A DNA stretch of 64,000 nucleotides from an uncultured Candidatus Saccharibacteria bacterium (GTDB lineage Bacteria > Patescibacteriota > Minisyncoccia > Phycocordibacterales > UBA6899). Shown one piece after another: positions 1 through 64,000 of this stretch. The translations under genes and the position numbers were made by a program. The notes beneath the pieces are model-generated. The model was not told the origin of the DNA, did no database searches, and saw only the letters and a list, made by a program, of their open reading frames with translations. How positions within the stretch are numbered: position 1 is the first letter of the stretch; every line of letters begins with the position of its first letter. The stretch is taken from NCBI GenBank assembly GCA_964515375.1, contig CAZERF010000001.1, positions 45,777 to 109,776 on the forward strand, in the 5' to 3' direction.

Positions 1-583
1 GTAGTCCGGTCACTTCCGCGACCATGTGTGTTAATAGCGCGTATGACGCGATATTGAAAGGGACTCCCAAGAACGAATCACAACTGCGTTGCGTCAGTTT
101 GCAGGAGAGCTTTCCATTTGCGACATAGAACTGGAAGAAACAGTGACAGGGAGGGAGCTTCATCGTCGGAATATCCGCGGGGTTCCACGCGGAAACAATG
201 AGCCTCCGTGAATCGGGATCTGTTTTGATCGCACAGATGAGCTCCTCGATCTGATCGATCGATCCACCGTCGTACGTTCTCCAGTTTCGCCATTGTTTTC
301 CATAGACGGGTCCAAGGTCTCCGTTCTCATCGGCCCATTCGTCCCAGATCGTGACCCCGTTTTCCTTGAGGTAGCGGGTGTTGGTGCTTCCGGAAAGGAA
401 CCAGAGGAGTTCGTGTACGACCGACTTCCAGTGGACGCGCTTGGTGGTAAGGAGCGGAAATCCTTCCGCGAGGTCAAAGCGCATCTCATAGCTGAAGACA
501 CTCAGTGTTCCGGTTCCCGTGCGGTCTGTCTTTTTGATGCCGTGGGTACGGACATGGCGTAAGTAGTCGAGGTATTGCTTCAT
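1..583 (-). CDS. thyA: Thymidylate synthase ThyA (partial; C-terminus runs off the window edge)
   Basis: Manual reverse translation from the CAT start codon at 581-583 gives [30 protein letters not shown]...[17 protein letters not shown]...[21 protein letters not shown]...[10 protein letters not shown] with no stops. These are canonical ThyA motifs. The gene is missing from the ORF track because the stop lies outside the window. Confidence 0.9.
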
Positions 584-719
584 GTTCTTCCTCCTTGTGT
601 TGTGAACAGTGTGGTGTGTCCGTCACAACTATATCACGGAGAGAAGTCTGTTTGCTCCCCCGGTACCACATTGCAGCGTTTTGTTCTGTCCTTGTCAATC
701 ATTCACGCTCTGTTATACT

Positions 720-1068
720 TGATGCGCACTGTATCAGGCGACCGCGTTTGACTGTTATTGGTCGAATGAGGAAAGTCCGAACTCTCACCCTGTTCAAGGG
801 TCAAAAGGGTAGCGGGTAACGCCCGTCGCGGGTGACCGTAGAGGTGCGAGCAGTGACGCCGATGTCGAAAGACTAGGGTCCCACGGGTTTCCGCGGGATA
901 ATCTCGTCGGAAGGCGAGGGTGAAACGGCTAAATCCTTACCCGAGTGCAAGGCCGTGCCGGAATATCCGGAGTGCCGCTCGAACGACGGAGTGATCCGCC
1001 GTCCAGATAAATGGTCGCCCCTCATGTTTCATGAGGACAGAATTCGGCTTATCGATACAGTGCAAAAG
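720..1068 (+). ncRNA. rnpB: RNase P RNA (bacterial type A-like)
   Basis: Universally conserved GAGGAAAGTCCG is at ~768-779. AGGGTAGCGGGTAACGCC resembles the P4/CR-II region. GGTGAAACGGC is present. The 3' motif ACAGAATTCGGCTTATCG is at ~1037-1054 (E. coli ACAGAACCCGGCTTATCG). A P1 helix forms between GCACTGTATC (725-734) and GATACAGTGC (1054-1063). The exact ends are approximate. Confidence 0.7.
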
Positions 1069-1231
1069 AATGCGCCGTTCCTTCATGGATGTGGCGCATT
1101 CTTTTGCATAATGAGAATTTTGTTGTCTTGTGTGTCTGTGTGTTCAAAACTGTCGCAGAACTTTATGCTATCGTGTTATAATCCAGGCATATTACCCATG
1201 ACTCTTTGAACGGAGGAAGAGTCTCTTAATC

Positions 1232-3757
1232 TTGTTCAATAACGTTATGAACGAAGAACAGCACTATCAGGAGGGAACTCAGGAAGAAAAGCGGTCTTCT
1301 CTCTCACGTTTATTGCTCGGCAAGATCGTCGGTCATCGTATTTTCTCGGACCGGGTCTTGTTCTGGATCGTTTTGGGGGTCTCGTTCTTGCTCCCCATAT
1401 TCTTTGTTCCGGGTCAGTTTGCGACTCCCGAGTTCGCAAAGATACTCCTCCTTGAGGTTGCGGTACTTTTTGGTGTTTTTGCGTGGGCGATGGGACGTTT
1501 ACGAGACGGACATGTCGAGACGCCGAAGAGTCTTTTGCTGCTCATTTCTTTCTTGCTCGTCCTCCAATTTGTTGTCTCGGCGTTGTTCTCACCGTCTCCG
1601 ATCGTTTCGTTCCTTGGTACAGGTTATGATATTGGTTCGGCAAGTATCTTTGTTGTGCTCTTCCTCCTCATGTTCCTCGCGTCACTTGTCTTCCGCGATC
1701 GCGATCGGGTGCTCATGCTCTTTGCGTCATTCTTGTTGAGTGGATTGATCGCAATGCTCTATCACCTTGCTCGCCATCTCTTTGGTGCAGATCTTCTTGA
1801 TTTTGGTATATTCACAAGCCCTGTGGCAACTCCTGTTGGAAAATGGAACGACCTCGCGGCGATCACCGGCGGAGTTCTTGTACTCACGCTCTCCACGCTG
1901 TACTTCTTTCCGGACAATAAGTCGTTGCGTTTTCCGGCAGGTATCATTCTTGCCCTCGGCCTCTTTTTCCTTCTCATCATCGATTTTACTGTTCTCTGGT
2001 TCATTCTGCTCGTGGTTGTAGGTTTCTTGACCGTTCTTTCAGTGTATGAAGGCGAGCGCGCTCATCGCAGATCTCTCGCCGAAGCGGAAGCTTCCGGTGC
2101 GGAGCATCCTCGTCATCCTGTGCACCGTAGGGTGATCCGCCATCTTCCTGTTTTTGCGAGCGTTCTTCTTGTTGTATGTGCAGTTTATGCGAGCGGACTT
2201 GCCACGCTTCCTTGGGGAAGTGAGCGTGCGACCATCGCCGGAGTCATCGCCCGAACACTCAATGCTTCTCCGTATTCCGAGGTCGTGCTTACCCCTAGGA
2301 CAACTTTTGAGATCGTGAGCGCGACACTCCAAGATTCTCCCGTCTTTGGTTCCGGACCAAACCGTTTTGGAAGCAGCTTCTTGCTCCACAAGTCTTCAGA
2401 AATGAATCTTACTCCTTTTTGGGATTCGTCTTTTGATTATGGTGTCGGGCGAATACCGACCTACTTTGGCACAACGGGCATGATCGGCATGTTGCTTTGG
2501 CTCGTCTTCATTGTGGTGCTCCTCATGAAGTCAAAGAAGATCTTTCGTTTGTTTGAACAAGATCGTATTGCTTCATATCTTGCTTTTACACTTTTCCTCA
2601 TGACGATCTATCTTTGGGGGCTTGCATTCTTCTACCTTCCAAATATCGCAATATTCTCACTCGCCTTCGTCTTCACTGGTGCACTCGTTGCGTTTCTTGT
2701 GCACGAACGAGTGCTTGGAGTCCATACCGTCTCGTTCGGGAGTTCGCGCATTTCCATGGTTGTCACGCCGGTCTTGATCGTTGTTCTCGTTGGTATCACC
2801 GCTTCCGGGGTCCTTTTGTATCGACAGGTTTCTTCTCTTGTTTCATTCCGTGAAGCACAACTCGCATTGAATTCAGGGGACCTTGATACAGCGGAGACAG
2901 CGATCAGGCGTGCGGTCGGATTCTCTTCACATGATATCTATTATCGCACGATGAGTAATGTCGCGTTGGTTAGACTTTCACGTCTTGCAAGTGCGACCGA
3001 CATCCCGCAAGAAGAACTTGCAGAGCAGGTAAAGAGTCGCATCAATGATGCCCAGGTGTATGCGCGCCGCGCCATCGAGATCGATCCTGAGAATTTTGAG
3101 AATCATCTCCAGCTTGGAGGAGTATTTGATACACTTGGCTCATTGGGAATCCAGGATACGGGAGAAGCGGCGAGAGCAAGCTATGAGCAAGCGCTCCGCT
3201 TGAATCCCAAAAGCCCGCGGATCCTCTTTGTCCTTGGTCGTTTGGAGTACGTTTCTGGCAATCAGACTAAGGCGAAAGAATATCTCACTCGCGCGCTTCT
3301 TGAGCGTCCGAATTACCTCGAAGCGATCTCTTTTGTTGTTCAGCTCGATCTGCAAGAAGGGAAGACAGAGGACGCTATTGCGGTGCTTTCGAATGGTGTC
3401 GCGGCGGAGCCCACCAACTTCTTGCTCCGCTTTGCCCTTGGCTACCTCCATTACTCGAATGCGAATTATAGTTCCGCGATTCCGGAGTTTGAAATGGCGA
3501 TCATGTTGAACCCCGTCTACTCTGATGCGAAGTACTTTCTTGGCCTTTCCTACGCGCAAATTGGCCGTCGAGACGATGCGATACTCCAATTTACCGACAT
3601 ACAAACATTGAATCCCGATAATGCGGAGGTCATCAAGATTCTCGACAACCTTAAGGCAGGTCGAGATCCGTTCTCCCCGCCTCTTTCTCTTTCCACTACT
3701 CCGATCGAGGATGCTCTCGGAGATCTTGATCAAGGTGAGGGTTCTGTTGAAGAATAG
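1232..3757 (+). CDS. Polytopic membrane protein with an O-antigen ligase/Wzy_C-like core and C-terminal TPR repeats
   Basis: The 841-aa ORF has ~10 predicted TM helices in its N-terminal two thirds. The C-terminal ~250 aa consist of TPR-like repeats (EAISFVVQLDLQEGKTEDAI..., YFLGLSYAQIGRRDDA...). The architecture is typical of Wzy_C/O-antigen-ligase family proteins. Confidence 0.65.
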   Translation: MFNNVMNEEQHYQEGTQEEKRSSLSRLLLGKIVGHRIFSDRVLFWIVLGVSFLLPIFFVPGQFATPEFAKILLLEVAVLFGVFAWAMGRLRDGHVETPKSLLLLISFLLVLQFVVSALFSPSPIVSFLGTGYDIGSASIFVVLFLLMFLASLVFRDRDRVLMLFASFLLSGLIAMLYHLARHLFGADLLDFGIFTSPVATPVGKWNDLAAITGGVLVLTLSTLYFFPDNKSLRFPAGIILALGLFFLLIIDFTVLWFILLVVVGFLTVLSVYEGERAHRRSLAEAEASGAEHPRHPVHRRVIRHLPVFASVLLVVCAVYASGLATLPWGSERATIAGVIARTLNASPYSEVVLTPRTTFEIVSATLQDSPVFGSGPNRFGSSFLLHKSSEMNLTPFWDSSFDYGVGRIPTYFGTTGMIGMLLWLVFIVVLLMKSKKIFRLFEQDRIASYLAFTLFLMTIYLWGLAFFYLPNIAIFSLAFVFTGALVAFLVHERVLGVHTVSFGSSRISMVVTPVLIVVLVGITASGVLLYRQVSSLVSFREAQLALNSGDLDTAETAIRRAVGFSSHDIYYRTMSNVALVRLSRLASATDIPQEELAEQVKSRINDAQVYARRAIEIDPENFENHLQLGGVFDTLGSLGIQDTGEAARASYEQALRLNPKSPRILFVLGRLEYVSGNQTKAKEYLTRALLERPNYLEAISFVVQLDLQEGKTEDAIAVLSNGVAAEPTNFLLRFALGYLHYSNANYSSAIPEFEMAIMLNPVYSDAKYFLGLSYAQIGRRDDAILQFTDIQTLNPDNAEVIKILDNLKAGRDPFSPPLSLSTTPIEDALGDLDQGEGSVEE

Positions 3758-3763
3758 CATCCC

Positions 3764-5446
3764 ATGGTTGAGCGTTTGCTCCGTGTTTTCAACAGAGAAT
3801 GGAACGGTCTTCATGAGGCCGCCTTTCTCTTGGCTGGAACGGCGGTTGTTTCTCAGGTTCTTGGCCTTGTTCGTGATCGCATGCTGGCGCACCATTTTGG
3901 AGCGGGGAGGGAGCTGGATATCTACTATGCGGCATTTCGGATACCGGATCTCCTCTACGCATCCATTGCCTCCTTCGTGGCGGTGACAGTACTCATTCCT
4001 TTTCTTTTGGAACGCACCAAAGATGGTCACCCGACTTCCGAAGGAAGGACATTCATCAACTCGGTGTTTTCTGTGTTCCTCTTTGCGATCACCACTATTT
4101 CTCTCGCACTCTTCTTTCTTATTCCGACCATCGCGCGGCCACTGGTTCCCGGTTTTACAGAAAGTGAGTTCGATCTCTACGTGCTTCTTACACGGCTCCT
4201 CCTCCTTTCTCCTCTCTTGCTCGGGATCTCAAACCTCTTTGGTTCGATCACTCAATCTTTGCGAAGGTTTGTTGTTTTTGCGGCAGGTCCCATCCTCTAC
4301 AACATCGGCATTCTTTTCGGTATCTTTTTTCTTCTCCCGACTCTTGGCATTGAGGGGGTCGTGTGGGGTGTGATCTTGGGAGCATTGCTTCATGTGCTTA
4401 TTCAACTTCCCGTACTTTTCGCCGAGCGTTTTGTTCCGCGGTTGACCTTTCGCATTGATCGTGCTGCGATATTTCGTGTCATTACACTCTCAATACCACG
4501 TACGGTCGCGCTTTCGGTCGGGCAGGTCGCTACGATCATTCTTGTTTTCTTTGCCTCGGGGATGACGGCGGGATCGATCGCTGTCTTTACTCTTGCGATG
4601 AACTTGCAAAGCATCCCGCTTTCGGTTGTGGGTATGAGTTATTCGGTTGCCGCATTTCCTACGCTTGCGCGGCTTTGGACGAATGGGAACAGAGAACAGT
4701 TTGTCGACCAGATCCTCTCAGCATCGCGGCATATTATCTTTTGGTCACTCCCGGCAATCGTTCTCTTTATTGTTCTGCGCGCGCAGATCGTGCGTACGAT
4801 CCTCGGTTCTGGAGCCTTCGACTGGACGGCGACCCGATTGACGGCGGCTGCGCTCGCATTGTTTGCGTTTTCGGTCATTGCGCAGAATCTCGTTCTCCTC
4901 TTTACTCGCGCATTTTACGCGATGGGGCGAACAACATTTCCCCTCATTGCGAATCTCGCGGGCGGATTCGCGATCGTCTTTCTTTCTTTCTTTTTACTCG
5001 CACAGTTCACGCTTCACGATACTTTTCGCTATTTCATTGAGTACATCCTCCGTGTTGAGGGAACTCACGGTACTCAAGTGCTGATGCTCCCACTCGGATA
5101 TTCGCTCGGAATGTTCGCAAATGTTGCCTTCTTGCTCTTCTTTTTGCGTCGAGAATTTCCGTCAATCAGTAGCGGTGTCAAAAGAGCTTTTCTTCATAGC
5201 TTCGCGGCTTCGGTCTTTCTCGGTTTTGTTTCGTACCATGCTCTTCAAGTCTTCGCGTTCATCTTTGATCAGAATACATTCTTGGGAATATTTTTGCAGG
5301 GCCTCTTGGCGGGATTGGTCGGGCTTGTTGCATGGGTCTTTTTGTTGCGTGTCCTTCAGAATCGCGAGCTTGAAGAGGTACACAGCGCGCTCCGCCACAA
5401 GTTCTGGAGGGCGAAGCCGATCGCCGCGGAACCCGAGAGTTTTTGA
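3764..5446 (+). CDS. murJ: Lipid II flippase MurJ/MviN
   Basis: The 560-aa ORF has ~14 TM helices. Its N-terminus VVSQVLGLVRDRMLAHHFGAGRELDIYYAAFRIPDLLY matches the MurJ signature LSRVLGFVRD...FGAG...DAF..AFRIPN. Confidence 0.85.
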   Translation: MVERLLRVFNREWNGLHEAAFLLAGTAVVSQVLGLVRDRMLAHHFGAGRELDIYYAAFRIPDLLYASIASFVAVTVLIPFLLERTKDGHPTSEGRTFINSVFSVFLFAITTISLALFFLIPTIARPLVPGFTESEFDLYVLLTRLLLLSPLLLGISNLFGSITQSLRRFVVFAAGPILYNIGILFGIFFLLPTLGIEGVVWGVILGALLHVLIQLPVLFAERFVPRLTFRIDRAAIFRVITLSIPRTVALSVGQVATIILVFFASGMTAGSIAVFTLAMNLQSIPLSVVGMSYSVAAFPTLARLWTNGNREQFVDQILSASRHIIFWSLPAIVLFIVLRAQIVRTILGSGAFDWTATRLTAAALALFAFSVIAQNLVLLFTRAFYAMGRTTFPLIANLAGGFAIVFLSFFLLAQFTLHDTFRYFIEYILRVEGTHGTQVLMLPLGYSLGMFANVAFLLFFLRREFPSISSGVKRAFLHSFAASVFLGFVSYHALQVFAFIFDQNTFLGIFLQGLLAGLVGLVAWVFLLRVLQNRELEEVHSALRHKFWRAKPIAAEPESF

Positions 5447-5491
5447 TCCTCCTCTTTTGTCGCACTCCACATATTTTGATTTTGTGTTAGT

Positions 5492-7306
5492 ATGACCGAA
5501 CCTATGGACGCACGACATATTCGAAATTTCAGCATTATCGCGCATATCGATCACGGCAAGTCAACGCTGGCCGACCGCATGCTTGAACTCACGCAAACGA
5601 TTGAGAAGCGCAAAATGCACGAGCAAGTGCTCGATTCGATGGAGCTCGAGCGGGAGCGTGGGATTACGATCAAGATGCAGCCCGTCCGCATGTCACATCG
5701 TCACAATGGCGAGGAATATCTTATCAACCTCATCGACACACCGGGGCACATTGATTTTTCGTATGAAGTTTCGCGCGCGCTTCAGGCCGTCGAGGGAACC
5801 CTTCTTTTGGTTGACGCGACACAGGGTGTCCAGGCGCAGACGCTTACTACACTCCAAATGGCTCGCGATCACGGACTTACGATCATTCCCGTCCTCTCAA
5901 AGATCGATTCTCCGCTGGCGCGCACCGAAGAAGTACGCGATGAGGTGGTGCTTCTTCTCGGGGTCAGACCGGAGGAAGTGCTTTTGGTGTCCGGTCGGAC
6001 AGGTGTCGGTGTTCCCGAACTCCTTACCGCGATCATTGAGCGTATTCCGCCTCCCGAGGCGGAGTACGAAGGGCGACCGGGAGCTCGAGCGCTCATTTTT
6101 GATTTCGCGTATTCAAATCACCGTGGAGTGATCCTTTATGTCCGTGTTTTGGATGGGACAATAAAAAAGGGAGCCGAACTATTTTTTACCGCCGCAAGAG
6201 AGCGATTCTTTGGAATAGAGACCGGGTATTTTTCTCCGGGAGAAGTTGAGAAGCCGGAATTATCCGCGGGAGAGATCGGATATATCGTGACGGGGATCAA
6301 ACGTCCCGGCGTTGCGGGTGTTGGTGATACCGTCACGCTGTTCAAAGATCAACTCCCCGCGCTTCCTGGGTATCAAAAACCTCGCCCTGTCGTTTGGGCA
6401 TCTGTTTTTCCCGAGAGCCAGGACGACCTCGCATTGTTGCGGCAAGCATTAGAACGTCTTCAGTTGTCAGACTCGTCTCTTTCTTTCGATGAAGAGTCTT
6501 CGGGAAATCTTGGCCGCGGATTTCGTTGCGGTTTTCTCGGAATGCTTCATCTTGAGATCATTACCGAGCGTCTCAAGAGAGAATTCGGTCTTGAGTTGAT
6601 CGTTACAACGCCGACCATCACCTACGAAGTGACACAGGCACGGACAAAAAAGACTGAGATTATCTATTCCCCGGCGCTTTTCCCTGATGACGGACTTTTA
6701 AGTGCGGTGCGTGAGCCGTGGATCGAGGGGGCGATCATCACGCCGCCCGAGTATATGGGCTCGATCACGCAGCTACTTTTTGATCATGAGGCTGAGACGG
6801 GCGATACCGATATTTTCGGAGACAATCGCTTTAAGGTTGTTTTTCGCATGCCTCTTCGTGAACTGATGCGTGGTTTCTTTGATAAGTTAAAGAGTGTTTC
6901 CTCGGGATTCGCTTCGCTTTCTTATGAGATCGAAGGGTATCGCGATGCCGATGTTGTACGCCTCGATGTACTTGTCGGAGGGGAAGTGGTTCCGGCCTTC
7001 ACTCGTGTTGTTTCGAAACGGAGAGTCGCCGAGGAAGCGGAGACGGCCGTTGAGAAGCTCTATAAGACACTCCCGAGACAAATGATCGTCATCAAGATCC
7101 AAGGGAAGGCATTGGGAAGGATCATTGCCTCACGCTCTCTTTCGGCACTCAAGAAAGACGTGACCGGATATCTCTATGGTGGAGATATTACGCGCAAGAT
7201 GAAACTTCGCGAGAAGCAGAAAAAGGGTAAGAAAAAGATGCAGGAGATCGGAAAGGTCAACATCCCGCCTGAAGTATATGTGAAGATGATCCGAGCCGAT
7301 GCGTAG
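5492..7306 (+). CDS. lepA: Elongation factor 4 (LepA)
   Basis: IRNFSIIAHIDHGKSTLADRMLE G-domain and DTPGHIDF motifs are present. The length (604 aa) and the C-terminal LepA-specific domain fit. Confidence 0.95.
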   Translation: MTEPMDARHIRNFSIIAHIDHGKSTLADRMLELTQTIEKRKMHEQVLDSMELERERGITIKMQPVRMSHRHNGEEYLINLIDTPGHIDFSYEVSRALQAVEGTLLLVDATQGVQAQTLTTLQMARDHGLTIIPVLSKIDSPLARTEEVRDEVVLLLGVRPEEVLLVSGRTGVGVPELLTAIIERIPPPEAEYEGRPGARALIFDFAYSNHRGVILYVRVLDGTIKKGAELFFTAARERFFGIETGYFSPGEVEKPELSAGEIGYIVTGIKRPGVAGVGDTVTLFKDQLPALPGYQKPRPVVWASVFPESQDDLALLRQALERLQLSDSSLSFDEESSGNLGRGFRCGFLGMLHLEIITERLKREFGLELIVTTPTITYEVTQARTKKTEIIYSPALFPDDGLLSAVREPWIEGAIITPPEYMGSITQLLFDHEAETGDTDIFGDNRFKVVFRMPLRELMRGFFDKLKSVSSGFASLSYEIEGYRDADVVRLDVLVGGEVVPAFTRVVSKRRVAEEAETAVEKLYKTLPRQMIVIKIQGKALGRIIASRSLSALKKDVTGYLYGGDITRKMKLREKQKKGKKKMQEIGKVNIPPEVYVKMIRADA

Positions 7307-7489
7307 TCGCGAAGACTAGGCGAAGATCGGAAGATAGAGCAATATCATGCTCGCCGCGACAAGGAGTGCGATTCCTGTCCATATCACATTAAAGATCTTT
7401 TTGTGCTTCTTATTTTTGAGGAAAAACATGGTAAATGGATGCCGCAGACATGTTTTGTCGACGGTTATGGCGTGTAGTATACTACAGCT

Positions 7490-7900
7490 ATGGTCCAAAT
7501 GCTAGATTTTCGGGCGCGCACGCGATTACGCAGGGCAATGTATGCAAAGCCCACGATCATGCTCCTTTTTATCGCTACCGCTTTCGTCGCCCATAGCGCA
7601 TGGTCCATGTATCAAAAAAGTGTTCTCGCGAAGGAAAAATATTCCACATCACAAGAGAAATTAGACAAGACTGAACAATATGAGGCCGAACTTGCTCGTG
7701 ACATTGCGGCATTATCTTCCGTGCGCGGACAAGAGGAGGAGATCAGAGAGCGATTCATGGTTGCTCGAGAAGGGGAGAAGGTCATTGTGATCACCGATCC
7801 TGAAAAGGATAAAGTCCATACGGTGACCGTCCCTACGCAAGAGAATAGTGAGACCATTGTCAGCAAATTGAAAGCGTCGATCGGAGAGCTCGGTGAGTAA
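7490..7900 (+). CDS. Septum formation initiator (FtsB/DivIC-like) small membrane protein
   Basis: The 136-aa ORF has a single N-terminal TM helix followed by a coiled-coil segment (KEKYSTSQEKLDKTEQYEAELARDIAAL) and an EEEIRERFMVAREGEKVIVI C-terminal motif. The match to FtsB is weak but typical. Confidence 0.45.
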   Translation: MVQMLDFRARTRLRRAMYAKPTIMLLFIATAFVAHSAWSMYQKSVLAKEKYSTSQEKLDKTEQYEAELARDIAALSSVRGQEEEIRERFMVAREGEKVIVITDPEKDKVHTVTVPTQENSETIVSKLKASIGELGE

Positions 7901-7968
7901 CTCCTTTGGTTGCGCGAAATACGGTTCGTGCATATACTAGGTTCATTCCCGACAAAAGGGACATCGAA

Positions 7969-8042
7969 GCGGGTATGGTTTAGTGGCAGAATGCGACCTT
8001 CCCAAGGTTGAGATCGGGGTTCGATTCCCCGTACCCGCACCA
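7969..8042 (+). tRNA. tRNA-Gly (anticodon CCC)
   Basis: A cloverleaf was folded by hand. The acceptor stem is GCGGGTA/TACCCGC. The anticodon stem is CGACC/GGTTG with loop TTCCCAA. The T arm is CGGGG-TTCGATT-CCCCG. CCA is encoded. Confidence 0.8.
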
Positions 8043-8143
8043 AAAAGCAAACAGCCACCTTTTCTGAGGTGGCTGTTTGCTTATTTCGAGGCCAACCATC
8101 GCTCTCTGTTGCCTTGCGCTCCATGGGTGTATAATTAGGGTAT

Positions 8144-9328
8144 ATGGAACAGAAAAACTCTATGGATCGCTATGTTTCGGAGCGTCTTGCACGCGGAGAC
8201 GCGCCGGAATCGATCAGTCGAGACCTTTTGCTTGTTGGGTGGAACGAGTCTGACGTAAAAGATTCGGTTGCCCGTGGTCTCATCGCTCACGGTGTCCCGA
8301 CTCCCGAGGCGTATCGCATGGGGGGCGGACGTACTGCATCTACGGTCGACGTTGTTGTTAATTTCTTCTCCTTTATCCTCCTCGCTATCGTCGCGACCGC
8401 GTTTGGTGTACTTTATTATCAGATCATCAATGCATTTTTTCCTGACCCTCTTCAGGTTACGTACGGATCGTATGATGCTTCTCGAAGTGCGATGCACTAT
8501 GCAATGGCAGCTCTTTTTATCGGGTTTCCGATCTTCGTCCTTGTCGTGCGATTGTGGTTCCGTCGTTTTCTTTCTGAGGAAGGTAGGGTCGAGTCAAAGT
8601 TATCGAAGTGGCTTACTTATCTCGTTCTTCTTGTTGCGGCAGTAGGTCTTGTTGGTGACCTCATTACTACCATATTCTTCTTGCTCCAGGGTGAGGTCAC
8701 GATCAGGTTTTTCTTGAAGGCGTTGACTGTCTTCGTGATCTTTGCGACGATTTTCGGATTTTACTTCATTGAGCGTAGGGTTGTGCAGTATCGTGATCCT
8801 CTTCCTCCATTGTTCCTCCGCTCATTCTTCTTTGGTGTCTCGGTCCTCGTTCTCCTTGGTGTTGTGTTGGGATTTGTTGTTGGCGGTTCCCCTTCGACTG
8901 AACGCGCGCGAGGGCTTGATACTCAGCGTGCGCAAGATCTGATGACCCTGTCGGGCTGTGTTGCCGAGTATTCCCGTACGTACGCGCGTCTTCCTGAGAC
9001 GCTTGACGACCTCAATAAAAGCACGGGGTATGTTTATTGCGCGAGTAACATGCTCGACCCTGAGACACGTGTTCCTTATGAGTATAGGGTCCTTGTTCCG
9101 TCGCGTGAACGCGACACGGTTACTGAGGCGGAATTTGAACTTTGCGCGGTCTTCACGCTTGATTCTACAAAAGAGGATGCTTTGCCTGCGAAGGCATACT
9201 CAAGTCCGAAGTCCAAATGGTCACTACATGCGGCGGGAAGAGAGTGTGATCCGGAAACAGTCGTTTTGAAGAGCGCTCTCCCGTTTGTGTCAGAGGGAGG
9301 GAGTATTACACCTATCCCTGTTTATTAA
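8144..9328 (+). CDS. Hypothetical membrane protein (4-5 TM helices with a C-terminal soluble Cys-containing domain)
   Basis: The 394-aa ORF has a hydrophilic N-terminal ~70 aa, then hydrophobic helices, then a C-terminal ~150-aa soluble region. No function was recognised. Confidence 0.55.
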   Translation: MEQKNSMDRYVSERLARGDAPESISRDLLLVGWNESDVKDSVARGLIAHGVPTPEAYRMGGGRTASTVDVVVNFFSFILLAIVATAFGVLYYQIINAFFPDPLQVTYGSYDASRSAMHYAMAALFIGFPIFVLVVRLWFRRFLSEEGRVESKLSKWLTYLVLLVAAVGLVGDLITTIFFLLQGEVTIRFFLKALTVFVIFATIFGFYFIERRVVQYRDPLPPLFLRSFFFGVSVLVLLGVVLGFVVGGSPSTERARGLDTQRAQDLMTLSGCVAEYSRTYARLPETLDDLNKSTGYVYCASNMLDPETRVPYEYRVLVPSRERDTVTEAEFELCAVFTLDSTKEDALPAKAYSSPKSKWSLHAAGRECDPETVVLKSALPFVSEGGSITPIPVY

Positions 9329-9340
9329 CATTAGCATCTA

Positions 9341-9589
9341 TTGCATATGAAACCGGTATCCATCTATACAACTGAGACGTGCGGTTATTGCAAGATGGCG
9401 AAGGAGTTCTTCGTCAAACACAACATCTCGTACGAAGAGTATGACGTGGGGAAAGATCTTGCGCGACGTCAAGAGATGATCGAAAAAACGGGGCAGATGG
9501 GCGTCCCTGTGATCACGGTTGACGGAGAGTTGGTCGTCGGATTTAACAAAGCGCGCCTTTCTGAACTCCTCGATCTTCCCGTTGCGTAA
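9341..9589 (+). CDS. Glutaredoxin-like protein (NrdH/YruB family)
   Basis: The 82-aa ORF has a CGYC active-site motif after the first beta strand (IYTTETCGYCKMAKEF) and a thioredoxin-fold length. Confidence 0.75.
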   Translation: MHMKPVSIYTTETCGYCKMAKEFFVKHNISYEEYDVGKDLARRQEMIEKTGQMGVPVITVDGELVVGFNKARLSELLDLPVA

Positions 9590-9611
9590 GCTCTAGGAAA
9601 TGGGTATCATA

Positions 9612-9647
9612 AAAAGGTTCTTGTGCAAACAAGAACCTTTTGTTTTG
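9612..9647 (+). terminator. Rho-independent terminator downstream of the glutaredoxin-like gene
   Basis: Hairpin AAGGTTCTTG-tgcaaa-CAAGAACCTT followed by TTGTTTTG. Confidence 0.6.
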
Positions 9648-9656
9648 TACTACATC

Positions 9657-9729
9657 GGTACGGCGGTGATGGTGGTTCCTTTGAGGAATCGAACCATGAT
9701 GAGATGTGAATGTTATTTTTGCTCCCGTA
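9657..9729 (+). repeat. Direct repeat copy 1 (73 bp), followed by a degenerate tRNA-like sequence up to ~9783
   Basis: It is identical to 9866-9938. The copy ends in GCTCCCGTA, the first 9 nt of the tRNA-Arg gene. The downstream 9730-9783 retains the GCTCC-GTCCTGA anticodon-arm-like and GGGAGCC acceptor-like segments but is otherwise diverged. Confidence 0.8.
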
Positions 9730-9865
9730 TGAAGTGGATAGTGGAGCTCCGTCCTGAGGTGAGGTGCGGCGTTGGGAGCCCATTCTGATGGGAGCCGCAC
9801 CGCAAGACCTTTTGAGATATTTTGTGAACAATGTGATGCAAAATATCCAAAAGGTGTACTGCGCC

Positions 9866-9938
9866 GGTACGGCGGTGATGGTGGTTCCTTTGAGGAATCG
9901 AACCATGATGAGATGTGAATGTTATTTTTGCTCCCGTA
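9866..9938 (+). repeat. Direct repeat copy 2 (73 bp), overlapping the 5' end of tRNA-Arg
   Basis: Exact copy of 9657-9729. Confidence 0.8.
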
Positions 9939-10001
9939 GTTCAATGGATAGAACAGCTCCGTCCTAAGGAGTTGATGGTGGTTCGATTCCTCCCGGGAGC
10001 A
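9930..10001 (+). tRNA. tRNA-Arg (anticodon CCT)
   Basis: Hand-folded. The acceptor stem is GCTCCCG/CGGGAGC. The D arm is GTTC-AATGGATA-GAAC. The anticodon stem is GCTCC/GGAGT with loop GTCCTAA. The T arm GGTGG-TTCGATT-CCTCC has one U-U mismatch. No CCA is encoded. Confidence 0.65.
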
Positions 10002-11515
10002 CAAAACAAGACTTCTGACGAAGTCAACGAGCGCGGCGAAGCCGCGCGAGAAAAAGAAAAAGGAGAAATACGCCGTCGCTCCGCGACGAAATGGCTGGGC
10101 GAGGACACGGAAAAGTGGGCGGCTTTGTCACGAACTGCATGGTTCGTTCCAATTTTTTGGACGAAGTCGGCAATTTCGGAGAAATTGTCAGACGAGGACA
10201 AAAAAGTGGCTTGTTTCGTATCTTTTACCCACTCCCGCAATGGTTCGATCCAAGTATTTCCCCGACGTTCACAATCTTTCTTTTTCTCGTTCAAAGTTGC
10301 GAGAGAGCGCATGGTAGCATCCTTCTTTTTCAGATAAATCTCTTTGGGTATGTCTCCATCCAAGTATGTTGAAACGAGTTTGTCCATGCGCTCCTCGTCC
10401 GCTTTGATTTTTTCGGAAAGATTGCGAACCTCGCTCCCTGAAACGGAAGTAGCTTCTTGCTCCCATGTCTCAACTTGCTCCAACATCCAATCGGTATAGC
10501 GATCAGGGAGCGAGATTGTTTGAAGCCGTACTTGCAACTGCTCTGCGAGGTTTCGCTCTTGCACGTACCCTTGCGAGCAAGTGCCGTGCTTTTTGGTACA
10601 GCGATAGTAGCGATAGATACCACCATTGCCTTTGGCGTGTTGCGCCGTGAACATGCCACCGCACTCCCCACAGCGAAACAAGCCAAGAAACGGAAAGTCA
10701 TGCCTGTTCCTTCGCTTCGGCGCACGCGCCTTGCTCGCAAGAACTTTTTGCACGGCTTCAAACAATGTCGGTGAAATAATTGGTTCAAATGTGCCATCAA
10801 ACCATTCACCATTGTGGCGAACAAAACCGAGATATGCTCGATTGCTCAAAAGGTGCCTGACGGCACATTTGGCAAGTGGCTTTCCTTTCGAACTGGTAAC
10901 GCCTAAATCCGCCAAAAACTGCGACAAACTAACAAGACCATGCGTGCCTTTGGCATATTCCTCAAAAGCGCAAGCAACAATCTTTGAATTAGTCGGATGA
11001 GGTTCGATGTTTCTCGTTTTCTGATTGTTCACATACCCAAACGGCGCTTTGGTGAGCCATTCGCCACGGCGCAGTTTTTGGCGGATGCCTCTTTTCACAT
11101 TCTGTACCAAATTGTCCGAGTAGTATTTAGATTGCCCAAAAGCCACTTGCAACATAAAGAGCCCTTGCGGAGTGGGTTCAAACCAAAAGGTCGGAAAGCG
11201 CAAAGACACAATACGCTCGGTATCCACCGCATAGATGACGCGGCCTCCATCAATACTATTTCTAGCCAGACGGTCGGGGTGCCATGCGAGTATCCCCGAA
11301 GCTTCTCCCGTTTCAATGCACGTCATCATCTCATTAAAAATAGGACGACCGGGTGTCTTTGCGCTTTTCGACTCTTGAAACTCCGACAGAATTTCAAGAT
11401 TTTCTTTACGTGCAAATTCATGTAGTTCAAACAACTGCGCTTCTATACTCATGACTTGTTTATCGTCATCTTCGGTGCTTTTTCGAGCGTAAAGAAAATA
11501 TTTTGGTTTGATCAT
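9941..11515 (-). CDS. Large serine recombinase (resolvase/invertase N-terminal domain + recombinase domain + zinc ribbon)
   Basis: The N-terminus YARKSTEDDDKQ carries the catalytic Ser in the resolvase motif. DRLARN and a recombinase domain follow. The zinc ribbon is CGECGG...YYRC. The C-terminal ~60 codons of the ORF are encoded by IR1-left and end inside the tRNA-Arg gene. The true stop may therefore differ. Confidence 0.85.
   Translation of the reverse strand: MIKPKYFLYARKSTEDDDKQVMSIEAQLFELHEFARKENLEILSEFQESKSAKTPGRPIFNEMMTCIETGEASGILAWHPDRLARNSIDGGRVIYAVDTERIVSLRFPTFWFEPTPQGLFMLQVAFGQSKYYSDNLVQNVKRGIRQKLRRGEWLTKAPFGYVNNQKTRNIEPHPTNSKIVACAFEEYAKGTHGLVSLSQFLADLGVTSSKGKPLAKCAVRHLLSNRAYLGFVRHNGEWFDGTFEPIISPTLFEAVQKVLASKARAPKRRNRHDFPFLGLFRCGECGGMFTAQHAKGNGGIYRYYRCTKKHGTCSQGYVQERNLAEQLQVRLQTISLPDRYTDWMLEQVETWEQEATSVSGSEVRNLSEKIKADEERMDKLVSTYLDGDIPKEIYLKKKDATMRSLATLNEKKKDCERRGNTWIEPLREWVKDTKQATFLSSSDNFSEIADFVQKIGTNHAVRDKAAHFSVSSPSHFVAERRRISPFSFSRAASPRSLTSSEVLFCAPGRNRTTINSLGRSCSIH
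9999..10129 (+). repeat. Inverted repeat IR1, left copy (131 bp); it starts inside the 3' end of tRNA-Arg
   Basis: Its reverse complement is identical to 11567-11697 (checked base by base at both ends). Confidence 0.85.
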
Positions 11516-11566
11516 AATTTTTTCCCATTAAAAAGATTGATAAAAATCATGCGATACGAAACAAGA

Positions 11567-11697
11567 GACAAAGCCGCCCACTTTTCCGTGTCCTCGCCCA
11601 GCCATTTCGTCGCGGAGCGACGGCGTATTTCTCCTTTTTCTTTTTCTCGCGCGGCTTCGCCGCGCTCGTTGACTTCGTCAGAAGTCTTGTTTTGTGC
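11567..11697 (+). repeat. Inverted repeat IR1, right copy
   Basis: Reverse complement of 9999-10129. Confidence 0.85.
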
Positions 11698-11935
11698 AGA
11701 AATACTGACCTTTGCTCGAACCCATTTCGAGAAAGGACAATGATCGTGCCGCGCGGAGCGCGTGGTGATGCGAACGCGAAGCGTACGCATTCGGAAATGT
11801 CTGCGCGCCTCGCTGCCTCGCCAGCTCGGCTCCCAAAACCAAAGAAATATCCTTACAATCATTTTTTCGGTGGAGGGGTGTGGGGAGGAGCCGACAGAAA
11901 AAGGAAAGGATATTTCTTTGGTTTGGGATCGCCGC
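11695..11935 (+). repeat. Inverted repeat IR2, left copy (241 bp), abutting IR1-right
   Basis: Its reverse complement matches 13643-13884 with a single mismatch. Confidence 0.85.
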
Positions 11936-12028
11936 AATGAGTTCTTAAAAATCATTTCCCCACCATTACCCTAGTATATTATACTATAATAGTCGTGTAT
12001 AATGTAATAGTTGGGTATAATTGTGGAT

Positions 12029-12232
12029 ATGAATGAGTCCGCAATGCTCGGCAACAATTTGAAAAGGATTCGCGAAGCGAAAAATATGTCTCAAGGTGAC
12101 ATCATGCGCTCTTTGGGATGTAGTCGTAGTTACATAAGTAATATAGAGAACGGAAAAACTAATCCAACACTTTCAACTATCGCTAAGTTGGCAAAAGCGG
12201 TTGGTGTTCCACTTAATAAGTTATTGCAATAA
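12029..12232 (+). CDS. XRE-family helix-turn-helix transcriptional regulator
   Basis: MNESAMLGNNLKRIREAKNMSQGDIMRSLGCSRSYISNIENGKTNP is a canonical HTH_3 motif. It lies in an AT-rich segment. The TTG at 12011 is an alternative start. Confidence 0.8.
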   Translation: MNESAMLGNNLKRIREAKNMSQGDIMRSLGCSRSYISNIENGKTNPTLSTIAKLAKAVGVPLNKLLQ

Positions 12233-12236
12233 GTTT

Positions 12237-13199
12237 ATGAAATCGAAAGCCATCATTATAATTTTTATACTTTTTGTTCTGTTATTTTTAGGTGGCAGAT
12301 ACATTTACTATGGTTCTGTAACGCGCGATTGTATTTATACTGAAAACAAGTTACCCGTACCTGGAGCACTCGAAGCCGGTACTGTAGTTGTGGCAAAGGA
12401 TGCCTACTTAGCTATCGGCATAGACAAAGAGCATGAATGCTTGGACTCGTTTGGAAAAATAGACAGGGAGATTGTAGGACCAGACACAATCAACAACCTT
12501 ACGATAGGAAGGCAATATTTTACTAACAGAGGACTATCTGTACAGACACTTAAAAAGGGAAATGAGTTCAAAGTTGTTGATATTATCTCCGTCACTAAAC
12601 ACGGTCTGTCAACGATAGATTCTGGGCCAGGGCCTATCTATTATCTTATTTTGCAAAGTAGCGACGGGTTACTTTACCAAATTGCAACAGTATCACTCGG
12701 ACTTAATAAACAAGACTTGTTTCTTGCTTTTGTTGACGGTACCCAGAATTACGATCCATCCGCTCCCCAGCTATTAAGTCCAGACAGTTTTAACGAGACT
12801 TATAGTTATGAAGGAGCAGATTCACTCACGTATACTGGAAAACTAACTCAATTAACAGACGATTATCTTCAAAGTACAGAACCACAGTGGAAAAAGTTAG
12901 CAGACCGACTTGAGCGTGGTGAAAAATTTCTCATCATGGTAGATATTGACTTACGAGATGATGCTTTCAGACCGATTATCCTCTCTGAAAACTCAGAAGC
13001 AAGATACAATCAAGTAGCTCAAATACAAGACGAGTTTCTTAAAAAGATACCAAATAATATTGTCCTGAACGGACTTGAAAAAAACCAATCTTGGCCATAT
13101 ATCTCTATGGAGGCAAATCTAGATTTATTGAATTACTTGGTTGATCATCAGGTAGAGTTAAAAATTAAGTCAATATCTGAACTACAAAAAGTGCAGTAA
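12237..13199 (+). CDS. Hypothetical membrane-anchored protein (AT-rich cargo gene)
   Basis: The ATG is 4 nt after the XRE stop. The N-terminal TM anchor is KAIIIIFILFVLLFLGG, followed by a ~290-aa soluble domain. No family was recognised. GC content is far below the flanks. Confidence 0.55.
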   Translation: MKSKAIIIIFILFVLLFLGGRYIYYGSVTRDCIYTENKLPVPGALEAGTVVVAKDAYLAIGIDKEHECLDSFGKIDREIVGPDTINNLTIGRQYFTNRGLSVQTLKKGNEFKVVDIISVTKHGLSTIDSGPGPIYYLILQSSDGLLYQIATVSLGLNKQDLFLAFVDGTQNYDPSAPQLLSPDSFNETYSYEGADSLTYTGKLTQLTDDYLQSTEPQWKKLADRLERGEKFLIMVDIDLRDDAFRPIILSENSEARYNQVAQIQDEFLKKIPNNIVLNGLEKNQSWPYISMEANLDLLNYLVDHQVELKIKSISELQKVQ

Positions 13200-13642
13200 A
13201 AACGTCCGTCTCGCTATCCCCGCGGCAAGCCGACGGGGCATTACGCGGGCGGAATCGGGCGTTTTTGCTAGTTAAGGAATCCCCTCCGGTGATACTTTGT
13301 TTAATGTCGCATTCATCCTCGAGGCAAGCCCACGAGGCATTCTGCGACGTTCTAGTAAAAGACATTCGAGTGTCACGAAAAAGATTGGTTTGTATAGCAG
13401 GTTTTTGAAATCGTAATACACTCAACCGAAGCCACTAAGCTCACACACGGAAGCACCGCAGCAGCTCGCGCGAGCGGAGCGAGCGAGCTGTGCGGAGGTG
13501 CTGGAGTGTAGTGAGCGAACGTTAGAATCACCACGCAGGTTCGCTACGGGAGAGCGCCTCGCACGCCGCGAGTACGGAGAAAAGCGAAGTGGAAGACTCT
13601 CAAATAAAATGGGAACTGAAACAAAGCTTTTTGGAGGACAAA

Positions 13643-13884
13643 GCGGCGATCCCAAAACAAAGAAATATCCTTTCCTTTTTCTGTCGGCTCCTCCCCACAC
13701 CCCTCCACCGAAAAAATGATTGTAAGGATATTTCTTTGGTTTTGGGAGCCGAGCTGGCGAGGCAGCGAGGCGCGCAGACATTTCCGAATGCGTACGCTTC
13801 GCGTTCGCATCACCACGCGCTCCGCGCGGCACGATCATTGTCCTTTCTCGAAATGGGTTCGAGCAAAGGTCAGTATTTCTGCAC
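13643..13884 (+). repeat. Inverted repeat IR2, right copy
   Basis: Reverse complement of 11695-11935. Confidence 0.85.
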
Positions 13885-13918
13885 TTTTTCTTTCTTTCCC
13901 TCATGCTATAATAAACAG

Positions 13919-14216
13919 CATGGCGATATCAGAAGAAAGCGCGCATGACAAGCTCGACGAGGTGCTTGAGCTCGTTCGTGAGAACAACAAAATCCTCCGC
14001 ACAATGCATCGCCGTATGTTGTGGAGTCAGGTCTTTACTTTTGTATACTGGATCATCATTCTCGGCGTTGCGGGTTGGGCGTATTACTATTTCCAGCCGT
14101 ATGTTGAGCGTTATGTGAACACGTATCAGGCGATCGTCGGCAATCTTGAGAATCTTGATAGTCAAGGGACGGATTTCCCCAGTGAGCTCAAGTCGCTTCT
14201 TGATAAAGTAAGGTAA
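13919..14216 (+). CDS. Small membrane protein, hypothetical
   Basis: The ATG is at 13919, just past IR2-right (MAISEESAHDKLDEVLELV...). There is one TM helix, VFTFVYWIIILGVAGWAYYYF. The longer track ORF from 13716 would read through the repeat. Confidence 0.5.
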
Positions 14217-14241
14217 ATAAGGTATCCTTGAGGACATCGCA

Positions 14242-14317
14242 GTTGCGATATGCCGAGGTAGCTCAGTTGGTAGAGCGCTCGCCTGAAGAGCGATAGGTCA
14301 CCAGTTCGACCCTGGTC
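14242..14317 (+). tRNA. tRNA-Phe (anticodon GAA)
   Basis: Hand-folded. The acceptor stem is GCCGAGG/CCTCGGC. The D arm is GCTC-AGTTGGTA-GAGC. The anticodon loop is CTGAAGA. The T arm is ACCAG-TTCGACC-CTGGT. CCA is encoded. Confidence 0.85.
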
Positions 14318-14320
14318 CTC

Positions 14321-14505
14321 GGCACCACAATAGGCTCAGTTGGTGAGCAAAGTCTGCTTCTGAAAGCAGACACCAGGTTTGCTTTTTGGACAAGGTGTCC
14401 GCCACCGCGGACGCCAGCCACCACTCGTCTTCTTCGCCTTGCTGCGAAGTCGATCACCAATAGAGCGCATGCCTTTCGAGCGACGGGTCACCAGTTCGAC
14501 CCTGG
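14321..14505 (+). repeat. Scrambled tRNA-Phe-derived sequence: D-arm copy + 110-nt insert with three hairpins + copy of the tRNA 3' two-thirds (14451-14505)
   Basis: TAGGCTCAGTTGGTGAGC matches the Phe D arm with one inserted G. 14451-14505 (TAGAGCGCATGCCTTTCGAGCGACGGGTCACCAGTTCGACCCTGGTCCTCGGCAC) matches the tRNA-Phe 3' portion except in the anticodon arm. No 5' acceptor strand is present. Confidence 0.7.
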
Positions 14506-14512
14506 TCCTCGG

Positions 14513-14541
14513 CACTGTCAAATCAAAACCGCCCATGAATG
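14513..14541. terminator. Bidirectional rho-independent terminator
   Basis: Perfect palindrome AAAACCGCCCAT-GA-ATGGGCGGTTTT, lying between the tRNA cluster and the convergent Hsp20 gene. Confidence 0.65.
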
Positions 14542-14572
14542 GGCGGTTTTGATTATAGGAAAGAAGGGTTTG

Positions 14573-15124
14573 TTACACTGATTTCACCTTCAATTCCTGA
14601 ATGCGTTTGGTGTCAAATTTTGAGAGTCGAATGATGAGCAGTCCGTATCTTTCGACGGCGTCAGCCTTGTCTGGATCGACTTCATGCGGAAGTTCGATCT
14701 CGCGACGGAACGGACCCCAATAGAGTTCTCGAATGGCATAATTTTCATCAGGGATTCCTTCCGGCTCATTGCGCCTACCCTCTATGGTGATCGTTTTTCG
14801 TGTGATCGAAATATGAAGATTCTCGGGCATGACCCCCGCGATCATACACTGAACGATGATCTCGTTGTCTACCTCATAGAGGTCAACTGCCATTCCGGGA
14901 ACTTCGCTCTCGTCTTCTTCCTCAGGATCCTCGTCCGACTCTTCTTTTGCCTCGTCTTCTTTGTGCTCATCTTGAGACAAAAGGAGCTCCTCATCGTGTT
15001 CGGTGAGTTCCTTTTCAGGCTGGGAAATTTTGCGTTCTTGGTATTCCTCCTCTTCAAGCTCGTCCGGTACAAAGGGGCGTGACCCTGTCAGATGTTCGAG
15101 AAATGATGGTTTGCGTCCTTTCAT
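14573..15124 (-). CDS. Hsp20/alpha-crystallin family small heat-shock protein with an acidic N-terminal extension
   Basis: There is an alpha-crystallin domain (VDLYEVDNEIIVQCMIAGVMPENLHISI...AIRELYWGPFRREIELP). The N-terminus is rich in E/D. Confidence 0.8.
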   Translation of the reverse strand: MKGRKPSFLEHLTGSRPFVPDELEEEEYQERKISQPEKELTEHDEELLLSQDEHKEDEAKEESDEDPEEEDESEVPGMAVDLYEVDNEIIVQCMIAGVMPENLHISITRKTITIEGRRNEPEGIPDENYAIRELYWGPFRREIELPHEVDPDKADAVERYGLLIIRLSKFDTKRIQELKVKSV

Positions 15125-15888
15125 AGATGAGAAGAGATATTATTGGGTAAGAATACAGTGACCGTTCCTGTGTTCGAGTATTCGACATGACTCCGTGGTG
15201 GCATCCGTTTGATCCGCTCGCAAGCAAGAAGGAGTCCCAAGACAAATACCCAAAGCACAATGAAGATCTCATAGATATATGAACCCTCACTTACAATTAT
15301 AGAGAAGTTGAAGAGGGTATGCAACACGATCGCACTTATGAGTCCGATCCCCGCAACGATCTGTCGCATGGAACGCTTTTGATAGAACGCGAGCGCAAGC
15401 ATGACACCGATCGTTCCGCTTGCGGCGACATGAAGTAGCGTCGCACCAACAAAGCGGAAGTTCCCGAGCATGATCGCGGCAAGAGTATCCCCACCGGAAA
15501 GGGGGTTGTAGAGGAAGAGTGCGTTTTCAAGTGCTGAAAAACCAAGCGCGATCGTCACAAGATAGATGACCGCGTCGATCGGTTCGTCGAAAAATCGTGT
15601 ACGTAAGGCGACGATGTAGATGCCGAGGAACTTGAGCGTCTCTTCCGCAACAGCCCAAAGGAACAAGAGGGAAAGCTCGCTTCCTTGTACATGTGTCGCA
15701 ATGAAGCGCTCGACCGGATACGCAAGCGCGGTCGCCAGCATTCCGACAAGAAACGAGAGGAGGATCAGCGCCCGAGGCTCCGGGTGTAGGCGGTCTTCCT
15801 TGAGCCAGAACCAAAGCCAAAAGACGGCGGGAAGCAGTCCTCCCAGTAACGCAAAAAAGATAATCGTTGGTGTCATGCTGTCGGCCAT
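15121..15888 (-). CDS. PrsW/CPBP-like intramembrane metalloprotease
   Basis: The 255-aa ORF has ~7 TM helices. AEETLKF (EExxK), FSALEN and two conserved His residues in TM helices fit the PrsW protease family. It overlaps the Hsp20 start by 4 nt. Confidence 0.55.
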   Translation of the reverse strand: MADSMTPTIIFFALLGGLLPAVFWLWFWLKEDRLHPEPRALILLSFLVGMLATALAYPVERFIATHVQGSELSLLFLWAVAEETLKFLGIYIVALRTRFFDEPIDAVIYLVTIALGFSALENALFLYNPLSGGDTLAAIMLGNFRFVGATLLHVAASGTIGVMLALAFYQKRSMRQIVAGIGLISAIVLHTLFNFSIIVSEGSYIYEIFIVLWVFVLGLLLACERIKRMPPRSHVEYSNTGTVTVFLPNNISSHL

Positions 15889-18119
15889 GCGGTCACCAGA
15901 AGTGGCTCCTTATGCTCAGGGAGCGATTGCCAGATCTCTTCGGTCACGTAGGGGATGAAGGGGTGCTGTAGTTTAAGTAGAGTGATAAAGAGGTGTCGTA
16001 GTGTCCATTGCGCGGAGCGTTTCTCGGGAGAGTCGGGGCCGTTTAGGAGCGCTTTTTCTTGCTCAATGATCACGTCCGCGAATTCGTTCCATGTGTAGTG
16101 ATAGAGTCGCTCTCCCGCAAGGTGGAGTTTGTATTCCTCGATATGTTTGGTCACAAAACGAGTGAGCTCATTAAGATCATCGATCAATTTTTTGTGCGCG
16201 GGAAGAATCTCAGGTTTGGCGTCTTCGGGAAGGTCTTCTGTGGTACTGATGACAAATCGAGCAATGTTCCAGATCTTGTTGGTGTATTTTTTGTAACCGC
16301 GGATCTTTTCTTCGGAAAGATTGATGTCGGATCCGGGTCCGGTACCGATGAGGAGCGAAAGGCGAGTGGCGTCCGCGCCATATTTTACGATCATGTCGAG
16401 CGGGTCGATCGCGTTGCCTTTTGATTTCGACATCTTTTGACCCTTGCTGTCGTGGACAAGTCCGTGGAGGTAAACCTTTTCGAATGGGATCTCTCCGAGG
16501 TGGTACGTAGACATGAGGACCATACGTGCAACCCAAAAGAAGAGGATGTCGTACCCTGTTTCAAGGAGCTGCGTCGGGTGGTATGTCTGCAAGTCAGTTG
16601 CATCTTCGTCTGGCCATCCGAGTGTCGAGAACGTCCAGAGTCCCGACGAGAACCATGTATCAAGCGTGTCGGGGTCCTGCTCCCATCCGTCTCCTTCCGG
16701 CGCCTCTGTTTCGACAAGAACCTCTTCCTGCTCGCCGGTCTTTTTGTACCAGACGGGAATACGATGTCCGTACCAGATCTGTCTCGAGATGCACCAATCA
16801 CCTAGATTGTCGATCCACTGGAAGTAGGTCTTGTTGAATCGCTCAGGAAGGATCTCGACTTGTTCATTCTCGACCACTTTGCCCATTAGCTCTTTAAGGG
16901 TTACTTGGTCACCCGCTTCGAGTCCTTTGATGTTTGAGCGTTTGAGTGTGAAGGGTTTGTTGACCGCGATGAACCATTGGAGTTTGGGGAGGGGCTCGAT
17001 GACTGCGCCGGTGCGTTCCGCAGTTGAAACATTTTGTTTGACATCTTCCTCGCCCGTCAAGAGTCCTTCCTCTTTGAGCCAGGTTACGATCGCCTCGCGC
17101 GCTTCATTGACCTTCCTTCCGAGTATGCGTTCATCTCCGACCGTTATCTTTGCATACTCGTTGATCACCGGTTTCACCTCAAGATGGTGACGCTGCGCGA
17201 TATCCCAGTCGATGCGGCTGTGCGCGGGGGTGACCCCAAGCGCCCCGGTCCCGAATTCTTTGTCCACGGTGTGATCGGCAATCACCTTGATCGTGAGGGG
17301 GACACCACAAAAGGTCACCTTGTATTCCTTTCCAACATACGCCTTGTAGCGTTCATCGTCGGGATGCACTGCGACCGCAGTATCCCCGACCTTTGTTTCC
17401 GGTCGAGTCGTGGAGATGGGAATAGGGAAGTCCTTTGCGTAGGTGAAAGTATAAAGCTTCGCGCTTCGTTCTTCGTAGACGATCTCGTCATCTGAGATCG
17501 TTGTCTGTCCTTTGGGGTCCCAGTTGATGACACGGTATCCGCGATAGATGAGACCGTCATCGTACATGCGTTTGAAGGCAGTGCGGACAGCAAGGGAACG
17601 TTCATCGTCGAGTGTGAACGCCTCGCGAGACCAGTCGACCGATGCCCCCATTTTCTTGACCTGATGTACGATCGTGTCGTGACTCTCTTGAGCAAATTGC
17701 CGTACCCGAGCGAGAAACTCTTCTCGTCCAAGATCGTGTCGTGATAGACCTTTTTCCTTTTGAAGGATCTTTTCCACTTTTGATTGAGTGGCGATGGCCG
17801 CATGGTCGGTACCCGGGATCCACAATGTACGTTTTCCCGACATGCGGTGGTATCGCACGACGGTGTCTTCGATCGCAAGCATCGCGGCGTGGCCCATATG
17901 AAGGACTCCCGTTACATTTGGAGGGGGGAGTACGATCGCGAAGGTTTTTGCATCGGGTTTCGTGTGACCCTTTGCAACAGAGGTGTCGGGGTTAAAATAT
18001 CCCGAATCAAGCCAATCCCGATAGATCCTATCTTCGGTCTCTTCGGGTTTGTAGGGAGAAAGAAACTTGTTGTCCATGTTGCCCATCATACCACAGATTC
18101 TAAAAACGTGAGTGTTCAT
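15873..18119 (-). CDS. valS: Valyl-tRNA synthetase (short form lacking the C-terminal coiled-coil)
   Basis: PPPNVTGVLHMGHA is the HIGH-type motif. GTDHAAIATQ is present. KMSKSKGN is the KMSKS motif. Similarity to ValRS extends throughout. Confidence 0.95.
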   Translation of the reverse strand: MNTHVFRICGMMGNMDNKFLSPYKPEETEDRIYRDWLDSGYFNPDTSVAKGHTKPDAKTFAIVLPPPNVTGVLHMGHAAMLAIEDTVVRYHRMSGKRTLWIPGTDHAAIATQSKVEKILQKEKGLSRHDLGREEFLARVRQFAQESHDTIVHQVKKMGASVDWSREAFTLDDERSLAVRTAFKRMYDDGLIYRGYRVINWDPKGQTTISDDEIVYEERSAKLYTFTYAKDFPIPISTTRPETKVGDTAVAVHPDDERYKAYVGKEYKVTFCGVPLTIKVIADHTVDKEFGTGALGVTPAHSRIDWDIAQRHHLEVKPVINEYAKITVGDERILGRKVNEAREAIVTWLKEEGLLTGEEDVKQNVSTAERTGAVIEPLPKLQWFIAVNKPFTLKRSNIKGLEAGDQVTLKELMGKVVENEQVEILPERFNKTYFQWIDNLGDWCISRQIWYGHRIPVWYKKTGEQEEVLVETEAPEGDGWEQDPDTLDTWFSSGLWTFSTLGWPDEDATDLQTYHPTQLLETGYDILFFWVARMVLMSTYHLGEIPFEKVYLHGLVHDSKGQKMSKSKGNAIDPLDMIVKYGADATRLSLLIGTGPGSDINLSEEKIRGYKKYTNKIWNIARFVISTTEDLPEDAKPEILPAHKKLIDDLNELTRFVTKHIEEYKLHLAGERLYHYTWNEFADVIIEQEKALLNGPDSPEKRSAQWTLRHLFITLLKLQHPFIPYVTEEIWQSLPEHKEPLLVTAWPTA

Positions 18120-18133
18120 AACGTTTTCACGAT

Positions 18134-18190
18134 ATGTCCTTTATGTCTTATAAAGGACATATGTATAAAGGACATCATGATGTCCTTTAT
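18134..18190. promoter_or_regulatory. Cluster of four 11-mer half-sites (ATAAAGGACAT / ATGTCCTTTAT) in the divergent valS / surface-protein intergenic region
   Basis: The arrangement is ATGTCCTTTAT-gtct-TATAAAGGACAT-atg-TATAAAGGACAT-CATG-ATGTCCTTTAT. The last two half-sites form a perfect 26-bp palindrome. Confidence 0.5.
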
Positions 18191-18492
18191 ACGGCTGTGT
18201 AGAGCCATAAAAAGAAACACCACATATTGACATTTTTGTAAAATTCGCTTACACTTAGGTTTAATCAACTCTGGTTCTTAACAGCATTGCAACGACAACG
18301 CGAACAAGATCGAGTCTCGATCATTGTCCTCGCAGATTGCTAGGGTGTCTCCTGTTTTTATTTGATCCTTGTTTCTTTGTGATCTCTGTATTGCTTTGTT
18401 TTGGATGCAAGATCTCCGTGCATTTTTGCATGTCTTTTATTACCAAATAGTATCGTTATTTCTCGCTATCTTATAAATCATCATTCTCGCTT

Positions 18493-21400
18493 ATGAACTC
18501 CGTATACCCATCTTATAAACGTCCATTCTACCTCATGCTTCGCCCGGTCTTCGTGTGGATCATGACCTTTTCTTTGCTACTCCAAACGAGTGCTGTTCTT
18601 CCGCTTGTCGCGGATGCGAACGTACTTGTGAATGTGTCACATTCGGACGGCACAACATCGACCTACGATCTGAAGGAAACCGAGGACGACATCATTGTTT
18701 CGTACTCCATGGGGGAAACGGATGGATCGGGCGCTCCGACTCTCGATGCGCTCTCCGGCCTGCTTGGCCTTTTGGATTCTTCCCTTACGGAGGTGAAGGC
18801 GGAAACGTCCTGCACGGGGAACGGAACTGCGACGGCAAGTGCGAGCGTGACGGATACAGTCACGATCGAAGGCGAGACGGTTGTTGCGACAGCGAGCGCG
18901 CAATCGACGGTGACCTGTTCTGACGGCGAAACAACCCCCGTCAACACTCCTCCCTCCGTGACGCTTCTTGGCGGAACCCCGATGTCCGTGACGCTTGGTA
19001 CATCCTTTGTCGATCCAGGTGCGAACGCCACCGACGCGGAGGATTGTGTCGGACTCACACAGAGCGCGTGTAATACGGCGTTGTCCTTGACGGCGACGGG
19101 TGTCGTGAACACGAATACTCTTGGAACCTACACGATCACCTACACTGCACGCGATTCGAGTGGAGCATTGGCCGTTCCTGTCACTCGTACGGTTATTGTG
19201 ATCGCTCCGTCAACGACAGAGTGTCGTGCTCCGAGTGATATTATGCTTGCGATCGATCGTTCGGGAAGTATGAATGATGATGGGACAAATCCTGATCAAC
19301 CGATGACCTTTGCGAAGGATGCGGCAAAGAACTTTATTGATAGTCTCTCTGCAACAGATGATCGTGTTGGAGTGGTGTCTTTTAGCACTCTCGCGCGACT
19401 CGATGTGTCTTTGACGAATGATTTCCCTCAAGCAAAATCGGCGCTCACCGGACTCATCGCGGAGGGGTGGACAAATATTGCTGAAGCGCTTCTTTTCTCC
19501 TCGAACGACCTTACTGCGAACGGACGAACCAACGCTCGTCAGATCATTATTTTGCTCTCCGACGGAAGACCGGAACCTGACACGAACGCTGGCACCGTTG
19601 CCGCGATCCAGAACGAAGGGGTATGTCATCTACACGATCGGGCTCGGTTCTGGAATTTCTGCTCCGCTTATGCAGGAGATCGCCACGAGTCCCGCGCACT
19701 ACTTCTTCGCGGCATCCGGTACCGACCTCGACGCCATCTATCAATCCATCTTGAGTGTTGAATGTGCACTTCCGAAAGGTTCCGTTTCGGGCCACAAGTA
19801 TCATGATGTTGACGCAAACGGTTCCTTTGGAGACGGCGACACTGTCGTATCGGGATGGGGGATCACCCTTACTCCGAACTCGAGCACTCTTGGCTCTCCT
19901 CGTACGGTGACCACCGACTCTTCCGGCGCGTATACATTCACTGACGTTCAAGCCGGAGACTATACATTGTGTGAGGCGTCGCGAAGCGGATGGACGCAGG
20001 TGGCACCGACCGCGAATAACGGTTGTTACCTTGTCTCTGTTGTCGACAACGTGGATCTGACCGGAAAGAATTTTTACAACAAAGAGCAGGTGACTCCGCC
20101 CGTCAACACTCCTCCCTCCATCACGCTTCTTGGTGCGAACCCGCTCTCGCTGACTGTTGGTGCATCATTCACCGATCCGGGTGCGAACGCTACCGACGCG
20201 GAGGATTGTGTCGGACTCACACAGAGCGCGTGCAATACGGCGTTGTCCTTGACGGCGACGGGTGTGGTTAATACCGGTTCAATCGGCACTTATACTGTTA
20301 CCTATACCGCTCGTGACTCACAGGGTCTTCAGGCGATTCCGGTGACTCGCACGGTAAATGTGATCGCGCTTCCTCCTCCCGACAACACTCCTCCGGTGAT
20401 CACCGTACTTGGGAACAACCCGCTTTTGGTTCGCATCGGTACTATCTTCACCGACCCGGGTGCGACCGCTGCTGATGCTGAAGATGGCAACATTACCGAC
20501 GATATTGTGAAGACCGGCACCGTGAACACGGCGCAGGTGGGGAACTATACGATCCGCTACAACGTCACTGACTCCGACGGGGCAGCGGCAACGGAGAAGA
20601 CCCGCACGGTCACCGTGTTCTCCGCATGTTCCGACGGTCTCGACAACGATGGCGACGAAACGATCGACTTGAATGATGAAGGATGCACTGATCCGAACGA
20701 CGACAGCGAGAACGAGAAGCCGGTCATTGAACTCATTGGCGAGACTCCCATGTCCGTGACCCTTGGTGCAACCTTTACCGATCCGGGCGCCAACGCGACC
20801 GATACGGAAGATTGTATCGGGCTCACACAGAGTGCGTGCAACACCGCACTTCAATTGACAGCGACGGGTGTTGTGAACACGAATACTCTTGGAACCTACA
20901 CGATCACCTACACGGCACGCGATTCGGAAGGTCTTGAGGCGACTCCGGTCACGCGTACTGTGAACGTGGTCTCCACACCTCCGCCCGCCAATACACGCCC
21001 CGTTATTACGCTCCTTGGCGCGGACCCGCTTTTGGTTCGCATCGGTACAACTTTTGCTGATCCGGGTGCGAACGCCACCGATGCAGAGGATTGTGTCGGA
21101 CTCACACAGAGCGCGTGCAACACCGCACTTCAATTGACAGCGACGGGCACCGTGAACATCGCGCAAGTGGGGAACTATACGATCACCTACACGGCGAAGG
21201 ATTCTCGGGGACTCGAAGCGACTCCGGTCACGCGTACGGTCACCGTGTTCTCCGCATGTTCCGACGGCGTCGACAATGACGGCGATGAAACGATCGACTT
21301 GAATGATGAAGGATGCACTGATCCGAACGATGACAGTGAGAACGAGAAGCCGGTCATCACGTTGCTTGGAAATGTCGCCATGCAACTCATCTTGGGCACG

Positions 21401-23086
21401 ACCTTTACTGATCCGGGTGCGAACGCCACCGACGCGGAGGATTGTGTCGGACTCACACAAGCGGAATGCAACGAGATCCTTGACCTTACCGCAACAGGAA
21501 CGGTCAACACCACGCAGCTTGGCACTTACACTATTACGTACACCGCACGCGATTCGGAAGGCCTTCAGGCTGACCCTAAGACGCGCACCGTGAGTGTGAT
21601 TCAGCAGAGTATTCCGGGATGCACGAGCAACTGTGGTGGAGGTGAGACAAATACTCGCCCGGTGATCACCATGCTCGGCAACAACCCGATCTCTGTTCAA
21701 CAAAACACGACCTTTACCGATCCGGGTGCGACGGCGTGGGACTCGGAAGACGGAGATATCACCAGCAAGATCATTGTCTCGGGTACGGTCGACACTACTC
21801 GCCTCGGTTCCTACAACATCGCGTACAACGTGACGGATTCGAAGGGACTTCCCGCACAAGAGCGCACACGCACGGTCAACGTTGTTCCGTGTACAAGCAA
21901 CTGTGGTGGAGGTGGGGGCGGTGGTAGTGTGACCCTCTCGATTTACAACGAGCGCCTCGCGGTGACCGGCACGACAACTGTTGTTGTGACCTGGAATACC
22001 AACATCCCCGCGGATAGTCGCGTGGTCTACGGACTCAATTCTGTTACTTCGCCCGCGTCTGCCCCGTACTACGGATACCCTCTGACCACGGCCACATCGA
22101 CGACCTATACCACCACACACTCGATGACGATCACCGGAATTCCGTCCATGATCGCGACGTACTATCGACCTGTCTCGACGAACGGCGCACTTGTTGCGGT
22201 GGGGCGTGAGCTTACGCGCGCACCCGAGGTGCCGACCGTGATCGGCGGTTCGTGTGAATACTTGAAGGAATATCTCCGCATCGGGTACAACAACAACCCG
22301 ACCGAGGTCTTGAAGCTCCAGCTTTTCCTCAAGAACTTTGAAGGATTTGCCAACATCTCGACCAGCGGATTCTTTGACGAAGTGACTGATCGCAGTGTCC
22401 GCATCTTTCAGGATCGCTACGCGGCCGACATCTTGACCCCGTGGAACCTTCCCGGCAACACTGGCTATGTCTACTATACGACCAAGAAGAAGATCAACGA
22501 GATCTATTGTCAGCGCGAGTTCCCGCTCACCCCGGCACAGTTGGCCGAGATCGCGGAGTTCCGTGAATTGATCCGTCGCATCGGCGCTCCGGTCTCGGGC
22601 GGTGAAACGGTTACGGTCCCGACCTCAACCGGCGGCACGGCGGTGGTCACTGTTCCCGTCGTTGGTCGCAATGACACACAGTCTTCGACGCAAGGTGCGG
22701 TCGCGGGGGCGGCAACCGTCTCCAATGTTCCCGGTGCGGCAACTTCCACTGCGACAGGGACACAAGCATCGAGTGGTCGCAACGGCATCGCGCTTGCCGA
22801 CCTCCTTGCTACTTCTCCTAGTGTCGGACGGGAACTTCAAAATGGTGAAGCCGCATACGACACCGGGGTGGCCACTTCCGTCTCGGGTGACCCGAGCGCG
22901 CTCTTGAAGCAGAACGCCATTCAGGCGGCGATCGGAGCAATCTCCGACGCGACCCACATCTCGGAAAAGGTTTTGCTCGCAGGACTCCTCTTCCTGATCA
23001 TCCTCATCATCGTTGCGGTCGTGATCGTGTGGAGAATGATCGCACGTCGCAAGCAAAATGAGATGAAACTCCCGAAGCAACTCTAA
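18493..23086 (+). CDS. Giant cell-surface protein (signal peptide, repeated Ig-like DUF5011-type domains, vWA domain, Cys/Asp-rich Ca-binding-like linkers, peptidoglycan-binding domain, C-terminal TM anchor), interrupted by a +1 frameshift near 19615-19625
   Basis: Track ORFs 18493-19761 and 19418-23086 are contiguous parts of one reading frame. The vWA domain starts in the first ORF (MIDAS DRSGSM, LSDG) and continues in the second (GYVIYTIGLG...YFFAASGTDLDAIYQSI). Removing one G from the GGGG run at ~19617-19620 restores AIQNEGYVIYTIGLG. Confidence 0.7.
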
Positions 23087-23100
23087 CGACTACACAAACA

Positions 23101-23140
23101 AAAAGAAATACGCCTCACTCGAGGCGTATTTCTTTTTGTT
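23101..23140. terminator. Bidirectional terminator between the convergent surface-protein and tsaD genes
   Basis: Hairpin AAAAGAAATACGCCTC-actc-GAGGCGTATTTCTTTT followed by TGTTG. Confidence 0.65.
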
Positions 23141-23163
23141 GCTTCACTTTGCGTCGCGCGTAT

Positions 23164-24342
23164 TTATTTTTCATTGGCACTCTCCGAGATCTTCCAGTTG
23201 CCTTTCGCGCGCATCGTCCGCGCTTTGGGGTCGGGAGTGTTGAAGCATGCCGCGATCGCGATCATGAGTGCGTTGTCGGTAGAGAGTCCGGGTTTGGGAA
23301 TTTCGAGTGAAACATCGGGGAAGCGCGCGCCGAGGTCATGCGCTATCCGTGCTCTCAATGAGGCGTTCGCCGAGACCCCGCCGCCTACGATAACGCTCCT
23401 TGCTCCAAATTCCTCCACCGCGCGGAGTGTTTTTGCGGTGAGGACATCGACACAGGCGTCTTCGAATTCGCGCGCGATATGGGCCTTCTTTTCCTCGCTC
23501 AGCGTGTCGATCTTTTGTACCGTATAGAGCACAGCGGTCTTGATCCCGGCAAAAGAGAAATCGTAGTCTCCCGAGTGGAGCATCGGGCGGGGAAGCGGGT
23601 AGGACCCAGGCGTTCCCTTTTGAGCAAGGCGCGCGATCTCCGGACCGCCGGGGTAGGGGAGTCCGAGCATGCGCGCGACCTTGTCGAACGCTTCGCCCAC
23701 CGCATCGTCGCGTGTCGTTCCGATCACTCGATACGCCCCCCATCCTTCCATGAGTACCAACTCCGTATGTCCTCCCGAGACGAGGAGTCCGATAGCGGGG
23801 AATGCGTCGTGCGCGAGGTGCGTCGCCCCATCCTCTTTGCGCTTGAGAAGGGGAGCGAGGAGATGCCCCTCCATGTGGTTGACGGGAACAAGCGGAAGGT
23901 TCCAGAGGTGTGCGAGTGCTTTTGCAAAATTGATACCGACCCACAGCGCCGGTTCGAGCCCTGGTCCGCGCGTGACCGCGATCATGTCGATATCGGGCGG
24001 TGTGATGTCGGGGATCTTGGTCACGAATTGCGTGAAGAGTTCGGGCTCCTTTTCGAGGATATCCTGAAATTCCGCGCGGAGGGGACTTTCGATCACGTGG
24101 CGACTTGTTTCTCGTTTGAGTCCCGCGTCGTCGAGTGTCTTGATGAGAAGCGGAACAAGCGCGCGCGCATGCTCTCGTTTGGCAAGCATGGGGAAGACCC
24201 CGCCGTATTCTTTGTGGATGTCGATCTGGGAAAGCGTGTTGTCGGCGAGGACGCGCAGTGTGATGGAGGGCAATTCACCTTCCGTCTCCACGATCGCGAT
24301 CGCGGTCTCGTCGCAGCTGGTCTCGATAGCAAGGATACGCAT
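23164..24342 (-). CDS. tsaD: tRNA N6-adenosine threonylcarbamoyltransferase TsaD (Kae1/Gcp family) with a ~45-aa C-terminal extension
   Basis: MRILAIETSCDETAIAIVE N-terminus. HMEGHLLA and a GGVSAN-like motif are present. Confidence 0.9.
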   Translation of the reverse strand: MRILAIETSCDETAIAIVETEGELPSITLRVLADNTLSQIDIHKEYGGVFPMLAKREHARALVPLLIKTLDDAGLKRETSRHVIESPLRAEFQDILEKEPELFTQFVTKIPDITPPDIDMIAVTRGPGLEPALWVGINFAKALAHLWNLPLVPVNHMEGHLLAPLLKRKEDGATHLAHDAFPAIGLLVSGGHTELVLMEGWGAYRVIGTTRDDAVGEAFDKVARMLGLPYPGGPEIARLAQKGTPGSYPLPRPMLHSGDYDFSFAGIKTAVLYTVQKIDTLSEEKKAHIAREFEDACVDVLTAKTLRAVEEFGARSVIVGGGVSANASLRARIAHDLGARFPDVSLEIPKPGLSTDNALMIAIAACFNTPDPKARTMRAKGNWKISESANEK

Positions 24343-24482
24343 ATGTCTTGCAATACTAACGTATTTTGTGTTTCGCGCAACGTGTGGCCTTGTGTGGGCA
24401 TTTTTTGAATCTGTACAATATCTTTATTCGTGATATAATTAAAGTATATTGATCTTTCCCACCACTCCCTACGGAGGATATC

Positions 24483-24788
24483 ATGTTGGTCTATGAATGT
24501 GGCGGATACGATCCGCCCCGTGTGATGCAAGCGTATGTTTCCGGGTTCTGGAGCTCGCTCCTTCTGCCTGGAATCATGAGTGATCCTGAGCGTGCGTGCG
24601 TGCACACGATCGTCGCACGGCTCAACGTGGTCCGCTCCGGGACCAAACACTATCATCGCTTCATCGAAGACGTGCGCAAGATGTGTGCCGCGCGCGATCT
24701 CGAGCTTGCGGATGTTGGGACCTCCGAAGCGGAGCTCCGACTTCTGGAGCTGATGGGAAACTCGCTCTTCCGTCGTACGCTCCACTGA
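24483..24788 (+). CDS. Hypothetical protein
   Basis: The 101-aa ORF is preceded by GGAGGA 6 nt upstream and followed by a strong terminator. No family was recognised. Confidence 0.5.
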   Translation: MLVYECGGYDPPRVMQAYVSGFWSSLLLPGIMSDPERACVHTIVARLNVVRSGTKHYHRFIEDVRKMCAARDLELADVGTSEAELRLLELMGNSLFRRTLH

Positions 24789-24811
24789 GCGTCTCGTCCA
24801 CCTACAACACA

Positions 24812-24839
24812 AGACCCGCCTCGGCGGGTCTTTTTTTTG
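24812..24839 (+). terminator. Rho-independent terminator
   Basis: AGACCCGCC-tcg-GGCGGGTCT followed by TTTTTTTTG. Confidence 0.7.
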
Positions 24840-24873
24840 TTTTGGAAATGAGAACGTGGAGCAGATGAGCCGC

Positions 24874-25137
24874 TCATCGGTGGGAACACCCCGGCCAGCA
24901 GCATGGCCGTCGTTTTCCCTTGAGCAATTCTTCTTTTGTGCGTTCAATTCTTCTCGCGCGTGTCTCGGGCTTCTTGGCGTCTTCAACCCTGCATATGAAT
25001 TCATTCTGCGCGAGTGGAGTAAGGGTTTTCCATAGTTCATGAACGCGAGGGTCGTTTGCTATCGCTGTGCGAAGATCTTTTGGTGTGCGGTGGGGGAGTT
25101 TGTGGTCCCTGCGAGGAGCAGCTTTTGTCATGTGCAC
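24874..25137 (-). CDS. YdeI/OmpD-associated family small protein (bacteriocin-protection-like domain)
   Basis: The 87-aa sequence ...DPRVHELWKTLTPLAQNEFICRVEDAKKPETRARRIERTKEEL matches the conserved C-terminal YdeI domain pattern (W..L.P....E...W...AK..ETR.RRI). Confidence 0.5.
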   Translation of the reverse strand: MHMTKAAPRRDHKLPHRTPKDLRTAIANDPRVHELWKTLTPLAQNEFICRVEDAKKPETRARRIERTKEELLKGKRRPCCWPGCSHR

Positions 25138-25320
25138 TTCATTATACGCCTACCCGATCGCTAAAGAAAAAACGGCCCCGGGGGGGTGGAACCCTGTGAG
25201 AAGTGTGGAGTGTTACACTTGAAGGTTGAATGTACCTTGCCGTTGCTCGAAAATTTTCCAGCCCCGGACTGGCGATGCAGACGGCTCCTTTCGTAACGCT
25301 CTATCTTCACCAAAGCGAAA

Positions 25321-25342
25321 GGAAGTGGACTGCTCCACTTCC
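25321..25342. terminator. Hairpin (9-bp perfect stem), possibly a bidirectional terminator
   Basis: GGAAGTGGA-ctgc-TCCACTTCC with T-rich flanks on both strands. Confidence 0.4.
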
Positions 25343-25358
25343 TTTACGCTTCACGCTT

Positions 25359-25430
25359 TGTGACCCCACGGGGAGATCGACCCTTACAGAGGGTCAGTAC
25401 ACCTTTGCGATTTACTCAGAGCAAAGCTCC
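25359..25430 (-). repeat. Degenerate tRNA-like remnant sharing the 3' end CCCCGTGGGGTCAC with tRNA-Glu
   Basis: The minus-strand reading ...GGGTCGATCTCCCCGTGGGGTCAC parallels the tRNA-Glu T arm/acceptor GGGGTTCGATTCCCCGTGGGGTCAC. The upstream stem-loops are not a valid cloverleaf. A further fragment TTGGGGTCACA is at 25486-25496. Confidence 0.5.
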
Positions 25431-25540
25431 TCGTAAATATCGCAAAGCTTTCGATTTCCCGACGTGAGCAAAGCAGTTTGCTCACTTGGGGTCACAGACA
25501 AAAATGGCAATGCTTTCGCATTGCTCATGTTTTGTATCTG

Positions 25541-25612
25541 TGACCCCACGGGGAATCGAACCCCGATTTACGCCGTGAAAGGGCGCTGTCCTAACCGTTA
25601 GACGATAGGGCC
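25541..25612 (-). tRNA. tRNA-Glu (anticodon TTC)
   Basis: Hand-folded on the minus strand. The acceptor stem is GGCCCTA/TGGGGTC. The anticodon stem is GCGCC/GGCGT with loop CTTTCAC. The T arm is CGGGG-TTCGATT-CCCCG. Confidence 0.85.
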
Positions 25613-25727
25613 AAAATGATCGACAAGATCGCGCTTTTTGCGAGGTTTTGCCGATGTGTCAGATATTAGCATATTCACTGGAAAAATCTAGCGGGGTATG
25701 ATAGATTTCTACAGTATCATTCGCAAA

Positions 25728-25814
25728 GGAGATGTGGCTGAGTGGTTGAAGGCAGCAGTTTCGAAAACTGCCGTAGGGGAAACCCTACCAGAGGTTCGAA
25801 TCCTCTCATCTCCG
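25728..25814 (+). tRNA. tRNA-Ser (anticodon CGA), type II with long variable arm
   Basis: The acceptor stem is GGAGATG/CATCTCC. The anticodon stem is GCAGT/ACTGC with loop TTCGAAA. The variable arm is CGTAGGGGAAACCCTACC. The T arm is AGAGG-TTCGAAT-CCTCT. Confidence 0.85.
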
Positions 25815-25849
25815 CAATCGACCCAAGAGGAAGCAACGCGCTTCCGGTT

Positions 25850-26000
25850 GGTTTGTCGTTGCGCGAGATGAGAAAGTGCCCTGCGGCACTTTCGGAGAGG
25901 ATTCGAAACCGTTCTCCAGTATTTGTGAGGAGCTATGCTCCGAATAAATCGGAAACGGGTACTGCGGCTGTAAGCCGAGAAATTCCTCTCATCTTCGCCA
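25850..26000 (+). repeat. Degenerate tRNA-Ser-derived sequence (T-arm-like GGAGAGGATTCGAAACCGTTCTCC and 3'-end-like GAAATTCCTCTCATCTTCG)
   Basis: It shows partial identity to the tRNA-Ser T arm and 3' acceptor (GGTTCGAATCCTCTCATCTCCG). It overlaps spurious ORFs 25709-26023 and 25742-26038. Confidence 0.45.
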
Positions 26001-26119
26001 AGACAATTTATTATCGAAGTCAACCCATTTGTCTATGACGAATGTGCGACCCGAGTACTTAAAAAAAGCTCTTTGAGCGATCTTTTTTGGTATAATACTA
26101 TTAGACTACAAGCGCATTT

Positions 26120-26476
26120 ATGGAAAACAAAACAATAGTAAAATATAATCAAAAAACATATTTACAGATAATAACATCCGCAATCTTGTTGTTTGTTTTT
26201 TATAAATTAGGTTTCTCATTCTATTTTATTATTGGAATGGGATTTTTTATTTTATTGCTTGTTTTATTGAAAGGTAAGCTCTTTAATGGGCTGGATACTT
26301 TTCTGACTGCCCAATTACCATTTCTTTCCAAACAGAGTCCTCGCGTTAAAAAATTATTCATCGTAATTGCTTTCATTCTCTCGTATATTATTTTGAAACA
26401 AATCATCTTTTTCATTCTGTTGCAATCTGGGATAGATGTCCAAAAGATAATATTAGACAGTGTTAATAATCATTAA
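26120..26476 (+). CDS. Hypothetical small membrane protein in an AT-rich islet
   Basis: The 118-aa ORF has 3 predicted TM helices. The surrounding 26040-26700 is roughly 30% GC, against ~55% in the flanks. Confidence 0.4.
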   Translation: MENKTIVKYNQKTYLQIITSAILLFVFYKLGFSFYFIIGMGFFILLLVLLKGKLFNGLDTFLTAQLPFLSKQSPRVKKLFIVIAFILSYIILKQIIFFILLQSGIDVQKIILDSVNNH

Positions 26477-26820
26477 ATAGAAGAAAAAGTGATGTGTCGT
26501 TTTGTTAATCACGGTTCATGCAAATTTTTAGGGTTTGAAAAGTATGACATTACAGTTTTACGAGGTAGCAAGCAGAGAATTGAAAATTATTTCAATGTAA
26601 TTAAAAGCGTGGATAAGGACCACTACAATACCTTTGGAATTTAATAAAGGGAGCCGCTCGCGAGAGTGAGTGATTTTCTGTGCGCGCATTGGGTGGGCGG
26701 GGCAAGCGCAATACAATTTAGGACTCGCCATTCTTTCTCAAAAAATGAGCCGTGTTCTGAAATGCACGTTTTTGGAGTGTCACATATTCTCTAAAATATG
26801 TCGCTAATACGTGCTATAAT

Positions 26821-27510
26821 GTGTGTATGGAAAATTCCGCACCTATTTTGACCGTTTCGGATGTGAGCAAGCGCTTCGATACTCCGGAAGGTCCTGTTTC
26901 GATCCTCGAGCACCTTTCATTTTCCGTGAAGAGGGGAGAGAAGGTTGCCATCATCGGACCTTCGGGCTCGGGCAAGTCCACACTCCTTTCGCTTATCGGA
27001 CTACTCGATACTCCGACAGAAGGACGCATCACGATCGATGGAAAGGACGTTGGCACGCTCTCCGAGTCGGAGCAGGCGCGCGTGCGCAACGAAAAGATCG
27101 GCTTTGTCTTTCAGTCCTTCGAGCTTATCGCGCCCTTTACCGCGTTCGAGAATATCACGGCGCCGCTTGATGTGGGCGGAGTATTGGTCGCGAACTCGCG
27201 CGCCGAAGAACTGCTCGAAGATATCGGGCTTGCTTCGCGTCGTGACGCAATGCCGTTCATGCTCTCGGGTGGGGAGAAGCAGCGCATTGCGATCGCGCGG
27301 GCGCTCGTGCGTGAGCCGGCGATCCTTTTGGCCGATGAGCCCACGGGGAGTCTCGATCGCGCGACTGGGATGCACGTGCTCTCTATGCTTCTTGATGTCG
27401 TCGCAAAGAAAGAGACGACACTGCTCCTTATCACGCACGATGAAAGTATCGCCGAGCGGATGGATCGTGTCTTTGTGATCAGCGACCGAACGCTTCATGA
27501 ACGCCACTGA
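26821..27510 (+). CDS. ABC transporter ATP-binding protein (MacB/LolD/FtsE-type)
   Basis: Walker A is GPSGSGKST. The ABC signature is LSGGEKQRIAIARAL. Walker B is ILLADEPTGSLD. The ATG at 26827 is an alternative start. Confidence 0.9.
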   Translation: MCMENSAPILTVSDVSKRFDTPEGPVSILEHLSFSVKRGEKVAIIGPSGSGKSTLLSLIGLLDTPTEGRITIDGKDVGTLSESEQARVRNEKIGFVFQSFELIAPFTAFENITAPLDVGGVLVANSRAEELLEDIGLASRRDAMPFMLSGGEKQRIAIARALVREPAILLADEPTGSLDRATGMHVLSMLLDVVAKKETTLLLITHDESIAERMDRVFVISDRTLHERH

Positions 27511-29983
27511 ACTCATCATCACATATAGCATGCGTCTTGTACGCCGAGAGTGGCGGCGTTTTGCACTTCCATTCGCATCACTTGCGATCACGGGCGTGGT
27601 GCTCATGCTCATTTTGTTGTTGACGAACGCGGGGGAGCTGCTTCTTCGAGAACAGGCGCGCGAGATCGCGGGTGGGGATGTTGTCGTGGAGTCTCCGTCT
27701 CCGATCGACACACGCGGTTTGTGGGAGAGGGCGGGGGTCTTGCCTGAGCGGACATCCGAGCAGGTCACCTTCTCCGGGACGTTGCGCGCGGGCGACACGA
27801 CCGCACCCTTCACGATCAGGGCAGTCGACGGGGCGTATCCCTTGTATGGCACCTTTGTGCTTCAGGATGGAGCATATCGCGATCCGGGCGCGGATGGGGT
27901 GTATCTCGACGAAGCGGGAAGTGAGCGACTCGGGGTGAGTGTGGGCGACCGTGTCTCCTTTGGAAATGCCGAGTATGTCGTGCGGGGAGTCGTGCTTGCC
28001 GAGCCGACCTCGCTCTTTGGTGGATTTCGGTTCTTCCCGCAGGCGATCATTGGACTTGAGGGGTTCGCGCGCGCGGAGGTGGAGCCGTCGCTTTTGCGCG
28101 CGGAGTATGTGCTTGCCGCGGCGATTTCTACGCTTTCCGAAGAATCAATTGCGACACTCCAAGCCATTGAGGAAGAAGAAGGTCTTGATATTGATCTGCC
28201 GGGATCGGGCGGGCAGGGGCTTCAATTCGGACTCGATGTGGTGTCGGATTTTCTTGTTGTCGCGGTCTTGGTGACGGCGGTGCTCTCTGCGGTCAATGTC
28301 TATGCAAGCACGCTCTACTTGGTAACGGTTGAGCGCAAAAGTCTCGCGGTCTTCCTCGCGCTTGGTATGCGCAAACGGACATTGATCGCGGTGTTGGGAT
28401 TCGCGCTTTCTTTTGTCGTCATTGTTTCGGGTCTTGCTGGAGTATTCTTTGGCGCGGGAGTCTTCATGGTGCTTCGCGATATCCTCGCGACTCGTCTTTT
28501 TATTGATCTTCCGATTCCCGCATTCCTTCCGTACGCGCTGCTCGCACTCCTTCTTTTGGCGACGACCGCGTTTGATGCGTTCGTTCCCGCGGTGCGACGG
28601 ATCATCACGCTTTCTCCCAAGCGCGCGCTTTCGGGTGTCGACGATGAGGCGTTGCGCAGGACATCGTCTGGAACACTCTTTGTTATTACGATGTCGACAC
28701 TTGTTCCGCTCCTCGTGCTTGCGATCGTTCTCTTTGGGAATATTCGCGACGGGGCGATCGTGATGTTTGGAATCCTCGGTGTCTATCTCGTCGTGGGAGC
28801 ACTCTTCTCGTTCATTCTTCATGCGTTGTATGTGCGCCGCGCGCGATTTGGTTTCTTTGTGCGAAACATCATCAGTCACAAAAAGGCGGATGGACTCTTC
28901 GGGATCGTCTCGTTCACCTCGCTCTTTGTTGCGCTCACCGCGCTTTCGACGCTCGTCTTGCTCCAGGTGGCGCTCGAGCGCTATCTTGTGAACGATCTCG
29001 CACGGACGGTCCCGACAACGTACGTGCTTGATATCCAGCCCTCCCAAGAAGACGCGCTTCTTGAGCGGTTTCCCGAGTTGACCCTCTTTGCCAATACTCC
29101 CGCGCGTATCGTGGATATCGACGGGGTCCGTATCCAAGACGAGCTTGCACGAGACTCTGGAGCGGTCGATCGTGAGCTTGGGCGTGAGTTCAATCTAACG
29201 GCACGCACAAATCTGCTTGAGAGTGAGACGCTCGTCCAGGGAGAATTCTTTGGGTCACGACGCGGGGAGATCTCTGTCGATCGAGAGTTTGCGGAGCGGG
29301 CAAATATTCGGATGGGTTCGCGTGTCGAATTTCTCATCCAGGGGTTTCCCGTCTCTGGGGTGGTCACGAGTTTGCGCGACACAGACTCGCGTTCGGGGCT
29401 TCCGTTCTTCTACTTTGTGCTCCATCCCGACGATCTCGCGCGATTTCCGGGAATCTCTTTCGGCTACGCGTACTACGAGTCTTCGGCGCAAGATGAACTC
29501 GGACGTTTCTTGGCGTCCTCGATGCCCAATGTGTCGATGATCGAAACACAAGCGATCGGACCGCTTCTTCTGCGGATCGTCGGGCTTCTTCTCACACTCG
29601 TGCTTGTGGTGACCATTCCACCACTTCTGATCGCGACACTGCTTATCGCAACGCTCGTCGTCTCGTCGTATGCGTCACGGCGCAGAGAGGGCGGACGTCT
29701 CCGTGCGATCGGGGCGACACGAGCGTCGGTCCTTCGGTCGTATCTGGGTGAGTCGGTGACACTCTCGGCACTCGCGACGATTCTCGCGTACTTACTCTCG
29801 ACACTGATCGCCTACGGAGTGAGTATGTATTTTCTCGATCTTGAACTGTTCGTATTATTCGATACGGAGCTTCTGATGGGGTCGGGGCTCGTTCTCCTCT
29901 TTGTTGCGGGGATCAGTCTCTTTCTTTTCGTGCGGGATACTATGCCGCTCCGTGAACTTCTTTCGCATGAATCAGACCGTTAA
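27497..29983 (+). CDS. ABC transporter permease, FtsX-like family (duplicated FtsX domains, MacB/YbbP-like)
   Basis: The 828-aa ORF has a 4-TM FtsX-like module at both the N-terminal and C-terminal ends, with large extracytoplasmic loops. It overlaps the ATPase gene stop. Confidence 0.8.
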   Translation: MNATELIITYSMRLVRREWRRFALPFASLAITGVVLMLILLLTNAGELLLREQAREIAGGDVVVESPSPIDTRGLWERAGVLPERTSEQVTFSGTLRAGDTTAPFTIRAVDGAYPLYGTFVLQDGAYRDPGADGVYLDEAGSERLGVSVGDRVSFGNAEYVVRGVVLAEPTSLFGGFRFFPQAIIGLEGFARAEVEPSLLRAEYVLAAAISTLSEESIATLQAIEEEEGLDIDLPGSGGQGLQFGLDVVSDFLVVAVLVTAVLSAVNVYASTLYLVTVERKSLAVFLALGMRKRTLIAVLGFALSFVVIVSGLAGVFFGAGVFMVLRDILATRLFIDLPIPAFLPYALLALLLLATTAFDAFVPAVRRIITLSPKRALSGVDDEALRRTSSGTLFVITMSTLVPLLVLAIVLFGNIRDGAIVMFGILGVYLVVGALFSFILHALYVRRARFGFFVRNIISHKKADGLFGIVSFTSLFVALTALSTLVLLQVALERYLVNDLARTVPTTYVLDIQPSQEDALLERFPELTLFANTPARIVDIDGVRIQDELARDSGAVDRELGREFNLTARTNLLESETLVQGEFFGSRRGEISVDREFAERANIRMGSRVEFLIQGFPVSGVVTSLRDTDSRSGLPFFYFVLHPDDLARFPGISFGYAYYESSAQDELGRFLASSMPNVSMIETQAIGPLLLRIVGLLLTLVLVVTIPPLLIATLLIATLVVSSYASRRREGGRLRAIGATRASVLRSYLGESVTLSALATILAYLLSTLIAYGVSMYFLDLELFVLFDTELLMGSGLVLLFVAGISLFLFVRDTMPLRELLSHESDR

Positions 29984-30689
29984 GATCGCTCTTCTTTTAC
30001 TGCTCGCCGCGACCATGCTCGCCGCGCTTGTCTTTGCACTGTCTTTGCGCTCTCCTGCCCGCACGACTGGGGAAGGAGGAAACATTTCAGAAGGGGAAGT
30101 GTTGGATGTCGAGCTCAAGGATGCCCCTGAAAAGCTCATTATTGCCTTTGGTGACAGTTTGACGGCCGGGTACGGATTACCCGCGAGTGAGGCCTATCCC
30201 GCGCTTTTGGAGGCACTTTTGCGGGAGAAAGGAGCGTCGGTGCGAGTCGTCAACTCCGGTGTGAGCGGCGAAACGACTCGAGGTAACCTTGAGCGCGCGC
30301 CGTTCATCCGCTCCCAGGACCCTGATCTCGTGCTCCTTGGTATTGGTGGGAACGACATGCTTCGCCAGCTTCCTGTTTCCGAGACGCGCGCGAATATCGA
30401 CGCCACACTTGCCGTGTTGAGAGGGGGTCTCGACGCGCCGAAGGTCGTCTTGCTTCGCATCCAAGCTCCCGCAAATGCCGGACCTGAATACAAGGCGGCA
30501 TTTGATAGTATCTACGACGATCTTGCTCGCGCGTATGATATTCCGATCGTCCCCTTTGTTGTTCCTGAGGTATTTCTCGACCCCGCGCTTCTCCTGTCTG
30601 ACCGGGTTCATCCCAACAAGACGGGGTATGAGCGGATCGTACGGGAGTATATCCTTCCCGCAATTGCCACATCTTTTCCCGCGCAGTGA
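29967..30689 (+). CDS. SGNH/GDSL-family hydrolase (TesA/arylesterase-like), secreted
   Basis: Block I is GDSLTAGYG, block III GGND and block V DRVHPN. There is a signal peptide. The start was chosen at ATG 29967 (MNQTVKIALLL), which overlaps the permease stop. The track ORF begins earlier at 29901. Confidence 0.8.
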   Translation: MNQTVKIALLLLLAATMLAALVFALSLRSPARTTGEGGNISEGEVLDVELKDAPEKLIIAFGDSLTAGYGLPASEAYPALLEALLREKGASVRVVNSGVSGETTRGNLERAPFIRSQDPDLVLLGIGGNDMLRQLPVSETRANIDATLAVLRGGLDAPKVVLLRIQAPANAGPEYKAAFDSIYDDLARAYDIPIVPFVVPEVFLDPALLLSDRVHPNKTGYERIVREYILPAIATSFPAQ

Positions 30690-30795
30690 ACATTTTTTGA
30701 ATGGTCATTGTGCGATCTCTTCTCTTCTCGTTGAGATGCGCGCACGGAGCACCGTTCAAACAAAAACCTCGGCATGATGCCGAGGTTTTTTGTAC

Positions 30796-32217
30796 TTACT
30801 GTTCGATGACCTTGAATGATTGCCTTATTCCTCCTCCGGTGAGGATGATCGTGCTACGAGAGAAATTGCTGAGAGTTGCGGTTTTTTCGGTCGTTCCCAA
30901 TGTTGTGGGGGTGAAGGCAATGGTGAATTCCTGCGAACTGCGCGGGGGAAGGTTGTATGTGCAGACGCCAACGCAGGCGAAGGGAGCCGGGATGATCAGT
31001 GTTCCCACGCCGGCATGGGTCACGAAGCTCGGGTTGTTGATACGAAGGGTGAGCTTTTCTGTTTTTCCGACTACAGTGGGAGGGAAGTCGAGTCGTTCAT
31101 TGATCGACAACAGCTGTCCCTCTCCGTTCACGAATCGCTCTGCGTCGCCGCCTCCCGAAAAGTTGACAGTGGCGATGCGTGTTCCGACACTTCCGGTCGG
31201 TGCAAAGCGGATAACAACCTCCTGTTCGTGATCGCGTCCGATGTTTGCATATCCGCACGAGACACACGAGAAGCCCATTCCCGCCTGCACTACCGCGGAT
31301 CCAGAGAGGAGTGTCCCTTCTGGTCCGACATTTTTGACTCGAAAGACTCCTTCAAGTGTGTCGCCAAGCTCGACTCCATAGAAAAAGAGTGTCGGGTTGG
31401 GGGAGACCGCAATGATGGGGGTCGGTGCGGAAGGAGTGCCGGACGGGGGAGTCACTCCGGTTCCGTTCCCGGGCACGGTCACATTTCCTCCCCCGGAGAA
31501 TCCTATGTCTGTTGTTTTCGACCCTTCGGTTGTGGGAGTGAAGGAAATCGTGACCGGATGTTCGGTTCCGGGGGTGATGTTGTTGTACGTGCATCCGGTG
31601 ACGCAGGTGAAGGAGGGGTCTCCCGCGAGTGTGACGCTTCCAGTGAGCTCTGATGATGCTCCGCCGGTGTTGGTGACCGTAACGGTAAGGGTCTTTGTTT
31701 CATTGACGGTCACTTCGTTGTAGTGAAGTGGGGAAGGCGAAACAGTGATGACAGGGATGGTTGCGGGGTCAGGGTTGGTGACCGATCCAACTACGCCGTC
31801 GATAACGTTTCCGAGGAGGTCGGTTACGTCATCAATGAACGAACCGGTGTCTCCCGAGATGCTCACGCTGACTGTGGCGAAGTAGGTGATCCCCCAGTCG
31901 CCGACACAGGTGAACTGCCATTCGTAGACCGCCGGGCCTGCCCATCCGGAAAGTTCTCCCGAGTCATAGGAGGTTCCCGAGGGAAGCGGTTGGTCTTTCC
32001 ACTCCCATGTCGTTCCGTTGTTCAAACGTGACCATGTGCAGGAGTTCACCCCGTCTGAGGTCATGGTGACGCGAAACTTATCCAATGAGTCAATGGAGTT
32101 GGACGAAGCCGTTGCGCTGATCGACCCCGCAAGGGCGGCAAAGGGGAGCGACGCTCCAAAAATAAGAGTAATAAAAAAAGTTGAGATGTGGGATGAAATT
32201 CTCTTCATGAGAGCCAT
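30796..32217 (-). CDS. Secreted protein with three repeated ASH/choice-of-anchor-D-like beta-sandwich domains
   Basis: A signal peptide is followed by three ~100-aa repeats with the pattern V.V.P..L.F..V..G.T......V.N.G...L.GS....G..F.C..C...I.....E..V.I.F.PT..G. Confidence 0.65.
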   Translation of the reverse strand: MALMKRISSHISTFFITLIFGASLPFAALAGSISATASSNSIDSLDKFRVTMTSDGVNSCTWSRLNNGTTWEWKDQPLPSGTSYDSGELSGWAGPAVYEWQFTCVGDWGITYFATVSVSISGDTGSFIDDVTDLLGNVIDGVVGSVTNPDPATIPVITVSPSPLHYNEVTVNETKTLTVTVTNTGGASSELTGSVTLAGDPSFTCVTGCTYNNITPGTEHPVTISFTPTTEGSKTTDIGFSGGGNVTVPGNGTGVTPPSGTPSAPTPIIAVSPNPTLFFYGVELGDTLEGVFRVKNVGPEGTLLSGSAVVQAGMGFSCVSCGYANIGRDHEQEVVIRFAPTGSVGTRIATVNFSGGGDAERFVNGEGQLLSINERLDFPPTVVGKTEKLTLRINNPSFVTHAGVGTLIIPAPFACVGVCTYNLPPRSSQEFTIAFTPTTLGTTEKTATLSNFSRSTIILTGGGIRQSFKVIEQ

Positions 32218-32579
32218 TATGCATAAAAAAACAATTCTGTCAAGAGTTTTTCCTGCGAATATAAGGCCATGTTGAGGGGTCTTGCACTCTGAAGGATCCT
32301 TTCATTGCGTGGACGGTACACCCCGACGGTTTCGCAAAGCCGAAACATCGGCGGGGTCTTCGAATCCTCCGCGCGGGCAAGCAAGTTGCCTGTTTGGCCG
32401 CCTGTTATTTGCTTGGTCACAAGTTACTAAGCAAATGCGGAGGCGGAGCTCCTTATTTGCTAAGTACTTTCGACCCCGCCTCGTATTGTTCCGCGCCCAG
32501 GCAAAACAGGGCGCTCACAATATACTCCGGCTCACAAAAGCTAAAACTCCCATAAGGGGGAGTTTTTTTTACGCTTTTG

Positions 32580-32653
32580 TGCACCCTGGAGGATTCGAAC
32601 CTCCGACCCCTGCAATGTGAATGCAATGCTCTAACCAACTGAGCTAAGGGTGC
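32580..32653 (-). tRNA. tRNA-Val (anticodon CAC)
   Basis: Minus-strand fold. The acceptor stem is GCACCCT/AGGGTGC. The anticodon stem is TTGCA/TGCAG with loop TTCACAT. The T arm is GGAGG-TTCGAAT-CCTCC. Confidence 0.85.
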
Positions 32654-32699
32654 AATAATGAGATACTAACATATCCCGGTCTTCCGCTCAATGGGGACT

Positions 32700-32898
32700 C
32701 ACCAAATGAAAACACGACACTTCTTTCGAAGTGCCGTGTTCATTGGTGGGCGATAAGGGGGATTCGGTCACAAGTCACTAAGCGGAATGCGGAGCAAAGC
32801 TCCTTATCCGCTAAGTGCTCGCGACCCCGACTCGGCCACGCCACTTGAGGACAAGTGTCGGCTTCGCGGCCTCCGTCTTTCGAATCCCTTATCATCCT
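32700..32898 (+). repeat. Tandem repeat unit 1 (199 bp) carrying tRNA-Val(GAC) 3'-end fragments in both orientations, a terminator-like hairpin and a small conserved stem-loop element
   Basis: Unit 1 (32700-32898) and unit 2 (32899-33097) are identical as far as can be checked by eye. Each contains TTCATTGGTGGGCGATAAGGGGGATTCG (direct copy of the tRNA 3' end) and TTTCGAATCCCTTATCATCCTCACCA (inverted copy). Confidence 0.85.
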
Positions 32899-33097
32899 CA
32901 CCAAACGAAAACACGACACTTCTTTCGAAGTGCCGTGTTCATTGGTGGGCGATAAGGGGGATTCGGTCACAAGTCACTAAGCGGAATGCGGAGCAAAGCT
33001 CCTTATCCGCTAAGTGCTCGCGACCCCGACTCGGCCACGCCACTTGAGGACAAGTGTCGGCTTCGCGGCCTCCGTCTTTCGAATCCCTTATCATCCT
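32899..33097 (+). repeat. Tandem repeat unit 2 (199 bp)
   Basis: See unit 1. A third, partial unit (33098-33141) runs directly into the genuine tRNA-Val(GAC). Confidence 0.85.
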
Positions 33098-33141
33098 CAC
33101 CAAACGAAAACACGACACTTCTTTCGAAGTGCCGTGTTCAT

Positions 33142-33218
33142 TGGTGGGCGATAAGGGATTCGAACCCCTGACCTACCGCACGTCAAGCGGTCGCTCTAGC
33201 CAACTGAGCTAATCGCCC
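33142..33218 (-). tRNA. tRNA-Val (anticodon GAC)
   Basis: Minus-strand fold. The acceptor stem is GGGCGAT/ATCGCCC. The anticodon stem is ACCGC/GCGGT with loop TTGACGT. The T arm is AGGGG-TTCGAAT-CCCTT. CCA is encoded. A hairpin plus T-run terminator sits immediately downstream (33096-33134). Confidence 0.9.
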
Positions 33219-33378
33219 AAAAGCATTACTGCTTGGGATGAGGAAATACTAGCAAAACTCGATGAAAACAACAAGTGCACAAGACGGCTATTTTGTTGCC
33301 GGGAGCATTGACCAGATGGGTATTTTTGTGTTACAATAGAATAAGGTAGTTTGTACAACCTTGAATAAGGAGAGATTC

Positions 33379-33927
33379 GTGAGTCATTTCGACCCCCATG
33401 GTTTTGGTGCTCCGGAGGTTTGTCGGGAGATCATCATTCCTGACTCGTATGAGCCCACACTGCGCGTTCAGCAGTTTTTTGACGGCCTGCGTGAGGCGGA
33501 GCGTCAGGGTGAGGCTAAATACTCCTTGGCCTATGAGGACCTCGGAGGGCCTCCTCATGTCACTTTCGCTACGGCGAACAAAGAGATCACTCCGGGAGTG
33601 TACACTCTTGAACTTGTTCCACTCTTGAAGACGATGAGTACCAAGGCGGTACTCGAGTATCTTCGCTCGAGACGTGCGGCACTTCTCGGAGTGCATGGGT
33701 TGATTCTTCTCATTGAGGAGGGTGTCCAATTCTCGGGAGAGATTGCTTCGTTTGCCCCAAGGCAGAAGAAGCTCAGTGCAGCAAGCGGTCCGAATCCTTC
33801 CCAAAAGGAATCCCTGGCTGCGCCGACTCTGTTTCATCGCGATGGGCTCTATTTTATGAGTACTGCGCGCGCCGCACAGTCCTTGTGGACACGGCAACAT
33901 ATGCTCGCCGTCTTCGTGCGGCAGTAG
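33379..33927 (+). CDS. Hypothetical protein
   Basis: A GTG start lies 6 nt after AAGGAGA. The track uses the TTG at 33361. No family was recognised. A terminator follows. Confidence 0.5.
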   Translation: MSHFDPHGFGAPEVCREIIIPDSYEPTLRVQQFFDGLREAERQGEAKYSLAYEDLGGPPHVTFATANKEITPGVYTLELVPLLKTMSTKAVLEYLRSRRAALLGVHGLILLIEEGVQFSGEIASFAPRQKKLSAASGPNPSQKESLAAPTLFHRDGLYFMSTARAAQSLWTRQHMLAVFVRQ

Positions 33928-33944
33928 GTATCGCGGTATTTCAA

Positions 33945-33975
33945 AAACCGCCGAGATCATTCTCGGCGGTTTCTT
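33945..33975. terminator. Bidirectional terminator between the convergent hypothetical gene and trxB
   Basis: AAAACCGCCGAGA-tcatt-CTCGGCGGTTTCTT. Confidence 0.6.
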
Positions 33976-33988
33976 CATTCGGGAAAAG

Positions 33989-34912
33989 TTACTTTGCTCG
34001 GAGGTGCATGTAGATATCTTCGAGCGCTCGGACGGCGTCTCCCGCCGCGATGTTGTTTTGGTGGTAGAGAATGTCGGTGCAGTCTCCCGCAGCCCAGATG
34101 CCTGGCGTACGTGTTTGCTGGGTTCGGGGGTCAATGACGATCTGGCCGGCGCCGTTGCGTTCGACAACATCCTTCACAAAATCAGTCGAAGGGATGAGTC
34201 CGATCTCGACAAAGATGCCTGCGGTTGGAAGGGTGGCCGTTTCTCCTGTCGCTATGTTTTTGTAGACGATCGCTTCGACAAATTTCTCACCCTTCACTTC
34301 GACGAGTTCGATGTTGGTGAGCGCTTTCATGTTGGGGTGCTCGAGGACGCGGGTGACCGTGACGGGGTCTGCGCGAAACTCAGGTCCGCGCTGAAGCAGG
34401 GTTACGCTTTTGGTGTACGCGAGAAGTTGTGCCGCGCTCTCGAATGCGGCGTTGCCTCCGCCGATCACGACGACATCTTGTTTACCAAAGAGCGGTCCGT
34501 CGCAGGAGGCGCAGTAGGTGATTCCCTTGTTCTCAAAGAGGTCCGCTCCCGGGATAGTGAGTTTGCGTCGCGTACTCCCGACGGTAATGAGGACGGTCTT
34601 TGTCTCGTGGATCACCCCATCGCTTGTGCGGACAACGAAACTCTCGCCCTTTTTCTCGACATGGTCCGCGCGTTTTCCGACCATGATGGTCACGATATCC
34701 GTTGCATATTCTTCGAGGTGTTTCTTGAGACTCTGTGCAAGTTCGAGCCCGGAGATGTGGGGTGTGCCGATCCAGTTTTGAATATCGTCGGAAACGGTCG
34801 ATTGCCCGCCCCATTCGTCGGTGATGAAGAGTGTCTTTAGTTGTTTGCGAGCGGCATAAACTCCGGCGGCAACACCGCCCGGGCCCCCGCCAATGATGAT
34901 GAGGTCGTACAT
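33989..34912 (-). CDS. trxB: Thioredoxin-disulfide reductase
   Basis: YDLIIIGGGPGG is the FAD-binding motif. CASCDG is the redox-active disulfide. GGGNAA is the NADPH-binding motif. Confidence 0.95.
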   Translation of the reverse strand: MYDLIIIGGGPGGVAAGVYAARKQLKTLFITDEWGGQSTVSDDIQNWIGTPHISGLELAQSLKKHLEEYATDIVTIMVGKRADHVEKKGESFVVRTSDGVIHETKTVLITVGSTRRKLTIPGADLFENKGITYCASCDGPLFGKQDVVVIGGGNAAFESAAQLLAYTKSVTLLQRGPEFRADPVTVTRVLEHPNMKALTNIELVEVKGEKFVEAIVYKNIATGETATLPTAGIFVEIGLIPSTDFVKDVVERNGAGQIVIDPRTQQTRTPGIWAAGDCTDILYHQNNIAAGDAVRALEDIYMHLRAK

Positions 34913-34938
34913 ATTTGTAGGTGACTAAGGATTAATTT

Positions 34939-36213
34939 TTAGCGCAATTTTGAGCGACGGAGGAAGGAAGGGATAACACCGAGGTCGTCGTCATCGTCGT
35001 CAAAAGAAGGTGTTTCGGGACGCTTCTTTGTGTCGGTGTGTTCTTCGGGGAGTGTGTTGAAAATCGCGTGCTCGACATCCTTGCTCGTGCGCTCTTCTTT
35101 TTTTGGTGTGTCTTTCTTTGCAAAGAGTGTTCCGGTATCTTCCTCGACTTCTTCCTCGACCTCTTCGTATTCCTCATCTTCCTCTTCGTTGTCGGCGATG
35201 ACCGCGGCAACAGGAGTATTGCGATCGTCACGGTGAAGTTTTTTGACGGTACGGCCGGTTGCGTCCGGGAATCCCGACGCGATGACCGTGATCTTGACCT
35301 CGCCTTTGCGGAGCTTTTGGTCGATGATCGTTCCGAAGATGACCTTTGCGTTCGTGTCGACGGACTCCGTGATGACCTTTGCCGCTTCCTGAATCTCGTT
35401 CATGGTCATGTCTTCTCCTCCCGCGATGGCAAAGAGTACTCCGCGCGCGCCATTGATCGAGACGTCGAGGAGGGGAGAGTTGATAGCCATTCGGGCCGCT
35501 TCGGTCGCGCGATTCTCTCCGGAGGCGATACCGATACCCATGAGTGCTGTTCCCGCGTTGGCCATGATCGCCTTGATGTCGGCAAAGTCGACATTGATAA
35601 GTCCCGGCGTGGTGATAAGGTCGGAGATCCCTTCTACCGCCTGGCGTAACACTTCGTCACACTGCGCAAAAGCGGAAAGAATAGTGGTGTCTTTGGTGTT
35701 GTTCAGGAGTTTGTCGTTGGGAATGATGATAAGCGCATCCACTTCATCCTCGAGAGACTCAAGTCCTTTTTCGGCGAGCATCATGCGTTGTGAACCTTCG
35801 AAGAAGAAAGGTTTGGTAACAACACCGATCGTGAGCGCGTTTTGTTCGCGCGCGGTCTTTGCGATGACCGGTGATGCGCCTGTCCCCGTGCCTCCGCCCA
35901 TGCCTCCCGCAATGAAGACCATATCCGCACCCTTGAGTGCTTCTTGGATCTCTTCTTTTGTTTCTTCCGCAGCGCGCCGACCGAGATCCGGATTCATTCC
36001 CGTTCCGAGTCCGCGGGTGAGGTTCTTACCGATGTGGATCTTGCGACTTGCGAGAGAGTTGTGGAGATCTTGCGCGTCGGTGTTCACAACAATGAACTCG
36101 ACACCGGTTACCTTCGAGCGAACCATGTGGTTGACCGCATTGCGACCGGAGCCACCTGCACCGACTACTTTGATGCGTGCGAATGCTTCGATCTCGGGAT
36201 TTATTTTTGGCAT
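34939..36213 (-). CDS. ftsZ: Cell division protein FtsZ
   Basis: GGGTGTGASPVIA is the tubulin signature. NTDAQ is present. The C-terminal tail is acidic. Confidence 0.95.
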   Translation of the reverse strand: MPKINPEIEAFARIKVVGAGGSGRNAVNHMVRSKVTGVEFIVVNTDAQDLHNSLASRKIHIGKNLTRGLGTGMNPDLGRRAAEETKEEIQEALKGADMVFIAGGMGGGTGTGASPVIAKTAREQNALTIGVVTKPFFFEGSQRMMLAEKGLESLEDEVDALIIIPNDKLLNNTKDTTILSAFAQCDEVLRQAVEGISDLITTPGLINVDFADIKAIMANAGTALMGIGIASGENRATEAARMAINSPLLDVSINGARGVLFAIAGGEDMTMNEIQEAAKVITESVDTNAKVIFGTIIDQKLRKGEVKITVIASGFPDATGRTVKKLHRDDRNTPVAAVIADNEEEDEEYEEVEEEVEEDTGTLFAKKDTPKKEERTSKDVEHAIFNTLPEEHTDTKKRPETPSFDDDDDDLGVIPSFLRRSKLR

Positions 36214-36404
36214 GATAATGAGATTGCGTTAGGCGTTCCGTGGGAACACGGTATGGACTGATATATCGAGAAGTATACCAGAAACTCATGACAATGAAAG
36301 CGGTGTTTTTGTGTGAAGGAACACAGAGAACATCATGTGGAAATGTCAAAAACCCACCTCGGGGAAATAAGGGGGAATGGTCACCCGGAGCACAAAAATG
36401 AGCA

Positions 36405-37634
36405 TCAAGGGAGGAGTTGACGCAAGAGGTTTGAGACAGTCTCTTTGATTCGCGACCACACCCCTTGACCCTGTGGTCGGGAGGAACGGTCGTTGGTGAC
36501 ACCCCAGATCGCGAGACCATATGCGACGAACCACGAGGTGTCGTTGAATTGTTTCTTCGTGCGTGCGGGAGTGTTTGGTGCCGGGATATCGAGGTTGATG
36601 GCAGGAATCTTGGAAGGGAGTTTCATTGCGGCTCGCGCGAAGTCTTCGATCGTCTCGATCCCAGACCCCCCTCCGGTGAGTACGATCCCGGCGGGAAGGA
36701 GCTCGTGTTTGCCGATTTTCTTGAGGTGGGCGATCACCAAACTGAACATGTCTTCGAGTCGGGCAAGCATGATGTCGTTTAATTTCTTTCGCGGGTACTG
36801 CTGGCCTCCTTTTCCGAGCTTGATGCTCTCGGCCTCTTCGAGCGGGATCTTGAGTCGCAGCGCGATGTCGTTGGTGATGTCGGTTGAGCCGATCGGAAAG
36901 ACTTCGAGCGAGATCGGGATGTTGTCTTCGTAGACGACGATCGAAACGGTCTCCGCGCCGATATTGGCGAGCACACATCCCGCCATCCGCTGTGCCTTGG
37001 TGAGCGCGACAAAGGATGCCGCGATCGGAGATGCACACGCGTCGATCACTTCGACCCCGGCTTCTTCAAGGGCACGAATGAGGTCGTTTAAGTGTTGATC
37101 GAGACAGGTGACGACGAGGCATTTTGTTTCGAGTTTGAGCCCCTTCATTCCCGACGGGCGTCCGTATATCTCGCGGTTGTCGATCTTGTATGAGATGGGA
37201 ATGGTGTGCAGAATACGTTTGTTCGCGGGGAAGGTTAGGTTTCCTTCGCATGCGCGATGCGCGCGCTCCACGTCACTCTCGGTGATCTCTCCGTCCGCGC
37301 GCGAGATGATCGCCGCGCCTTCTGTTTGAGTACCTTCAAGTCCTACACCTCCGACAGAAAGAAATGCTTCGCGGATCTTTGTTCCGGAGGCGCGTTCCGC
37401 TTCGTCGACGGCAATGCGCACACTTTTGACCGCATCGTTGATGTTGATGATATAGCCGTGACGCAATCCTCGCGATTCGGCTCGTCCGATTCCGATGATG
37501 TTGGGGAGCCCTGTTCCGGGTGTGTATTCCGTGATCACCACCCTGATGGAGTGTGAGCCGATGTCGATGCCTGTAATGATGCGTTTTGACATATAAGGAA
37601 AGATGCGCATCGATGCGCTTTCGTCGACGAGCAA
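36405..37634 (-). CDS. ftsA: Cell division protein FtsA
   Basis: ITGIDIGSHSIRVV N-terminus with an actin-like fold pattern. It lies immediately upstream of ftsZ. Confidence 0.9.
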   Translation of the reverse strand: MLVDESASMRIFPYMSKRIITGIDIGSHSIRVVITEYTPGTGLPNIIGIGRAESRGLRHGYIININDAVKSVRIAVDEAERASGTKIREAFLSVGGVGLEGTQTEGAAIISRADGEITESDVERAHRACEGNLTFPANKRILHTIPISYKIDNREIYGRPSGMKGLKLETKCLVVTCLDQHLNDLIRALEEAGVEVIDACASPIAASFVALTKAQRMAGCVLANIGAETVSIVVYEDNIPISLEVFPIGSTDITNDIALRLKIPLEEAESIKLGKGGQQYPRKKLNDIMLARLEDMFSLVIAHLKKIGKHELLPAGIVLTGGGSGIETIEDFARAAMKLPSKIPAINLDIPAPNTPARTKKQFNDTSWFVAYGLAIWGVTNDRSSRPQGQGVWSRIKETVSNLLRQLLP

Positions 37635-37648
37635 CGGTCGGTGTCCGT

Positions 37649-38071
37649 TCAGCTCGTTTTTCCGTTCAGCTCGTTTGTGATACCGAACCGGGAAAGCACT
37701 CTTCGCTCTTGTGCTTCCATTGTACTCCCGTGTGTCATTCCTTTCAAATGGAGCATTCCGTGGACAACGAGCAGTGCGACAAAGTATTCGAAGGATTCCC
37801 CCCGAGCTTTGTGTTCGCGGCGGGCCTGGCGGAGGTTAAGAAAGATCTCCCCATGCTCGTTGTCGAGCGGGAAGGAGAGGACGTTTGGGGTATAGGTTTT
37901 TCCGCGGTAGGTTTTGTTGAGTGTTTGAGTGCGCTTGTCTCCAGCGAGAACAATAGAAAGTTCATACTTCTTGCCAAGCACCGCCTCTTTCATGCGCAAA
38001 AAAGGGAGAGTAGGAACTCTCTCTTTTGTTGTTGCTGTTATTGAGAAATTGTGTTCAGCGGCGGCCATCAC
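37649..38071 (-). CDS. ybeY: rRNA maturation endoribonuclease YbeY
   Basis: HGMLHLKGMTH is the zinc-binding H3 motif. Length is 140 aa. Confidence 0.85.
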   Translation of the reverse strand: MMAAAEHNFSITATTKERVPTLPFLRMKEAVLGKKYELSIVLAGDKRTQTLNKTYRGKTYTPNVLSFPLDNEHGEIFLNLRQARREHKARGESFEYFVALLVVHGMLHLKGMTHGSTMEAQERRVLSRFGITNELNGKTS

Positions 38072-38309
38072 TTCCGTGGGTCTTCTCGGGAATCTTGCCG
38101 AGTTTCTTCATACGCTCATAGTGCGCGCGTTTCTCGAGGGAGACGAGGGCACGGCGCTTCATCTTGAGCTTAGAAAGCGCACGGGTGTGGTAGCGGTCCT
38201 CGCGCACGCGGCTCAATGCCTGGGTGCTTTGGACACGCTTGGTAAAACGACGAATGAGCGCCGCAGCGGATTCGTTTCCTTGTTTCTTGACTTCAGCGAT
38301 GATTTTCAT
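38055..38309 (-). CDS. rpsU: 30S ribosomal protein S21
   Basis: MKIIAEVKKQGNESAAALIRRFTKRVQ...REDRYHTRALSKLKMKRRALVSLEKRAHYERMKKLG matches the S21 pattern. An internal ATG was chosen. The track ORF begins 26 codons upstream. Confidence 0.75.
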   Translation of the reverse strand: MKIIAEVKKQGNESAAALIRRFTKRVQSTQALSRVREDRYHTRALSKLKMKRRALVSLEKRAHYERMKKLGKIPEKTHGSDGRR

Positions 38310-38359
38310 AGGTGGAGCTATCCTAGCATGGGTGATAAAAATAGGCAATATGTGGTCTC

Positions 38360-39688
38360 CTACTTCATCTGTTTGAGATAATCGCACAGTTTTTCGATCT
38401 TGACCGTCTCTTGTGAACGTGTGGTCATGTTGCGCACAATAACGGTACCGTCGATCGCTTCTTTTTGTCCGTAGATGATCGCGTGAGGGATCTGAAGCTT
38501 TTCCGCAATGGCAAGTTGCGCGGAGAGTGAGTCTTTGTTGAGTGAGTGCGTGACCGGGATGCGTGCACTACGGAGGATCTCAATGATCTCAAGTGCGCGC
38601 AATTTTGCTTCAAATCCGAACTGAATGAAGTAGACTTTGGGTTTCTTTACGATACGCGGTGAAACGGCTTTGTAGTTCGGAGAAAGAAGAATGCGATCGA
38701 CTCCGAGCCCTGCGCCGACAGCGGGAACATCTTTCTTTGAGCCGAGTCGTTTGGCAAGGTAGTCGTAACGCCCTCCTCCTGCAAGGGAAAGCGGCGCCGG
38801 AGGTGTCGCATCTTCCTCACCTTCTTTTGGCTTGTCGTCGGGGACCTCGCTGATCTCAAAGACGGTGTGGGTATAATAGTCGAGCCCGCGTACGAGGTTG
38901 GTGTTGATACGATAGGTGAGTCCCAGCGCGTCGAGGTACTCCAAGACTTCCTTGAAGTGCTGTTTTGCGGCCGGAGTGAGATGTGCGATGGACTGCGGTG
39001 CTTTCTCTTTGAATGGTTGGCACTCCGCCTTTTTGCAGTCGAGAAGACGCAACGGATTGGTCTTGATGCGTTGTTTGCAGTCCGCACACATGTGGTTGAT
39101 GTGTTTGCGGTAGTAAGAGGTGAGCTCGCGGATGTAGGGCGCTCGAGATTCTTTGTCTCCGATCGAGTTGATCTCGATCATGATGTTCTCGATACCGACC
39201 TCGCGGAGGATCATTGCGGTCAAATAGATGATAGTCGCGTCACCAACGGACTTGGGTGAGCCGATCATCTCCATTCCGAAGGATTTGAACTCACGATAGC
39301 GTCCGCGTTGAGGGTTTTCATGACGGAAGAAGGAGCCGTAATAGTAGAGTTTGACCGGCTGAGGGAGCGCTTGCATGCCGTGTTCGAGGTATGCGCGCAT
39401 GACTGGAGCGGTTCCTTCGGGGCGTAGCGCTAATTTTTCTCCGCTCTTTGTCTTGAGGGTGTACATTTCCTTTCCCACAATGTCTGTATCTTCGCTTTGT
39501 GTGGAAAGGAAGACCTCTTCACGTTCGAGTACTGGGACCTCGATGGGCTGAAATCCATAGTAGAGCGCGACCTCCGCGGCCTTTTCGAAGAATCCCTGAT
39601 ACTTGTGATGTTCGTCGCCGATGAAGTCCCGCATGCCCTTGAGCGCGGTGGGGATCTCTTTCTTCTCTTTATTCTCTTGTTTTGCCAT
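38360..39688 (-). CDS. hisS: Histidyl-tRNA synthetase
   Basis: GMRDFIGDE is the class II motif 1 context. A HisRS-specific region and a C-terminal anticodon-binding domain are present. Confidence 0.95.
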   Translation of the reverse strand: MAKQENKEKKEIPTALKGMRDFIGDEHHKYQGFFEKAAEVALYYGFQPIEVPVLEREEVFLSTQSEDTDIVGKEMYTLKTKSGEKLALRPEGTAPVMRAYLEHGMQALPQPVKLYYYGSFFRHENPQRGRYREFKSFGMEMIGSPKSVGDATIIYLTAMILREVGIENIMIEINSIGDKESRAPYIRELTSYYRKHINHMCADCKQRIKTNPLRLLDCKKAECQPFKEKAPQSIAHLTPAAKQHFKEVLEYLDALGLTYRINTNLVRGLDYYTHTVFEISEVPDDKPKEGEEDATPPAPLSLAGGGRYDYLAKRLGSKKDVPAVGAGLGVDRILLSPNYKAVSPRIVKKPKVYFIQFGFEAKLRALEIIEILRSARIPVTHSLNKDSLSAQLAIAEKLQIPHAIIYGQKEAIDGTVIVRNMTTRSQETVKIEKLCDYLKQMK

Positions 39689-39741
39689 ACGTAACTATCG
39701 GTGATGAATATTTTATAAATAATGCGAGAATGACCGTGTGA

Positions 39742-40401
39742 TCATTGATAGGTGACCCCGAAGCTTTCAACGGAACCGGGATGGAGCGCGACCGAGGAAA
39801 TGGGGAAGAGACGCAAGAGTGCTTCGCCGTTCATGAGTCTTGTGGGGACGGGGCCCCAGATACGTGAATCGGAGCTTTGCGCGCGATTGTCTCCCATCAC
39901 AAAGAACTCATCATTGTCGAGCGTGCGGGAGAGGTTGTCGTTCTTGCGATTTTGCACATATGGTTCTTCGAGGACAAGCGGGGTGGTTCGTGTTGCGCTA
40001 GTGATCGAAACGACACCGTTTCTGATCGTGACCGTTTCGCCGGGGAGTCCGATCACGCGTTTGATGAAATATTTTGACGGGTCGTTTGGATAGCGAATGA
40101 TCACGACATCTCCGCGATGGTATTCGCCAAAGTATTTAATGGTCTCGTTGACGATGAGGTACTCCCCGTTGTGGTAGGTGGGGTACATAGAGTTCCCCGA
40201 CACAATGAAGGGTTGCGCAATGAAGATGCGGACCGGCACGATGATCACAAGGGCGACGAGCGCGTATTTGATCGTTTCCCATACGACTTCGAGCCATGAT
40301 GATTCTCCTGCCGGGTCATTTTCGTTGTGGTGCCCGCTCCCGGTCTTGGAAGGCAGCGAAGTGTCGCGGAGATTCTCAGTCTCGTTATTGTGCGCGTTCA
40401 T
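39742..40401 (-). CDS. lepB: Signal peptidase I
   Basis: There is an N-terminal TM helix. GNSMYPT is the Ser box. GDNR and the other conserved boxes are present. Confidence 0.9.
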   Translation of the reverse strand: MNAHNNETENLRDTSLPSKTGSGHHNENDPAGESSWLEVVWETIKYALVALVIIVPVRIFIAQPFIVSGNSMYPTYHNGEYLIVNETIKYFGEYHRGDVVIIRYPNDPSKYFIKRVIGLPGETVTIRNGVVSITSATRTTPLVLEEPYVQNRKNDNLSRTLDNDEFFVMGDNRAQSSDSRIWGPVPTRLMNGEALLRLFPISSVALHPGSVESFGVTYQ

Positions 40402-40473
40402 ATTTGCGCTCCATCATACGCCAAAAAATCGTTTGACACAATAGAATATTTCATGATCAAGAATTGTCGTACG

Positions 40474-41994
40474 CTAGATTCCGTAGATGGTTGGAAGCAT
40501 GGAAAGTGAAGTTGCAATAATGAAGATGATCGAAAGGATGAAGAGGACACGAGGAAGGAGGCGGTCCTTAGTGAGTAGGGTCAAGCAGCGCAACAGTCGT
40601 GGCGCGGCGTAGGGTAAAAGGAGGAAGAGAAAAAGTAGCGCTGTAAAGTAGTGATAGAGGAACATTGAACGATCAATGAGGAAGAAGGGAACATAGTTGG
40701 CGAGGTATCCAACAATGAGAAGTGTTTCATTGCGTCCGATAGGCCACTTTTTTTGTATCATCACGACCGCCCCGATCCAGAGGATGTTGAAGATGAAACA
40801 TAGGAGCGCAATGTTCCAGAGAAATGCGTTTCCGCGAAAGATGATCTGCGCGGGGCGATCGTCGGGAAGCCATGTGAACAATTGCGCCTTTGCAATCGAC
40901 CATGAGAGTGGGTGTGGGGCCTTCGGAAGGAATGCTGACGCGTTGGGGTCCGTATTTGCTTCCCATATCGCACGATGGAGGTCACCCACAAAGAGGATCT
41001 TCTCGTACACTCCCGCATCTCTCGGGAGTGAAAGCGACTCAACGTACGAGAAACGATACGTATCAAGTACGGGGTCGACGGGTCCTCCTTTGGGGAAATA
41101 ATCAAGGAAGTAAAAGAATGACAAAAAGTAAATGAATATCGTTATGACCCCGATCGCGACCGCTTCGCCGATCTTGCGCTCCGAAAGGAAAAAGAGTCCG
41201 ATCACGCCAAGCATGCCGAGCGCGACCCATTTGACACTCACTGCTGCGCCGATCAGAATACCTGCCAATATGACCAGGAGGTAACGCACGGTCTTCTTTT
41301 TTTCTCGCAAGGCGAGGACGGCGACGAGAAGGGCGGAAAATTCAAGGAGAATCATGAGCGAATCCGGAAGGATCGTTCGTGAGTAGACAATGAGCGCCGG
41401 TTCGAGTGCGACAAAAAATCCGATGAGTCCCGCGACCATGCGTGACGAGCCGAGTGCGCGCGCGAGCGCGAAGAGTACGAGAGGGATGAGAATACCGAGT
41501 ATCGCCGTTCCTGTACGTAATGGGACGTAGGGGAAGTCTAGGAATGTTTTTGTTTCCGCGACTGTGCGCGTGAATGCGAGCGTGTATGGGGATAGGTCTT
41601 GTGTAAGGAATATCTCGGTCATCATGATCCGAGCAAGTGGCGGATGAATGTCGAAATAGACATTCCCCCCCGCGGAGAGCAGAGTGAACGCGGAATAGAT
41701 CCGCTCGTCAAAGATCGGTTCGTTGGGATGGTCCAGTGCGGGGAAACGGAGAAGTATGCTGACGAGAAGCAGTGCAAGGATCAGGAGTAGGTCTTTCTTT
41801 CTCTCGGAAAAAGGGGGGGAATGTTGCAGGGTGTGACGGGCGAAATGCTTACCGGTGCTTAGGCTGTGCCGTATTCTCGCAAGTATACGATCTGAGAACT
41901 TCTTCTTGTGTGTGGTCATGTAAAGAGATTTGCTATAATGGAGCGTGCCTGTATTTGCGTTCATCATAACAAACCTGGACGATCTTGGCATCAT
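40474..41994 (-). CDS. GT-C fold glycosyltransferase, family 39-like (protein O-mannosyltransferase/ArnT-like)
   Basis: The 506-aa polytopic ORF has a DERIY (DE motif) in the first periplasmic loop and HPPL shortly after, the hallmark pair of PMT/GT39-type enzymes. Confidence 0.65.
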   Translation of the reverse strand: MMPRSSRFVMMNANTGTLHYSKSLYMTTHKKKFSDRILARIRHSLSTGKHFARHTLQHSPPFSERKKDLLLILALLLVSILLRFPALDHPNEPIFDERIYSAFTLLSAGGNVYFDIHPPLARIMMTEIFLTQDLSPYTLAFTRTVAETKTFLDFPYVPLRTGTAILGILIPLVLFALARALGSSRMVAGLIGFFVALEPALIVYSRTILPDSLMILLEFSALLVAVLALREKKKTVRYLLVILAGILIGAAVSVKWVALGMLGVIGLFFLSERKIGEAVAIGVITIFIYFLSFFYFLDYFPKGGPVDPVLDTYRFSYVESLSLPRDAGVYEKILFVGDLHRAIWEANTDPNASAFLPKAPHPLSWSIAKAQLFTWLPDDRPAQIIFRGNAFLWNIALLCFIFNILWIGAVVMIQKKWPIGRNETLLIVGYLANYVPFFLIDRSMFLYHYFTALLFLFLLLPYAAPRLLRCLTLLTKDRLLPRVLFILSIIFIIATSLSMLPTIYGI

Positions 41995-42000
41995 TCACTC

Positions 42001-43386
42001 ATGAAGTTTTCTCTCATTATTCCTATACACAACGAAGTTGCGGTGATCGGACGTACGATCGGTTCATTGCGGGACGTGTTTGACGAATATGTTCCCGAAG
42101 GAGACTCGTGGGAGATCATCGTTGTTGATAATGCGTCGACCGACGGTTCTGTTGAGGTGATACGCGAATACTCCGACCCACGCGTGCGTATCGTGGAACT
42201 TTCTGAAAAGGGGAAAGGACGTGCGGTGCGTGCGGGTTTTTATGCTGCAACGGGTGACGTGATCGGTTTCACCGATGCTGATCTTTCTGTTTCCCCGGAG
42301 ACACTTCTTGCTGCGTTCTTTGCGTGTGCAACGGAGGTCCCTGTTGTCGTCGGCTCGCGTGCTCATCCGGCGAGTGCTCTCCCTGAACGCGAGTGGTGGC
42401 GGACAACCAGCTCTCGCGTCTTCAATCTCATGACACGCGCAATCGTTGGTGTGCGTGTTTCTGATACGCAGTGTCCGCTCAAGGTTCTTCGGCGAGAACA
42501 TCTTCCGTTCATTCTTCTTTCCGTTGATCAGACTTGGTATTTTGATATTGAATTCTTTGCCTTACTCGAGCGTTCCAGTGTCCCCTTTGCGGAAATTCCT
42601 GTTCAGTGGGAGGAACATCGGTATCCCGAACGCAAGAGTAAGTTGAGTACAGTGCGCGACGGTGCTCGGTCGATACCGGCGATGATGCGTATTCGACGGA
42701 GACTCCGGGGACAGCTGGCGGAACTTGCAAAAACACACCATAATGATGCTCATATGCAATGGATCATTGTTGGGTTGGGAAATCCGGGAGGAGAATACGC
42801 GCGCACTCGTCACAATGCGGGGCGGATCGTTCTTGAAGCACTGCGACAACGAATGGGGTGGGGTCCGTGGGAATATCGAAAGACTCATGACGCGCTCATC
42901 GCGCACGGGGACCTTGCGGGACACTCGATACTTTTGGTTGAACCCGAGACGTACATGAACGCATCAGGGAAAAGTTTGGTTTCGCTCGTGAAGGATCCCG
43001 ACCATGCGACACGGCTTGTCGTTATTCATGACGATGTGGATCTTCCGTTGGGGGAATGGCGATTTGCGTATGAACGAGGATCGGGAGGGCAGAAAGGCAT
43101 TGAGTCGATCATGTCCACATTGCGCACTCGCGCATTCGTTCGTGTGCGTATCGGTGTTGCGCCGACATTGGAAGAGGGAAAAAAACGGAAGAAGGCGGGG
43201 GATATGGTCTTGGAGAAGTTTCGTGAAGAAGAGCTGGCGCGCATCGAGCATATCGGTAAGGGGGATCAGCTTTCCGAAGCCCTCACATCGCTTGTTGTTG
43301 ACGGGCTCGAACTCTCCCGAAGCAAATGGAAGAAGTGGAAAGACAACCCTTCCGCTCATGAGGGGAAGGGGCTCAATCTTCTTTGA
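42001..43386 (+). CDS. pth: In-frame fusion: GT2 polyprenyl-phosphate sugar synthase (DPM1/GtrB-like) + peptidyl-tRNA hydrolase
   Basis: The N-terminal ~250 aa has IPIHNE, VVDNASTDGS and FTDADLS (DxD), a GT2 DPM1-like domain. The C-terminal ~190 aa has MQWIIVGLGNPGGEYARTRHNAG...VIHDDVDLPLG, the Pth signature. There is no stop between them. The start was taken at ATG 42001 (MKFSLIIP). The track begins at 41908. Confidence 0.8.
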   Translation: MKFSLIIPIHNEVAVIGRTIGSLRDVFDEYVPEGDSWEIIVVDNASTDGSVEVIREYSDPRVRIVELSEKGKGRAVRAGFYAATGDVIGFTDADLSVSPETLLAAFFACATEVPVVVGSRAHPASALPEREWWRTTSSRVFNLMTRAIVGVRVSDTQCPLKVLRREHLPFILLSVDQTWYFDIEFFALLERSSVPFAEIPVQWEEHRYPERKSKLSTVRDGARSIPAMMRIRRRLRGQLAELAKTHHNDAHMQWIIVGLGNPGGEYARTRHNAGRIVLEALRQRMGWGPWEYRKTHDALIAHGDLAGHSILLVEPETYMNASGKSLVSLVKDPDHATRLVVIHDDVDLPLGEWRFAYERGSGGQKGIESIMSTLRTRAFVRVRIGVAPTLEEGKKRKKAGDMVLEKFREEELARIEHIGKGDQLSEALTSLVVDGLELSRSKWKKWKDNPSAHEGKGLNLL

Positions 43387-45343
43387 CCCGACTACCTTCT
43401 TCAAGTTTGTAGATGAATATCGTCGTTCCTACCCGATAGTCGGGCAGAGGTACCCCTCCTGTTGTATTTTCTTTTGGTCGCAACGAGAGGAGCCATGCGT
43501 AGGAGTCATGTGTGCGGTGTTTGTAGAGATGACTATACATTGGATCGGCATGAGCGAGTGCGTATTCCAGTGAAAATATCGAACTCGCAAACCACTTGAT
43601 CCCGAAATCGCGAGGATCTCCCATCAAAGAATTCCATCGGATCACTTGCCCTGGGAGAAAATACTCGGGGTTGCCTGAGCCAAAATAATCCATCGCGATC
43701 TTCTCGCCATCCAAATGCTCATTCGCCCAGTCCCTGAATCTCAAAACGTCTTGACCCCAATCGTAGTTCGAGTCGCTCATATAACGGTATCCGCCAAAGA
43801 CTCCACCACCTAGTTGGTTTGTATATGAAAGGAAATATGGAGCACTCAATATCGTTTCGCTTATGTGCCATATGATCATGACGACGATCAGTGCGTTTTT
43901 TACGTCGATACGCCTTTCGTTCACGCTCCATTTTCGTAGTGCGGCCGTGATGAGGATGTAAAGGGGTGGAATAATGGGAAGCAAATGCCGCACCCCGAGC
44001 TGAAGCGGACTTCGCAAGGTTATTATTATGTATAGGTATACAAACAACCCAAGCGCATAAAGGAGGAAATGGTTCTGCAGTGAATCTGATACTCGTTGCG
44101 CAAAATTCTTTTCTTGCGCCGATCGGACGAACACACCGAGGGAAACAAAAGCGGCGAGCATGAGGAAAAGGAGTGCCGGGATGCTTTCCTTCAGTGAAAA
44201 GACAACAGGGAAATAGAGTGCGATCCTGTCGTTCGTTAGTTCTCCAAAGAAATATTTCGGATTTCCCGACCTTATTCGCTCTTGTACTTCTTGGATACCA
44301 AGTGCGTATTGCGCAAAAGGCCGGAGTGCATCGTTCCCTGCGGCAATGATCGTTGCCTCCGCGACACATCGCAGTGGAACGCAGTTTTCTCCTGATTTTG
44401 TTGGTCCTCCTCGAACGTTTTGGAGCGATAGTTCCGTATCAGAAACTTGTTTTTCGATCGGATAGTTTCGGGTGAATAAAAAATAGAGTGGGTAGATCAC
44501 AAGTGCGTACCCAATGAGAAATACGCATACGGTTGTTGTCAGGCTTTTCGAAAAGAACGCGAGAGCGGATCGGTATTCCTTTCTTGTGGAAGGACTTGCG
44601 ATGACTGCCCATGCGCCGGCAAGCACTAAAAAGAAAGGAATCAAAAGTATTGACGAGAACTTGATTGCCTGAGCAAGACCAAACGCAAGTCCCGCAATGA
44701 TGAGTCTTTTTTGTGAGGGTTCTTGTAATGCCTTCACGAAGAGGGTGATCGCAAGTAGTACCCCGAATGCACCCGGAAGGTCGGTGGCCACATAGTGTCC
44801 GTGCGCGAGCACGGTAGGAGAGAGGGCAAAGAGTGTTGTGGGGAAAAGCGCCCACGTCGACCCAAAGAGACGTCGTGCGACAAAGAAGATAAGGAGAGTA
44901 ACGAGGAGTGTAATGAGGATGGGGATAAGTCGCGCCAAAAACAATAGCTGATGCGGATCATTCCCGGACTCGTAGAGGAATATCCGACCTATTTCCCATT
45001 GTTTTTCTTCTCCATTTTCCCATTCCGGTGCGTCGGAGGGGAAGAAGGGGTCGATGAAGACAAGGGGGAGTGCGGAAAGTGCCTTGATGAGTGGGGGATG
45101 TTCGGGATTGAGTCTACTGTCGCGCTCGTGGATATATCCATATCCTGCGGCAATATGAGGCGGTTCATCTGAGGTTGCGGAGTCGGTCCATGCCGCAAAG
45201 AGCATGAGTGATGTCGAGACAAGAATGACTACACCTAATGCTATCGGCGCAAAAGCGGCATGTGCCCCGACGTGAAATAAGTTTTTAATATGACTCCGCA
45301 TGAACTTTAGGTATCGATCACTCTTTCGGTAATTGCTCCCCAT
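43373..45343 (-). CDS. GT-C fold glycosyltransferase, family 39/83-like (second paralog)
   Basis: The 656-aa polytopic ORF has DEPPH...Y and HPPL motifs near the N-terminus, as in PMT/ArnT enzymes. Confidence 0.6.
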   Translation of the reverse strand: MGSNYRKSDRYLKFMRSHIKNLFHVGAHAAFAPIALGVVILVSTSLMLFAAWTDSATSDEPPHIAAGYGYIHERDSRLNPEHPPLIKALSALPLVFIDPFFPSDAPEWENGEEKQWEIGRIFLYESGNDPHQLLFLARLIPILITLLVTLLIFFVARRLFGSTWALFPTTLFALSPTVLAHGHYVATDLPGAFGVLLAITLFVKALQEPSQKRLIIAGLAFGLAQAIKFSSILLIPFFLVLAGAWAVIASPSTRKEYRSALAFFSKSLTTTVCVFLIGYALVIYPLYFLFTRNYPIEKQVSDTELSLQNVRGGPTKSGENCVPLRCVAEATIIAAGNDALRPFAQYALGIQEVQERIRSGNPKYFFGELTNDRIALYFPVVFSLKESIPALLFLMLAAFVSLGVFVRSAQEKNFAQRVSDSLQNHFLLYALGLFVYLYIIITLRSPLQLGVRHLLPIIPPLYILITAALRKWSVNERRIDVKNALIVVMIIWHISETILSAPYFLSYTNQLGGGVFGGYRYMSDSNYDWGQDVLRFRDWANEHLDGEKIAMDYFGSGNPEYFLPGQVIRWNSLMGDPRDFGIKWFASSIFSLEYALAHADPMYSHLYKHRTHDSYAWLLSLRPKENTTGGVPLPDYRVGTTIFIYKLEEGSRVKED

Positions 45344-45478
45344 GATACATCATTTTGTGTCGCTCAGTCGAATAGAACTTTTGCGCGCTCTTTTGTGTTG
45401 ATCAAAAAATACGAGATACAAAAAGCGACCATCGTGGCCGCTTTTTGTGTGTTGCTCTTGAATACTCTTGAACAGAGG

Positions 45479-46600
45479 TTACGCTTTCTTTTCTCCCGAG
45501 AATGACAGTGTCATGCGCTGATCCTTGGGCTCAAAGAGTGTGATCGTGAACGGATAGGTTTTTCCGAGCTCAAGTGTTGAGCGAAGTTTTTCCTCACTTC
45601 CGAACTCCGAGACGTGAACAAGTCCCGCGACACCCTCTTCGATCGAAGCGAGGGCCCCGTACTTGTTGAACTTGATGATGACCCCACGGATCACGTCGCC
45701 CTTCTTGTACTTCTTCTCGGCACCCTTCCATGGGTTCTCCTTGAGCACTTTGACCGAGAGAGAGACCTTGTTGTCCTTGATCTCAATGATCTGGGCCTTG
45801 AGCTTCTCTCCGACCTTGAAGAGTTTGCGCGGATCTTCGACGAGTCCCCAGTCCATCTCGGAGATGTGAATGAGTCCTTCGAGTCCGTCTTCGATCTTCA
45901 TGAAGGCGCCAAAGTCGACGATACCAGTGATCTCTCCTTCGACGATGTTGCCCAAGCGATATTTTGAAACGATCTCCTCCTTCTCTTTTTGGTTGTGTTC
46001 CTTTTCCGAGAAGATGAGCTTGCCCTCCTTGGGGACGGCGGTGATCATGATGACGGAAAGTTTCTCGCCGGCAAGCTTCTTCAGCTCGTCGAGGATCTTG
46101 TCCTTATCACCATCTTCCACGCGCGGGTAGTGCTCTCCCGAGAGTTGAGATGCCGGAAGGAAACCGGAGATTCCTTGCCACTCGAGAATAAGTCCGCCCT
46201 TGTTCGCATCCTTGACGGGGAGATCGAGAACGGTCTTCTTGCGCACGAGCTCCTCGGCTTCCGCCCAGATGAGTGATTGACGCGCCTCCTTGAGCGAGAG
46301 TTCGATATATCCGTCCTCATTCTCACTCTCGACGACCTTCGCGGTGATCACGTCACCGATATTCATGTGCTTGATAAGGTCGCGTGCGTTCATGTACTCA
46401 CGCCCGTAGATGATGCCGACTCCGAACGGAGGAACATCGACAAAGACCGCGCGTTTGTCTACGCGAATCACGGGAGCCTCGACGATCGAACCCGGTTCCG
46501 GGCGCGTGCCGATCTCGGTCATAAATTTGGCCATCGCGTTGTCGGGCGAGAGAATATTCTCCGCTCCTTCCACGATAACCTCTTCTGTCGTTGTGGTCAT
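45479..46600 (-). CDS. rpsA: Ribosomal protein S1-like protein with four S1 domains
   Basis: Repeated S1 OB-fold modules are present (GSIVEAPV..., GDVITAKVV..., GEKLSVIM..., GNIVEGEI...). The start was chosen at the internal ATG (MTTTTEE). The track ORF extends 60 codons further upstream to 46780. Confidence 0.75.
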   Translation of the reverse strand: MTTTTEEVIVEGAENILSPDNAMAKFMTEIGTRPEPGSIVEAPVIRVDKRAVFVDVPPFGVGIIYGREYMNARDLIKHMNIGDVITAKVVESENEDGYIELSLKEARQSLIWAEAEELVRKKTVLDLPVKDANKGGLILEWQGISGFLPASQLSGEHYPRVEDGDKDKILDELKKLAGEKLSVIMITAVPKEGKLIFSEKEHNQKEKEEIVSKYRLGNIVEGEITGIVDFGAFMKIEDGLEGLIHISEMDWGLVEDPRKLFKVGEKLKAQIIEIKDNKVSLSVKVLKENPWKGAEKKYKKGDVIRGVIIKFNKYGALASIEEGVAGLVHVSEFGSEEKLRSTLELGKTYPFTITLFEPKDQRMTLSFSGEKKA

Positions 46601-46835
46601 ACAAATAAAAACTGCCTCACGAGGCAGAATGACTTCCACCCCTAGGGGTCGGTCACGGGTTTTCGCATTGCTACTGCATGCAAACGCCTTGTGTGATCGG
46701 TTTAGCCCTAATAGGAACGAATAAAGAAGTTGTAGATGCAATCTAACAGAACGAAGGCGTTTCGGCAATGTGCGCCACATTTACCGTACGGGCGGCTCCC
46801 CGTGTGTCTAAAAAAGTATTGTAAAATATAGTTTT

Positions 46836-46867
46836 CATAAAGGACATTCTGTGAATTGTCCTTTATG
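46836..46867. promoter_or_regulatory. Second copy of the ATAAAGGACAT operator-like inverted repeat (9-nt spacer)
   Basis: CATAAAGGACAT-tctgtgaat-TGTCCTTTATG lies in the divergent intergenic region between the S1 protein gene and the MBL-fold gene. Confidence 0.5.
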
Positions 46868-46977
46868 AAAACGGTGCACGCACGATCTGCGGCATGGGGA
46901 ACGTTATCTTGTTATTGTGCAATCGTTGGGCGATCATTCAAGTTTTCATTTCGACATTGAGCTGGTATACTGCGCCC

Positions 46978-47619
46978 ATGATCATCACATATCATGGAGG
47001 ACAATTCATCAAGATCGCTCAAGGAGATACGGTCATCGCAGCCAATCCGTTCGGTAAGGGTTCTCAATATAAACCGATCCGTTTTGGCGCCCGTCTCGGA
47101 CTCATTTCGGTGAATCATCCTGATTTCAATGGTGCGGAAAATCTTGCTCATGGGGAGAAGACCCCTTTCGTCATTTCGGGTCCCGGTGAGTATGAGGTCG
47201 GAGGTATCTCGGTTTCAGGTACCCTTGCGCCGAAAGGTTTTGGAAAAGACGAACTCCTTAATACGATCTATGCGGTTGAAATGGAGGGCGTGCGTTTGTG
47301 TATGCTTGGTGCGCTTTCTTCTATCGACCTTACGAGTGAGCAGATCGAGGGAATCGGTGAAGTTGATATTCTTTTTGTTCCCGTTTCGGGGGAGGGTATC
47401 CTTTCACCCGCCGATGCGGGCAAGATCGCGGTCTCGCTCGATGCCAAGATCATCATTCCGGTTGGGTGGTCCGATCCTTCCGACAAACAACTCCTACTCT
47501 TTCTAAAGGAGGCCGGGGATGAGGGTATCGCCTCGGTGGAGAAGCTGACACTCAAGAAGAAAGATCTTGAAGGGAAGGAGGGTCAAGTTGTTTTACTGGA
47601 ACCTCTTTCGCACGCATAA
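46978..47619 (+). CDS. MBL-fold metal-dependent hydrolase (UPF0173-like)
   Basis: MIITYHGGQFIKIAQGDTVIAANPF... matches the N-terminal pattern of UlaG/UPF0173 beta-lactamase-fold proteins. The start was chosen at ATG 46978. Confidence 0.6.
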   Translation: MIITYHGGQFIKIAQGDTVIAANPFGKGSQYKPIRFGARLGLISVNHPDFNGAENLAHGEKTPFVISGPGEYEVGGISVSGTLAPKGFGKDELLNTIYAVEMEGVRLCMLGALSSIDLTSEQIEGIGEVDILFVPVSGEGILSPADAGKIAVSLDAKIIIPVGWSDPSDKQLLLFLKEAGDEGIASVEKLTLKKKDLEGKEGQVVLLEPLSHA

Positions 47620-47628
47620 CAATTTTCC

Positions 47629-48081
47629 ATGTGGGAGTTTTTGGACAATTTGCGCAAGAAGCCGGAGCACGTGCGACATCAAATCGCCTTTTTCGTCAGC
47701 TCGGGAGTTTTTGGGCTCATTGTGTTTATGTGGTATGCCGCGGGAGGTATCGCCCCTGCAAGTTCGCGTGCCTTTTCCGAGGTGAGCACGCCGCTTTCAG
47801 TTGTCGCCAAGACGCTGGGTGGGGTAAAGAATGAAACACAAATGATGGCATCAACCTTCCGTGCCGACCTGGAAGAACTTCTCCTTCAAAATGCCTCAAC
47901 CTCCCTCTCTGATGTTGATACGATCACTGAAACAAGAGAACACATAGCGGACATTCTTGATTCGCCGCCGGAAGGATCATCCGGAACTTCCTCCGGTCTT
48001 GGGACCACCGCCCCGCCTTGGAGTTTTGAAGAGGAACAAGAGTACAACCAGGTAACCGATATAAGCGAAGAAACACTATGA
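47629..48081 (+). CDS. Hypothetical membrane protein
   Basis: The 150-aa ORF has one N-terminal TM helix. It overlaps the gyrA start by 4 nt. Confidence 0.45.
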
Positions 48082-50561
48082 CCAAGAAGACCAAAACACA
48101 ACCCGAAATTCCTCCCGAGACGAACAGTGCTCCGTCCGCCAATGTCGTACCGGTAAACATCTCAAAAGAGATGCGTGATTCGTATCTCAATTACGCAATG
48201 TCGGTCATTGTGCAGCGTGCACTCCCGGACGTGCGTGACGGGCTGAAGCCGGTCCATCGTCGTATTCTCTTCGCGATGCACGAGATGGGGCTTGTCCCCG
48301 GCGCGCGTTTCAAGAAATCCGCTGCTGTTGTCGGTGATGTGCTCGGAAAATATCATCCCCACGGCGATTTCGCGGTTTATGAATCGATGGTCAAGATGGC
48401 GCAAACATTCTCGATGCGCTACCCGCTTGTGCTTGGCCAGGGAAACTTCGGTTCGATCGACGGCGATTCCGCGGCGGCCATGCGTTATACGGAAGCAAAG
48501 ATGGCGCGCATTTCGACTGAAGTGCTCAAGGACCTCGAAAAGGAGACGGTTCAATTCACTCCGAACTATGACGGTTCGCGCAAGGAACCAACCGTTCTTC
48601 CGTCGGTTGTCCCCAACCTTCTCTTGAACGGTACGCTCGGTATTGCGGTCGGAATGGCGACCAACATCCCGCCCCACAATTTGACCGAGGTGATCGACGC
48701 ACTTACGCATTTGATCGACAATCCGGACGCGACCACAGATGATCTGCTTGAGTTTGTTCAGGGTCCGGATTTTCCGACCGGAGGGCTTGCTTACGGAAAG
48801 ACAGAGATCCAGCACGCCTATGCGAGTGGGCGCGGCGGTGTCGTGTGTCGCGGCGAAGCGGAGATCGTGGAGACCAAAGTCGGCCAAAGCGAGATCATCA
48901 TTACGTCACTCCCGTATCGCGTCAACAAGGCGGATCTGCTCTCCAAGATCGCGGAGATGGTGCGTGAAAAGAAACTCGAAGGCATCAAAGACCTGCGCGA
49001 CGAATCCGCAAAAGGCGATATTCGTATCGCAGTCTACTTGAAGTCTGGGGTGCCACCGCAGAAGGTTCTGAACTATCTGTATCGTCACACGGAACTCGAA
49101 TCGACTTTCCACTACAACATGCTTGCGCTTGTCGACGGCATTCCGCAGACTCTTTCGCTCAAGACGATGCTCGAGGAATTCGTGAAGCATCGCAAGGTTG
49201 TTGTGCGACGTCGCACTGAGTTTGACCTTACAAAAGCGAAGGATCGTGAGCACATTTTGCTCGGTCTCAAGAAGGCGCTTGATCACATTGACGAGATCAT
49301 CAAGATCATCAAGGCGTCAAAAGATACACCGACCGCGCAGGTAAACCTCATGAAGGCGTTCAAGTTCTCGGAACGTCAGGCGACTGCTATTCTTGAAATG
49401 AAGCTGCAAAAGCTTGCCGGCCTGGAGCGCAAAAAGATTGAAGATGAACTCAAGGCGGTACAGGCCACGATCAAAGAGCTTGAATCCATTCTGGAAAGTC
49501 CCAAGAAGATGCTTGGTGTCATTAAGGATGAGTTGGCGACACTCCGTGAACGCTATGGGGACGAGCGTCGAACCAAGATCATCAAGGGTGGAGTAAAGAT
49601 GATCTCCGTTGAGGACACGATTCCGGAGAAAGAAACGGTCCTTGTGTTCACGGCAGGCGGGTATATCAAGCGAACTGATCCGAGTGAATATCGCACACAA
49701 CGTCGTGGCGGTGTTGGTGTTGTCGACCTGGACACAAAAGAGGAAGACTTCGTCCAAATGTTCCTGACGACATCCACGCATGCGGATATTCTCTTCTTCA
49801 CCGACAAAGGCAAGGCCTATCAGATCAAAGCGTATGAACTTCCCGAAGGCAAACGCGCGACCAAGGGGAAATCCATCATGAACTACCTTTCCTTGGATGG
49901 TTCTGAGTCGGTGACCTCGATGCTCGCGATGCCCAAGGAGGCCAAGGCGAGCACCAAACTTTCATTGCTTATGGTGACAGGGAAGGGGGTGGTCAAGAAA
50001 GTTGCGGCAAGTGATTTCCGCGATGTGCGCCGCTCTGGTTTGATCGCTATTAAGCTTCAACCCGGCGATCAGTTGCTTTCCGCGCGCTTTGTGGAAGGGA
50101 AAGATGATGTGTCTTTGGTGACCGCGATGGGGCAGTCGATCCGTTTCAGACATACCGATGTACGTGAGATGGGGCGGAGTGCCGGTGGGGTGCGCGGTGT
50201 GACCCTCAAGGGGAACGACCGCATTGTGACCGCCGATGTGATCAAGGAGGGTCACGAAGATTCATTCTTGATCGTGATGAGTGAACAGGGCTACGGAAAG
50301 ATGAGCAAGGTTTCTGAATATAAGGTCCAAAAACGGGGTGGTTCCGGAATCAAGACTGCCAACGTAACAGCAAAAACAGGAAAGATCATGACCGGACTCG
50401 TCCTCCTTGATCGTGAAGGAGAAGTGGTCGCGATCTCAAAGAACAGCCAAGTGATCCGCGTTCCGCTTTCTGATATCCCCGTGCTTGGTCGCCAGACACA
50501 AGGGGTGCGTATCATGAAACTCCGTGAAGGAGATGCGATCGCGTCTATTATTGCGCTTTGA
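48078..50561 (+). CDS. gyrA: DNA gyrase subunit A
   Basis: [23 protein letters not shown] is present. The active-site Tyr region is AAMRYTE. C-terminal beta-pinwheel repeats are present. Confidence 0.97.
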
Positions 50562-50657
50562 TTTCATCGTGCCCGTTGACTGCTTCAAAAATTCATGACA
50601 TGGTGAGAGTTATCCACTATTCTCTGTGTGATAGGGGGGTGGTATACTGAAGAAACC

Positions 50658-51242
50658 ATGTTTTCAGCTCCTGAGAAAAACGTAGAGCAGCTTCATCTTG
50701 AACCGCATCAGATCGTCGCTGATTTTGGCGCGGGGAGTGGCGCCTACACGATCGCGGCCGCTCAAGCGCTCGGGGGGACAGGGAAGGTCTATGCGATTGA
50801 TGTTCAGAAGGACCTCTTGACTCGCCTTGCTTCGACGTGCAAGGAGGCACATTTAGGTAATGTCTCTTTTATTTGGGGAAATCTCGAAAAACCGGGCGGC
50901 ACCAAATTGCGCGAACAATCTGTTGACGTGGTCATTGTTTCCAATGTTCTCTTCCAGTCTGAGGATAGAAAGGGTCTTTTAGATGAGGCGCGTCGAGTGT
51001 TACGTCAAGGAGGCACACTCCTTATTGTTGACTGGACGGCGTCATTTGGGAATTTGGGACCCGAACCTTCACAGGTGTTTCCGGAACTCGAAGCACGGAA
51101 GCTTGCGGAGTCATTGAACTTTTCTTTAGATCGTACACTGAATGCCGGGAATTTTCATTATGGACTTATTTTTCGTAAAGGACTCTTTACTACCGCCGCT
51201 TCACATGCAACTCCATCGGTAACCAGTTATTCTCCACGCTGA
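50658..51242 (+). CDS. Class I SAM-dependent methyltransferase
   Basis: Motif I is VADFGAGSGAYT. Motifs II/III follow. The ATG at 50658 was preferred over the GTG at 50628. Confidence 0.75.
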   Translation: MFSAPEKNVEQLHLEPHQIVADFGAGSGAYTIAAAQALGGTGKVYAIDVQKDLLTRLASTCKEAHLGNVSFIWGNLEKPGGTKLREQSVDVVIVSNVLFQSEDRKGLLDEARRVLRQGGTLLIVDWTASFGNLGPEPSQVFPELEARKLAESLNFSLDRTLNAGNFHYGLIFRKGLFTTAASHATPSVTSYSPR

Positions 51243-51270
51243 ATTTAAAGCGATATCATCATTTTAGATC

Positions 51271-52581
51271 ATGAATTTTCAATATATCCTTCTTTCGATC
51301 TTTGCGGTTATGGGGGTGATCGCCGTGATCGTTTTCGCAAACCCCCCGGAAAAGGAAGGAAGTGGTGCTATTGCCGGAGCGAAAGGGGAGGTGGTGATAT
51401 GGGGCACGTATCCTGAGAATCAAGTTTCGCAAGTACTGAATAACTTCAACAAAGAGTACGAGGATTCGTTCAAGGTATCTTATAAATATTTTGACTCGAG
51501 TCGTTTTGATACGAGTATCGTTGAGTCGCTTGCGAGCGATCGTGGTCCTGATATTCTCCTTCTCCCGAACGATCTTATCTTGCGTCATTCCGACAAGATC
51601 GAGCTTGTTCCGTATACCGCAATACCCCAGCTCACTTATCAGTCTACCTTTATTGAGGGTGGTGAGATCTTTATGCGTAGCCAAGGTATTGTTGCTATTC
51701 CGTATGCGATCGATCCGATCGTTATGTATTGGAACCGTGACCTCTTCAATAATGCTTCCATAACCCTCCCCCCGAAGTATTGGGAGGAATTGTTGGTCCT
51801 TGCGCCAAAGCTGACCAAACGTGATCTTCGCACACAGAACATCCTGCAGAGCGCCGTTGCCTTTGGTGAATATGAAAATATCACCAACGCAAAGGATGTG
51901 ATTTCTATGCTTTTCTTGCAGACGGGTGTGCAGATCGTTGGAGTAGAGGACGGGGATGTTGTTGCTGATCTTGAGGTGAGTAAGGGGGAGCAGTTGGTCC
52001 CCAACCAGGATGTTGTTTCGGCGCTTCGTTTCTTTATGGACTTCTCTGATCCGCGTAAGGCGAACTACTCATGGAGCCGTGCGTTGCCGTCTTCCCGTGA
52101 ACAGTTCCTGAAAGGGGAACTTGCCATTCATTTTGACTACGCAAGCGCATACGGCACCCTGAAGGAACGCAATCCGCATCTCAATTTTGCGGTTGCAATG
52201 GTTCCTCAAGCAAAAGGAAATACGGTCGAAGTAACCTTCGCGCGCATGCACGGTCTCGCGGTGCTAAAAAGTTCTCAAAACAAACAAACAGCGATGATTG
52301 CTGTGCAGCAACTCCTTCGCTCTGAACATGCCCGTGCGTTTGCAGAGGTGTTTAATCTCCCTCCAGTGCGGCGTGATCTCTTGAATGTTTCTCAGACTGA
52401 TGCATCACGCACAGTTTTCTATGATTCGGCAATACGTGCTCGCACCTGGCTCGACCCTCGGCCTGAAGTTACAGCGACGGCATTTTTGGATATGGTTGAG
52501 GGGGTGTCGTCGGGGAGGTTGAGGGCGGATGACGGTGTTACACTCCTTTCTTCGCGATTGAGAGCTCTTTTGAAACGTTAA
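51271..52581 (+). CDS. Extracellular solute-binding protein (ABC-type, family 1-like), membrane anchored
   Basis: The 436-aa ORF has an N-terminal signal anchor and a periplasmic-binding-protein-like fold pattern. The match is weak. Confidence 0.55.
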   Translation: MNFQYILLSIFAVMGVIAVIVFANPPEKEGSGAIAGAKGEVVIWGTYPENQVSQVLNNFNKEYEDSFKVSYKYFDSSRFDTSIVESLASDRGPDILLLPNDLILRHSDKIELVPYTAIPQLTYQSTFIEGGEIFMRSQGIVAIPYAIDPIVMYWNRDLFNNASITLPPKYWEELLVLAPKLTKRDLRTQNILQSAVAFGEYENITNAKDVISMLFLQTGVQIVGVEDGDVVADLEVSKGEQLVPNQDVVSALRFFMDFSDPRKANYSWSRALPSSREQFLKGELAIHFDYASAYGTLKERNPHLNFAVAMVPQAKGNTVEVTFARMHGLAVLKSSQNKQTAMIAVQQLLRSEHARAFAEVFNLPPVRRDLLNVSQTDASRTVFYDSAIRARTWLDPRPEVTATAFLDMVEGVSSGRLRADDGVTLLSSRLRALLKR

Positions 52582-52592
52582 CCTCAAAAATC

Positions 52593-53000
52593 ATGCGTAC
52601 TGTAAATAGGAAATTGATCATATTCTTTCTCTCGTTGGGGTTTGTTTTTGCCCCCTTGGTCTTTGCTGAGGATTCAGGATTAATCCCATGCGGAAATGAT
52701 GTTAAGAATGGTAAGGTAACGGATCCTTGTGGTTACGACGATCTTGTCACACTAGCAAAGAACGTCATTGATTTCCTCATTTTCAAGATCGCTGCACCGC
52801 TCGGGGCTGTTATGTTTGCGTACGCCGGGTTCTTGTATCTCACAAATGGAGGAAACGAATCAAAAATCAAGGAAGCGCACACAATATTCCTCTATGTCTT
52901 TTGGGGGCTTGTTGTCGCACTGGCCGCATGGCTCATTGTGAATTTTGTGTTGACGTTCTTCCTTGGAGAAAGTTCTACCTTTAACTTCCTTGGTGTATGA
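52593..53000 (+). CDS. Small secreted two-helix membrane protein, VirB2/TrbC-pilin-like paralog 1
   Basis: A signal peptide is followed by ~35 aa, TM helix 1 (IAAPLGAVMFAYAGFLYL), the loop TNGGNESKIKEA, and TM helix 2 (IFLYVFWGLVVALAAWLIVNFV). This core motif is shared with the next seven genes. Confidence 0.7.
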   Translation: MRTVNRKLIIFFLSLGFVFAPLVFAEDSGLIPCGNDVKNGKVTDPCGYDDLVTLAKNVIDFLIFKIAAPLGAVMFAYAGFLYLTNGGNESKIKEAHTIFLYVFWGLVVALAAWLIVNFVLTFFLGESSTFNFLGV

Positions 53001-53350
53001 ACCTCTTTTCTCGCCCGGTATTTCGAACTGTCGTGAGTGTGGGTACTTTTTCTTTCCTCTTTGCTCCGCTTGCTCATGCCGGCTCATATACGAATCCGAT
53101 CAAGTATGGTGACATTGAGACTGTTCCTGAATTCCTCTTCGCCTTGGTCGATCTTGTCTTCTTGATCGCAGTACCGCTTATTGTGATTTGTATCATTTAT
53201 TCCGGCTTTCTTTTTGTGACCGCGGGAGACAATGAGTCTCAGATAGGAAAGGCTCGTACGGTCTTTCTTTGGACCCTTATTGGTGCGGCTGTCCTCCTTG
53301 GCGCAAAAGCGATCGCAATGGCGATCCAAAACACGATCGACTCTCTATGA
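52997..53350 (+). CDS. VirB2/TrbC-pilin-like paralog 2
   Basis: It has the same architecture. The loop is TAGDNESQIGKA and TM helix 2 is VFLWTLIGAAVLLGA. There is an ATGA overlap with the neighbouring gene. Confidence 0.7.
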   Translation: MNLFSRPVFRTVVSVGTFSFLFAPLAHAGSYTNPIKYGDIETVPEFLFALVDLVFLIAVPLIVICIIYSGFLFVTAGDNESQIGKARTVFLWTLIGAAVLLGAKAIAMAIQNTIDSL

Positions 53351-53676
53351 AGTGGTACACCCATACAGCACTTGCGCTCTCCCTCTTCCCGCATCTTGCA
53401 TATGCGACGAAGCTTGGACCACCGACAGCTTCACTTGGTGGAACACTTCAGGATTTCATCTACCTGCTGATCAACATCATACAAGCGGTCGGCATCCCGA
53501 TTTTGGTTATCTGCATCATCTATTCGGGGTATTTGCTTGTTTCAGCCGGTGGGAATGAACAGCAGGTAACCAAGGCAAAGTCGTGGATAATCTGGACGCT
53601 TGTAGGTGCCGCGATCATCCTTGGAGCGGAGGTGATCGCAAATCTCATCTTTACTACCGCCGAAGAATTTGAATGA
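53348..53676 (+). CDS. VirB2/TrbC-pilin-like paralog 3
   Basis: The start is ATG 53348 (MKWYTHTALAL). The loop is SAGGNEQQVTKA and TM helix 2 is WIIWTLVGAAIILGA. Confidence 0.7.
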
Positions 53677-53679
53677 TCC

Positions 53680-54027
53680 ATGAATAAAACAAAAAACATC
53701 ATTTACGCAGTGGCAGCACTCTTTCCTTTTGTTGCTCTCGCCACTTCACCATCAACATTTCGAGAGCTCGCTGAGCTTATCGTTGGACTAGTGAAGGGTT
53801 TCGTCGCGATCCTCTTTGCTTCGTTCTCTGTGGCAATGGTGTATGGTGTTGTTGTGTATCTCATGAACGCCGACAATGAGCAAAAGCGTTCGCAGATCAA
53901 GGGGTATTTGTTGTGGGGGATTATCGGTATTACCGTTGCGTTTGGCCTTTGGGGTATCTTGCAGATCATGTGTAACACGCTTGGTTGGGGTCTCTGCGGC
54001 ATTCCGATCATTGAACCCCCCGAATGA
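53680..54027 (+). CDS. VirB2/TrbC-pilin-like paralog 4
   Basis: The loop is MNADNEQKRSQIKG and TM helix 2 is LLWGIIGITVAFGLWGIL. Confidence 0.7.
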   Translation: MNKTKNIIYAVAALFPFVALATSPSTFRELAELIVGLVKGFVAILFASFSVAMVYGVVVYLMNADNEQKRSQIKGYLLWGIIGITVAFGLWGILQIMCNTLGWGLCGIPIIEPPE

Positions 54028-54046
54028 TTACTCACTGTACCACTTC

Positions 54047-54415
54047 ATGATATTTATGAAATCTTTTTTCTTGCTATTATCTCTTTTTGTGCCTTCGTTT
54101 GCCTCTGCCGGAGTGACGGACGTCGAAGATATCTTTTCTTTTCAGGAGCTTCTCTTTCGTCTTCTTATCGCCCTCAATTACTTTCTCTGGGTACTAGCGA
54201 TCGTTGTGTTCATGTGGGGGGTGGTACGTTTTATTGCAAATGCGGACGATGCCGAAGAGAGGGAGAAGGGGAGACACCTTATCATTTGGGGTATCATTTC
54301 TTTTGTTGTATTGCTTTCCTTGTGGGCATTCGTTTCGTTTATCCTTGTGGACACCTTCGGCATTTTTTCGGTTGAAGTTCCTTATGTGAACAAAGACGGA
54401 TTTGTTGTTGAATGA
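54047..54415 (+). CDS. VirB2/TrbC-pilin-like paralog 5
   Basis: The loop is ANADDAEEREKGRH and TM helix 2 is LIIWGIISFVVLLSLWAFV. Confidence 0.65.
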   Translation: MIFMKSFFLLLSLFVPSFASAGVTDVEDIFSFQELLFRLLIALNYFLWVLAIVVFMWGVVRFIANADDAEEREKGRHLIIWGIISFVVLLSLWAFVSFILVDTFGIFSVEVPYVNKDGFVVE

Positions 54416-54522
54416 CCTCAGCTCACTCTCGGCTCACAACACTTTTTCGGGCTTCTTGTGCTGCACCAGCTTTATCTCCGAGCTTTTAAGCTTACCTCAA
54501 ATGAAGGTGCACATGTTTTACG

Positions 54523-54655
54523 TCATCGTTCGGTCGAAGAGCGCATGCGGACATGGCTCTTCTTCCTCACTCGACGTAGTAACCCGTTGTCCACGTCGTC
54601 GTTCGGTCGAAGAGCGCATGCGGACATGGCTCTTCTTCCTCACTCGACGTAGTAA
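54523..54655 (+). repeat. Two tandem ~60-bp repeats, each forming a GAAGAGC...GCTCTTC hairpin
   Basis: TCGTTCGGTCGAAGAGCGCATGCGGACATGGCTCTTCTTCCTCACTCGACGTAGTAA occurs twice, about 72 bp apart, in the paralog 5/6 intergenic region. Confidence 0.7.
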
Positions 54656-54769
54656 TCCACACCCACCCCTTGCGGTGCATTGCTACTTGTTATCTTTAGG
54701 AGTATCATTAGGGAGTAGTTTGGTAAGTGTTCGTTTTAATATTATTAATTATCCAATTTACTTCGGTAT

Positions 54770-55129
54770 ATGAAGAAATTTATTGCAATAGCAATGCTCT
54801 TGGGTCCGACAGCGGCCTTTGCTACCCCGCTTGAGTCGACCTATACGCTTGTTAGTAACTTCCTTAACGCACTGATCCCACTCCTGATCACCCTCGCGGT
54901 CGTTGTCTTCTTCTGGGGTTTGGTCAAGTACATCATGAGCGCCTCTGACGAGGCAGCAAAGGAAGGCGGAAAGAATCTCATGATCTGGGGCATGATCGCC
55001 CTCTTCGTGATGGTGGCGTTCTGGGGTATCATCGGATACTTCCAGCAGTCGCTCGGTCTCTCCGGTTCGATCACGAGCACTGCACCTCCGATGATCGAGC
55101 TCCCGACCTCTGAAGACTTCCAATTCTAA
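54770..55129 (+). CDS. VirB2/TrbC-pilin-like paralog 6
   Basis: The loop is SASDEAAKEGGKN and TM helix 2 is LMIWGMIALFVMVAFWGIIGYF. Confidence 0.7.
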   Translation: MKKFIAIAMLLGPTAAFATPLESTYTLVSNFLNALIPLLITLAVVVFFWGLVKYIMSASDEAAKEGGKNLMIWGMIALFVMVAFWGIIGYFQQSLGLSGSITSTAPPMIELPTSEDFQF

Positions 55130-55211
55130 GGGAACGTTTTGCGGTCTGAAAAACCCCGCCTCCTGCGGGGTTTTTCTTGCTTGCATGTACGAAAGAGGAT
55201 ATAATTCTTTC

Positions 55212-55529
55212 ATGTTACAATTATTTTTCTCCATCGCACATGCCTCTGACACAGAGATACCCTCTAGTGTGAAAGAATTTATCGGTAAGATAAGCACCGA
55301 GATATTGAACCCGATCATTGCGGTCTTGTTTGTCTTGGCAACGTTGTATTTCTTTTATGGTGTTGCGAAGTATCTTTGGGATCCCGAGAATGAGGAGGCG
55401 CGCGAGGGTGGTAGGCGAAGTATGCTTTGGGGTATCGTTGGAATGTTCATTATGGTTTCTGTCTTTAGTATCATGCGATTCCTCATTAGTTCGATCGGCG
55501 CAGATGAGGCATTGATGGACTACGTTTAA
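55212..55529 (+). CDS. VirB2/TrbC-pilin-like paralog 7
   Basis: The loop is WDPENEEAREGGRRS and TM helix 2 is MLWGIVGMFIMVSVF. The ATG at 55185 is an alternative start. Confidence 0.6.
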   Translation: MLQLFFSIAHASDTEIPSSVKEFIGKISTEILNPIIAVLFVLATLYFFYGVAKYLWDPENEEAREGGRRSMLWGIVGMFIMVSVFSIMRFLISSIGADEALMDYV

Positions 55530-55549
55530 TTCTTTTTATTTCAACGCTT

Positions 55550-55849
55550 ATGGACATGGTCGAAGTATTTCAATATCTCATAAAGATGGTTGCGATGCTG
55601 ATCCCGATATTGGTGGGATTTGCGATTGTCGCTTTCTTTTGGGGTATCGTTAAATTCATTGCACACGCTGATGATGAGCGTGCGATTGCGGAAGGGAAGC
55701 TCTTCATCGTCTGGGGGTTGGTCGGACTTTTTGTTCTTGTTTCTTTTTGGGCTCTTGTCGGTTACATTCAAGAAACGATCGGGGTTGAGGAGGCACTTTC
55801 GCTCGGAAATCTCTCACAGCAAAAAACAGAGATTCCCGTCCCTGATTAG
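55550..55849 (+). CDS. VirB2/TrbC-pilin-like paralog 8 (core-only form)
   Basis: TM helix 1 is MVAMLIPILVGFAIVAFFWGIVKFI, the loop is AHADDERAIAEGK and TM helix 2 is LFIVWGLVGLFVLVSFWALVGY. It lacks the N-terminal pre-domain. Confidence 0.65.
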   Translation: MDMVEVFQYLIKMVAMLIPILVGFAIVAFFWGIVKFIAHADDERAIAEGKLFIVWGLVGLFVLVSFWALVGYIQETIGVEEALSLGNLSQQKTEIPVPD

Positions 55850-55875
55850 TACTTTTTCCTAGATTTCAAAAAAAG

Positions 55876-55910
55876 AACGCCGAGGTATTGCCTCGGCGTT
55901 TTCGAAAAGA
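55876..55910. terminator. Bidirectional terminator
   Basis: AAAAAAAGAACGCCGAGG-tatt-GCCTCGGCGTTTTCGAAAAG. Confidence 0.65.
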
Positions 55911-55918
55911 ACTTGGTT

Positions 55919-57412
55919 TTAGTTGACGATGACCTTGTACATGGCGTACAGCTCTTGATCCTTGAATAGCTGGATCCAGCGTACGCCATTTTGGTCGGTA
56001 AGGAGATTGGCGGGACCACGCACTCCGGGGTCGTGCTCGAAGAATCCGGGCCGAACCTCTTTTTGGGCATAGTGCTGCCTCCATGTGGTGCCGCAGCCGC
56101 GCATCCCATCGGGAAACTCGGTGTCGCAGGGGTAGGGGATCTCGATGATGAAATCCTTGTATTCTGCATCCGGGTCCCTGGCGATGATGATCGTCGGTTT
56201 GGTGCCGTCACCTCGGGCGATCCCAAGGAAGGGAATTGGGCGTTTGCCTTGTGCCGATCCTTGCATGATTTCAAACCCAAGACCGAGCGTTCCGGTCTCG
56301 CTCACCTCCTTTGCGGTAAGGTGTCCCCATTCGTCCCGAGTGATGAAACTCGATCTGAACTGGGAGACGTTGCCACGTGTCGCGTTTTGTTGCGGTTGCT
56401 CAACGGAGCTCATTCCCGTCATTGCAACCTCGGTGTTGGTGCCGAGGAAATACCACGCACCATAACCGATCGCGATGACGAGGAGGACACGCCCCAGGAT
56501 CTTGTGCTTGATGGCGTACCACAGCACGAGCAGAGCAAAGAGCACCGCACCCGCCCAGATGAATGTCTCTTTTTCAACCCCATCGAGACTCTCGGCACCT
56601 TTCTTTGCAACTTCACCGATCTGAGTCGGCGGAAGTTTGGGTACTCCTTTCCGCACCTCCTCTTCAAGTTTGATCATGGTCTCGAGTTCTTCGCTCGAGA
56701 GCACTTGACCCTTCTCAACTTTCTCCTTGAGACTCTCAAGCGCATCCGCTTTTTGGGTATCAAGGTTTCGCCAAGATTGTTCCCGGATCACTTGTGCTTG
56801 CGTCGCAGTTTCCGACATCTTGAACCAGACCGGATTGATTCCGACACTGGTCCACAGGGTGTGTGGGATTGCAGCGACCACGATCGCGATCAGTAGTGCG
56901 ATACACACGCCGAGCACAGGTTTGTGCCACGGACCACTCGCCATCTTGTTTGTTGCGACCGCATAGATCACGGTCGGAATGATCACAAGCATGACCGCGA
57001 CGGCTGATCCCGCTTGCGCCCATGTGTTCGCCAGGGCGGGGAAGTGGAAGTAAACCGCCATGTAGAACTCTGCCCAGATGAGCACGAGGAATACGATCTT
57101 GGCGACCGCTGCTAGTACTTTTCCGGCATACTTGCCGAAGTCTCCTTCAGCAGGAACGCCGTAGACGGCTCCAGCGATCGCCAGTACTGCTTGATGCTTC
57201 AGCTGGAACCATACCACAAGCCAGAGAATAAAGAATCCGACCTGTGTCACTAAAATGAGCCCTGTGAGCTCGAAATGTGCCATGATCGGCACGCCAACGA
57301 GGATGATGAGGAATGCAGTGAAGAATCCCTCAGTGATCCGGATCCACGCGCGGTCCGCTTCGTGTGCGGTCCATGTGGCAAGTCCGGGGATAAGTCTAAC
57401 GAGTGCTTCCAT
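55919..57412 (-). CDS. Large polytopic membrane protein (VirB6/TrbL-like topology?), hypothetical
   Basis: The 497-aa ORF has ~5 N-terminal TM helices, a central coiled-coil-like hydrophilic segment, 2 further TM helices and a ~150-aa soluble C-terminal domain. No motif was recognised. Confidence 0.55.
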   Translation of the reverse strand: MEALVRLIPGLATWTAHEADRAWIRITEGFFTAFLIILVGVPIMAHFELTGLILVTQVGFFILWLVVWFQLKHQAVLAIAGAVYGVPAEGDFGKYAGKVLAAVAKIVFLVLIWAEFYMAVYFHFPALANTWAQAGSAVAVMLVIIPTVIYAVATNKMASGPWHKPVLGVCIALLIAIVVAAIPHTLWTSVGINPVWFKMSETATQAQVIREQSWRNLDTQKADALESLKEKVEKGQVLSSEELETMIKLEEEVRKGVPKLPPTQIGEVAKKGAESLDGVEKETFIWAGAVLFALLVLWYAIKHKILGRVLLVIAIGYGAWYFLGTNTEVAMTGMSSVEQPQQNATRGNVSQFRSSFITRDEWGHLTAKEVSETGTLGLGFEIMQGSAQGKRPIPFLGIARGDGTKPTIIIARDPDAEYKDFIIEIPYPCDTEFPDGMRGCGTTWRQHYAQKEVRPGFFEHDPGVRGPANLLTDQNGVRWIQLFKDQELYAMYKVIVN

Positions 57413-58149
57413 TATTTCCTCCGATCACGAAGAGCGCGAATGCCGTTCTTAACGGCTTGTGCGCCGTAGAGTTCGACATCAACACCACTCCCCATAACCT
57501 TTGCGAAAAGGTAACCGAGCGGTCCAACTTTCATGACTTCCCGTTCGTGCGGAAGAGAATTCAGTATCTTCTCCGCTATTGCGTCGGGTGTGAGCCCGGT
57601 CTTTTTCTGGTACTCTTTCCACTCCTTGACGAGGCGATCTTTTGCCGTGTCTTCGATAAGTCCTCGTGTATGGAGGAGCTCGATCGTTTGCTCGGGTGTG
57701 AGGTCGCTACTTGATGTAATGTCCTTCACAAACACGACCGCCGGATTGTCCTCCGAAAGAGGAGAACGTCCTGTGGTGTGCTCTTCTTTTCCATCTGAGC
57801 CCTTCGAAGAGACTTTCGTCTCTCTCTGGTACTTGTGGGCCCACAGAGCAAGGAGGGCACTAAAGAAACGTTTCTCATTGCGATCCATGGTACCCATGAT
57901 CGCATCAAAGCGCTTCTGCTCCTCTTTGCTCAAAAAGTGATAGATCTCGCCGACGATGATGTTGTCGGCCTTGGACTTCCCGTCGTCCCTTGGCATGAAG
58001 CGTTCGAGCGCTTCAGTCAGCCCTTTCTTTGCGGCACCGCCCGCAGCGGCGACACCAGCCGGGTTTTGGTTCATGCTCTTGAAGAGTAGACCCAGAACGC
58101 CAGCACCTGTTGCGATGTCAGTGATCACTTCACCAAATGACCATCCCAT
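57412..58149 (-). CDS. Hypothetical protein
   Basis: The 245-aa ORF has an N-terminal hydrophobic segment. It is likely translationally coupled with the upstream gene through a 1-nt overlap. Confidence 0.5.
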   Translation of the reverse strand: MGWSFGEVITDIATGAGVLGLLFKSMNQNPAGVAAAGGAAKKGLTEALERFMPRDDGKSKADNIIVGEIYHFLSKEEQKRFDAIMGTMDRNEKRFFSALLALWAHKYQRETKVSSKGSDGKEEHTTGRSPLSEDNPAVVFVKDITSSSDLTPEQTIELLHTRGLIEDTAKDRLVKEWKEYQKKTGLTPDAIAEKILNSLPHEREVMKVGPLGYLFAKVMGSGVDVELYGAQAVKNGIRALRDRRK

Positions 58150-58397
58150 GATCTTTCTCCTTGCAATTGATTGTCAACGATTTTGACCTGGTACCATTGT
58201 AGCATAAAACAACATGAAAGTCAAGTTTTTGGGCACCAAAAATACATTATGAAATAAGGATTTTTTACCAAAAGTAGCAATATTTCAAGCTGGCACAGAA
58301 TCTATCAAAACACCCGAAATGTTTGCTTGCGGTCTATCAGACCCTCTTTTCTCGAGTGAGGCGCTCACGCTCGCTCACTTCGTTGCATTGTTTTACT

Positions 58398-58482
58398 TGG
58401 TGCCCAGGACTGGACTTGAACCAGCACGCCTTTCGGCATCAGCTCCTAAGGCTGACGTGTCTACCAATTTCACCACCTGGGC
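58398..58482 (-). tRNA. tRNA-Leu (anticodon TAG), type II
   Basis: Minus-strand fold. The acceptor stem is GCCCAGG/CCTGGGC. The anticodon stem is TCAGC/GCTGA with loop CTTAGGA. There is a long variable arm. The T arm is GCTGG-TTCAAGT-CCAGT. CCA is encoded. Confidence 0.85.
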
Positions 58483-58743
58483 AATAGCTGCATGGTACCC
58501 GATTGCGCGCAAAAATGGAACAGGGAATCGTCGTTTGAGGTGAGGTGAGGTGCAGGAGGGTGTGTTTCCCGTTCCGGAATCTCTTTGCTCATTCTGTGAA
58601 TTTTCGCGATCACCACAAGAGTACTTCCATTTTTCTAAGCACGCAGACGTGCAAAGAAAAATTGGTCGCCGCGTATCCTACATGGAAGCACGCAGGTGCT
58701 TCCTCGGGTGCACAAACAAAAAACCGCAGAGCGGTTTTTCTTG

Positions 58744-58816
58744 TGCCCCCGGTAGGATTCGAACCTACGACCGTCTCGTTAAGAGCGAGCTGCTCTACCA
58801 ACTGAGCTACGAGGGC
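58744..58816 (-). tRNA. tRNA-Lys (anticodon CTT)
   Basis: The acceptor stem is GCCCTCG/CGGGGGC. The anticodon loop is CTCTTAA. The T arm is GTAGG-TTCGAAT-CCTAC. A hairpin plus T-run sits downstream at 58720-58738. Confidence 0.85.
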
Positions 58817-58864
58817 AATTTCTGAACCATGCCATTCTAACAAATCAATATTGAAATGCAAGAG

Positions 58865-58945
58865 TGCCCGGGGCCGGACTCGAACCGGCAAGCCTTGCGG
58901 CGGGAGATTTTAAGTCTCCTGTGTTTACCATTTCACCACTCGGGC
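58865..58945 (-). tRNA. tRNA-Leu (anticodon TAA), type II
   Basis: The acceptor stem is GCCCGAG/CCCGGGC with one mismatch. The anticodon stem is GGAGA/TCTCC with loop CTTAAAA. The T arm is GCCGG-TTCGAGT-CCGGC. Confidence 0.75.
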
Positions 58946-59089
58946 GCACACGTTCTTCCCATCATTGCCGTGCTCTGAAGACGGGCGAGAATCTTGACTG
59001 CCGTTGCGAGAAGTCTTCGAGCATGGAGACTCAGCAACGAAAGCACGCTTGATCCTCATTGGAATTGAAGCGGTTCAGTTCCTCCCGTG

Positions 59090-59161
59090 AGGCACGGGCG
59101 GGAATCGAACCCGCGCATGTCGGTTTTGCAGACCGAAGCGTTACCACTTCGCCACCGTGCC
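59090..59161 (-). tRNA. tRNA-Cys (anticodon GCA)
   Basis: The acceptor stem is GGCACGG/CCGTGCC with discriminator U. The anticodon stem is TCGGT/ACCGA with loop CTGCAAA. The T arm is GCGGG-TTCGATT-CCCGC. Confidence 0.85.
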
Positions 59162-59261
59162 ATTGGTCACTTGAATTACCGAGTCTGCCTCTTCTACACG
59201 AAGCGTTCCGGTTTGTGTAGGGGAAATGTATTCCGCTACAGCAAGCACTATAGCAGTTTCC

Positions 59262-59585
59262 TTACTTTGTTTCCAGTAGTTCGTCGATGCGTTGGCGATT
59301 GTGTTCGCCGATATCCGCCGCAAAGGTCACATGCGGGAGAAAATGCATCTTGCTTTTTTTCTTTATGTGATCCATGAATTCCGCGCGATGACGATTGGCA
59401 AAGTCGACGGCACCATGTTCCTTGTCTCTCGGCATGACAGAAAGCAGTATCTTCACGCTCTTGCGATCCGTAGAGATCTCAACATTGGTCACAGTGAGAA
59501 GCGCCGCGCGTGTGGATTCGCGGTTCAGAAATCCCGCGGCAAGTTCGCGGATACGCTCTTTCATTCGTTCGTCTTTTACGTTCAT
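59262..59585 (-). CDS. rbfA: Ribosome-binding factor A
   Basis: The 107-aa ORF has a KH-like RbfA pattern (LLTVTNVEISTDRKSVKILLSV...HFLPHVTFAAD). It lies immediately downstream of infB. Confidence 0.85.
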   Translation of the reverse strand: MNVKDERMKERIRELAAGFLNRESTRAALLTVTNVEISTDRKSVKILLSVMPRDKEHGAVDFANRHRAEFMDHIKKKSKMHFLPHVTFAADIGEHNRQRIDELLETK

Positions 59586-59590
59586 GATCG

Positions 59591-61135
59591 TTACTGCTTT
59601 TCCACTGTGATGTAAGGGATGAGTACATCACGTTCGGCGATGGTGAATTTCGACTCGACCATCATGCCACATTCCGCGCCTTCGCCGATCTCTGCCGCGC
59701 GGATCTTTTGTTGTTGAAGTTCGATAACGCGACCTTCGCCGATCTCGGCATCTCGACGCATGATCTTGAAGCGTGCACCGCTCGCGATCTTGCCATTCTC
59801 CACGCGTCCTCCGATGACCTGCTTTTCTTTTTGTTGGCTAAAGAAGCGCATGACACGTACTTCGCCTAAGTTTTCGTTCACTTCGATATGCGGAGCGCGC
59901 TCTTTGATGATCTTTTCGATCCACTCCGTGAGTTTGTAGATGATATTGAATTGCGCGATGGTGATGTTGTTGCGTGAGGCAAGGTCGGCGGCAAGTGCGT
60001 CGGCTTTTGTGTTGAAGCCGATCACAAGTGTGTCAGAAGAACCGCACGCGAGTTTGATGTCACTTTCGCCGATCGTCCCGACGCCCTTTTGGATGATCTT
60101 TAGTTTGACTCGTTCGTGTTTGAGTTTTTTGAGTTCATGTTCGATCGCTTCAAGAGTGCCGGCAACATCGGTCTTTATAACCATGGGAATGGTCACAATA
60201 CCGTCTTTTTCTCGTTCGTGCGTGACCTGTTGGATAGGGGCGCGTTTGTAGGCAAGGACCGCCTCTTCCGCGCCTTTTTTATCTTTGTAGGCACGCACTT
60301 GCGCGCCGACGGGAGGTATCTCGGTCCAGCCCGTGAGACGGATCGGTGAGGAGAATGAGGCGCTGTCGATCGGCTTGCCCATGAAGTTCTCGACGATGCG
60401 TACGGGGGTCATCGCCCCCTCGGCGACCGCAAACATTCCTTTTGCGATCGTTCCGTTGAGAATAACAACGGTCGCGGTAATTCCTTTTTTGGTATCCATG
60501 CGGGACTCAATGACCACGCCTTCTCCAGGTAATGTGGCGTCTCCGTGGAGCTCTTCCATCTCAGCAAGAAGAAGCATGGTGTCCATAAGTTCGGGGATAC
60601 CGGTTCCTATCTTTGCGGAAATGCCGACCCATGAAATATCCCCGCCGTATCCTTCGACGTAGATACCCGCTTCGGCGAGTGAGAGTTTGGTTTGTTCGAT
60701 GTTGGCGTTTGGTTTATCGATCTTGTTGATCGCGACAAGGAAGGGGACACCGGACTCTTTGATGGCATTGTACGCTTCCAGTGTTTGAGCCTTTACTCCG
60801 TCTTCCGCCGAGACAACGAGTACCGCGATATCAGCAACGCCCGCACCGCGTGCACGCATTCCTTGAAATGCTTCGTGTCCGGGTGTATCGAGAAAGGTGA
60901 TCCGCTTCTCCTTTCCCTCCGCGGTTTTGTGGGTGACTTCGTAGGCAGAAATGTGTTGTGTGATCCCTCCCGCTTCCGTGTCAACGATGTTGGTTTTGCG
61001 GATATAGTCAAGAAGCGTCGATTTTCCGTGGTCGACATGTCCCATGATAACGACAATAGGAGCCCGCTCACTCAGTTGTTGGGTGATCTTTTCTGGCATA
61101 GAGGTTGATAGGTCGGATACTACCACAACTTTCAA
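59591..61135 (-). CDS. infB: Translation initiation factor IF-2 (short form lacking N-terminal domains)
   Basis: The G-domain has VVIMGHVDHGKSTLLD, DTPGHEAF and NKID. IF2 C-terminal domains are present. Length is 514 aa. Confidence 0.95.
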   Translation of the reverse strand: MKVVVVSDLSTSMPEKITQQLSERAPIVVIMGHVDHGKSTLLDYIRKTNIVDTEAGGITQHISAYEVTHKTAEGKEKRITFLDTPGHEAFQGMRARGAGVADIAVLVVSAEDGVKAQTLEAYNAIKESGVPFLVAINKIDKPNANIEQTKLSLAEAGIYVEGYGGDISWVGISAKIGTGIPELMDTMLLLAEMEELHGDATLPGEGVVIESRMDTKKGITATVVILNGTIAKGMFAVAEGAMTPVRIVENFMGKPIDSASFSSPIRLTGWTEIPPVGAQVRAYKDKKGAEEAVLAYKRAPIQQVTHEREKDGIVTIPMVIKTDVAGTLEAIEHELKKLKHERVKLKIIQKGVGTIGESDIKLACGSSDTLVIGFNTKADALAADLASRNNITIAQFNIIYKLTEWIEKIIKERAPHIEVNENLGEVRVMRFFSQQKEKQVIGGRVENGKIASGARFKIMRRDAEIGEGRVIELQQQKIRAAEIGEGAECGMMVESKFTIAERDVLIPYITVEKQ

Positions 61136-61183
61136 AAAATGCCAACCTTGCGAATCGCGAAAGGAGCGGGGTGAACGAGGAGT

Positions 61184-61627
61184 TTAGCGGAGCACCTCTT
61201 GTTCCTCGTCGGTGAGTTCGAACTCTGAGGTACGATGTTTGACCGGCTTCGCAAAGATGCTGACCTTCTCGCGTGAGTAGAGGGTCGAGAGGACCACGCC
61301 GTCTCCTGTTTCATCGAGGAGTGCGGTCGCGAAGCTTTGGTTGCCGCCGGTGCCTGTTCCTGCAAAGGGGTTAAAGCGTTTTGTGCGGGCGGTCTCCATC
61401 TTCCTTTTGATGCGCGCGTCAAGTTTGGCGAGCTCGCCCTCGATCACGGCGCGAGAATGAAAAAGTTCCTCAAGCGATTCCGCGTGGCGCGCGATGACCT
61501 CTTCGAGTGATGCCCCGGACTTTCCCGAGAGAAGCTTTGTGATACGACGTTCAAGCGTGATCACCCAGACAACAAGGAGGACAACTGCCACACCCATAAG
61601 GATGATGCTAATGATGAATGGATCCAT
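61184..61627 (-). CDS. Hypothetical membrane protein (DUF4446-like)
   Basis: There is an N-terminal TM helix. ...RFNPFAGTGTGGNQSFATALLDETGDGVVLSTLYSRE resembles the DUF4446 conserved block. Confidence 0.45.
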   Translation of the reverse strand: MDPFIISIILMGVAVVLLVVWVITLERRITKLLSGKSGASLEEVIARHAESLEELFHSRAVIEGELAKLDARIKRKMETARTKRFNPFAGTGTGGNQSFATALLDETGDGVVLSTLYSREKVSIFAKPVKHRTSEFELTDEEQEVLR

Positions 61628-61684
61628 ATCGATATACTAACGCAGCTTGCGTCTTTTGCAAAATACCCGTTAGACTGTGGATAT

Positions 61685-62905
61685 ATGCATAAACGTGTCT
61701 ATCTTGACCATGCCGCCGCAACCCCGGTCGACCCGGGCGTGCTTCGCGCAATGGAGCCGTATTGGACGCTGTGTGCGGGTAATCCCAGTGCGGTACACGC
61801 GGAAGGAGTTGCCGCGCAAAAGGCCGTTGCGTCGTCACGTGCTCGGATCGCGACACTTCTCGGCGCGCGCCCCGACGAGATCATCTTTACCTCGGGTGCG
61901 ACCGAGTCGGCCAACCTCGCGCTTGTGGGAGCTGTTCGTGCTTGGCGTGTCGCACATCCCAACCGCACGCCGCATCTTGTCATCTCTGCGATCGAGCATG
62001 CGGCAGTCATCGAGGCGGCGGAGATGCTTCGTGCAAAGGGTGCTCGTGTCGATATTCTTCCGTGCAATGCAGAAGGTGTGGTTTCTCCGGAAATGCTCGC
62101 CCCTCTTCTTTCGGTCGACACGGTGCTTGTTTCGGTCATGCTCGCGAACAATGAGATAGGAACGATACAGCCTCTCGCGCAGTATGCCAAGGTGATCCGA
62201 AAATGGAAAAGGGATATCCGGCAGGTAACGCGTGATATGCGTGCACGTGACGACGATCGGTACCCGCTTCTCCATTCAGACGCGACACAGGCGATGAACT
62301 ATCTTCCCGTCGAGATTCCTTCGCTTGGAGTAGACATGCTCACGTGGAACGCCGCAAAGATCTATGGGCCGAAGGGCATCGGCGCGCTTTTTGTCGCGCG
62401 AGGGACACCGCTCACCCCGCTCATTGTCGGAGGCGGTCACGAACGCGGAGTGCGTGCCGGCACCGAGAATGTTCCCGGTATTGTCGGGTTTGCCGAGGCA
62501 CTTGCGCAGGCGGTGGACATGCGTGATGGGGAAGCGGAACGTTTGCGCGAGTTGCGGGATGAATTTTTGCGCGAGTTGCAGGCTCGTTTTTCCGACATGA
62601 TCGTGAACGGAACTACCCGTGAACGTTTGCCGAACAATATCAATATCTCATTTCCCGATATCGATCATGAATTCCTCGTTCTCGCTCTTGATGCGCGCGG
62701 ATTTGCCGTCTCCGCGAAGAGTGCGTGCGGGGAGCAAGAGTTTGATGTTTCACATGTGCTTGTGGCGCTTCGTGAAGCGGAGCAGTCCGACGCTCCTCGG
62801 AGTGGTTTGCGGATCACACTCGGTCGAGGAAGCGATCGCCATGTCATCCCCCCTTTTGTTGAGGCGCTTGTCGAGATCCGCGCGACAATGTCCTTTGTCG
62901 CGTGA
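61685..62905 (+). CDS. Cysteine desulfurase (NifS/IscS family, class V aminotransferase)
   Basis: VYLDHAAATP N-terminus. SGATESANLAL is present. The PLP-lysine region is SADAHK-like HSDATQAMNYLP. The active-site Cys is near SAKSACGEQE. Confidence 0.9.
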   Translation: MHKRVYLDHAAATPVDPGVLRAMEPYWTLCAGNPSAVHAEGVAAQKAVASSRARIATLLGARPDEIIFTSGATESANLALVGAVRAWRVAHPNRTPHLVISAIEHAAVIEAAEMLRAKGARVDILPCNAEGVVSPEMLAPLLSVDTVLVSVMLANNEIGTIQPLAQYAKVIRKWKRDIRQVTRDMRARDDDRYPLLHSDATQAMNYLPVEIPSLGVDMLTWNAAKIYGPKGIGALFVARGTPLTPLIVGGGHERGVRAGTENVPGIVGFAEALAQAVDMRDGEAERLRELRDEFLRELQARFSDMIVNGTTRERLPNNINISFPDIDHEFLVLALDARGFAVSAKSACGEQEFDVSHVLVALREAEQSDAPRSGLRITLGRGSDRHVIPPFVEALVEIRATMSFVA

Positions 62906-62961
62906 GATGGTATACTCAAGTGGTGCGTGGAGGTCATTAGTTTTTCAATTTTTCAACACAT

Positions 62962-63555
62962 ATGTTTACCGCAAAGAATTTTGGGCATTTGCTCGGCACT
63001 CCCGGTATGAGTGCGGCGCTCTTGAATAATCACTTCACACTGTATGAGGGGTATGTCAAGAACGCGAGCGCGCTTCACGTGCGACTTCGGGAGCTCATTG
63101 CAGGAGATGGGCCAACGGGGGTCGAGTACAACGAGCTCAAGCGTCGTTTTGGGTGGGAGTACAACGGTATGCGTTTGCATGAGTTGTATTTTGGCAACAT
63201 GAAGAATGGGGGAACGCCCCATGACACCGACTCCCTCTTGTGCACGAAGATGAAAGAGGTATGGGGTTCGTGTGACGCATGGGCAAAGGACTTTCGTGCT
63301 ACTGCGGCGATGCGTGGGATCGGGTGGGTCATTCTTGCTTACGACAAGGAAACCGACACGCTCTTCAACGTGTGGATCAACGAACACGATGTCGGGCATT
63401 TGGTGGACGCGGCTCCGATTCTTGTGATGGACGTGTTTGAGCATGCGTTCATGCTTGATTACGGTCTAAAGCGCGCGGATTATATTGACGCATTTTGGAA
63501 GGCGGTTGATTGGCAGGTGGTCATGGAGCGCTTTGTGGTCGCGAAGGGGAAGTAG
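62962..63555 (+). CDS. Fe/Mn superoxide dismutase family protein
   Basis: The C-terminal signature DVFEHAFMLDYGLKRADYIDAFWKAVDW matches D-x-W-E-H-[AS]-Y-Y-L-x-Y-x-N-x-R-x-x-Y. WVILAYD resembles the GSGWxWL block. Confidence 0.8.
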   Translation: MFTAKNFGHLLGTPGMSAALLNNHFTLYEGYVKNASALHVRLRELIAGDGPTGVEYNELKRRFGWEYNGMRLHELYFGNMKNGGTPHDTDSLLCTKMKEVWGSCDAWAKDFRATAAMRGIGWVILAYDKETDTLFNVWINEHDVGHLVDAAPILVMDVFEHAFMLDYGLKRADYIDAFWKAVDWQVVMERFVVAKGK

Positions 63556-63818
63556 TTAAGGAGGCTTCATTAATACAAAGCGGAGAGTGCGTTTGTCTTA
63601 GCGTTACGCAATGATCGTTGATCGTTACGAAATGTTATTGTTTCGTGCGAAAACTTTTTCTGAAACAAGGCGTGTAAGGTATATGCTACGCTCTCGTTTT
63701 GGAAAAATATTTTGTAGCCAAAACCACAAGATCGCAGTAGGTCAGGGATGATTGAACAGACTCTCGTGAGGCAATGCACTTTCTCTTCGCGCGAATGTCG
63801 TGATAGAATGGATGTGTC

Positions 63819-64000
63819 TATGGAAGAACTCAATAATCGACAGATGGTTTTGTTGACCATGTTCACCTCGTTTGTTGTGTCGATCGCGACCGGCATCATT
63901 ACTGTCGCCATGCTCGAAGAGGCGCCGCCGACGATCACGCAAACCGTCAATCGTGTAGTTGAACACACTATTGAGCGGGTTGTTACAGGAACGACCACCG
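63819..64000 (+). CDS. Hypothetical membrane protein (partial; runs off the window)
   Basis: The ATG at 63819 begins [32 protein letters not shown]..., with a TM helix. There is no stop within the window. Confidence 0.4.

What the first reader, a model, noticed from the sequence alone, without database searches (positions are those of the whole stretch)
40474..45343. GT39-like / GT2::Pth fusion / GT39-like cluster, a candidate polyprenyl-phosphate-sugar dependent glycosylation system
Two divergently arranged GT-C-fold membrane glycosyltransferases carry the DE-x-x-Y...HPPL signature of protein O-mannosyltransferases/ArnT. They flank a gene in which a DPM1/GtrB-like GT2 polyprenyl-phosphate sugar synthase is fused in-frame to peptidyl-tRNA hydrolase. 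The donor-synthase plus transferase pairing mirrors Ppm1/PMT protein O-mannosylation in actinobacteria. The Pth fusion is unusual and could couple an essential translation factor to envelope glycosylation, or could simply be gene fusion in a streamlined genome.
Basis: partly seen in the sequence, partly recalled or inferred. Interest (0 to 1): 0.55.

Follow-up and report, generated by a model that had tools for sequence, protein, structure and literature searches.

The report
Glycosylation genes with fused Pth hitchhiker
A small uncultivated (Paceibacteria-type) bacterium carries the genes for a lipid-carrier-dependent surface glycosylation pathway, and the sugar-donor enzyme is joined to the housekeeping peptidyl-tRNA hydrolase, most likely because two tightly packed neighbouring genes lost the stop codon between them.

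Summary
Three intact ORFs lie at 40474-45343:
- a bacterial-type PMT (GT39-like, no MIR domain);
- an in-frame GT2::Pth fusion (461 aa from ATG 42001);
- a PMT_2-type GT-C protein.

The fusion is not an assembly error. The identical product occurs in three assemblies, and about 12 relatives at 42-88% identity are also fused.

Unfused relatives keep GT2 immediately upstream of pth, with an ATGA stop/start overlap, a 9-nt in-frame spacer, or larger gaps up to 1 kb. All fusions keep the ancestral Pth start Met. Fused and unfused lineages interleave on the tree, so the state changed at least twice. AlphaFold gives two independent domains joined by a disordered linker. I read the fusion as a by-product of gene packing, not a mechanistic coupling.

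Comparative evidence supports the glycosylation reading. Relatives of this GT2 occur fused to PMT_2 or GtrA. Relatives of the PMT occur fused to GtrA. Sister loci carry GtrA in the same slot between lepB and rpsA.

The second GT-C is a recent neighbour. Its orthologues elsewhere sit beside DUF4012, not GT2.

Sugar, acceptors and flippase remain unknown for this genome. Interest is modest.

The parts
39742..40401 (-). lepB (signal peptidase I). It lies immediately downstream of, and co-oriented with, the PMT gene. It is the conserved left anchor of the locus.
   Evidence: Pfam Peptidase_S26 1.9e-42. The order lepB-PMT (or lepB-GtrA) is conserved in L001, L002, L009, L012, L014, L092 and L093.
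40474..41994 (-). GT-C#1: bacterial-type protein O-mannosyltransferase homologue (PMT/GT39-like, no MIR domain). The likely real start is ATG 41919 (481 aa).
   Evidence: Pfam PMT 1.6e-23 and PMT_4TMC 6.2e-21. phmmer against PDB hits yeast Pmt4 at 6.6e-16 and Pmt1 at 4.6e-14, with DE and HPPxA aligned and the C-terminal 4-TM region also matched. A hydropathy scan finds 9 or more hydrophobic segments. JGI calls a 481-aa product and NCBI a 505-aa product.
41920..42000 (.). 81-bp divergent intergenic region between the PMT gene (if it starts at 41919) and the GT2::Pth gene.
   Evidence: Sequence read. The consensus promoter scan of the region is at chance level. No Shine-Dalgarno motif precedes either start, as for other genes of the window.
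42001..42753 (+). GT2 half of the fusion (aa 1-251): a TM-less, DPM1/ALG5/ArnC-like candidate polyprenyl-phosphate hexose synthase. It ends in a long basic helix (aa 217-249) and a disordered linker (aa 247-251).
   Evidence: Pfam Glycos_transf_2 7e-30. The best solved relatives by sequence are ArnC (6e-13) and P. furiosus Dol-P-Man synthase (1.6e-9). Invariant residues include N11-E12, D48, D92-x-D94 and D155-x-Q-C-P-x-K. No TM helix is predicted. The nearest database relatives outside the clade are named dolichyl-phosphate beta-glucosyltransferase and are often fused to GtrA or PMT_2.
42754..43386 (+). Pth half of the fusion (aa 252-461 plus stop). It begins at the retained ancestral initiator ATG (M252) and is a PTH1-family peptidyl-tRNA hydrolase.
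   Evidence: Pfam Pept_tRNA_hydro 6e-44 and TIGR00447 144 bits against a cut-off of 100. N10, H20, N68 and D93 (E. coli numbering) are conserved. The model matches M. tuberculosis Pth with TM 0.83-0.85. M252 is invariant in all 12 fusions, while the preceding linker varies.
43373..43386 (.). 14-bp overlap of the 3' ends of the convergent GT2::Pth and GT-C#2 genes.
   Evidence: ORF coordinates and sequence. The last 16 residues of the fusion are unconserved and have pLDDT below 50.
43373..45343 (-). GT-C#2: a PMT_2-family GT-C glycosyltransferase with a C-terminal extracytoplasmic alpha/beta domain. The likely start is ATG 45301 (642 aa). It belongs to a large, strongly conserved Paceibacterota family.
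   Evidence: Pfam PMT_2 5e-14. 963 homologues were found, mostly at 42-51% identity and about 640 aa, with many invariant residues including DE...EHPPL. The AlphaFold model has pLDDT 81.7 and pTM 0.87. Foldseek matches STT3/AglB, Pmt4, ArnT and ALG9 at E 1e-5 to 5e-7 with TM at most 0.47 on the query. There is no PDB sequence match. It sits at this position only in the window, L001 and L098.

Best explanation
The locus encodes the cytoplasmic donor synthase and the extracytoplasmic transferase(s) of a lipid-carrier-dependent, 'three-component' type glycosylation pathway.

Proposed mechanism (inferred, not shown):
1. The GT2 domain sits at the membrane surface through amphipathic basic helices. 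It transfers a hexose from a nucleotide sugar to polyprenyl phosphate.
2. The lipid-linked sugar is flipped. In sister genomes a GtrA-family protein is available for this. In this window no flippase was found.
3. The PMT-type GT-C enzyme transfers the sugar on the outer face. The likely acceptors are Ser/Thr of Sec-exported proteins, given the conserved lepB-PMT pairing.
4. The PMT_2-type GT-C#2 may draw on the same donor pool.

The Pth domain is the ordinary PTH1 peptidyl-tRNA hydrolase. Its gene lay immediately downstream of, and was translationally coupled to, the GT2 gene. Loss of the stop codon or a frame change joined the two, and the old initiator Met was retained. The fusion is a tolerated, evolutionarily labile consequence of gene packing. 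The two domains work independently. Free Pth may additionally be made from the internal ATG.
For: Shown here:
- Domain identities with scores above curated cut-offs.
- PMT alignment to yeast Pmt1 and Pmt4, including the DE motif and the 4-TM C-terminus.
- The GT2 half is closest to ArnC and Dol-P-Man synthase among solved proteins.
- Fusions of relatives link the parts: GT2+PMT_2 (P0023, P0275), GtrA+GT2 (P0024 and others) and GtrA::PMT (P0414, P0396, P0405).
- Sister loci carry GtrA in the same lepB...rpsA slot: L014, L093 and L012.
- Junctions in unfused relatives: ATGA overlap in L014; TAA plus 9 nt plus ATG in the same frame in L012; spacers of 21 nt, 122 nt and 0.8-1.0 kb in the others.
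- The fused clades A (92% bootstrap), B (100%), P0011/12 (100%) and P0013 interleave with unfused lineages.
- A QKG motif and a 5-residue deletion in Pth are shared by fused clade A and unfused L012/L015.
- The catalytic Pth residues are intact.
- The AlphaFold model has both domains confident but pTM 0.54 and linker pLDDT below 50.
- The identical product occurs in three assemblies.
- Only 3-4 clusters at 50% identity among 1.84 billion representatives carry this architecture.

Precedent: mycobacterial Ppm1 is fused to Lnt in M. tuberculosis, but is a separate adjacent gene in M. smegmatis (PMC3460810).
Against: - The fusion has persisted within clade A down to 58% identity, so it is not transient.
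- M252 is invariant in all fusions although the linker around it is free to vary.
- Synonymous sites just upstream of M252 are more conserved than the gene average. Between the window and L001, 18 of 20 third positions are identical against a 64% mean. Across three sequences, 11 of 16 codons are fully conserved against a 48% mean, p about 0.08. Something constrains the junction.
- No GtrA-like flippase was found in the 64-kb window.
- No NCBIfam equivalog cut-off is reached for the GT2 half, so the sugar is unknown.
- GT-C#2 is adjacent only in close relatives.
- Only 64 kb of the genome could be searched for a second pth.
- The tree is neighbour-joining with moderate support on its deeper nodes.
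Confidence: 0.66

Rival explanations
1. The fusion is adaptive coupling. Tethering the cell's Pth to the membrane-associated GT2, next to the Sec/LepB/PMT machinery, or making the two activities strictly equimolar or co-regulated, gives a functional link between translation quality control and envelope glycosylation.
For: The fusion is retained across sequences as divergent as 42% identity. The GT2-pth neighbourhood is conserved even where the genes are unfused. The locus lies among lepB, hisS, rpsA and rpsU. In the Ppm1-Lnt precedent the fused partners turned out to be functionally linked (PMC3460810).
Against: Fused and unfused states interleave phylogenetically, and close relatives differ. 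In L007 and L015 the two genes are 0.8-1.0 kb apart. No confident inter-domain packing is predicted: pTM 0.54 with a disordered linker. No known biochemical connection exists between Pth and polyprenyl-phosphate sugar synthesis (own knowledge). The architecture is very rare.
Confidence: 0.12
2. The gene gives two products. The ribosome also initiates at the retained internal ATG (42754), so free Pth is made alongside full-length GT2::Pth. The 'fusion' would then be largely a read-through form of a still bicistronic arrangement. This is compatible with the best explanation and refines it.
For: M252 is invariant in 12 of 12 fusions, while the 7-8 linker residues before it vary. The GC content of the 25 nt upstream is 0.32, lower than at 98.7% of internal in-frame ATGs in the window and similar to true starts (mean 0.41). 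Synonymous-site conservation is elevated upstream of the ATG. This genome uses no Shine-Dalgarno motif, so an internal start would need none.
Against: The predicted local mRNA folding energy at the internal ATG is -10.1 kcal/mol. That is typical of internal ATGs (mean -10.7) and not of true starts (mean -6.1). The three-sequence conservation test is not significant, p about 0.08. There are no expression data.
Confidence: 0.3
3. The fusion is an assembly or sequencing artefact: a missed stop codon or a frameshift between two separate genes.
For: Unfused relatives exist with only 0-9 nt between the genes, so a single base error could mimic a fusion. One long-read contig (L092) does carry multiple frameshift errors.
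Against: The identical 461-aa ORF occurs in three independent assemblies. Intact fusions occur in L001 (87%), L098 (88%), L002-L005 (53%, four contigs), L006 (45%) and L093 (42%).
Confidence: 0.02
4. The GT2 domain is not a lipid-phosphate sugar synthase. It would be a soluble GT2 acting on another acceptor, for example a glycolipid or a wall polymer precursor, and its neighbourhood with GT-C genes would be coincidental.
For: It has no transmembrane segment. No NCBIfam equivalog reaches its cut-off, and generic GT2 families also match.
Against: The best solved relatives are ArnC and Dol-P-Man synthase. Relatives at 38-42% identity are fused to PMT_2 or GtrA. The divergent partner in every sister locus is PMT and/or GtrA. 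TM-less polyprenyl-phosphate mannose synthases are known: mycobacterial Ppm1 (PMC3460810) and human DPM1 (own knowledge).
Confidence: 0.08

Closest known systems
Actinobacterial Ppm1 / Pmt protein O-mannosylation (polyprenyl-phosphate-mannose synthase plus GT39 PMT)
   Same: Both have a TM-less GT2 donor synthase and a bacterial PMT without MIR domains that carries the DE motif and the PMT_4TMC region. In both, the synthase is fused to its neighbouring gene in some lineages and separate in others. Ppm1 is fused to Lnt in M. tuberculosis and separate in M. smegmatis (PMC3460810).
   Different: The fusion partner here is Pth, a cytosolic translation-rescue enzyme with no known link to the envelope. 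Database names of the nearest GT2 relatives point to ALG5-like glucosyl rather than mannosyl transfer, so the sugar is unknown. The host is a Paceibacteria-type CPR bacterium, not an actinobacterium (names).
Three-component (Gtr-type) extracytoplasmic glycosylation systems: GtrB/CsbB/PgfS GT2, GtrA/GtcA flippase, and a GT-C transferase
   Same: The logic is the same: a GT2 makes polyprenyl-phosphate-sugar and a GT-C uses it outside the membrane. All three components are present in sister loci. Streptococcal GtrB/PgtC2 and PgfS/PgfM1 glycosylate Ser/Thr-rich regions of exported proteins in this way (PMC11092751; PMC7389260 and PMC11127046, listed).
   Different: GtrB, ArnC and PgfS carry C-terminal TM helices, and this GT2 has none. 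No GtrA was found in this window. The GT-C enzymes here are PMT and PMT_2 types, not YfhO or GtrC types.
PTH1 peptidyl-tRNA hydrolase (E. coli Pth, M. tuberculosis Pth)
   Same: It scores above the TIGR00447 equivalog cut-off. The catalytic residues N10, H20 and D93, plus N68, are conserved. The fold matches with TM 0.83-0.85.
   Different: It sits at the C-terminus of a GT2 enzyme. H113-N114 is replaced by Q-K. K or R at position 114 is common among related stand-alone Pth proteins.
ArnT / PMT_2-family GT-C enzymes ('glycosyltransferase family 39 protein' in NCBI annotation) - comparison for GT-C#2
   Same: It matches Pfam PMT_2 and has invariant DE and HPPL motifs near the first extracytoplasmic loop. 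It has a GT-C fold.
   Different: It has no sequence match to any solved structure. Its fold matches STT3, Pmt4, ArnT and ALG9 about equally, with TM at most 0.47. It has its own conserved C-terminal alpha/beta domain and a conserved Cys pair. Its usual genomic neighbour is DUF4012.

Membership tests
GT39 protein O-mannosyltransferase (PMT) - GT-C#1 | N-terminal PMT domain (Pfam PF02366) above the gathering score | tested here: met
   84 bits against a cut-off of 22.7.
GT39 protein O-mannosyltransferase (PMT) - GT-C#1 | C-terminal four-TM region (PF16192, PMT_4TMC) | tested here: met
   75.2 bits against a cut-off of 32.4. The region also aligns to yeast Pmt4 and Pmt1.
GT39 protein O-mannosyltransferase (PMT) - GT-C#1 | Asp-Glu (DE) motif in the first extracytoplasmic loop, followed by HPP(L/F) | tested here: met
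   IFDERIY aligns with Pmt4 VFDEVHF, and DIHPPLARIM aligns with DVHPPFAKMM.
GT39 protein O-mannosyltransferase (PMT) - GT-C#1 | MIR domains in the large luminal loop (the eukaryotic PMT architecture) | tested here: not met
   The protein is 481-506 aa with no MIR match. Bacterial PMTs also lack MIR (own knowledge), so this separates it from eukaryotic PMTs only.
GT39 protein O-mannosyltransferase (PMT) - GT-C#1 | Transfer of mannose from polyprenyl-phosphate-mannose to Ser/Thr of proteins | not testable with these tools
   This needs biochemistry or glycoproteomics. The conserved lepB adjacency is only circumstantial.
GT39/PMT_2 - GT-C#2 | PMT_2 (PF13231) above the gathering score, with invariant DE and HPPL motifs | tested here: met
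   53.2 bits against a cut-off of 26.1. D45, E46 and E67-H68-P69-P70-L71 are invariant in 34 homologues.
GT39/PMT_2 - GT-C#2 | PMT_4TMC C-terminal region, or close similarity to a solved PMT | tested here: not met
   There is no PF16192 match and no PDB sequence match at E up to 0.1. Foldseek ranks STT3, Pmt4, AglB, ArnT and ALG9 similarly.
GT-C fold glycosyltransferases - GT-C#2 | Polytopic GT-C fold with an extracytoplasmic C-terminal domain | tested here: met
   The model has pLDDT 81.7 and pTM 0.87. There are 23 PDB matches at E up to 1e-3, all GT-C enzymes.
Polyprenyl-phosphate glycosyltransferases of GT2 (DPM1 / ALG5 / GtrB / ArnC type) - GT2 half | GT-A GT2 domain with a DxD motif | tested here: met
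   PF00535 at 7e-30. D92-A-D94 is invariant in 18 sequences.
Polyprenyl-phosphate glycosyltransferases of GT2 (DPM1 / ALG5 / GtrB / ArnC type) - GT2 half | Closest characterised relatives are lipid-phosphate sugar synthases | tested here: met
   In PDB, ArnC scores 6e-13 and Dol-P-Man synthase 1.6e-9, both over about 210-260 residues. The top NCBIfam matches are ArnC and PgfS.
Polyprenyl-phosphate glycosyltransferases of GT2 (DPM1 / ALG5 / GtrB / ArnC type) - GT2 half | C-terminal transmembrane helices (the GtrB / ArnC / archaeal DPMS subtype) | tested here: not met
   No TM segment appears in the hydropathy scan or the model. It therefore resembles the TM-less subtype (mycobacterial Ppm1, PMC3460810; human DPM1, own knowledge).
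Polyprenyl-phosphate glycosyltransferases of GT2 (DPM1 / ALG5 / GtrB / ArnC type) - GT2 half | Assignment to a named equivalog, which would give the sugar specificity | tested here: not met
   All NCBIfam matches are far below their cut-offs, for example ArnC at 53.9 bits against 529.
Three-component (Gtr-type) glycosylation system | GT2 synthase and GT-C transferase encoded together | tested here: met
   The arrangement is conserved in L001, L002, L006, L009, L012, L014 and L092.
Three-component (Gtr-type) glycosylation system | GtrA-family flippase | tested here: not met
   An HMM built from the GtrA domains of P0414, P0396, P0402 and P0405 finds nothing in the 64-kb window (best E 0.26). 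GtrA is present in sister loci L012 (fused to PMT), L014 and L093. The rest of this genome could not be searched.
PTH1 peptidyl-tRNA hydrolase - Pth half | Equivalog-level profile match | tested here: met
   TIGR00447 scores 144.1 bits against a cut-off of 100.
PTH1 peptidyl-tRNA hydrolase - Pth half | Catalytic residues N10, H20 and D93, plus N68 (E. coli numbering) | tested here: met
   All are conserved in an alignment with E. coli Pth.
PTH1 peptidyl-tRNA hydrolase - Pth half | N114 of the GGHNG motif | tested here: not met
   The motif here is GGQKG. K or R at this site occurs in 38 of 94 related Pth sequences collected here, so it is probably tolerated.
PTH1 peptidyl-tRNA hydrolase - Pth half | Hydrolysis of peptidyl-tRNA; the sole pth of the genome | not testable with these tools
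   There is no second pth in the 64-kb window. The rest of the genome is not available.

The most novel reading that the evidence does not exclude
The covalent link is selected for. It would hold the cell's only peptidyl-tRNA hydrolase at the membrane beside the Sec/LepB/PMT export and glycosylation machinery, or make donor-sugar synthesis responsive to translational stress. In these minimal-genome episymbionts, rescue of dropped-off peptidyl-tRNA would then be spatially or regulatorily coupled to co-translational secretion and surface glycosylation. Three observations are compatible with this but do not demonstrate it: the invariant internal Met, the constrained junction and the conserved GT2-pth adjacency.
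Probability: 0.07. Interest if true: 0.7.

Novelty: new variant of a known kind. Interest (0 to 1): 0.3.

Why it matters
Patescibacteria (CPR) live attached to host cells, and their surface proteins and pili are thought to be central to that lifestyle. Almost nothing is known about how they decorate their envelope.

This locus and its relatives show that one Paceibacteria lineage keeps a compact PMT-type, lipid-carrier-dependent glycosylation module. The module comprises GT2, GtrA and PMT, next to lepB, and is embedded among core housekeeping genes. That gives a concrete handle for glycoproteomic or heterologous-expression work.

The GT2::Pth fusion itself is mainly a well-documented example of how overlapping, translationally coupled neighbours in a compact genome flip between separate and fused states. 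It is also a caution against reading such 'Rosetta stone' fusions as evidence of a functional link. In the same gene family, the fusions to GtrA and PMT_2 are informative, while the fusion to Pth probably is not.

Tried and rejected
- The genome-contig scan listed L012 and L013 as matching residues 1-416 and 1-434, as if fused. Inspection of the junctions showed stop codons 3 and 7 codons before the pth ATG. In L012 the stop is in the same frame, which is why tblastn joined the two. They were reclassified as unfused.
- Proteins with two matched stretches in the representative search (P0260, P0266, P0287, P0291, P0302, P0319, P0333) looked like possible independent GT2::Pth fusions. Pfam shows them to be GT2-GT2 tandems or Mur-ligase/Pth-Pth proteins.
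- Two GtrA HMMs were built from the wrong end of the GtrA-GT2 proteins and hit only the GT2 domain itself. They were discarded. The HMM built from the PMT-fused GtrA domains was used instead.
- Foldseek of the fusion model returned only Pth structures in its top 50, so it gave no information on the GT2 half.
- The promoter and terminator consensus scan of 40300-45600 was at chance level.
- The Shine-Dalgarno test for an internal start is uninformative, because genes in this window lack such motifs.
- The mRNA-folding and upstream-GC tests gave contradictory answers. Synonymous-site conservation at the junction is suggestive in one pair of sequences but not significant with three.
- The first NJ tree used wrongly framed GT2 sequences for three loci and was replaced.
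- Literature searches for a GT2-Pth fusion or for PMT in Patescibacteria found nothing relevant.
- The 513-aa gene downstream of the fusion in L003 has 7 hydrophobic segments but no significant Pfam match, so it could not be called a GT-C.

Full report
**What is there**

The region 40474-45343 holds three long ORFs.

GT-C#1 (40474..41994, minus strand, 506 aa):
- It matches Pfam PMT (84 bits) and PMT_4TMC (75 bits), both far above their gathering scores.
- Against solved structures it hits only fungal protein O-mannosyltransferases: Pmt4 at 6.6e-16, Pmt1 at 4.6e-14, and Pmt2.
- Its FDERIY and DIHPPLA motifs align to the catalytic-loop DE motif and the HPP(F/L)A motif. Its C-terminus aligns to the Pmt four-helix C-terminal region.
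- It lacks MIR domains and has nine or more hydrophobic segments.
- JGI starts it at ATG 41919 (481 aa) and NCBI starts it at 505 aa. With the shorter start, 81 bp separate it from the divergent gene.

The middle gene:
- The mechanical ORF call starts at GTG 41908, but every homologue starts at MK.SLIIP, which is ATG 42001.
- From there it is one open frame of 461 codons ending at 43386.
- Glycos_transf_2 covers residues 4-168 (7e-30). Pept_tRNA_hydro covers residues 255-436 (6e-44).
- The pth equivalog TIGR00447 scores 144 bits against a cut-off of 100.

GT-C#2 (43373..45343, minus strand; 642 aa from ATG 45301):
- It matches PMT_2 (53 bits) and weakly PMT.

Both GT-C genes are on the minus strand. 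GT-C#1 is divergent from the fusion gene. GT-C#2 is convergent with it, and their 3' ends overlap by 14 bp.

The surroundings are housekeeping genes: ftsZ, ftsA, ybeY, an S21-like gene, hisS and lepB on one side; rpsA, an MBL-fold gene and gyrA on the other. Names attached to homologues place the organism in Paceibacterota/Parcubacteria.

**Is the fusion real?**

Yes.
- The identical 461-aa product is encoded on an NCBI contig of 239,949 bp, on a JGI metagenome contig and on a Logan assembly.
- Intact fusions of 448-466 aa occur at 87-88% identity (L001, L098), at 58-59% (P0004-6), at 50-53% (P0007-9, on four contigs), and at 42-45% (P0011-13).
- In a library of 1.84 billion representatives at 50% identity, the architecture occupies only three or four clusters (P0005, P0011, P0013, and the partial P0020). 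Other candidates with two matched stretches turned out to be GT2-GT2 or Pth-Pth proteins.

The fusion is therefore genuine, rare, and confined to one small Paceibacteria clade.

**Where the fusion came from**

Relatives with a stand-alone GT2 of 245-263 aa have pth as the next gene on the same strand.

| Locus | Junction between GT2 and pth |
|---|---|
| L014 | GT2 stop TGA overlaps the pth ATG (ATGA) |
| L012 | TAA, then 9 nt, then ATG in the same frame |
| L013 | 21 nt |
| L009 | 122 nt |
| L015 | about 0.8 kb |
| L007/L016 | about 1.0 kb |

- The stand-alone GT2 proteins end within a few residues of where the fusion's linker meets M252. M252 aligns with the initiator Met of the free Pth proteins. 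A single substitution in the stop codon (L012 type) or a one-base frame change (L014 type) is enough to make the fusion.
- In a neighbour-joining tree of the concatenated halves, the fused sequences form clade A (P0001-6, 92% bootstrap), clade B (P0007-9, 100%), P0011/12 (100%) and P0013. Unfused lineages lie between them.
- Independently of the tree, a GGQKG motif (in place of GGHNG) and a five-residue deletion in Pth are shared by fused clade A and by the unfused L012 and L015, and by none of the others.

The fused or unfused state has therefore changed at least twice. I cannot say in which direction.

**State of the two halves**

Pth half:
- It keeps N10, H20, N68 and D93 (E. coli numbering).
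- N114 is Lys here, but Lys or Arg at that site is common among the related free Pth sequences collected (38 of 94).
- The AlphaFold model of the fusion has mean pLDDT 82. Both domains are confident, but pTM is only 0.54 and the linker (residues 247-251) is below pLDDT 50. No fixed inter-domain arrangement is predicted.
- The Pth part superposes on M. tuberculosis Pth with TM 0.83-0.85.

GT2 half:
- It has no transmembrane helix.
- It ends in a 33-residue basic helix (residues 217-249, with the conserved RIRRRL).
- It has a conserved REWWRT..SSR.FN helix. I infer that these are membrane-interface helices.
- Its best solved relatives by sequence are ArnC (6e-13) and the P. furiosus dolichyl-phosphate mannose synthase (1.6e-9).
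- Outside the clade, its nearest database relatives are named dolichyl-phosphate beta-glucosyltransferase.
- No NCBIfam equivalog cut-off is reached, so the sugar is open.

**Evidence that this is a lipid-carrier glycosylation module**

Three kinds of comparative evidence agree.
1. Relatives of this GT2 at 38-42% identity are fused to PMT_2-type GT-C domains in both orders (P0023, P0275). More distant relatives are fused to GtrA.
2. Relatives of GT-C#1 carry an N-terminal GtrA domain (P0414, P0396, P0402, P0405). P0414 is the PMT of the L012 genome.
3. The slot between lepB and rpsA holds different combinations of the same parts in sister genomes:

| Locus | Gene order |
|---|---|
| L012 | lepB - GtrA::PMT <> GT2, pth - PMT |
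| L014 | lepB - PMT - GtrA <> GT2/pth |
| L093 | lepB - GtrA <> GT2::Pth |
| L002 | lepB - PMT - methyltransferase - PMT <> GT2::Pth |
| Window, L001, L098 | lepB - PMT <> GT2::Pth - GT-C#2 |

This is the pattern of the three-component systems described for Gram-positive bacteria. It includes protein O-glycosylation of Ser/Thr-rich regions by GtrB/PgtC2 and PgfS/PgfM1 (PMC11092751; PMC7389260 and PMC11127046). It is also the pattern of actinobacterial Ppm1/Pmt.

The conserved co-orientation of PMT with lepB suggests that Sec-exported proteins are the acceptors. That is an inference.

No GtrA-like gene was found in this 64-kb window. The flippase of this genome is unknown.

**GT-C#2**

- It belongs to a large and strongly conserved Paceibacterota family: 963 hits, mostly 42-51% identical and about 640 aa. 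Dozens of residues are invariant, including DE, EHPPL, a Cys pair and a DSNYDWGQD motif.
- The model (pLDDT 81.7, pTM 0.87) has a GT-C membrane domain and a small C-terminal alpha/beta domain.
- It matches STT3/AglB, Pmt4, ArnT and ALG9 about equally, at E 5e-7 to 1e-4 and query TM at most 0.47. There is no sequence match in the PDB.
- Orthologues in other genomes sit beside DUF4012, lepA and alanine racemase, not beside GT2 or pth. Its presence here is limited to this species and its 77%-identical relatives.
- It may use the same donor. The evidence for that is only the recent adjacency and the general need of GT-C enzymes for a lipid-linked donor.

**Is the junction under selection?**

- M252 is invariant in all twelve fusions, while the seven or eight residues before it vary freely.
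- The 25 nt upstream have 32% GC. That is lower than at 98.7% of internal in-frame ATGs of the window and similar to true starts.
- Third-position identity between the window and L001 is 18 of 20 in the 20 codons before M252, against a gene mean of 64%.
- With a third sequence, 11 of 16 informative codons are fully conserved against a mean of 48%, p about 0.08.
- Against an internal start, the predicted folding energy around this ATG is -10.1 kcal/mol. That is like other internal ATGs (mean -10.7) and unlike true starts (mean -6.1).
- The genome shows no Shine-Dalgarno motifs, so that criterion is silent.

Internal initiation that yields free Pth is plausible but unproven.

**Verdict**

The eye-catching GT2::Pth fusion is best explained as a tolerated and repeatedly made or unmade join of two tightly packed, probably co-translated neighbours. 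The closest analogy is the Ppm1-Lnt fusion of M. tuberculosis against the split genes of M. smegmatis (PMC3460810). In that case, however, the partners are functionally related.

I found no description of this architecture in the searchable literature.

It is a new variant of a known kind of system, of modest interest. The coupling hypothesis is not excluded, but it has no positive support beyond the persistence of the fusion and the constrained junction.

Noticed in passing
window, upstream of about 20 gene starts (e.g. 39688, 40401, 36213, 48078, 42001): None of the inspected genes has a Shine-Dalgarno-like motif upstream of its start. Instead, true starts show lower upstream GC (0.41 against 0.54) and weaker local mRNA structure (mean -6.1 against -10.7 kcal/mol) than internal ATGs. 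This suggests SD-independent initiation in this organism.
   Followed up: partly
window 43373-45343 (GT-C#2) and homologues P0121-P0240; L096 3768-5795, L097 3917-5938: The GT-C#2 family is very strongly conserved across Paceibacterota/Minisyncoccia. More than 100 columns are invariant in 34 sequences at about 45% identity, including a Cys pair (C307, C312) and a DSNYDWGQD motif. In other genomes it is divergently paired with a DUF4012 protein of about 675 aa. It looks like an important envelope enzyme of unknown substrate.
   Followed up: partly
window 47629-48081 (+); L001 13636-14091; L007 13777-14139; L092 7171-7611: A small protein of 120-151 aa, with no Pfam match in this window, has one N-terminal TM helix and a Ser/Thr-rich tail in the window copy. 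An unannotated gene of this size lies between the MBL-fold gene and gyrA in all four loci, but sequence similarity between the copies was not checked. It is a possible O-glycosylation substrate.
   Followed up: no
window 18493-19761 (+) and 30796-32217 (-): Two ORFs of 422 and 473 aa have signal-peptide-like N-termini and Ser/Thr-rich stretches (38-42% S+T over 40 residues). They are candidate exported glycoprotein substrates.
   Followed up: no
L006 4109-5242 (-): In the P0011 lineage, the gene convergent with GT2::Pth occupies the slot held by GT-C#2 in the window. It encodes a Thr-rich protein (TPTTTKTTFTSTTLTATAP...) without TM segments, which is a possible substrate encoded next to the glycosylation genes.
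   Followed up: no
L003 2140-3681 (-): In the P0008 lineage the same slot holds a 513-aa protein with 7 hydrophobic segments and a DPDMGWHIRTGEW motif in its first loop. It has no significant Pfam match (DUF6541 at E 0.004). It is possibly another, unclassified GT-C-like membrane enzyme.
   Followed up: partly
window 43060-43075 region (Pth residues about 362-366); P0001-6, P0010, P0242, L012, L015: The conserved Pth motif GGHNG is GGQKG in this sub-clade, and there is a 5-residue deletion downstream. The H113Q change is confined to this clade. N114K/R is widespread among related Pth proteins.
   Followed up: partly
L092 (ENA ERZ25039499 contig_75390): This contig splits PMT, GT2::Pth and a methyltransferase into pieces by frameshifts. 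The pattern is typical of long-read assembly errors, so the apparent 320-aa 'Pth-only' protein P0010 is an artefact of that.
   Followed up: yes
window 9930-10002 (+) and 9941-11515 (-): tRNA-Arg(CCT) overlaps the start of a 524-aa minus-strand ORF as mechanically called. That ORF's real start is probably further downstream. The window holds 11 tRNA genes.
   Followed up: no
L002 5444-6394, L006 233-1225, L009 3801-4508: In several sister loci a methyltransferase gene (Methyltransf_21 or Methyltransf_11/23) sits directly beside the PMT gene. P0306, a GT2 relative at 35% identity, is fused to a methyltransferase. This hints that the transferred sugar or the acceptor may be methylated in those lineages. 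There is no such gene in the window's module.
   Followed up: no

What the first reader, a model, noticed from the sequence alone, without database searches (positions are those of the whole stretch)
52593..58149. Tandem array of eight paralogous small two-helix secreted proteins (VirB2/TrbC-pilin-like) next to a 497-aa polytopic membrane protein
Eight consecutive same-strand genes (99-135 aa) share a core of hydrophobic helix, acidic/lysine-rich loop (G/A-D-N/D-E-x-x-x-K-x-G-K/R) and a second hydrophobic helix with a W-G-hydrophobic-hydrophobic-G motif. Seven of them also have a signal peptide and a short variable pre-domain. This is the size and topology of T4SS pilins (VirB2/TrbC) and of the putative T4SS pilins reported from CPR genomes. 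The array is followed on the opposite strand by a VirB6-like multi-TM protein and a hypothetical partner. No VirB4/VirD4 ATPase is in the window. This may therefore be a diversified pilin or surface-appendage repertoire, possibly undergoing gene conversion (a 60-bp tandem hairpin repeat sits between paralogs 5 and 6), or a family-specific membrane module of unknown function.
Basis: partly seen in the sequence, partly recalled or inferred. Interest (0 to 1): 0.75.

Follow-up and report, generated by a model that had tools for sequence, protein, structure and literature searches.

The report
Conserved VirB2-like pilin gene array
Eight small neighbouring genes in this ultra-small (Patescibacteria) bacterium encode old, distinct copies of a known conjugation-type pilin family; such arrays are already described, so this is a good new example and not a new kind of system.

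Summary
Eight same-strand genes (52593-55849) encode 99-135 aa two-helix proteins. Seven pass Pfam's cut-off for PF18895 (T4SS_pilin), the eighth misses it narrowly, and one also passes TrbC/VirB2.

Tandem VirB2-like pilin arrays in Patescibacteria are already published (Wang 2023; Quinonero-Coronel 2025), so the kind is known.

New here:
- **Conserved synteny.** In 48 of 53 related Paceibacteria species the order gyrA, methyltransferase, solute-binding-like protein, pilin array is kept. No VirB4 lies nearby.
- **Old, ordered paralogs.** Each window copy has a same-position orthologue in close relatives (49-76% identity, against 13-39% between paralogs). No DNA tracts are shared between paralogs. 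This argues against recent gene conversion and for non-redundant subunits.
- **The 497-aa neighbour is not detectably VirB6.** It matches nothing in Pfam, NCBIfam or PDB sequences, and its structure model is unusable. It is transcribed convergently behind a shared terminator and occurs only in the closest lineages.
- **A mosaic cassette.** The 497-aa gene's N-terminal part and its 245-aa partner are replaced between closely related strains.

A VirB4 machine elsewhere in this genome is inferred, not shown. Moderate-to-low interest: a new member of a known kind.

The parts
50628..51242 (+). SAM-dependent methyltransferase (204 aa), a conserved upstream neighbour (gyrA, MT, SBP, array)
   Evidence: Pfam Methyltransf_11/25/31. 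An orthologue sits in the same position in 60 or more relatives. No functional link to the array is shown.
51271..52581 (+). Solute-binding-protein-like gene (436 aa, one N-terminal TM anchor). It lies directly upstream of pilin 1 (11-bp gap) and is probably in the same operon.
   Evidence: Pfam SBP_bac_8 75.5 bits, SBP_bac_1 49.6 bits. TM segment at 5-23. The first pilin ORF starts within 35 bp of, or overlaps, the SBP gene end in 51 of 57 relatives.
52593..53000 (+). Pilin paralog 1 (135 aa). It has the longest N-terminal extension, with two Cys.
   Evidence: PF18895 36.3 bits. Positional orthologue at array position 1 in relatives, 60-65% identity. Best match to the position-1 HMM.
52997..53350 (+). 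Pilin paralog 2 (117 aa). Its start overlaps the stop of paralog 1 by 4 bp.
   Evidence: PF18895 30.2 bits. Orthologue at position 2, 57-76% identity.
53347..53676 (+). Pilin paralog 3 (109 aa, revised start). It overlaps the stop of paralog 2 by 4 bp.
   Evidence: PF18895 39.9 bits and PF04956 TrbC/VirB2 35.6 bits, both above cut-off. Orthologue at position 3, 56-66% identity.
53680..54027 (+). Pilin paralog 4 (115 aa)
   Evidence: PF18895 29.6 bits. NF045849 pilin-like conjugal transfer protein 30 bits, below cut-off. Orthologue at position 4.
54047..54415 (+). Pilin paralog 5 (122 aa, revised start)
   Evidence: PF18895 42 bits. NF045849 37.6 bits against a cut-off of 40. Orthologue at position 5.
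54520..54658 (.). Two tandem copies of a 66-nt hairpin-forming unit (period 73 bp) in the 354-bp spacer between paralogs 5 and 6
   Evidence: TRF score 265, 98% match. Direct repeat family D1. Unique in the window. Hairpin -26.5 to -30.5 kcal/mol, z -2.9 to -5.1. The unit is 92-94% conserved in L090 and L001. No Rfam match.
54770..55129 (+). Pilin paralog 6 (119 aa)
   Evidence: PF18895 40.2 bits. AlphaFold model: helix 2-18 (signal), 21-56, loop, 61-94; core pLDDT 82-90. Orthologue at position 6.
55185..55529 (+). Pilin paralog 7 (114 aa)
   Evidence: PF18895 25.2 bits, just below the 26.6 cut-off. Aligns with the other seven. Orthologue at position 7, 68-92% identity.
55550..55849 (+). Pilin paralog 8 (99 aa, no signal peptide)
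   Evidence: PF18895 36.2 bits. 99-aa orthologues in L001, L090 and L091.
55876..55900 (.). Bidirectional intrinsic-terminator-like hairpin between the array and the convergent 497-aa gene
   Evidence: 10-bp stem with 7 GC pairs, an A-run upstream and a T-run downstream.
55919..57412 (-). Orphan 497-aa membrane protein: 5 N-terminal TM segments, a helical linker, 2 TM segments, and a beta-rich C-terminal domain with conserved Cys
   Evidence: TM segments. No Pfam, NCBIfam, PADLOC, PHROGs or PDB match. 33 profile hits among 1.84 billion representatives. Same syntenic slot in L001, L002, L003, L083, L085, L090 and L091.
57412..58149 (-). 245-aa hypothetical partner, with no TM segment. Its last base is the first base of the 497-aa gene's start codon (1-bp overlap at 57412).
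   Evidence: The only hit at 5.8 billion sequences is itself. 95.5% identical in L090, 39% in L002, 31% in L091, and not detectable by BLASTP in L001. No hhalign similarity to the SPFH proteins of distant relatives.
56577..58146 (.). Strain-variable cassette: the partner gene plus the first ~278 codons of the 497-aa gene
   Evidence: L001 DNA is 84% identical to window 54628-56577 and 80% identical to 58146-58524, with no DNA match between. L091 switches at 57091 and L090 has a divergent internal block at 56366-56760.

Best explanation
The eight genes are an ancient, ordered set of paralogous VirB2/TrbC-type pilin-like proteins (Pfam PF18895) in the core chromosome of a Paceibacteria (Parcubacteria-group Patescibacteria) bacterium.

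**Shown**
- Family membership by Pfam score.
- Two-helix hairpin topology.
- Tight gene packing directly behind a membrane-anchored solute-binding-like protein.
- Conservation of the order gyrA, methyltransferase, SBP, array across the class.
- One-to-one positional orthologues for every paralog in the nearest relatives.
- Faster change in the N- and C-terminal extensions than in the hairpin core.

**Inferred**
- Seven proteins are exported by Sec and cut at AxA sites by signal peptidase I, which is encoded at 39742-40401.
- They sit as two-helix hairpins in the membrane with both ends outside.
- They are drawn on by a VirB4-type monoderm T4SS encoded elsewhere in the genome to build a pilus or stalk-like envelope structure used in contact with a host cell.
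- Because each position is conserved separately, the paralogs most likely have distinct, non-interchangeable roles (major and minor subunits) and are not a shuffling repertoire of variants.

The 497-aa and 245-aa genes are a separate, convergent, lineage-restricted and recombining unit. Their role is unknown and no link to the pilins is shown beyond adjacency.
For: **Family**
- PF18895 above cut-off for 7 of 8 genes; PF04956 above cut-off for gene 3.
- Sub-threshold hits of 7 of 8 to NF045849, the pilin-like conjugal transfer protein of mycoplasma ICEs.

**Fold and topology**
- AlphaFold hairpin with core pLDDT 82-90.
- Two strong hydrophobic segments per protein.

**Operon structure**
- 4-bp overlaps and 3-20-nt gaps within genes 1-5 and 7-8; an 11-nt gap after the SBP gene.

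**Synteny**
- 48 of 53 species-representative loci with at least 6 kb downstream of gyrA carry 3 or more pilin ORFs on the same strand.
- The SBP gene end abuts pilin 1.

**Age and order of the paralogs**
- p1-p8 map to positions 1-8 in L003/L083; p1-p7 to positions 1-7 in L085; p1-p6 in L008; and p1-p5 in L009, at 40-76% identity (49-76% in the eight-gene arrays), against 13-39% between paralogs.
- Position-specific HMMs from 31 five-gene arrays assign p1 to position 1, p2/p3 to position 2, p6 to position 4 and p7 to position 5.
- No DNA tracts are shared between paralogs.
- Among orthologues, the core is 70% identical, the N-extension 48% and the C-tail 53%.

**Literature**
- An essential six-gene array of divergent VirB2-like pilins sits in the T4SS cluster of Southlakia epibionticum (PMC10633639; PMC12857230).
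- 441 arrays of 2-11 pilin genes, mean identity 25%, are reported in Patescibacteria; VirB4 is found in 2,417 of 3,035 assemblies (PMC12102498).
- T4SS pilins are among the most highly expressed genes of unknown function in cultured Paceibacteria (PMC10936435).
- Relatives that carry the same array (LiPW_30 and C7867-004) are scored VirB4-positive.
Against: - No VirB4, VirD4, VirB3, TrsD or VirB6 lies in the 64-kb window or just beyond its right end. The machine is therefore inferred, not seen.
- Two relatives with the array (GW2011_GWC2_48_17 and Kaiserbacteria RIFCSPHIGHO2_01_FULL_46_22) are listed as VirB4-negative. These are incomplete MAGs, so this is not decisive.
- The fold search gave no significant match (best E 0.6). 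A helical hairpin is too generic to discriminate.
- No pilus made of these proteins has been observed in any Patescibacteria.
- Signal-peptide cleavage was read from sequence, not predicted with a dedicated tool.
- The role of the co-transcribed SBP-like protein is unexplained by a pilus model.
Confidence: 0.6

Rival explanations
1. VirB4-independent membrane module. The five to eight two-helix proteins and the co-transcribed solute-binding-like protein form a membrane or surface complex of their own, for example for capturing or taking up host-derived compounds. It would be unrelated to T4SS-driven filament assembly.
For: - The SBP-pilin adjacency is near-universal in Paceibacteria relatives.
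- The array is detached from any VirB4 in the window.
- In another Paceibacteria genome, separate PF18895 genes flank virB4 itself (Table S3 of PMC12102498), so that cluster has pilins of its own.
- Two array-bearing relatives are scored VirB4-negative.
Against: - The family is homologous to VirB2/TrbC pilins.
- In Saccharibacteria the equivalent array lies inside the T4SS cluster and is essential together with it.
- No permease or ATPase partner for the SBP lies next to the operon.
- MAG incompleteness can explain the VirB4-negative genomes.
Confidence: 0.2
2. Variation repertoire. The paralogs are interchangeable variants of one pilin, diversified by duplication and gene conversion to evade recognition or to match different hosts.
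For: - Low identity within the array (13-39%).
- The exposed termini are more variable than the core.
- Array size differs between lineages, 4 to 8 genes.
- There is precedent in Bartonella and Anaplasma VirB2 paralogs (cited).
Against: - Strict one-to-one positional orthology, with much higher identity between species than between paralogs.
- Conserved gene order across the class.
- No shared DNA tracts between paralogs.
- All genes are intact and tightly packed in one or two transcription units. They are not silent cassettes.
Confidence: 0.1
3. Mini T4SS locus. The 497-aa polytopic protein is a highly diverged 'extended VirB6' that works directly with the pilin array, with the 245-aa protein as an accessory.
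For: - Polytopic topology with large hydrophilic domains resembles extended VirB6 proteins (description in PMC12857230).
- Members of this family always sit convergent to the pilin array wherever they occur.
Against: - No TrbL/VirB6 or other profile match for any of the 32 family members.
- No PDB sequence match.
- Separate convergent transcription unit.
- Absent from all of the gyrA-anchored relative loci except L003, where an SPFH/Band-7 protein and a variable small membrane protein occupy the slot.
- A recognisable VirB6 lies next to virB4 in a Paceibacteria genome.
Confidence: 0.07

Closest known systems
VirB2-like pilin arrays of Patescibacteria (Southlakia epibionticum ML1 SEML1_0006-0019 cluster; the TM7x 'Sec secreted array'; the 441 arrays surveyed in PMC12102498)
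   Same: Same Pfam family (PF18895/PF04956). Tandem same-strand genes. The gene count of 8 falls within the reported 2-11. Within-array identity of 13-39% matches the reported mean of 25%. Sec-type signal peptides. Chromosomal, with no relaxase nearby.
   Different: The array is not in or beside a virB4 cluster. It follows gyrA, a methyltransferase and a solute-binding-like gene, and that order is conserved across Paceibacteria. The positional orthology of each paralog and the SBP linkage are not mentioned in the papers I read.
VirB2/TrbC/TraA conjugative pilins of Gram-negative T4SS (Pfam PF04956)
   Same: Small size, a cleaved N-terminal leader, a two-helix hairpin with a short charged loop, and (for gene 3) a score above the family cut-off.
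   Different: The host is a monoderm. There are eight divergent copies instead of one. No VirB5, VirB1 or cyclisation/acetylation partners are seen. Seven of the eight score below the PF04956 cut-off.
VirB2 paralog clusters of Bartonella and Anaplasma phagocytophilum
   Same: Tandem amplification and divergence of VirB2-type pilin genes in a host-dependent bacterium.
   Different: Those are interpreted as antigenic or host-range variants. Here each paralog has a conserved positional orthologue and there is no sign of exchange between copies.
Mbov_0395-family pilin-like conjugal transfer protein of mycoplasma ICEs (NCBIfam NF045849)
   Same: A small two-helix membrane protein of a monoderm conjugation system. 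Seven of the eight genes give hits of 18-37.6 bits.
   Different: All hits are below the 40-bit cut-off, so these are not members. That protein is a single-copy gene within an ICE.
Extended VirB6/TrbL proteins (compared with the 497-aa neighbour)
   Same: Five or more TM helices plus large hydrophilic domains.
   Different: No sequence or profile similarity, not next to virB4, and present only in a narrow lineage with a mosaic N-terminal half.

Membership tests
Pfam PF18895 T4SS_pilin | Whole-protein score at or above the curated gathering cut-off (26.6 bits) | tested here: met
   Seven of eight score 29.6-42.0 bits. Paralog 7 scores 25.2 bits, just below, but aligns with the others and has PF18895-positive orthologues.
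Pfam PF18895 T4SS_pilin | Two hydrophobic helices joined by a short polar loop (helical hairpin) | tested here: met
   Hydropathy segments in all eight. AlphaFold model of paralog 6: helices 21-56 and 61-94, pLDDT 82-90.
Pfam PF04956 TrbC/VirB2 pilin | Score at or above the gathering cut-off (27.9 bits) | tested here: inconclusive
   Met by paralog 3 only (35.6 bits). Paralogs 1, 2 and 7 score 21.8-22.5 bits and the others give no hit.
Pfam PF04956 TrbC/VirB2 pilin | N-terminal leader removed by signal peptidase | tested here: inconclusive
   Seven have a hydrophobic N-terminus ending in an AxA-type motif, read by eye, and signal peptidase I is encoded at 39742-40401. No predictor or experiment was available. 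Paralog 8 has no leader.
T4SS pilin as a functional class | Encoded with, or dependent on, a VirB4-type ATPase | tested here: not met
   No VirB4/VirD4 lies in the window, just beyond its right end, or within 10 kb of gyrA in 80 relatives. Whether one exists elsewhere in this genome cannot be tested here.
T4SS pilin as a functional class | Polymerises into an extracellular filament | not testable with these tools
   Needs microscopy or biochemistry. The monomer fold search was uninformative.
Patescibacteria VirB2 arrays (PMC12102498) | Two or more tandem pilin genes with low mutual identity | tested here: met
   Eight genes at 13-39% identity, against the published 2-11 genes and mean identity of 25%.
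Patescibacteria VirB2 arrays (PMC12102498) | Located within about 20 genes of virB4 (Supplementary Fig. S9, ring 5) | tested here: not met
   No virB4 in 52 kb upstream or in the roughly 8 genes downstream that are visible.
VirB6/TrbL (PF04610), for the 497-aa protein | Profile match to TrbL/VirB6 | tested here: not met
   No Pfam hit at E up to 1 for the window protein, and none at E up to 0.01 for any of 32 family members.
VirB6/TrbL (PF04610), for the 497-aa protein | Polytopic membrane protein with five or more TM helices | tested here: met
   Seven hydropathy segments. This is a generic feature and is not sufficient for membership.
SPFH/Band-7 with membrane partner (the pair found in the same slot in distant relatives), for the 245-aa and 497-aa pair | Detectable homology to the SPFH protein or to its small membrane partner | tested here: not met
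   hhalign probability 0.3% (partner against SPFH) and 1.9% (small membrane ORFs against the 497-aa family).

The most novel reading that the evidence does not exclude
In Paceibacteria the operon of a solute-binding-like protein plus the pilin array is a class-wide core module that is physically and perhaps functionally separate from the virB4 cluster. About five ancient, non-interchangeable VirB2-like paralogs (expanded to eight here) would build a heteromeric envelope structure that works with a surface-anchored binding protein, for instance to capture material from the host. The adjacent strain-variable membrane-protein cassette would be a host- or phage-facing interface under diversifying selection.
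Probability: 0.15. Interest if true: 0.65.

Novelty: new member of a known kind. Interest (0 to 1): 0.33.

Why it matters
Patescibacteria depend on host cells. Their T4SS and its pilin array are essential in the one species tested, yet what the pilins build is unknown.

This locus adds three things:
- In the largest class, Paceibacteria, a multi-gene pilin array is a stable core-genome feature with fixed gene order. It is tied to a solute-binding-like protein and not to virB4.
- Each paralog is conserved separately. This points to a multi-subunit structure and away from antigenic variation, and it can be tested by stoichiometry, multimer modelling or cryo-ET.
- The orphan membrane-protein pair next to the array is replaced between co-occurring strains, which marks a likely surface-interaction hot spot.

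Tried and rejected
- **Structure of the 497-aa protein.** The model from its 5-sequence alignment had pLDDT 46 and pTM 0.24, too poor for a fold search. None was run on it.
- **Fold search of the pilin model.** Foldseek against the PDB gave no match at E below 0.6. A hairpin is too generic, so this neither supports nor refutes VirB2 homology.
- **PDB sequence or profile searches.** Nothing meaningful for the pilins, the 497-aa family or the partner.
- **Homologues of the 497-aa protein among GTDB species representatives.** None found. The exact-sequence look-up also failed for the source contig, so the rest of the 239,949-bp contig could not be read and VirB4 could not be sought in this genome.
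- **Is the 245-aa partner a diverged SPFH protein, or the 497-aa N-terminal domain related to the small membrane proteins of distant relatives?** hhalign says no.
- **Defence-system and phage libraries** for the 497/245 pair and their relatives: no hits.
- **Rfam** for the spacer repeat and the whole locus: only the four tRNAs and chance-level hits.
- **Gene conversion among pilins:** rejected.
- **Whether the 2025 survey already catalogued the gyrA-linked arrays.** In the stored part of its Table S3, every PF18895 row is flagged as near virB4. The table is truncated, so I could not settle this.

Full report
**Observation**

The region holds eight consecutive + strand genes. After correcting two starts, they lie at:

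| Paralog | Coordinates | Length |
|---|---|---|
| p1 | 52593-53000 | 135 aa |
| p2 | 52997-53350 | 117 aa |
| p3 | 53347-53676 | 109 aa |
| p4 | 53680-54027 | 115 aa |
| p5 | 54047-54415 | 122 aa |
| p6 | 54770-55129 | 119 aa |
| p7 | 55185-55529 | 114 aa |
| p8 | 55550-55849 | 99 aa |

- They align over a shared core of hydrophobic helix, charged loop and hydrophobic helix.
- Pairwise identity is 13-39%.
- An HMM built from the eight finds no other copy in the window.
- Seven begin with a hydrophobic segment ending in an AxA-type motif. p8 does not, and its orthologues in three related contigs are also 99 aa.
- Genes 1-3 overlap by 4 bp, and the other gaps are 3-55 nt. The exception is a 354-nt spacer between p5 and p6.
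- That spacer holds two copies of a 66-nt hairpin-forming unit with a 73-bp period, not 60 bp.
- A 10-bp-stem hairpin flanked by an A-run and a T-run (55876-55900) separates the array from the convergent 497-aa gene.

**What the small proteins are**

- Seven of eight exceed the curated cut-off of Pfam PF18895 (T4SS_pilin), and p7 misses it by 1.4 bits. p3 also exceeds the cut-off of PF04956 (TrbC/VirB2).
- NCBIfam gives only sub-threshold hits, to the pilin-like conjugal transfer protein of mycoplasma ICEs.
- AlphaFold, run on p6 with the eight paralogs as its alignment, gives a signal helix followed by a helical hairpin with core pLDDT 82-90.
- The Foldseek search of the PDB returned nothing significant, which is expected for so simple a fold.

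**Organism and wider context**

- The window carries housekeeping genes: MurJ, LepA, a class I tRNA synthetase, FtsZ/FtsA, HisRS, GyrA, IF-2, TsaD and signal peptidase I. It contains no VirB4, VirD4 or VirB11.
- The best GyrA matches among GTDB species representatives are Paceibacteria/Parcubacteria-group MAGs, at up to 84% identity.
- The source contig is 239,949 bp in NCBI, but I could not retrieve it.

**A class-wide conserved locus**

- I scanned the 80 GyrA-anchored loci with an HMM of the eight paralogs. Of the 53 loci with at least 6 kb downstream of gyrA, 48 have three or more pilin ORFs on the same strand.
- The methyltransferase and the solute-binding-like protein of the window have orthologues in the same order in more than 60 loci. 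The first pilin ORF starts within 35 bp of, or overlaps, the SBP gene end in 51 of 57.
- No large conserved ORF other than GyrA, IF-2, the SBP and housekeeping genes recurs within 10 kb.
- The array is therefore part of the core chromosome and is not next to virB4.

**Old paralogs in fixed order**

- In the nearest relatives with eight-gene arrays (L003/L083), every window paralog finds its best match at the same ordinal position; in L085 this holds for p1-p7. Identity there is 49-76%. L008 and L009, whose arrays are cut short, agree for positions 1-6 and 1-5.
- Position-specific HMMs from 31 five-gene arrays of more distant species assign p1 to position 1, p2 and p3 to position 2, p6 to position 4, p7 to position 5 and p8 to position 3. 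p4 and p5 are ambiguous.
- A roughly five-gene ancestral order has therefore been expanded to eight in this lineage.
- No DNA tract is shared between paralogs beyond the motif-coding region, which is 62-72% identical.
- Among orthologues the hairpin core is 70% identical, the N-terminal extension 48% and the C-terminal tail 53%. This fits exposed, faster-evolving ends.
- These results argue against a gene-conversion repertoire and for non-redundant subunits.

**What is already known**

- Tandem arrays of divergent VirB2-like pilins are published for Patescibacteria.
  - An essential six-gene array lies inside the T4SS cluster of Southlakia epibionticum (PMC10633639; PMC12857230).
  - 441 arrays of 2-11 genes with a mean identity of 25% were counted in 383 assemblies (PMC12102498). 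A supplementary figure legend of that paper refers to the arrays as 'near virB4'.
- VirB4 occurs in 2,417 of 3,035 assemblies.
- T4SS pilins are among the most highly expressed genes of unknown function in cultured Paceibacteria (PMC10936435).
- The paper's tables bear on Paceibacteria relatives of this window as follows.
  - Three are VirB4-positive: LiPW_30 and C7867-004, where I saw the array, and GW2011_GWC2_42_20, whose held locus ends at the SBP gene before any array could be seen. Two array-bearing relatives are VirB4-negative.
  - One Paceibacteria genome has two separate PF18895 genes flanking VirB3-TrsD-VirB4.
  - Another has a recognisable VirB6 beside virB4.
- The SBP linkage, the gyrA synteny and the positional orthology are not mentioned in the papers I read. 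The stored supplementary table is truncated, so I cannot say they were never catalogued.

**The 497-aa and 245-aa neighbours**

- The 497-aa protein has five N-terminal TM segments, a helical linker, two further TM segments and a beta-rich C-terminal domain with conserved cysteines.
- It has no match in Pfam, NCBIfam, PADLOC, PHROGs or PDB sequences, and neither do 31 relatives.
- A profile search of 1.84 billion representatives found only 33 relatives, most of them sharing only the N-terminal half.
- Wherever I could see the context, the gene sits in the same slot: preceded by a partner gene and convergent to the pilin array.
- In the more distant relatives sampled, the slot instead holds an SPFH/Band-7 protein and a variable small membrane protein. 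Neither is detectably related to the window pair.
- 'VirB6-like' is therefore unsupported. Adjacency is the only link to the pilins.

**Mosaic cassette**

- L001 is 84% identical in DNA to window 54628-56577 and 80% identical to 58146-58524. It has no DNA match in between, that is, across the partner gene and the first ~278 codons of the 497-aa gene.
- L091 switches at 57091, and its partner is 31% identical.
- L090 keeps the partner (95.5% identical) and the N-terminal module, but has a divergent internal block at 56366-56760.
- L090 and L091 come from the same metagenome assembly, so different alleles coexist.
- The partner always changes together with the N-terminal end of the 497-aa protein. 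This could reflect interaction between them, or only physical linkage on the DNA.

**Mechanism proposed**

- Shown: family membership, topology, operon packing, synteny and orthology.
- Inferred:
  - Sec export and signal peptidase I cleavage.
  - A membrane pool of hairpins.
  - Use of that pool by a VirB4-type monoderm T4SS encoded elsewhere to build a pilus or stalk with distinct major and minor subunits.
  - Exposure of the variable termini.
- The role of the SBP-like protein is open.
- The main rival is a VirB4-independent membrane module built around the SBP-like protein.

**Verdict**

This is a real, well-defined feature. The pilin interpretation is correct. The VirB6 and gene-conversion parts are not supported. 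The kind is already known, so this is a new member with some context features worth recording.

Noticed in passing
window 54520-54658: Two tandem copies of a 66-nt imperfect hairpin unit sit in the p5-p6 spacer. The unit is 92-94% conserved in related contigs L090 and L001, both of which end at or within it. A sigma-70-like site (54680-54708) follows it, so paralogs 6-8 may have their own promoter.
   Followed up: partly
window 56366-58168 compared with L001, L090 and L091: Cassette-like replacement between close relatives of the 245-aa gene plus a variable length of the N-terminal part of the 497-aa gene, flanked by DNA that is 80-90% identical. Two alleles coexist in one metagenome assembly (GCA_013565675.1).
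   Followed up: partly
L083 12510-13331; L085 4150-6005; L003 about 19540-20620: In the nearest eight-gene arrays, a fatty-acid-hydroxylase-family gene on the opposite strand (plus a 360-aa ORF in L085) is inserted between pilins 6 and 7. The window has no such insert.
   Followed up: no
L023 17114-18229, L035 17377-18519, L065 18083-19516 and others: In more distant Paceibacteria, the slot between the pilin array and the tRNA/IF-2 region holds an SPFH/Band-7 protein followed by a fast-evolving small membrane protein, convergent to the array.
   Followed up: partly
window 9930-14000: A large serine recombinase gene (9941-11515, -) overlaps tRNA-Arg (9930-10002, +). It is followed by the lowest-GC stretch of the window (43% at 12-14 kb), which contains ORFs with no Pfam match. 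This may be an integrated element.
   Followed up: no
window 18493-23086: Two overlapping large ORFs encode a VWA plus Ig-like protein (422 aa) and a 1,222-aa protein with six Bact_surface_Ig-like repeats. They may be one surface adhesin gene split by a frameshift or by an ORF-calling artefact.
   Followed up: no
window 41908-43386: A single 492-aa ORF combines a family-2 glycosyltransferase domain (residues 35-199) with a complete peptidyl-tRNA hydrolase domain (286-467). This is either an unusual fusion or two genes read as one from an upstream GTG.
   Followed up: no
window 58398-59161: A cluster of four minus-strand tRNA genes (Leu-TAG, Lys-CTT, Leu-TAA, Cys-GCA) lies directly beside the variable 245/497-aa cassette.
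   Followed up: no
L004 and L010: Two close relatives (GyrA 82-84% identical) have no pilin ORFs, SBP or methyltransferase within 10 kb downstream of gyrA. The gyrA linkage is therefore broken in some near lineages.
   Followed up: no
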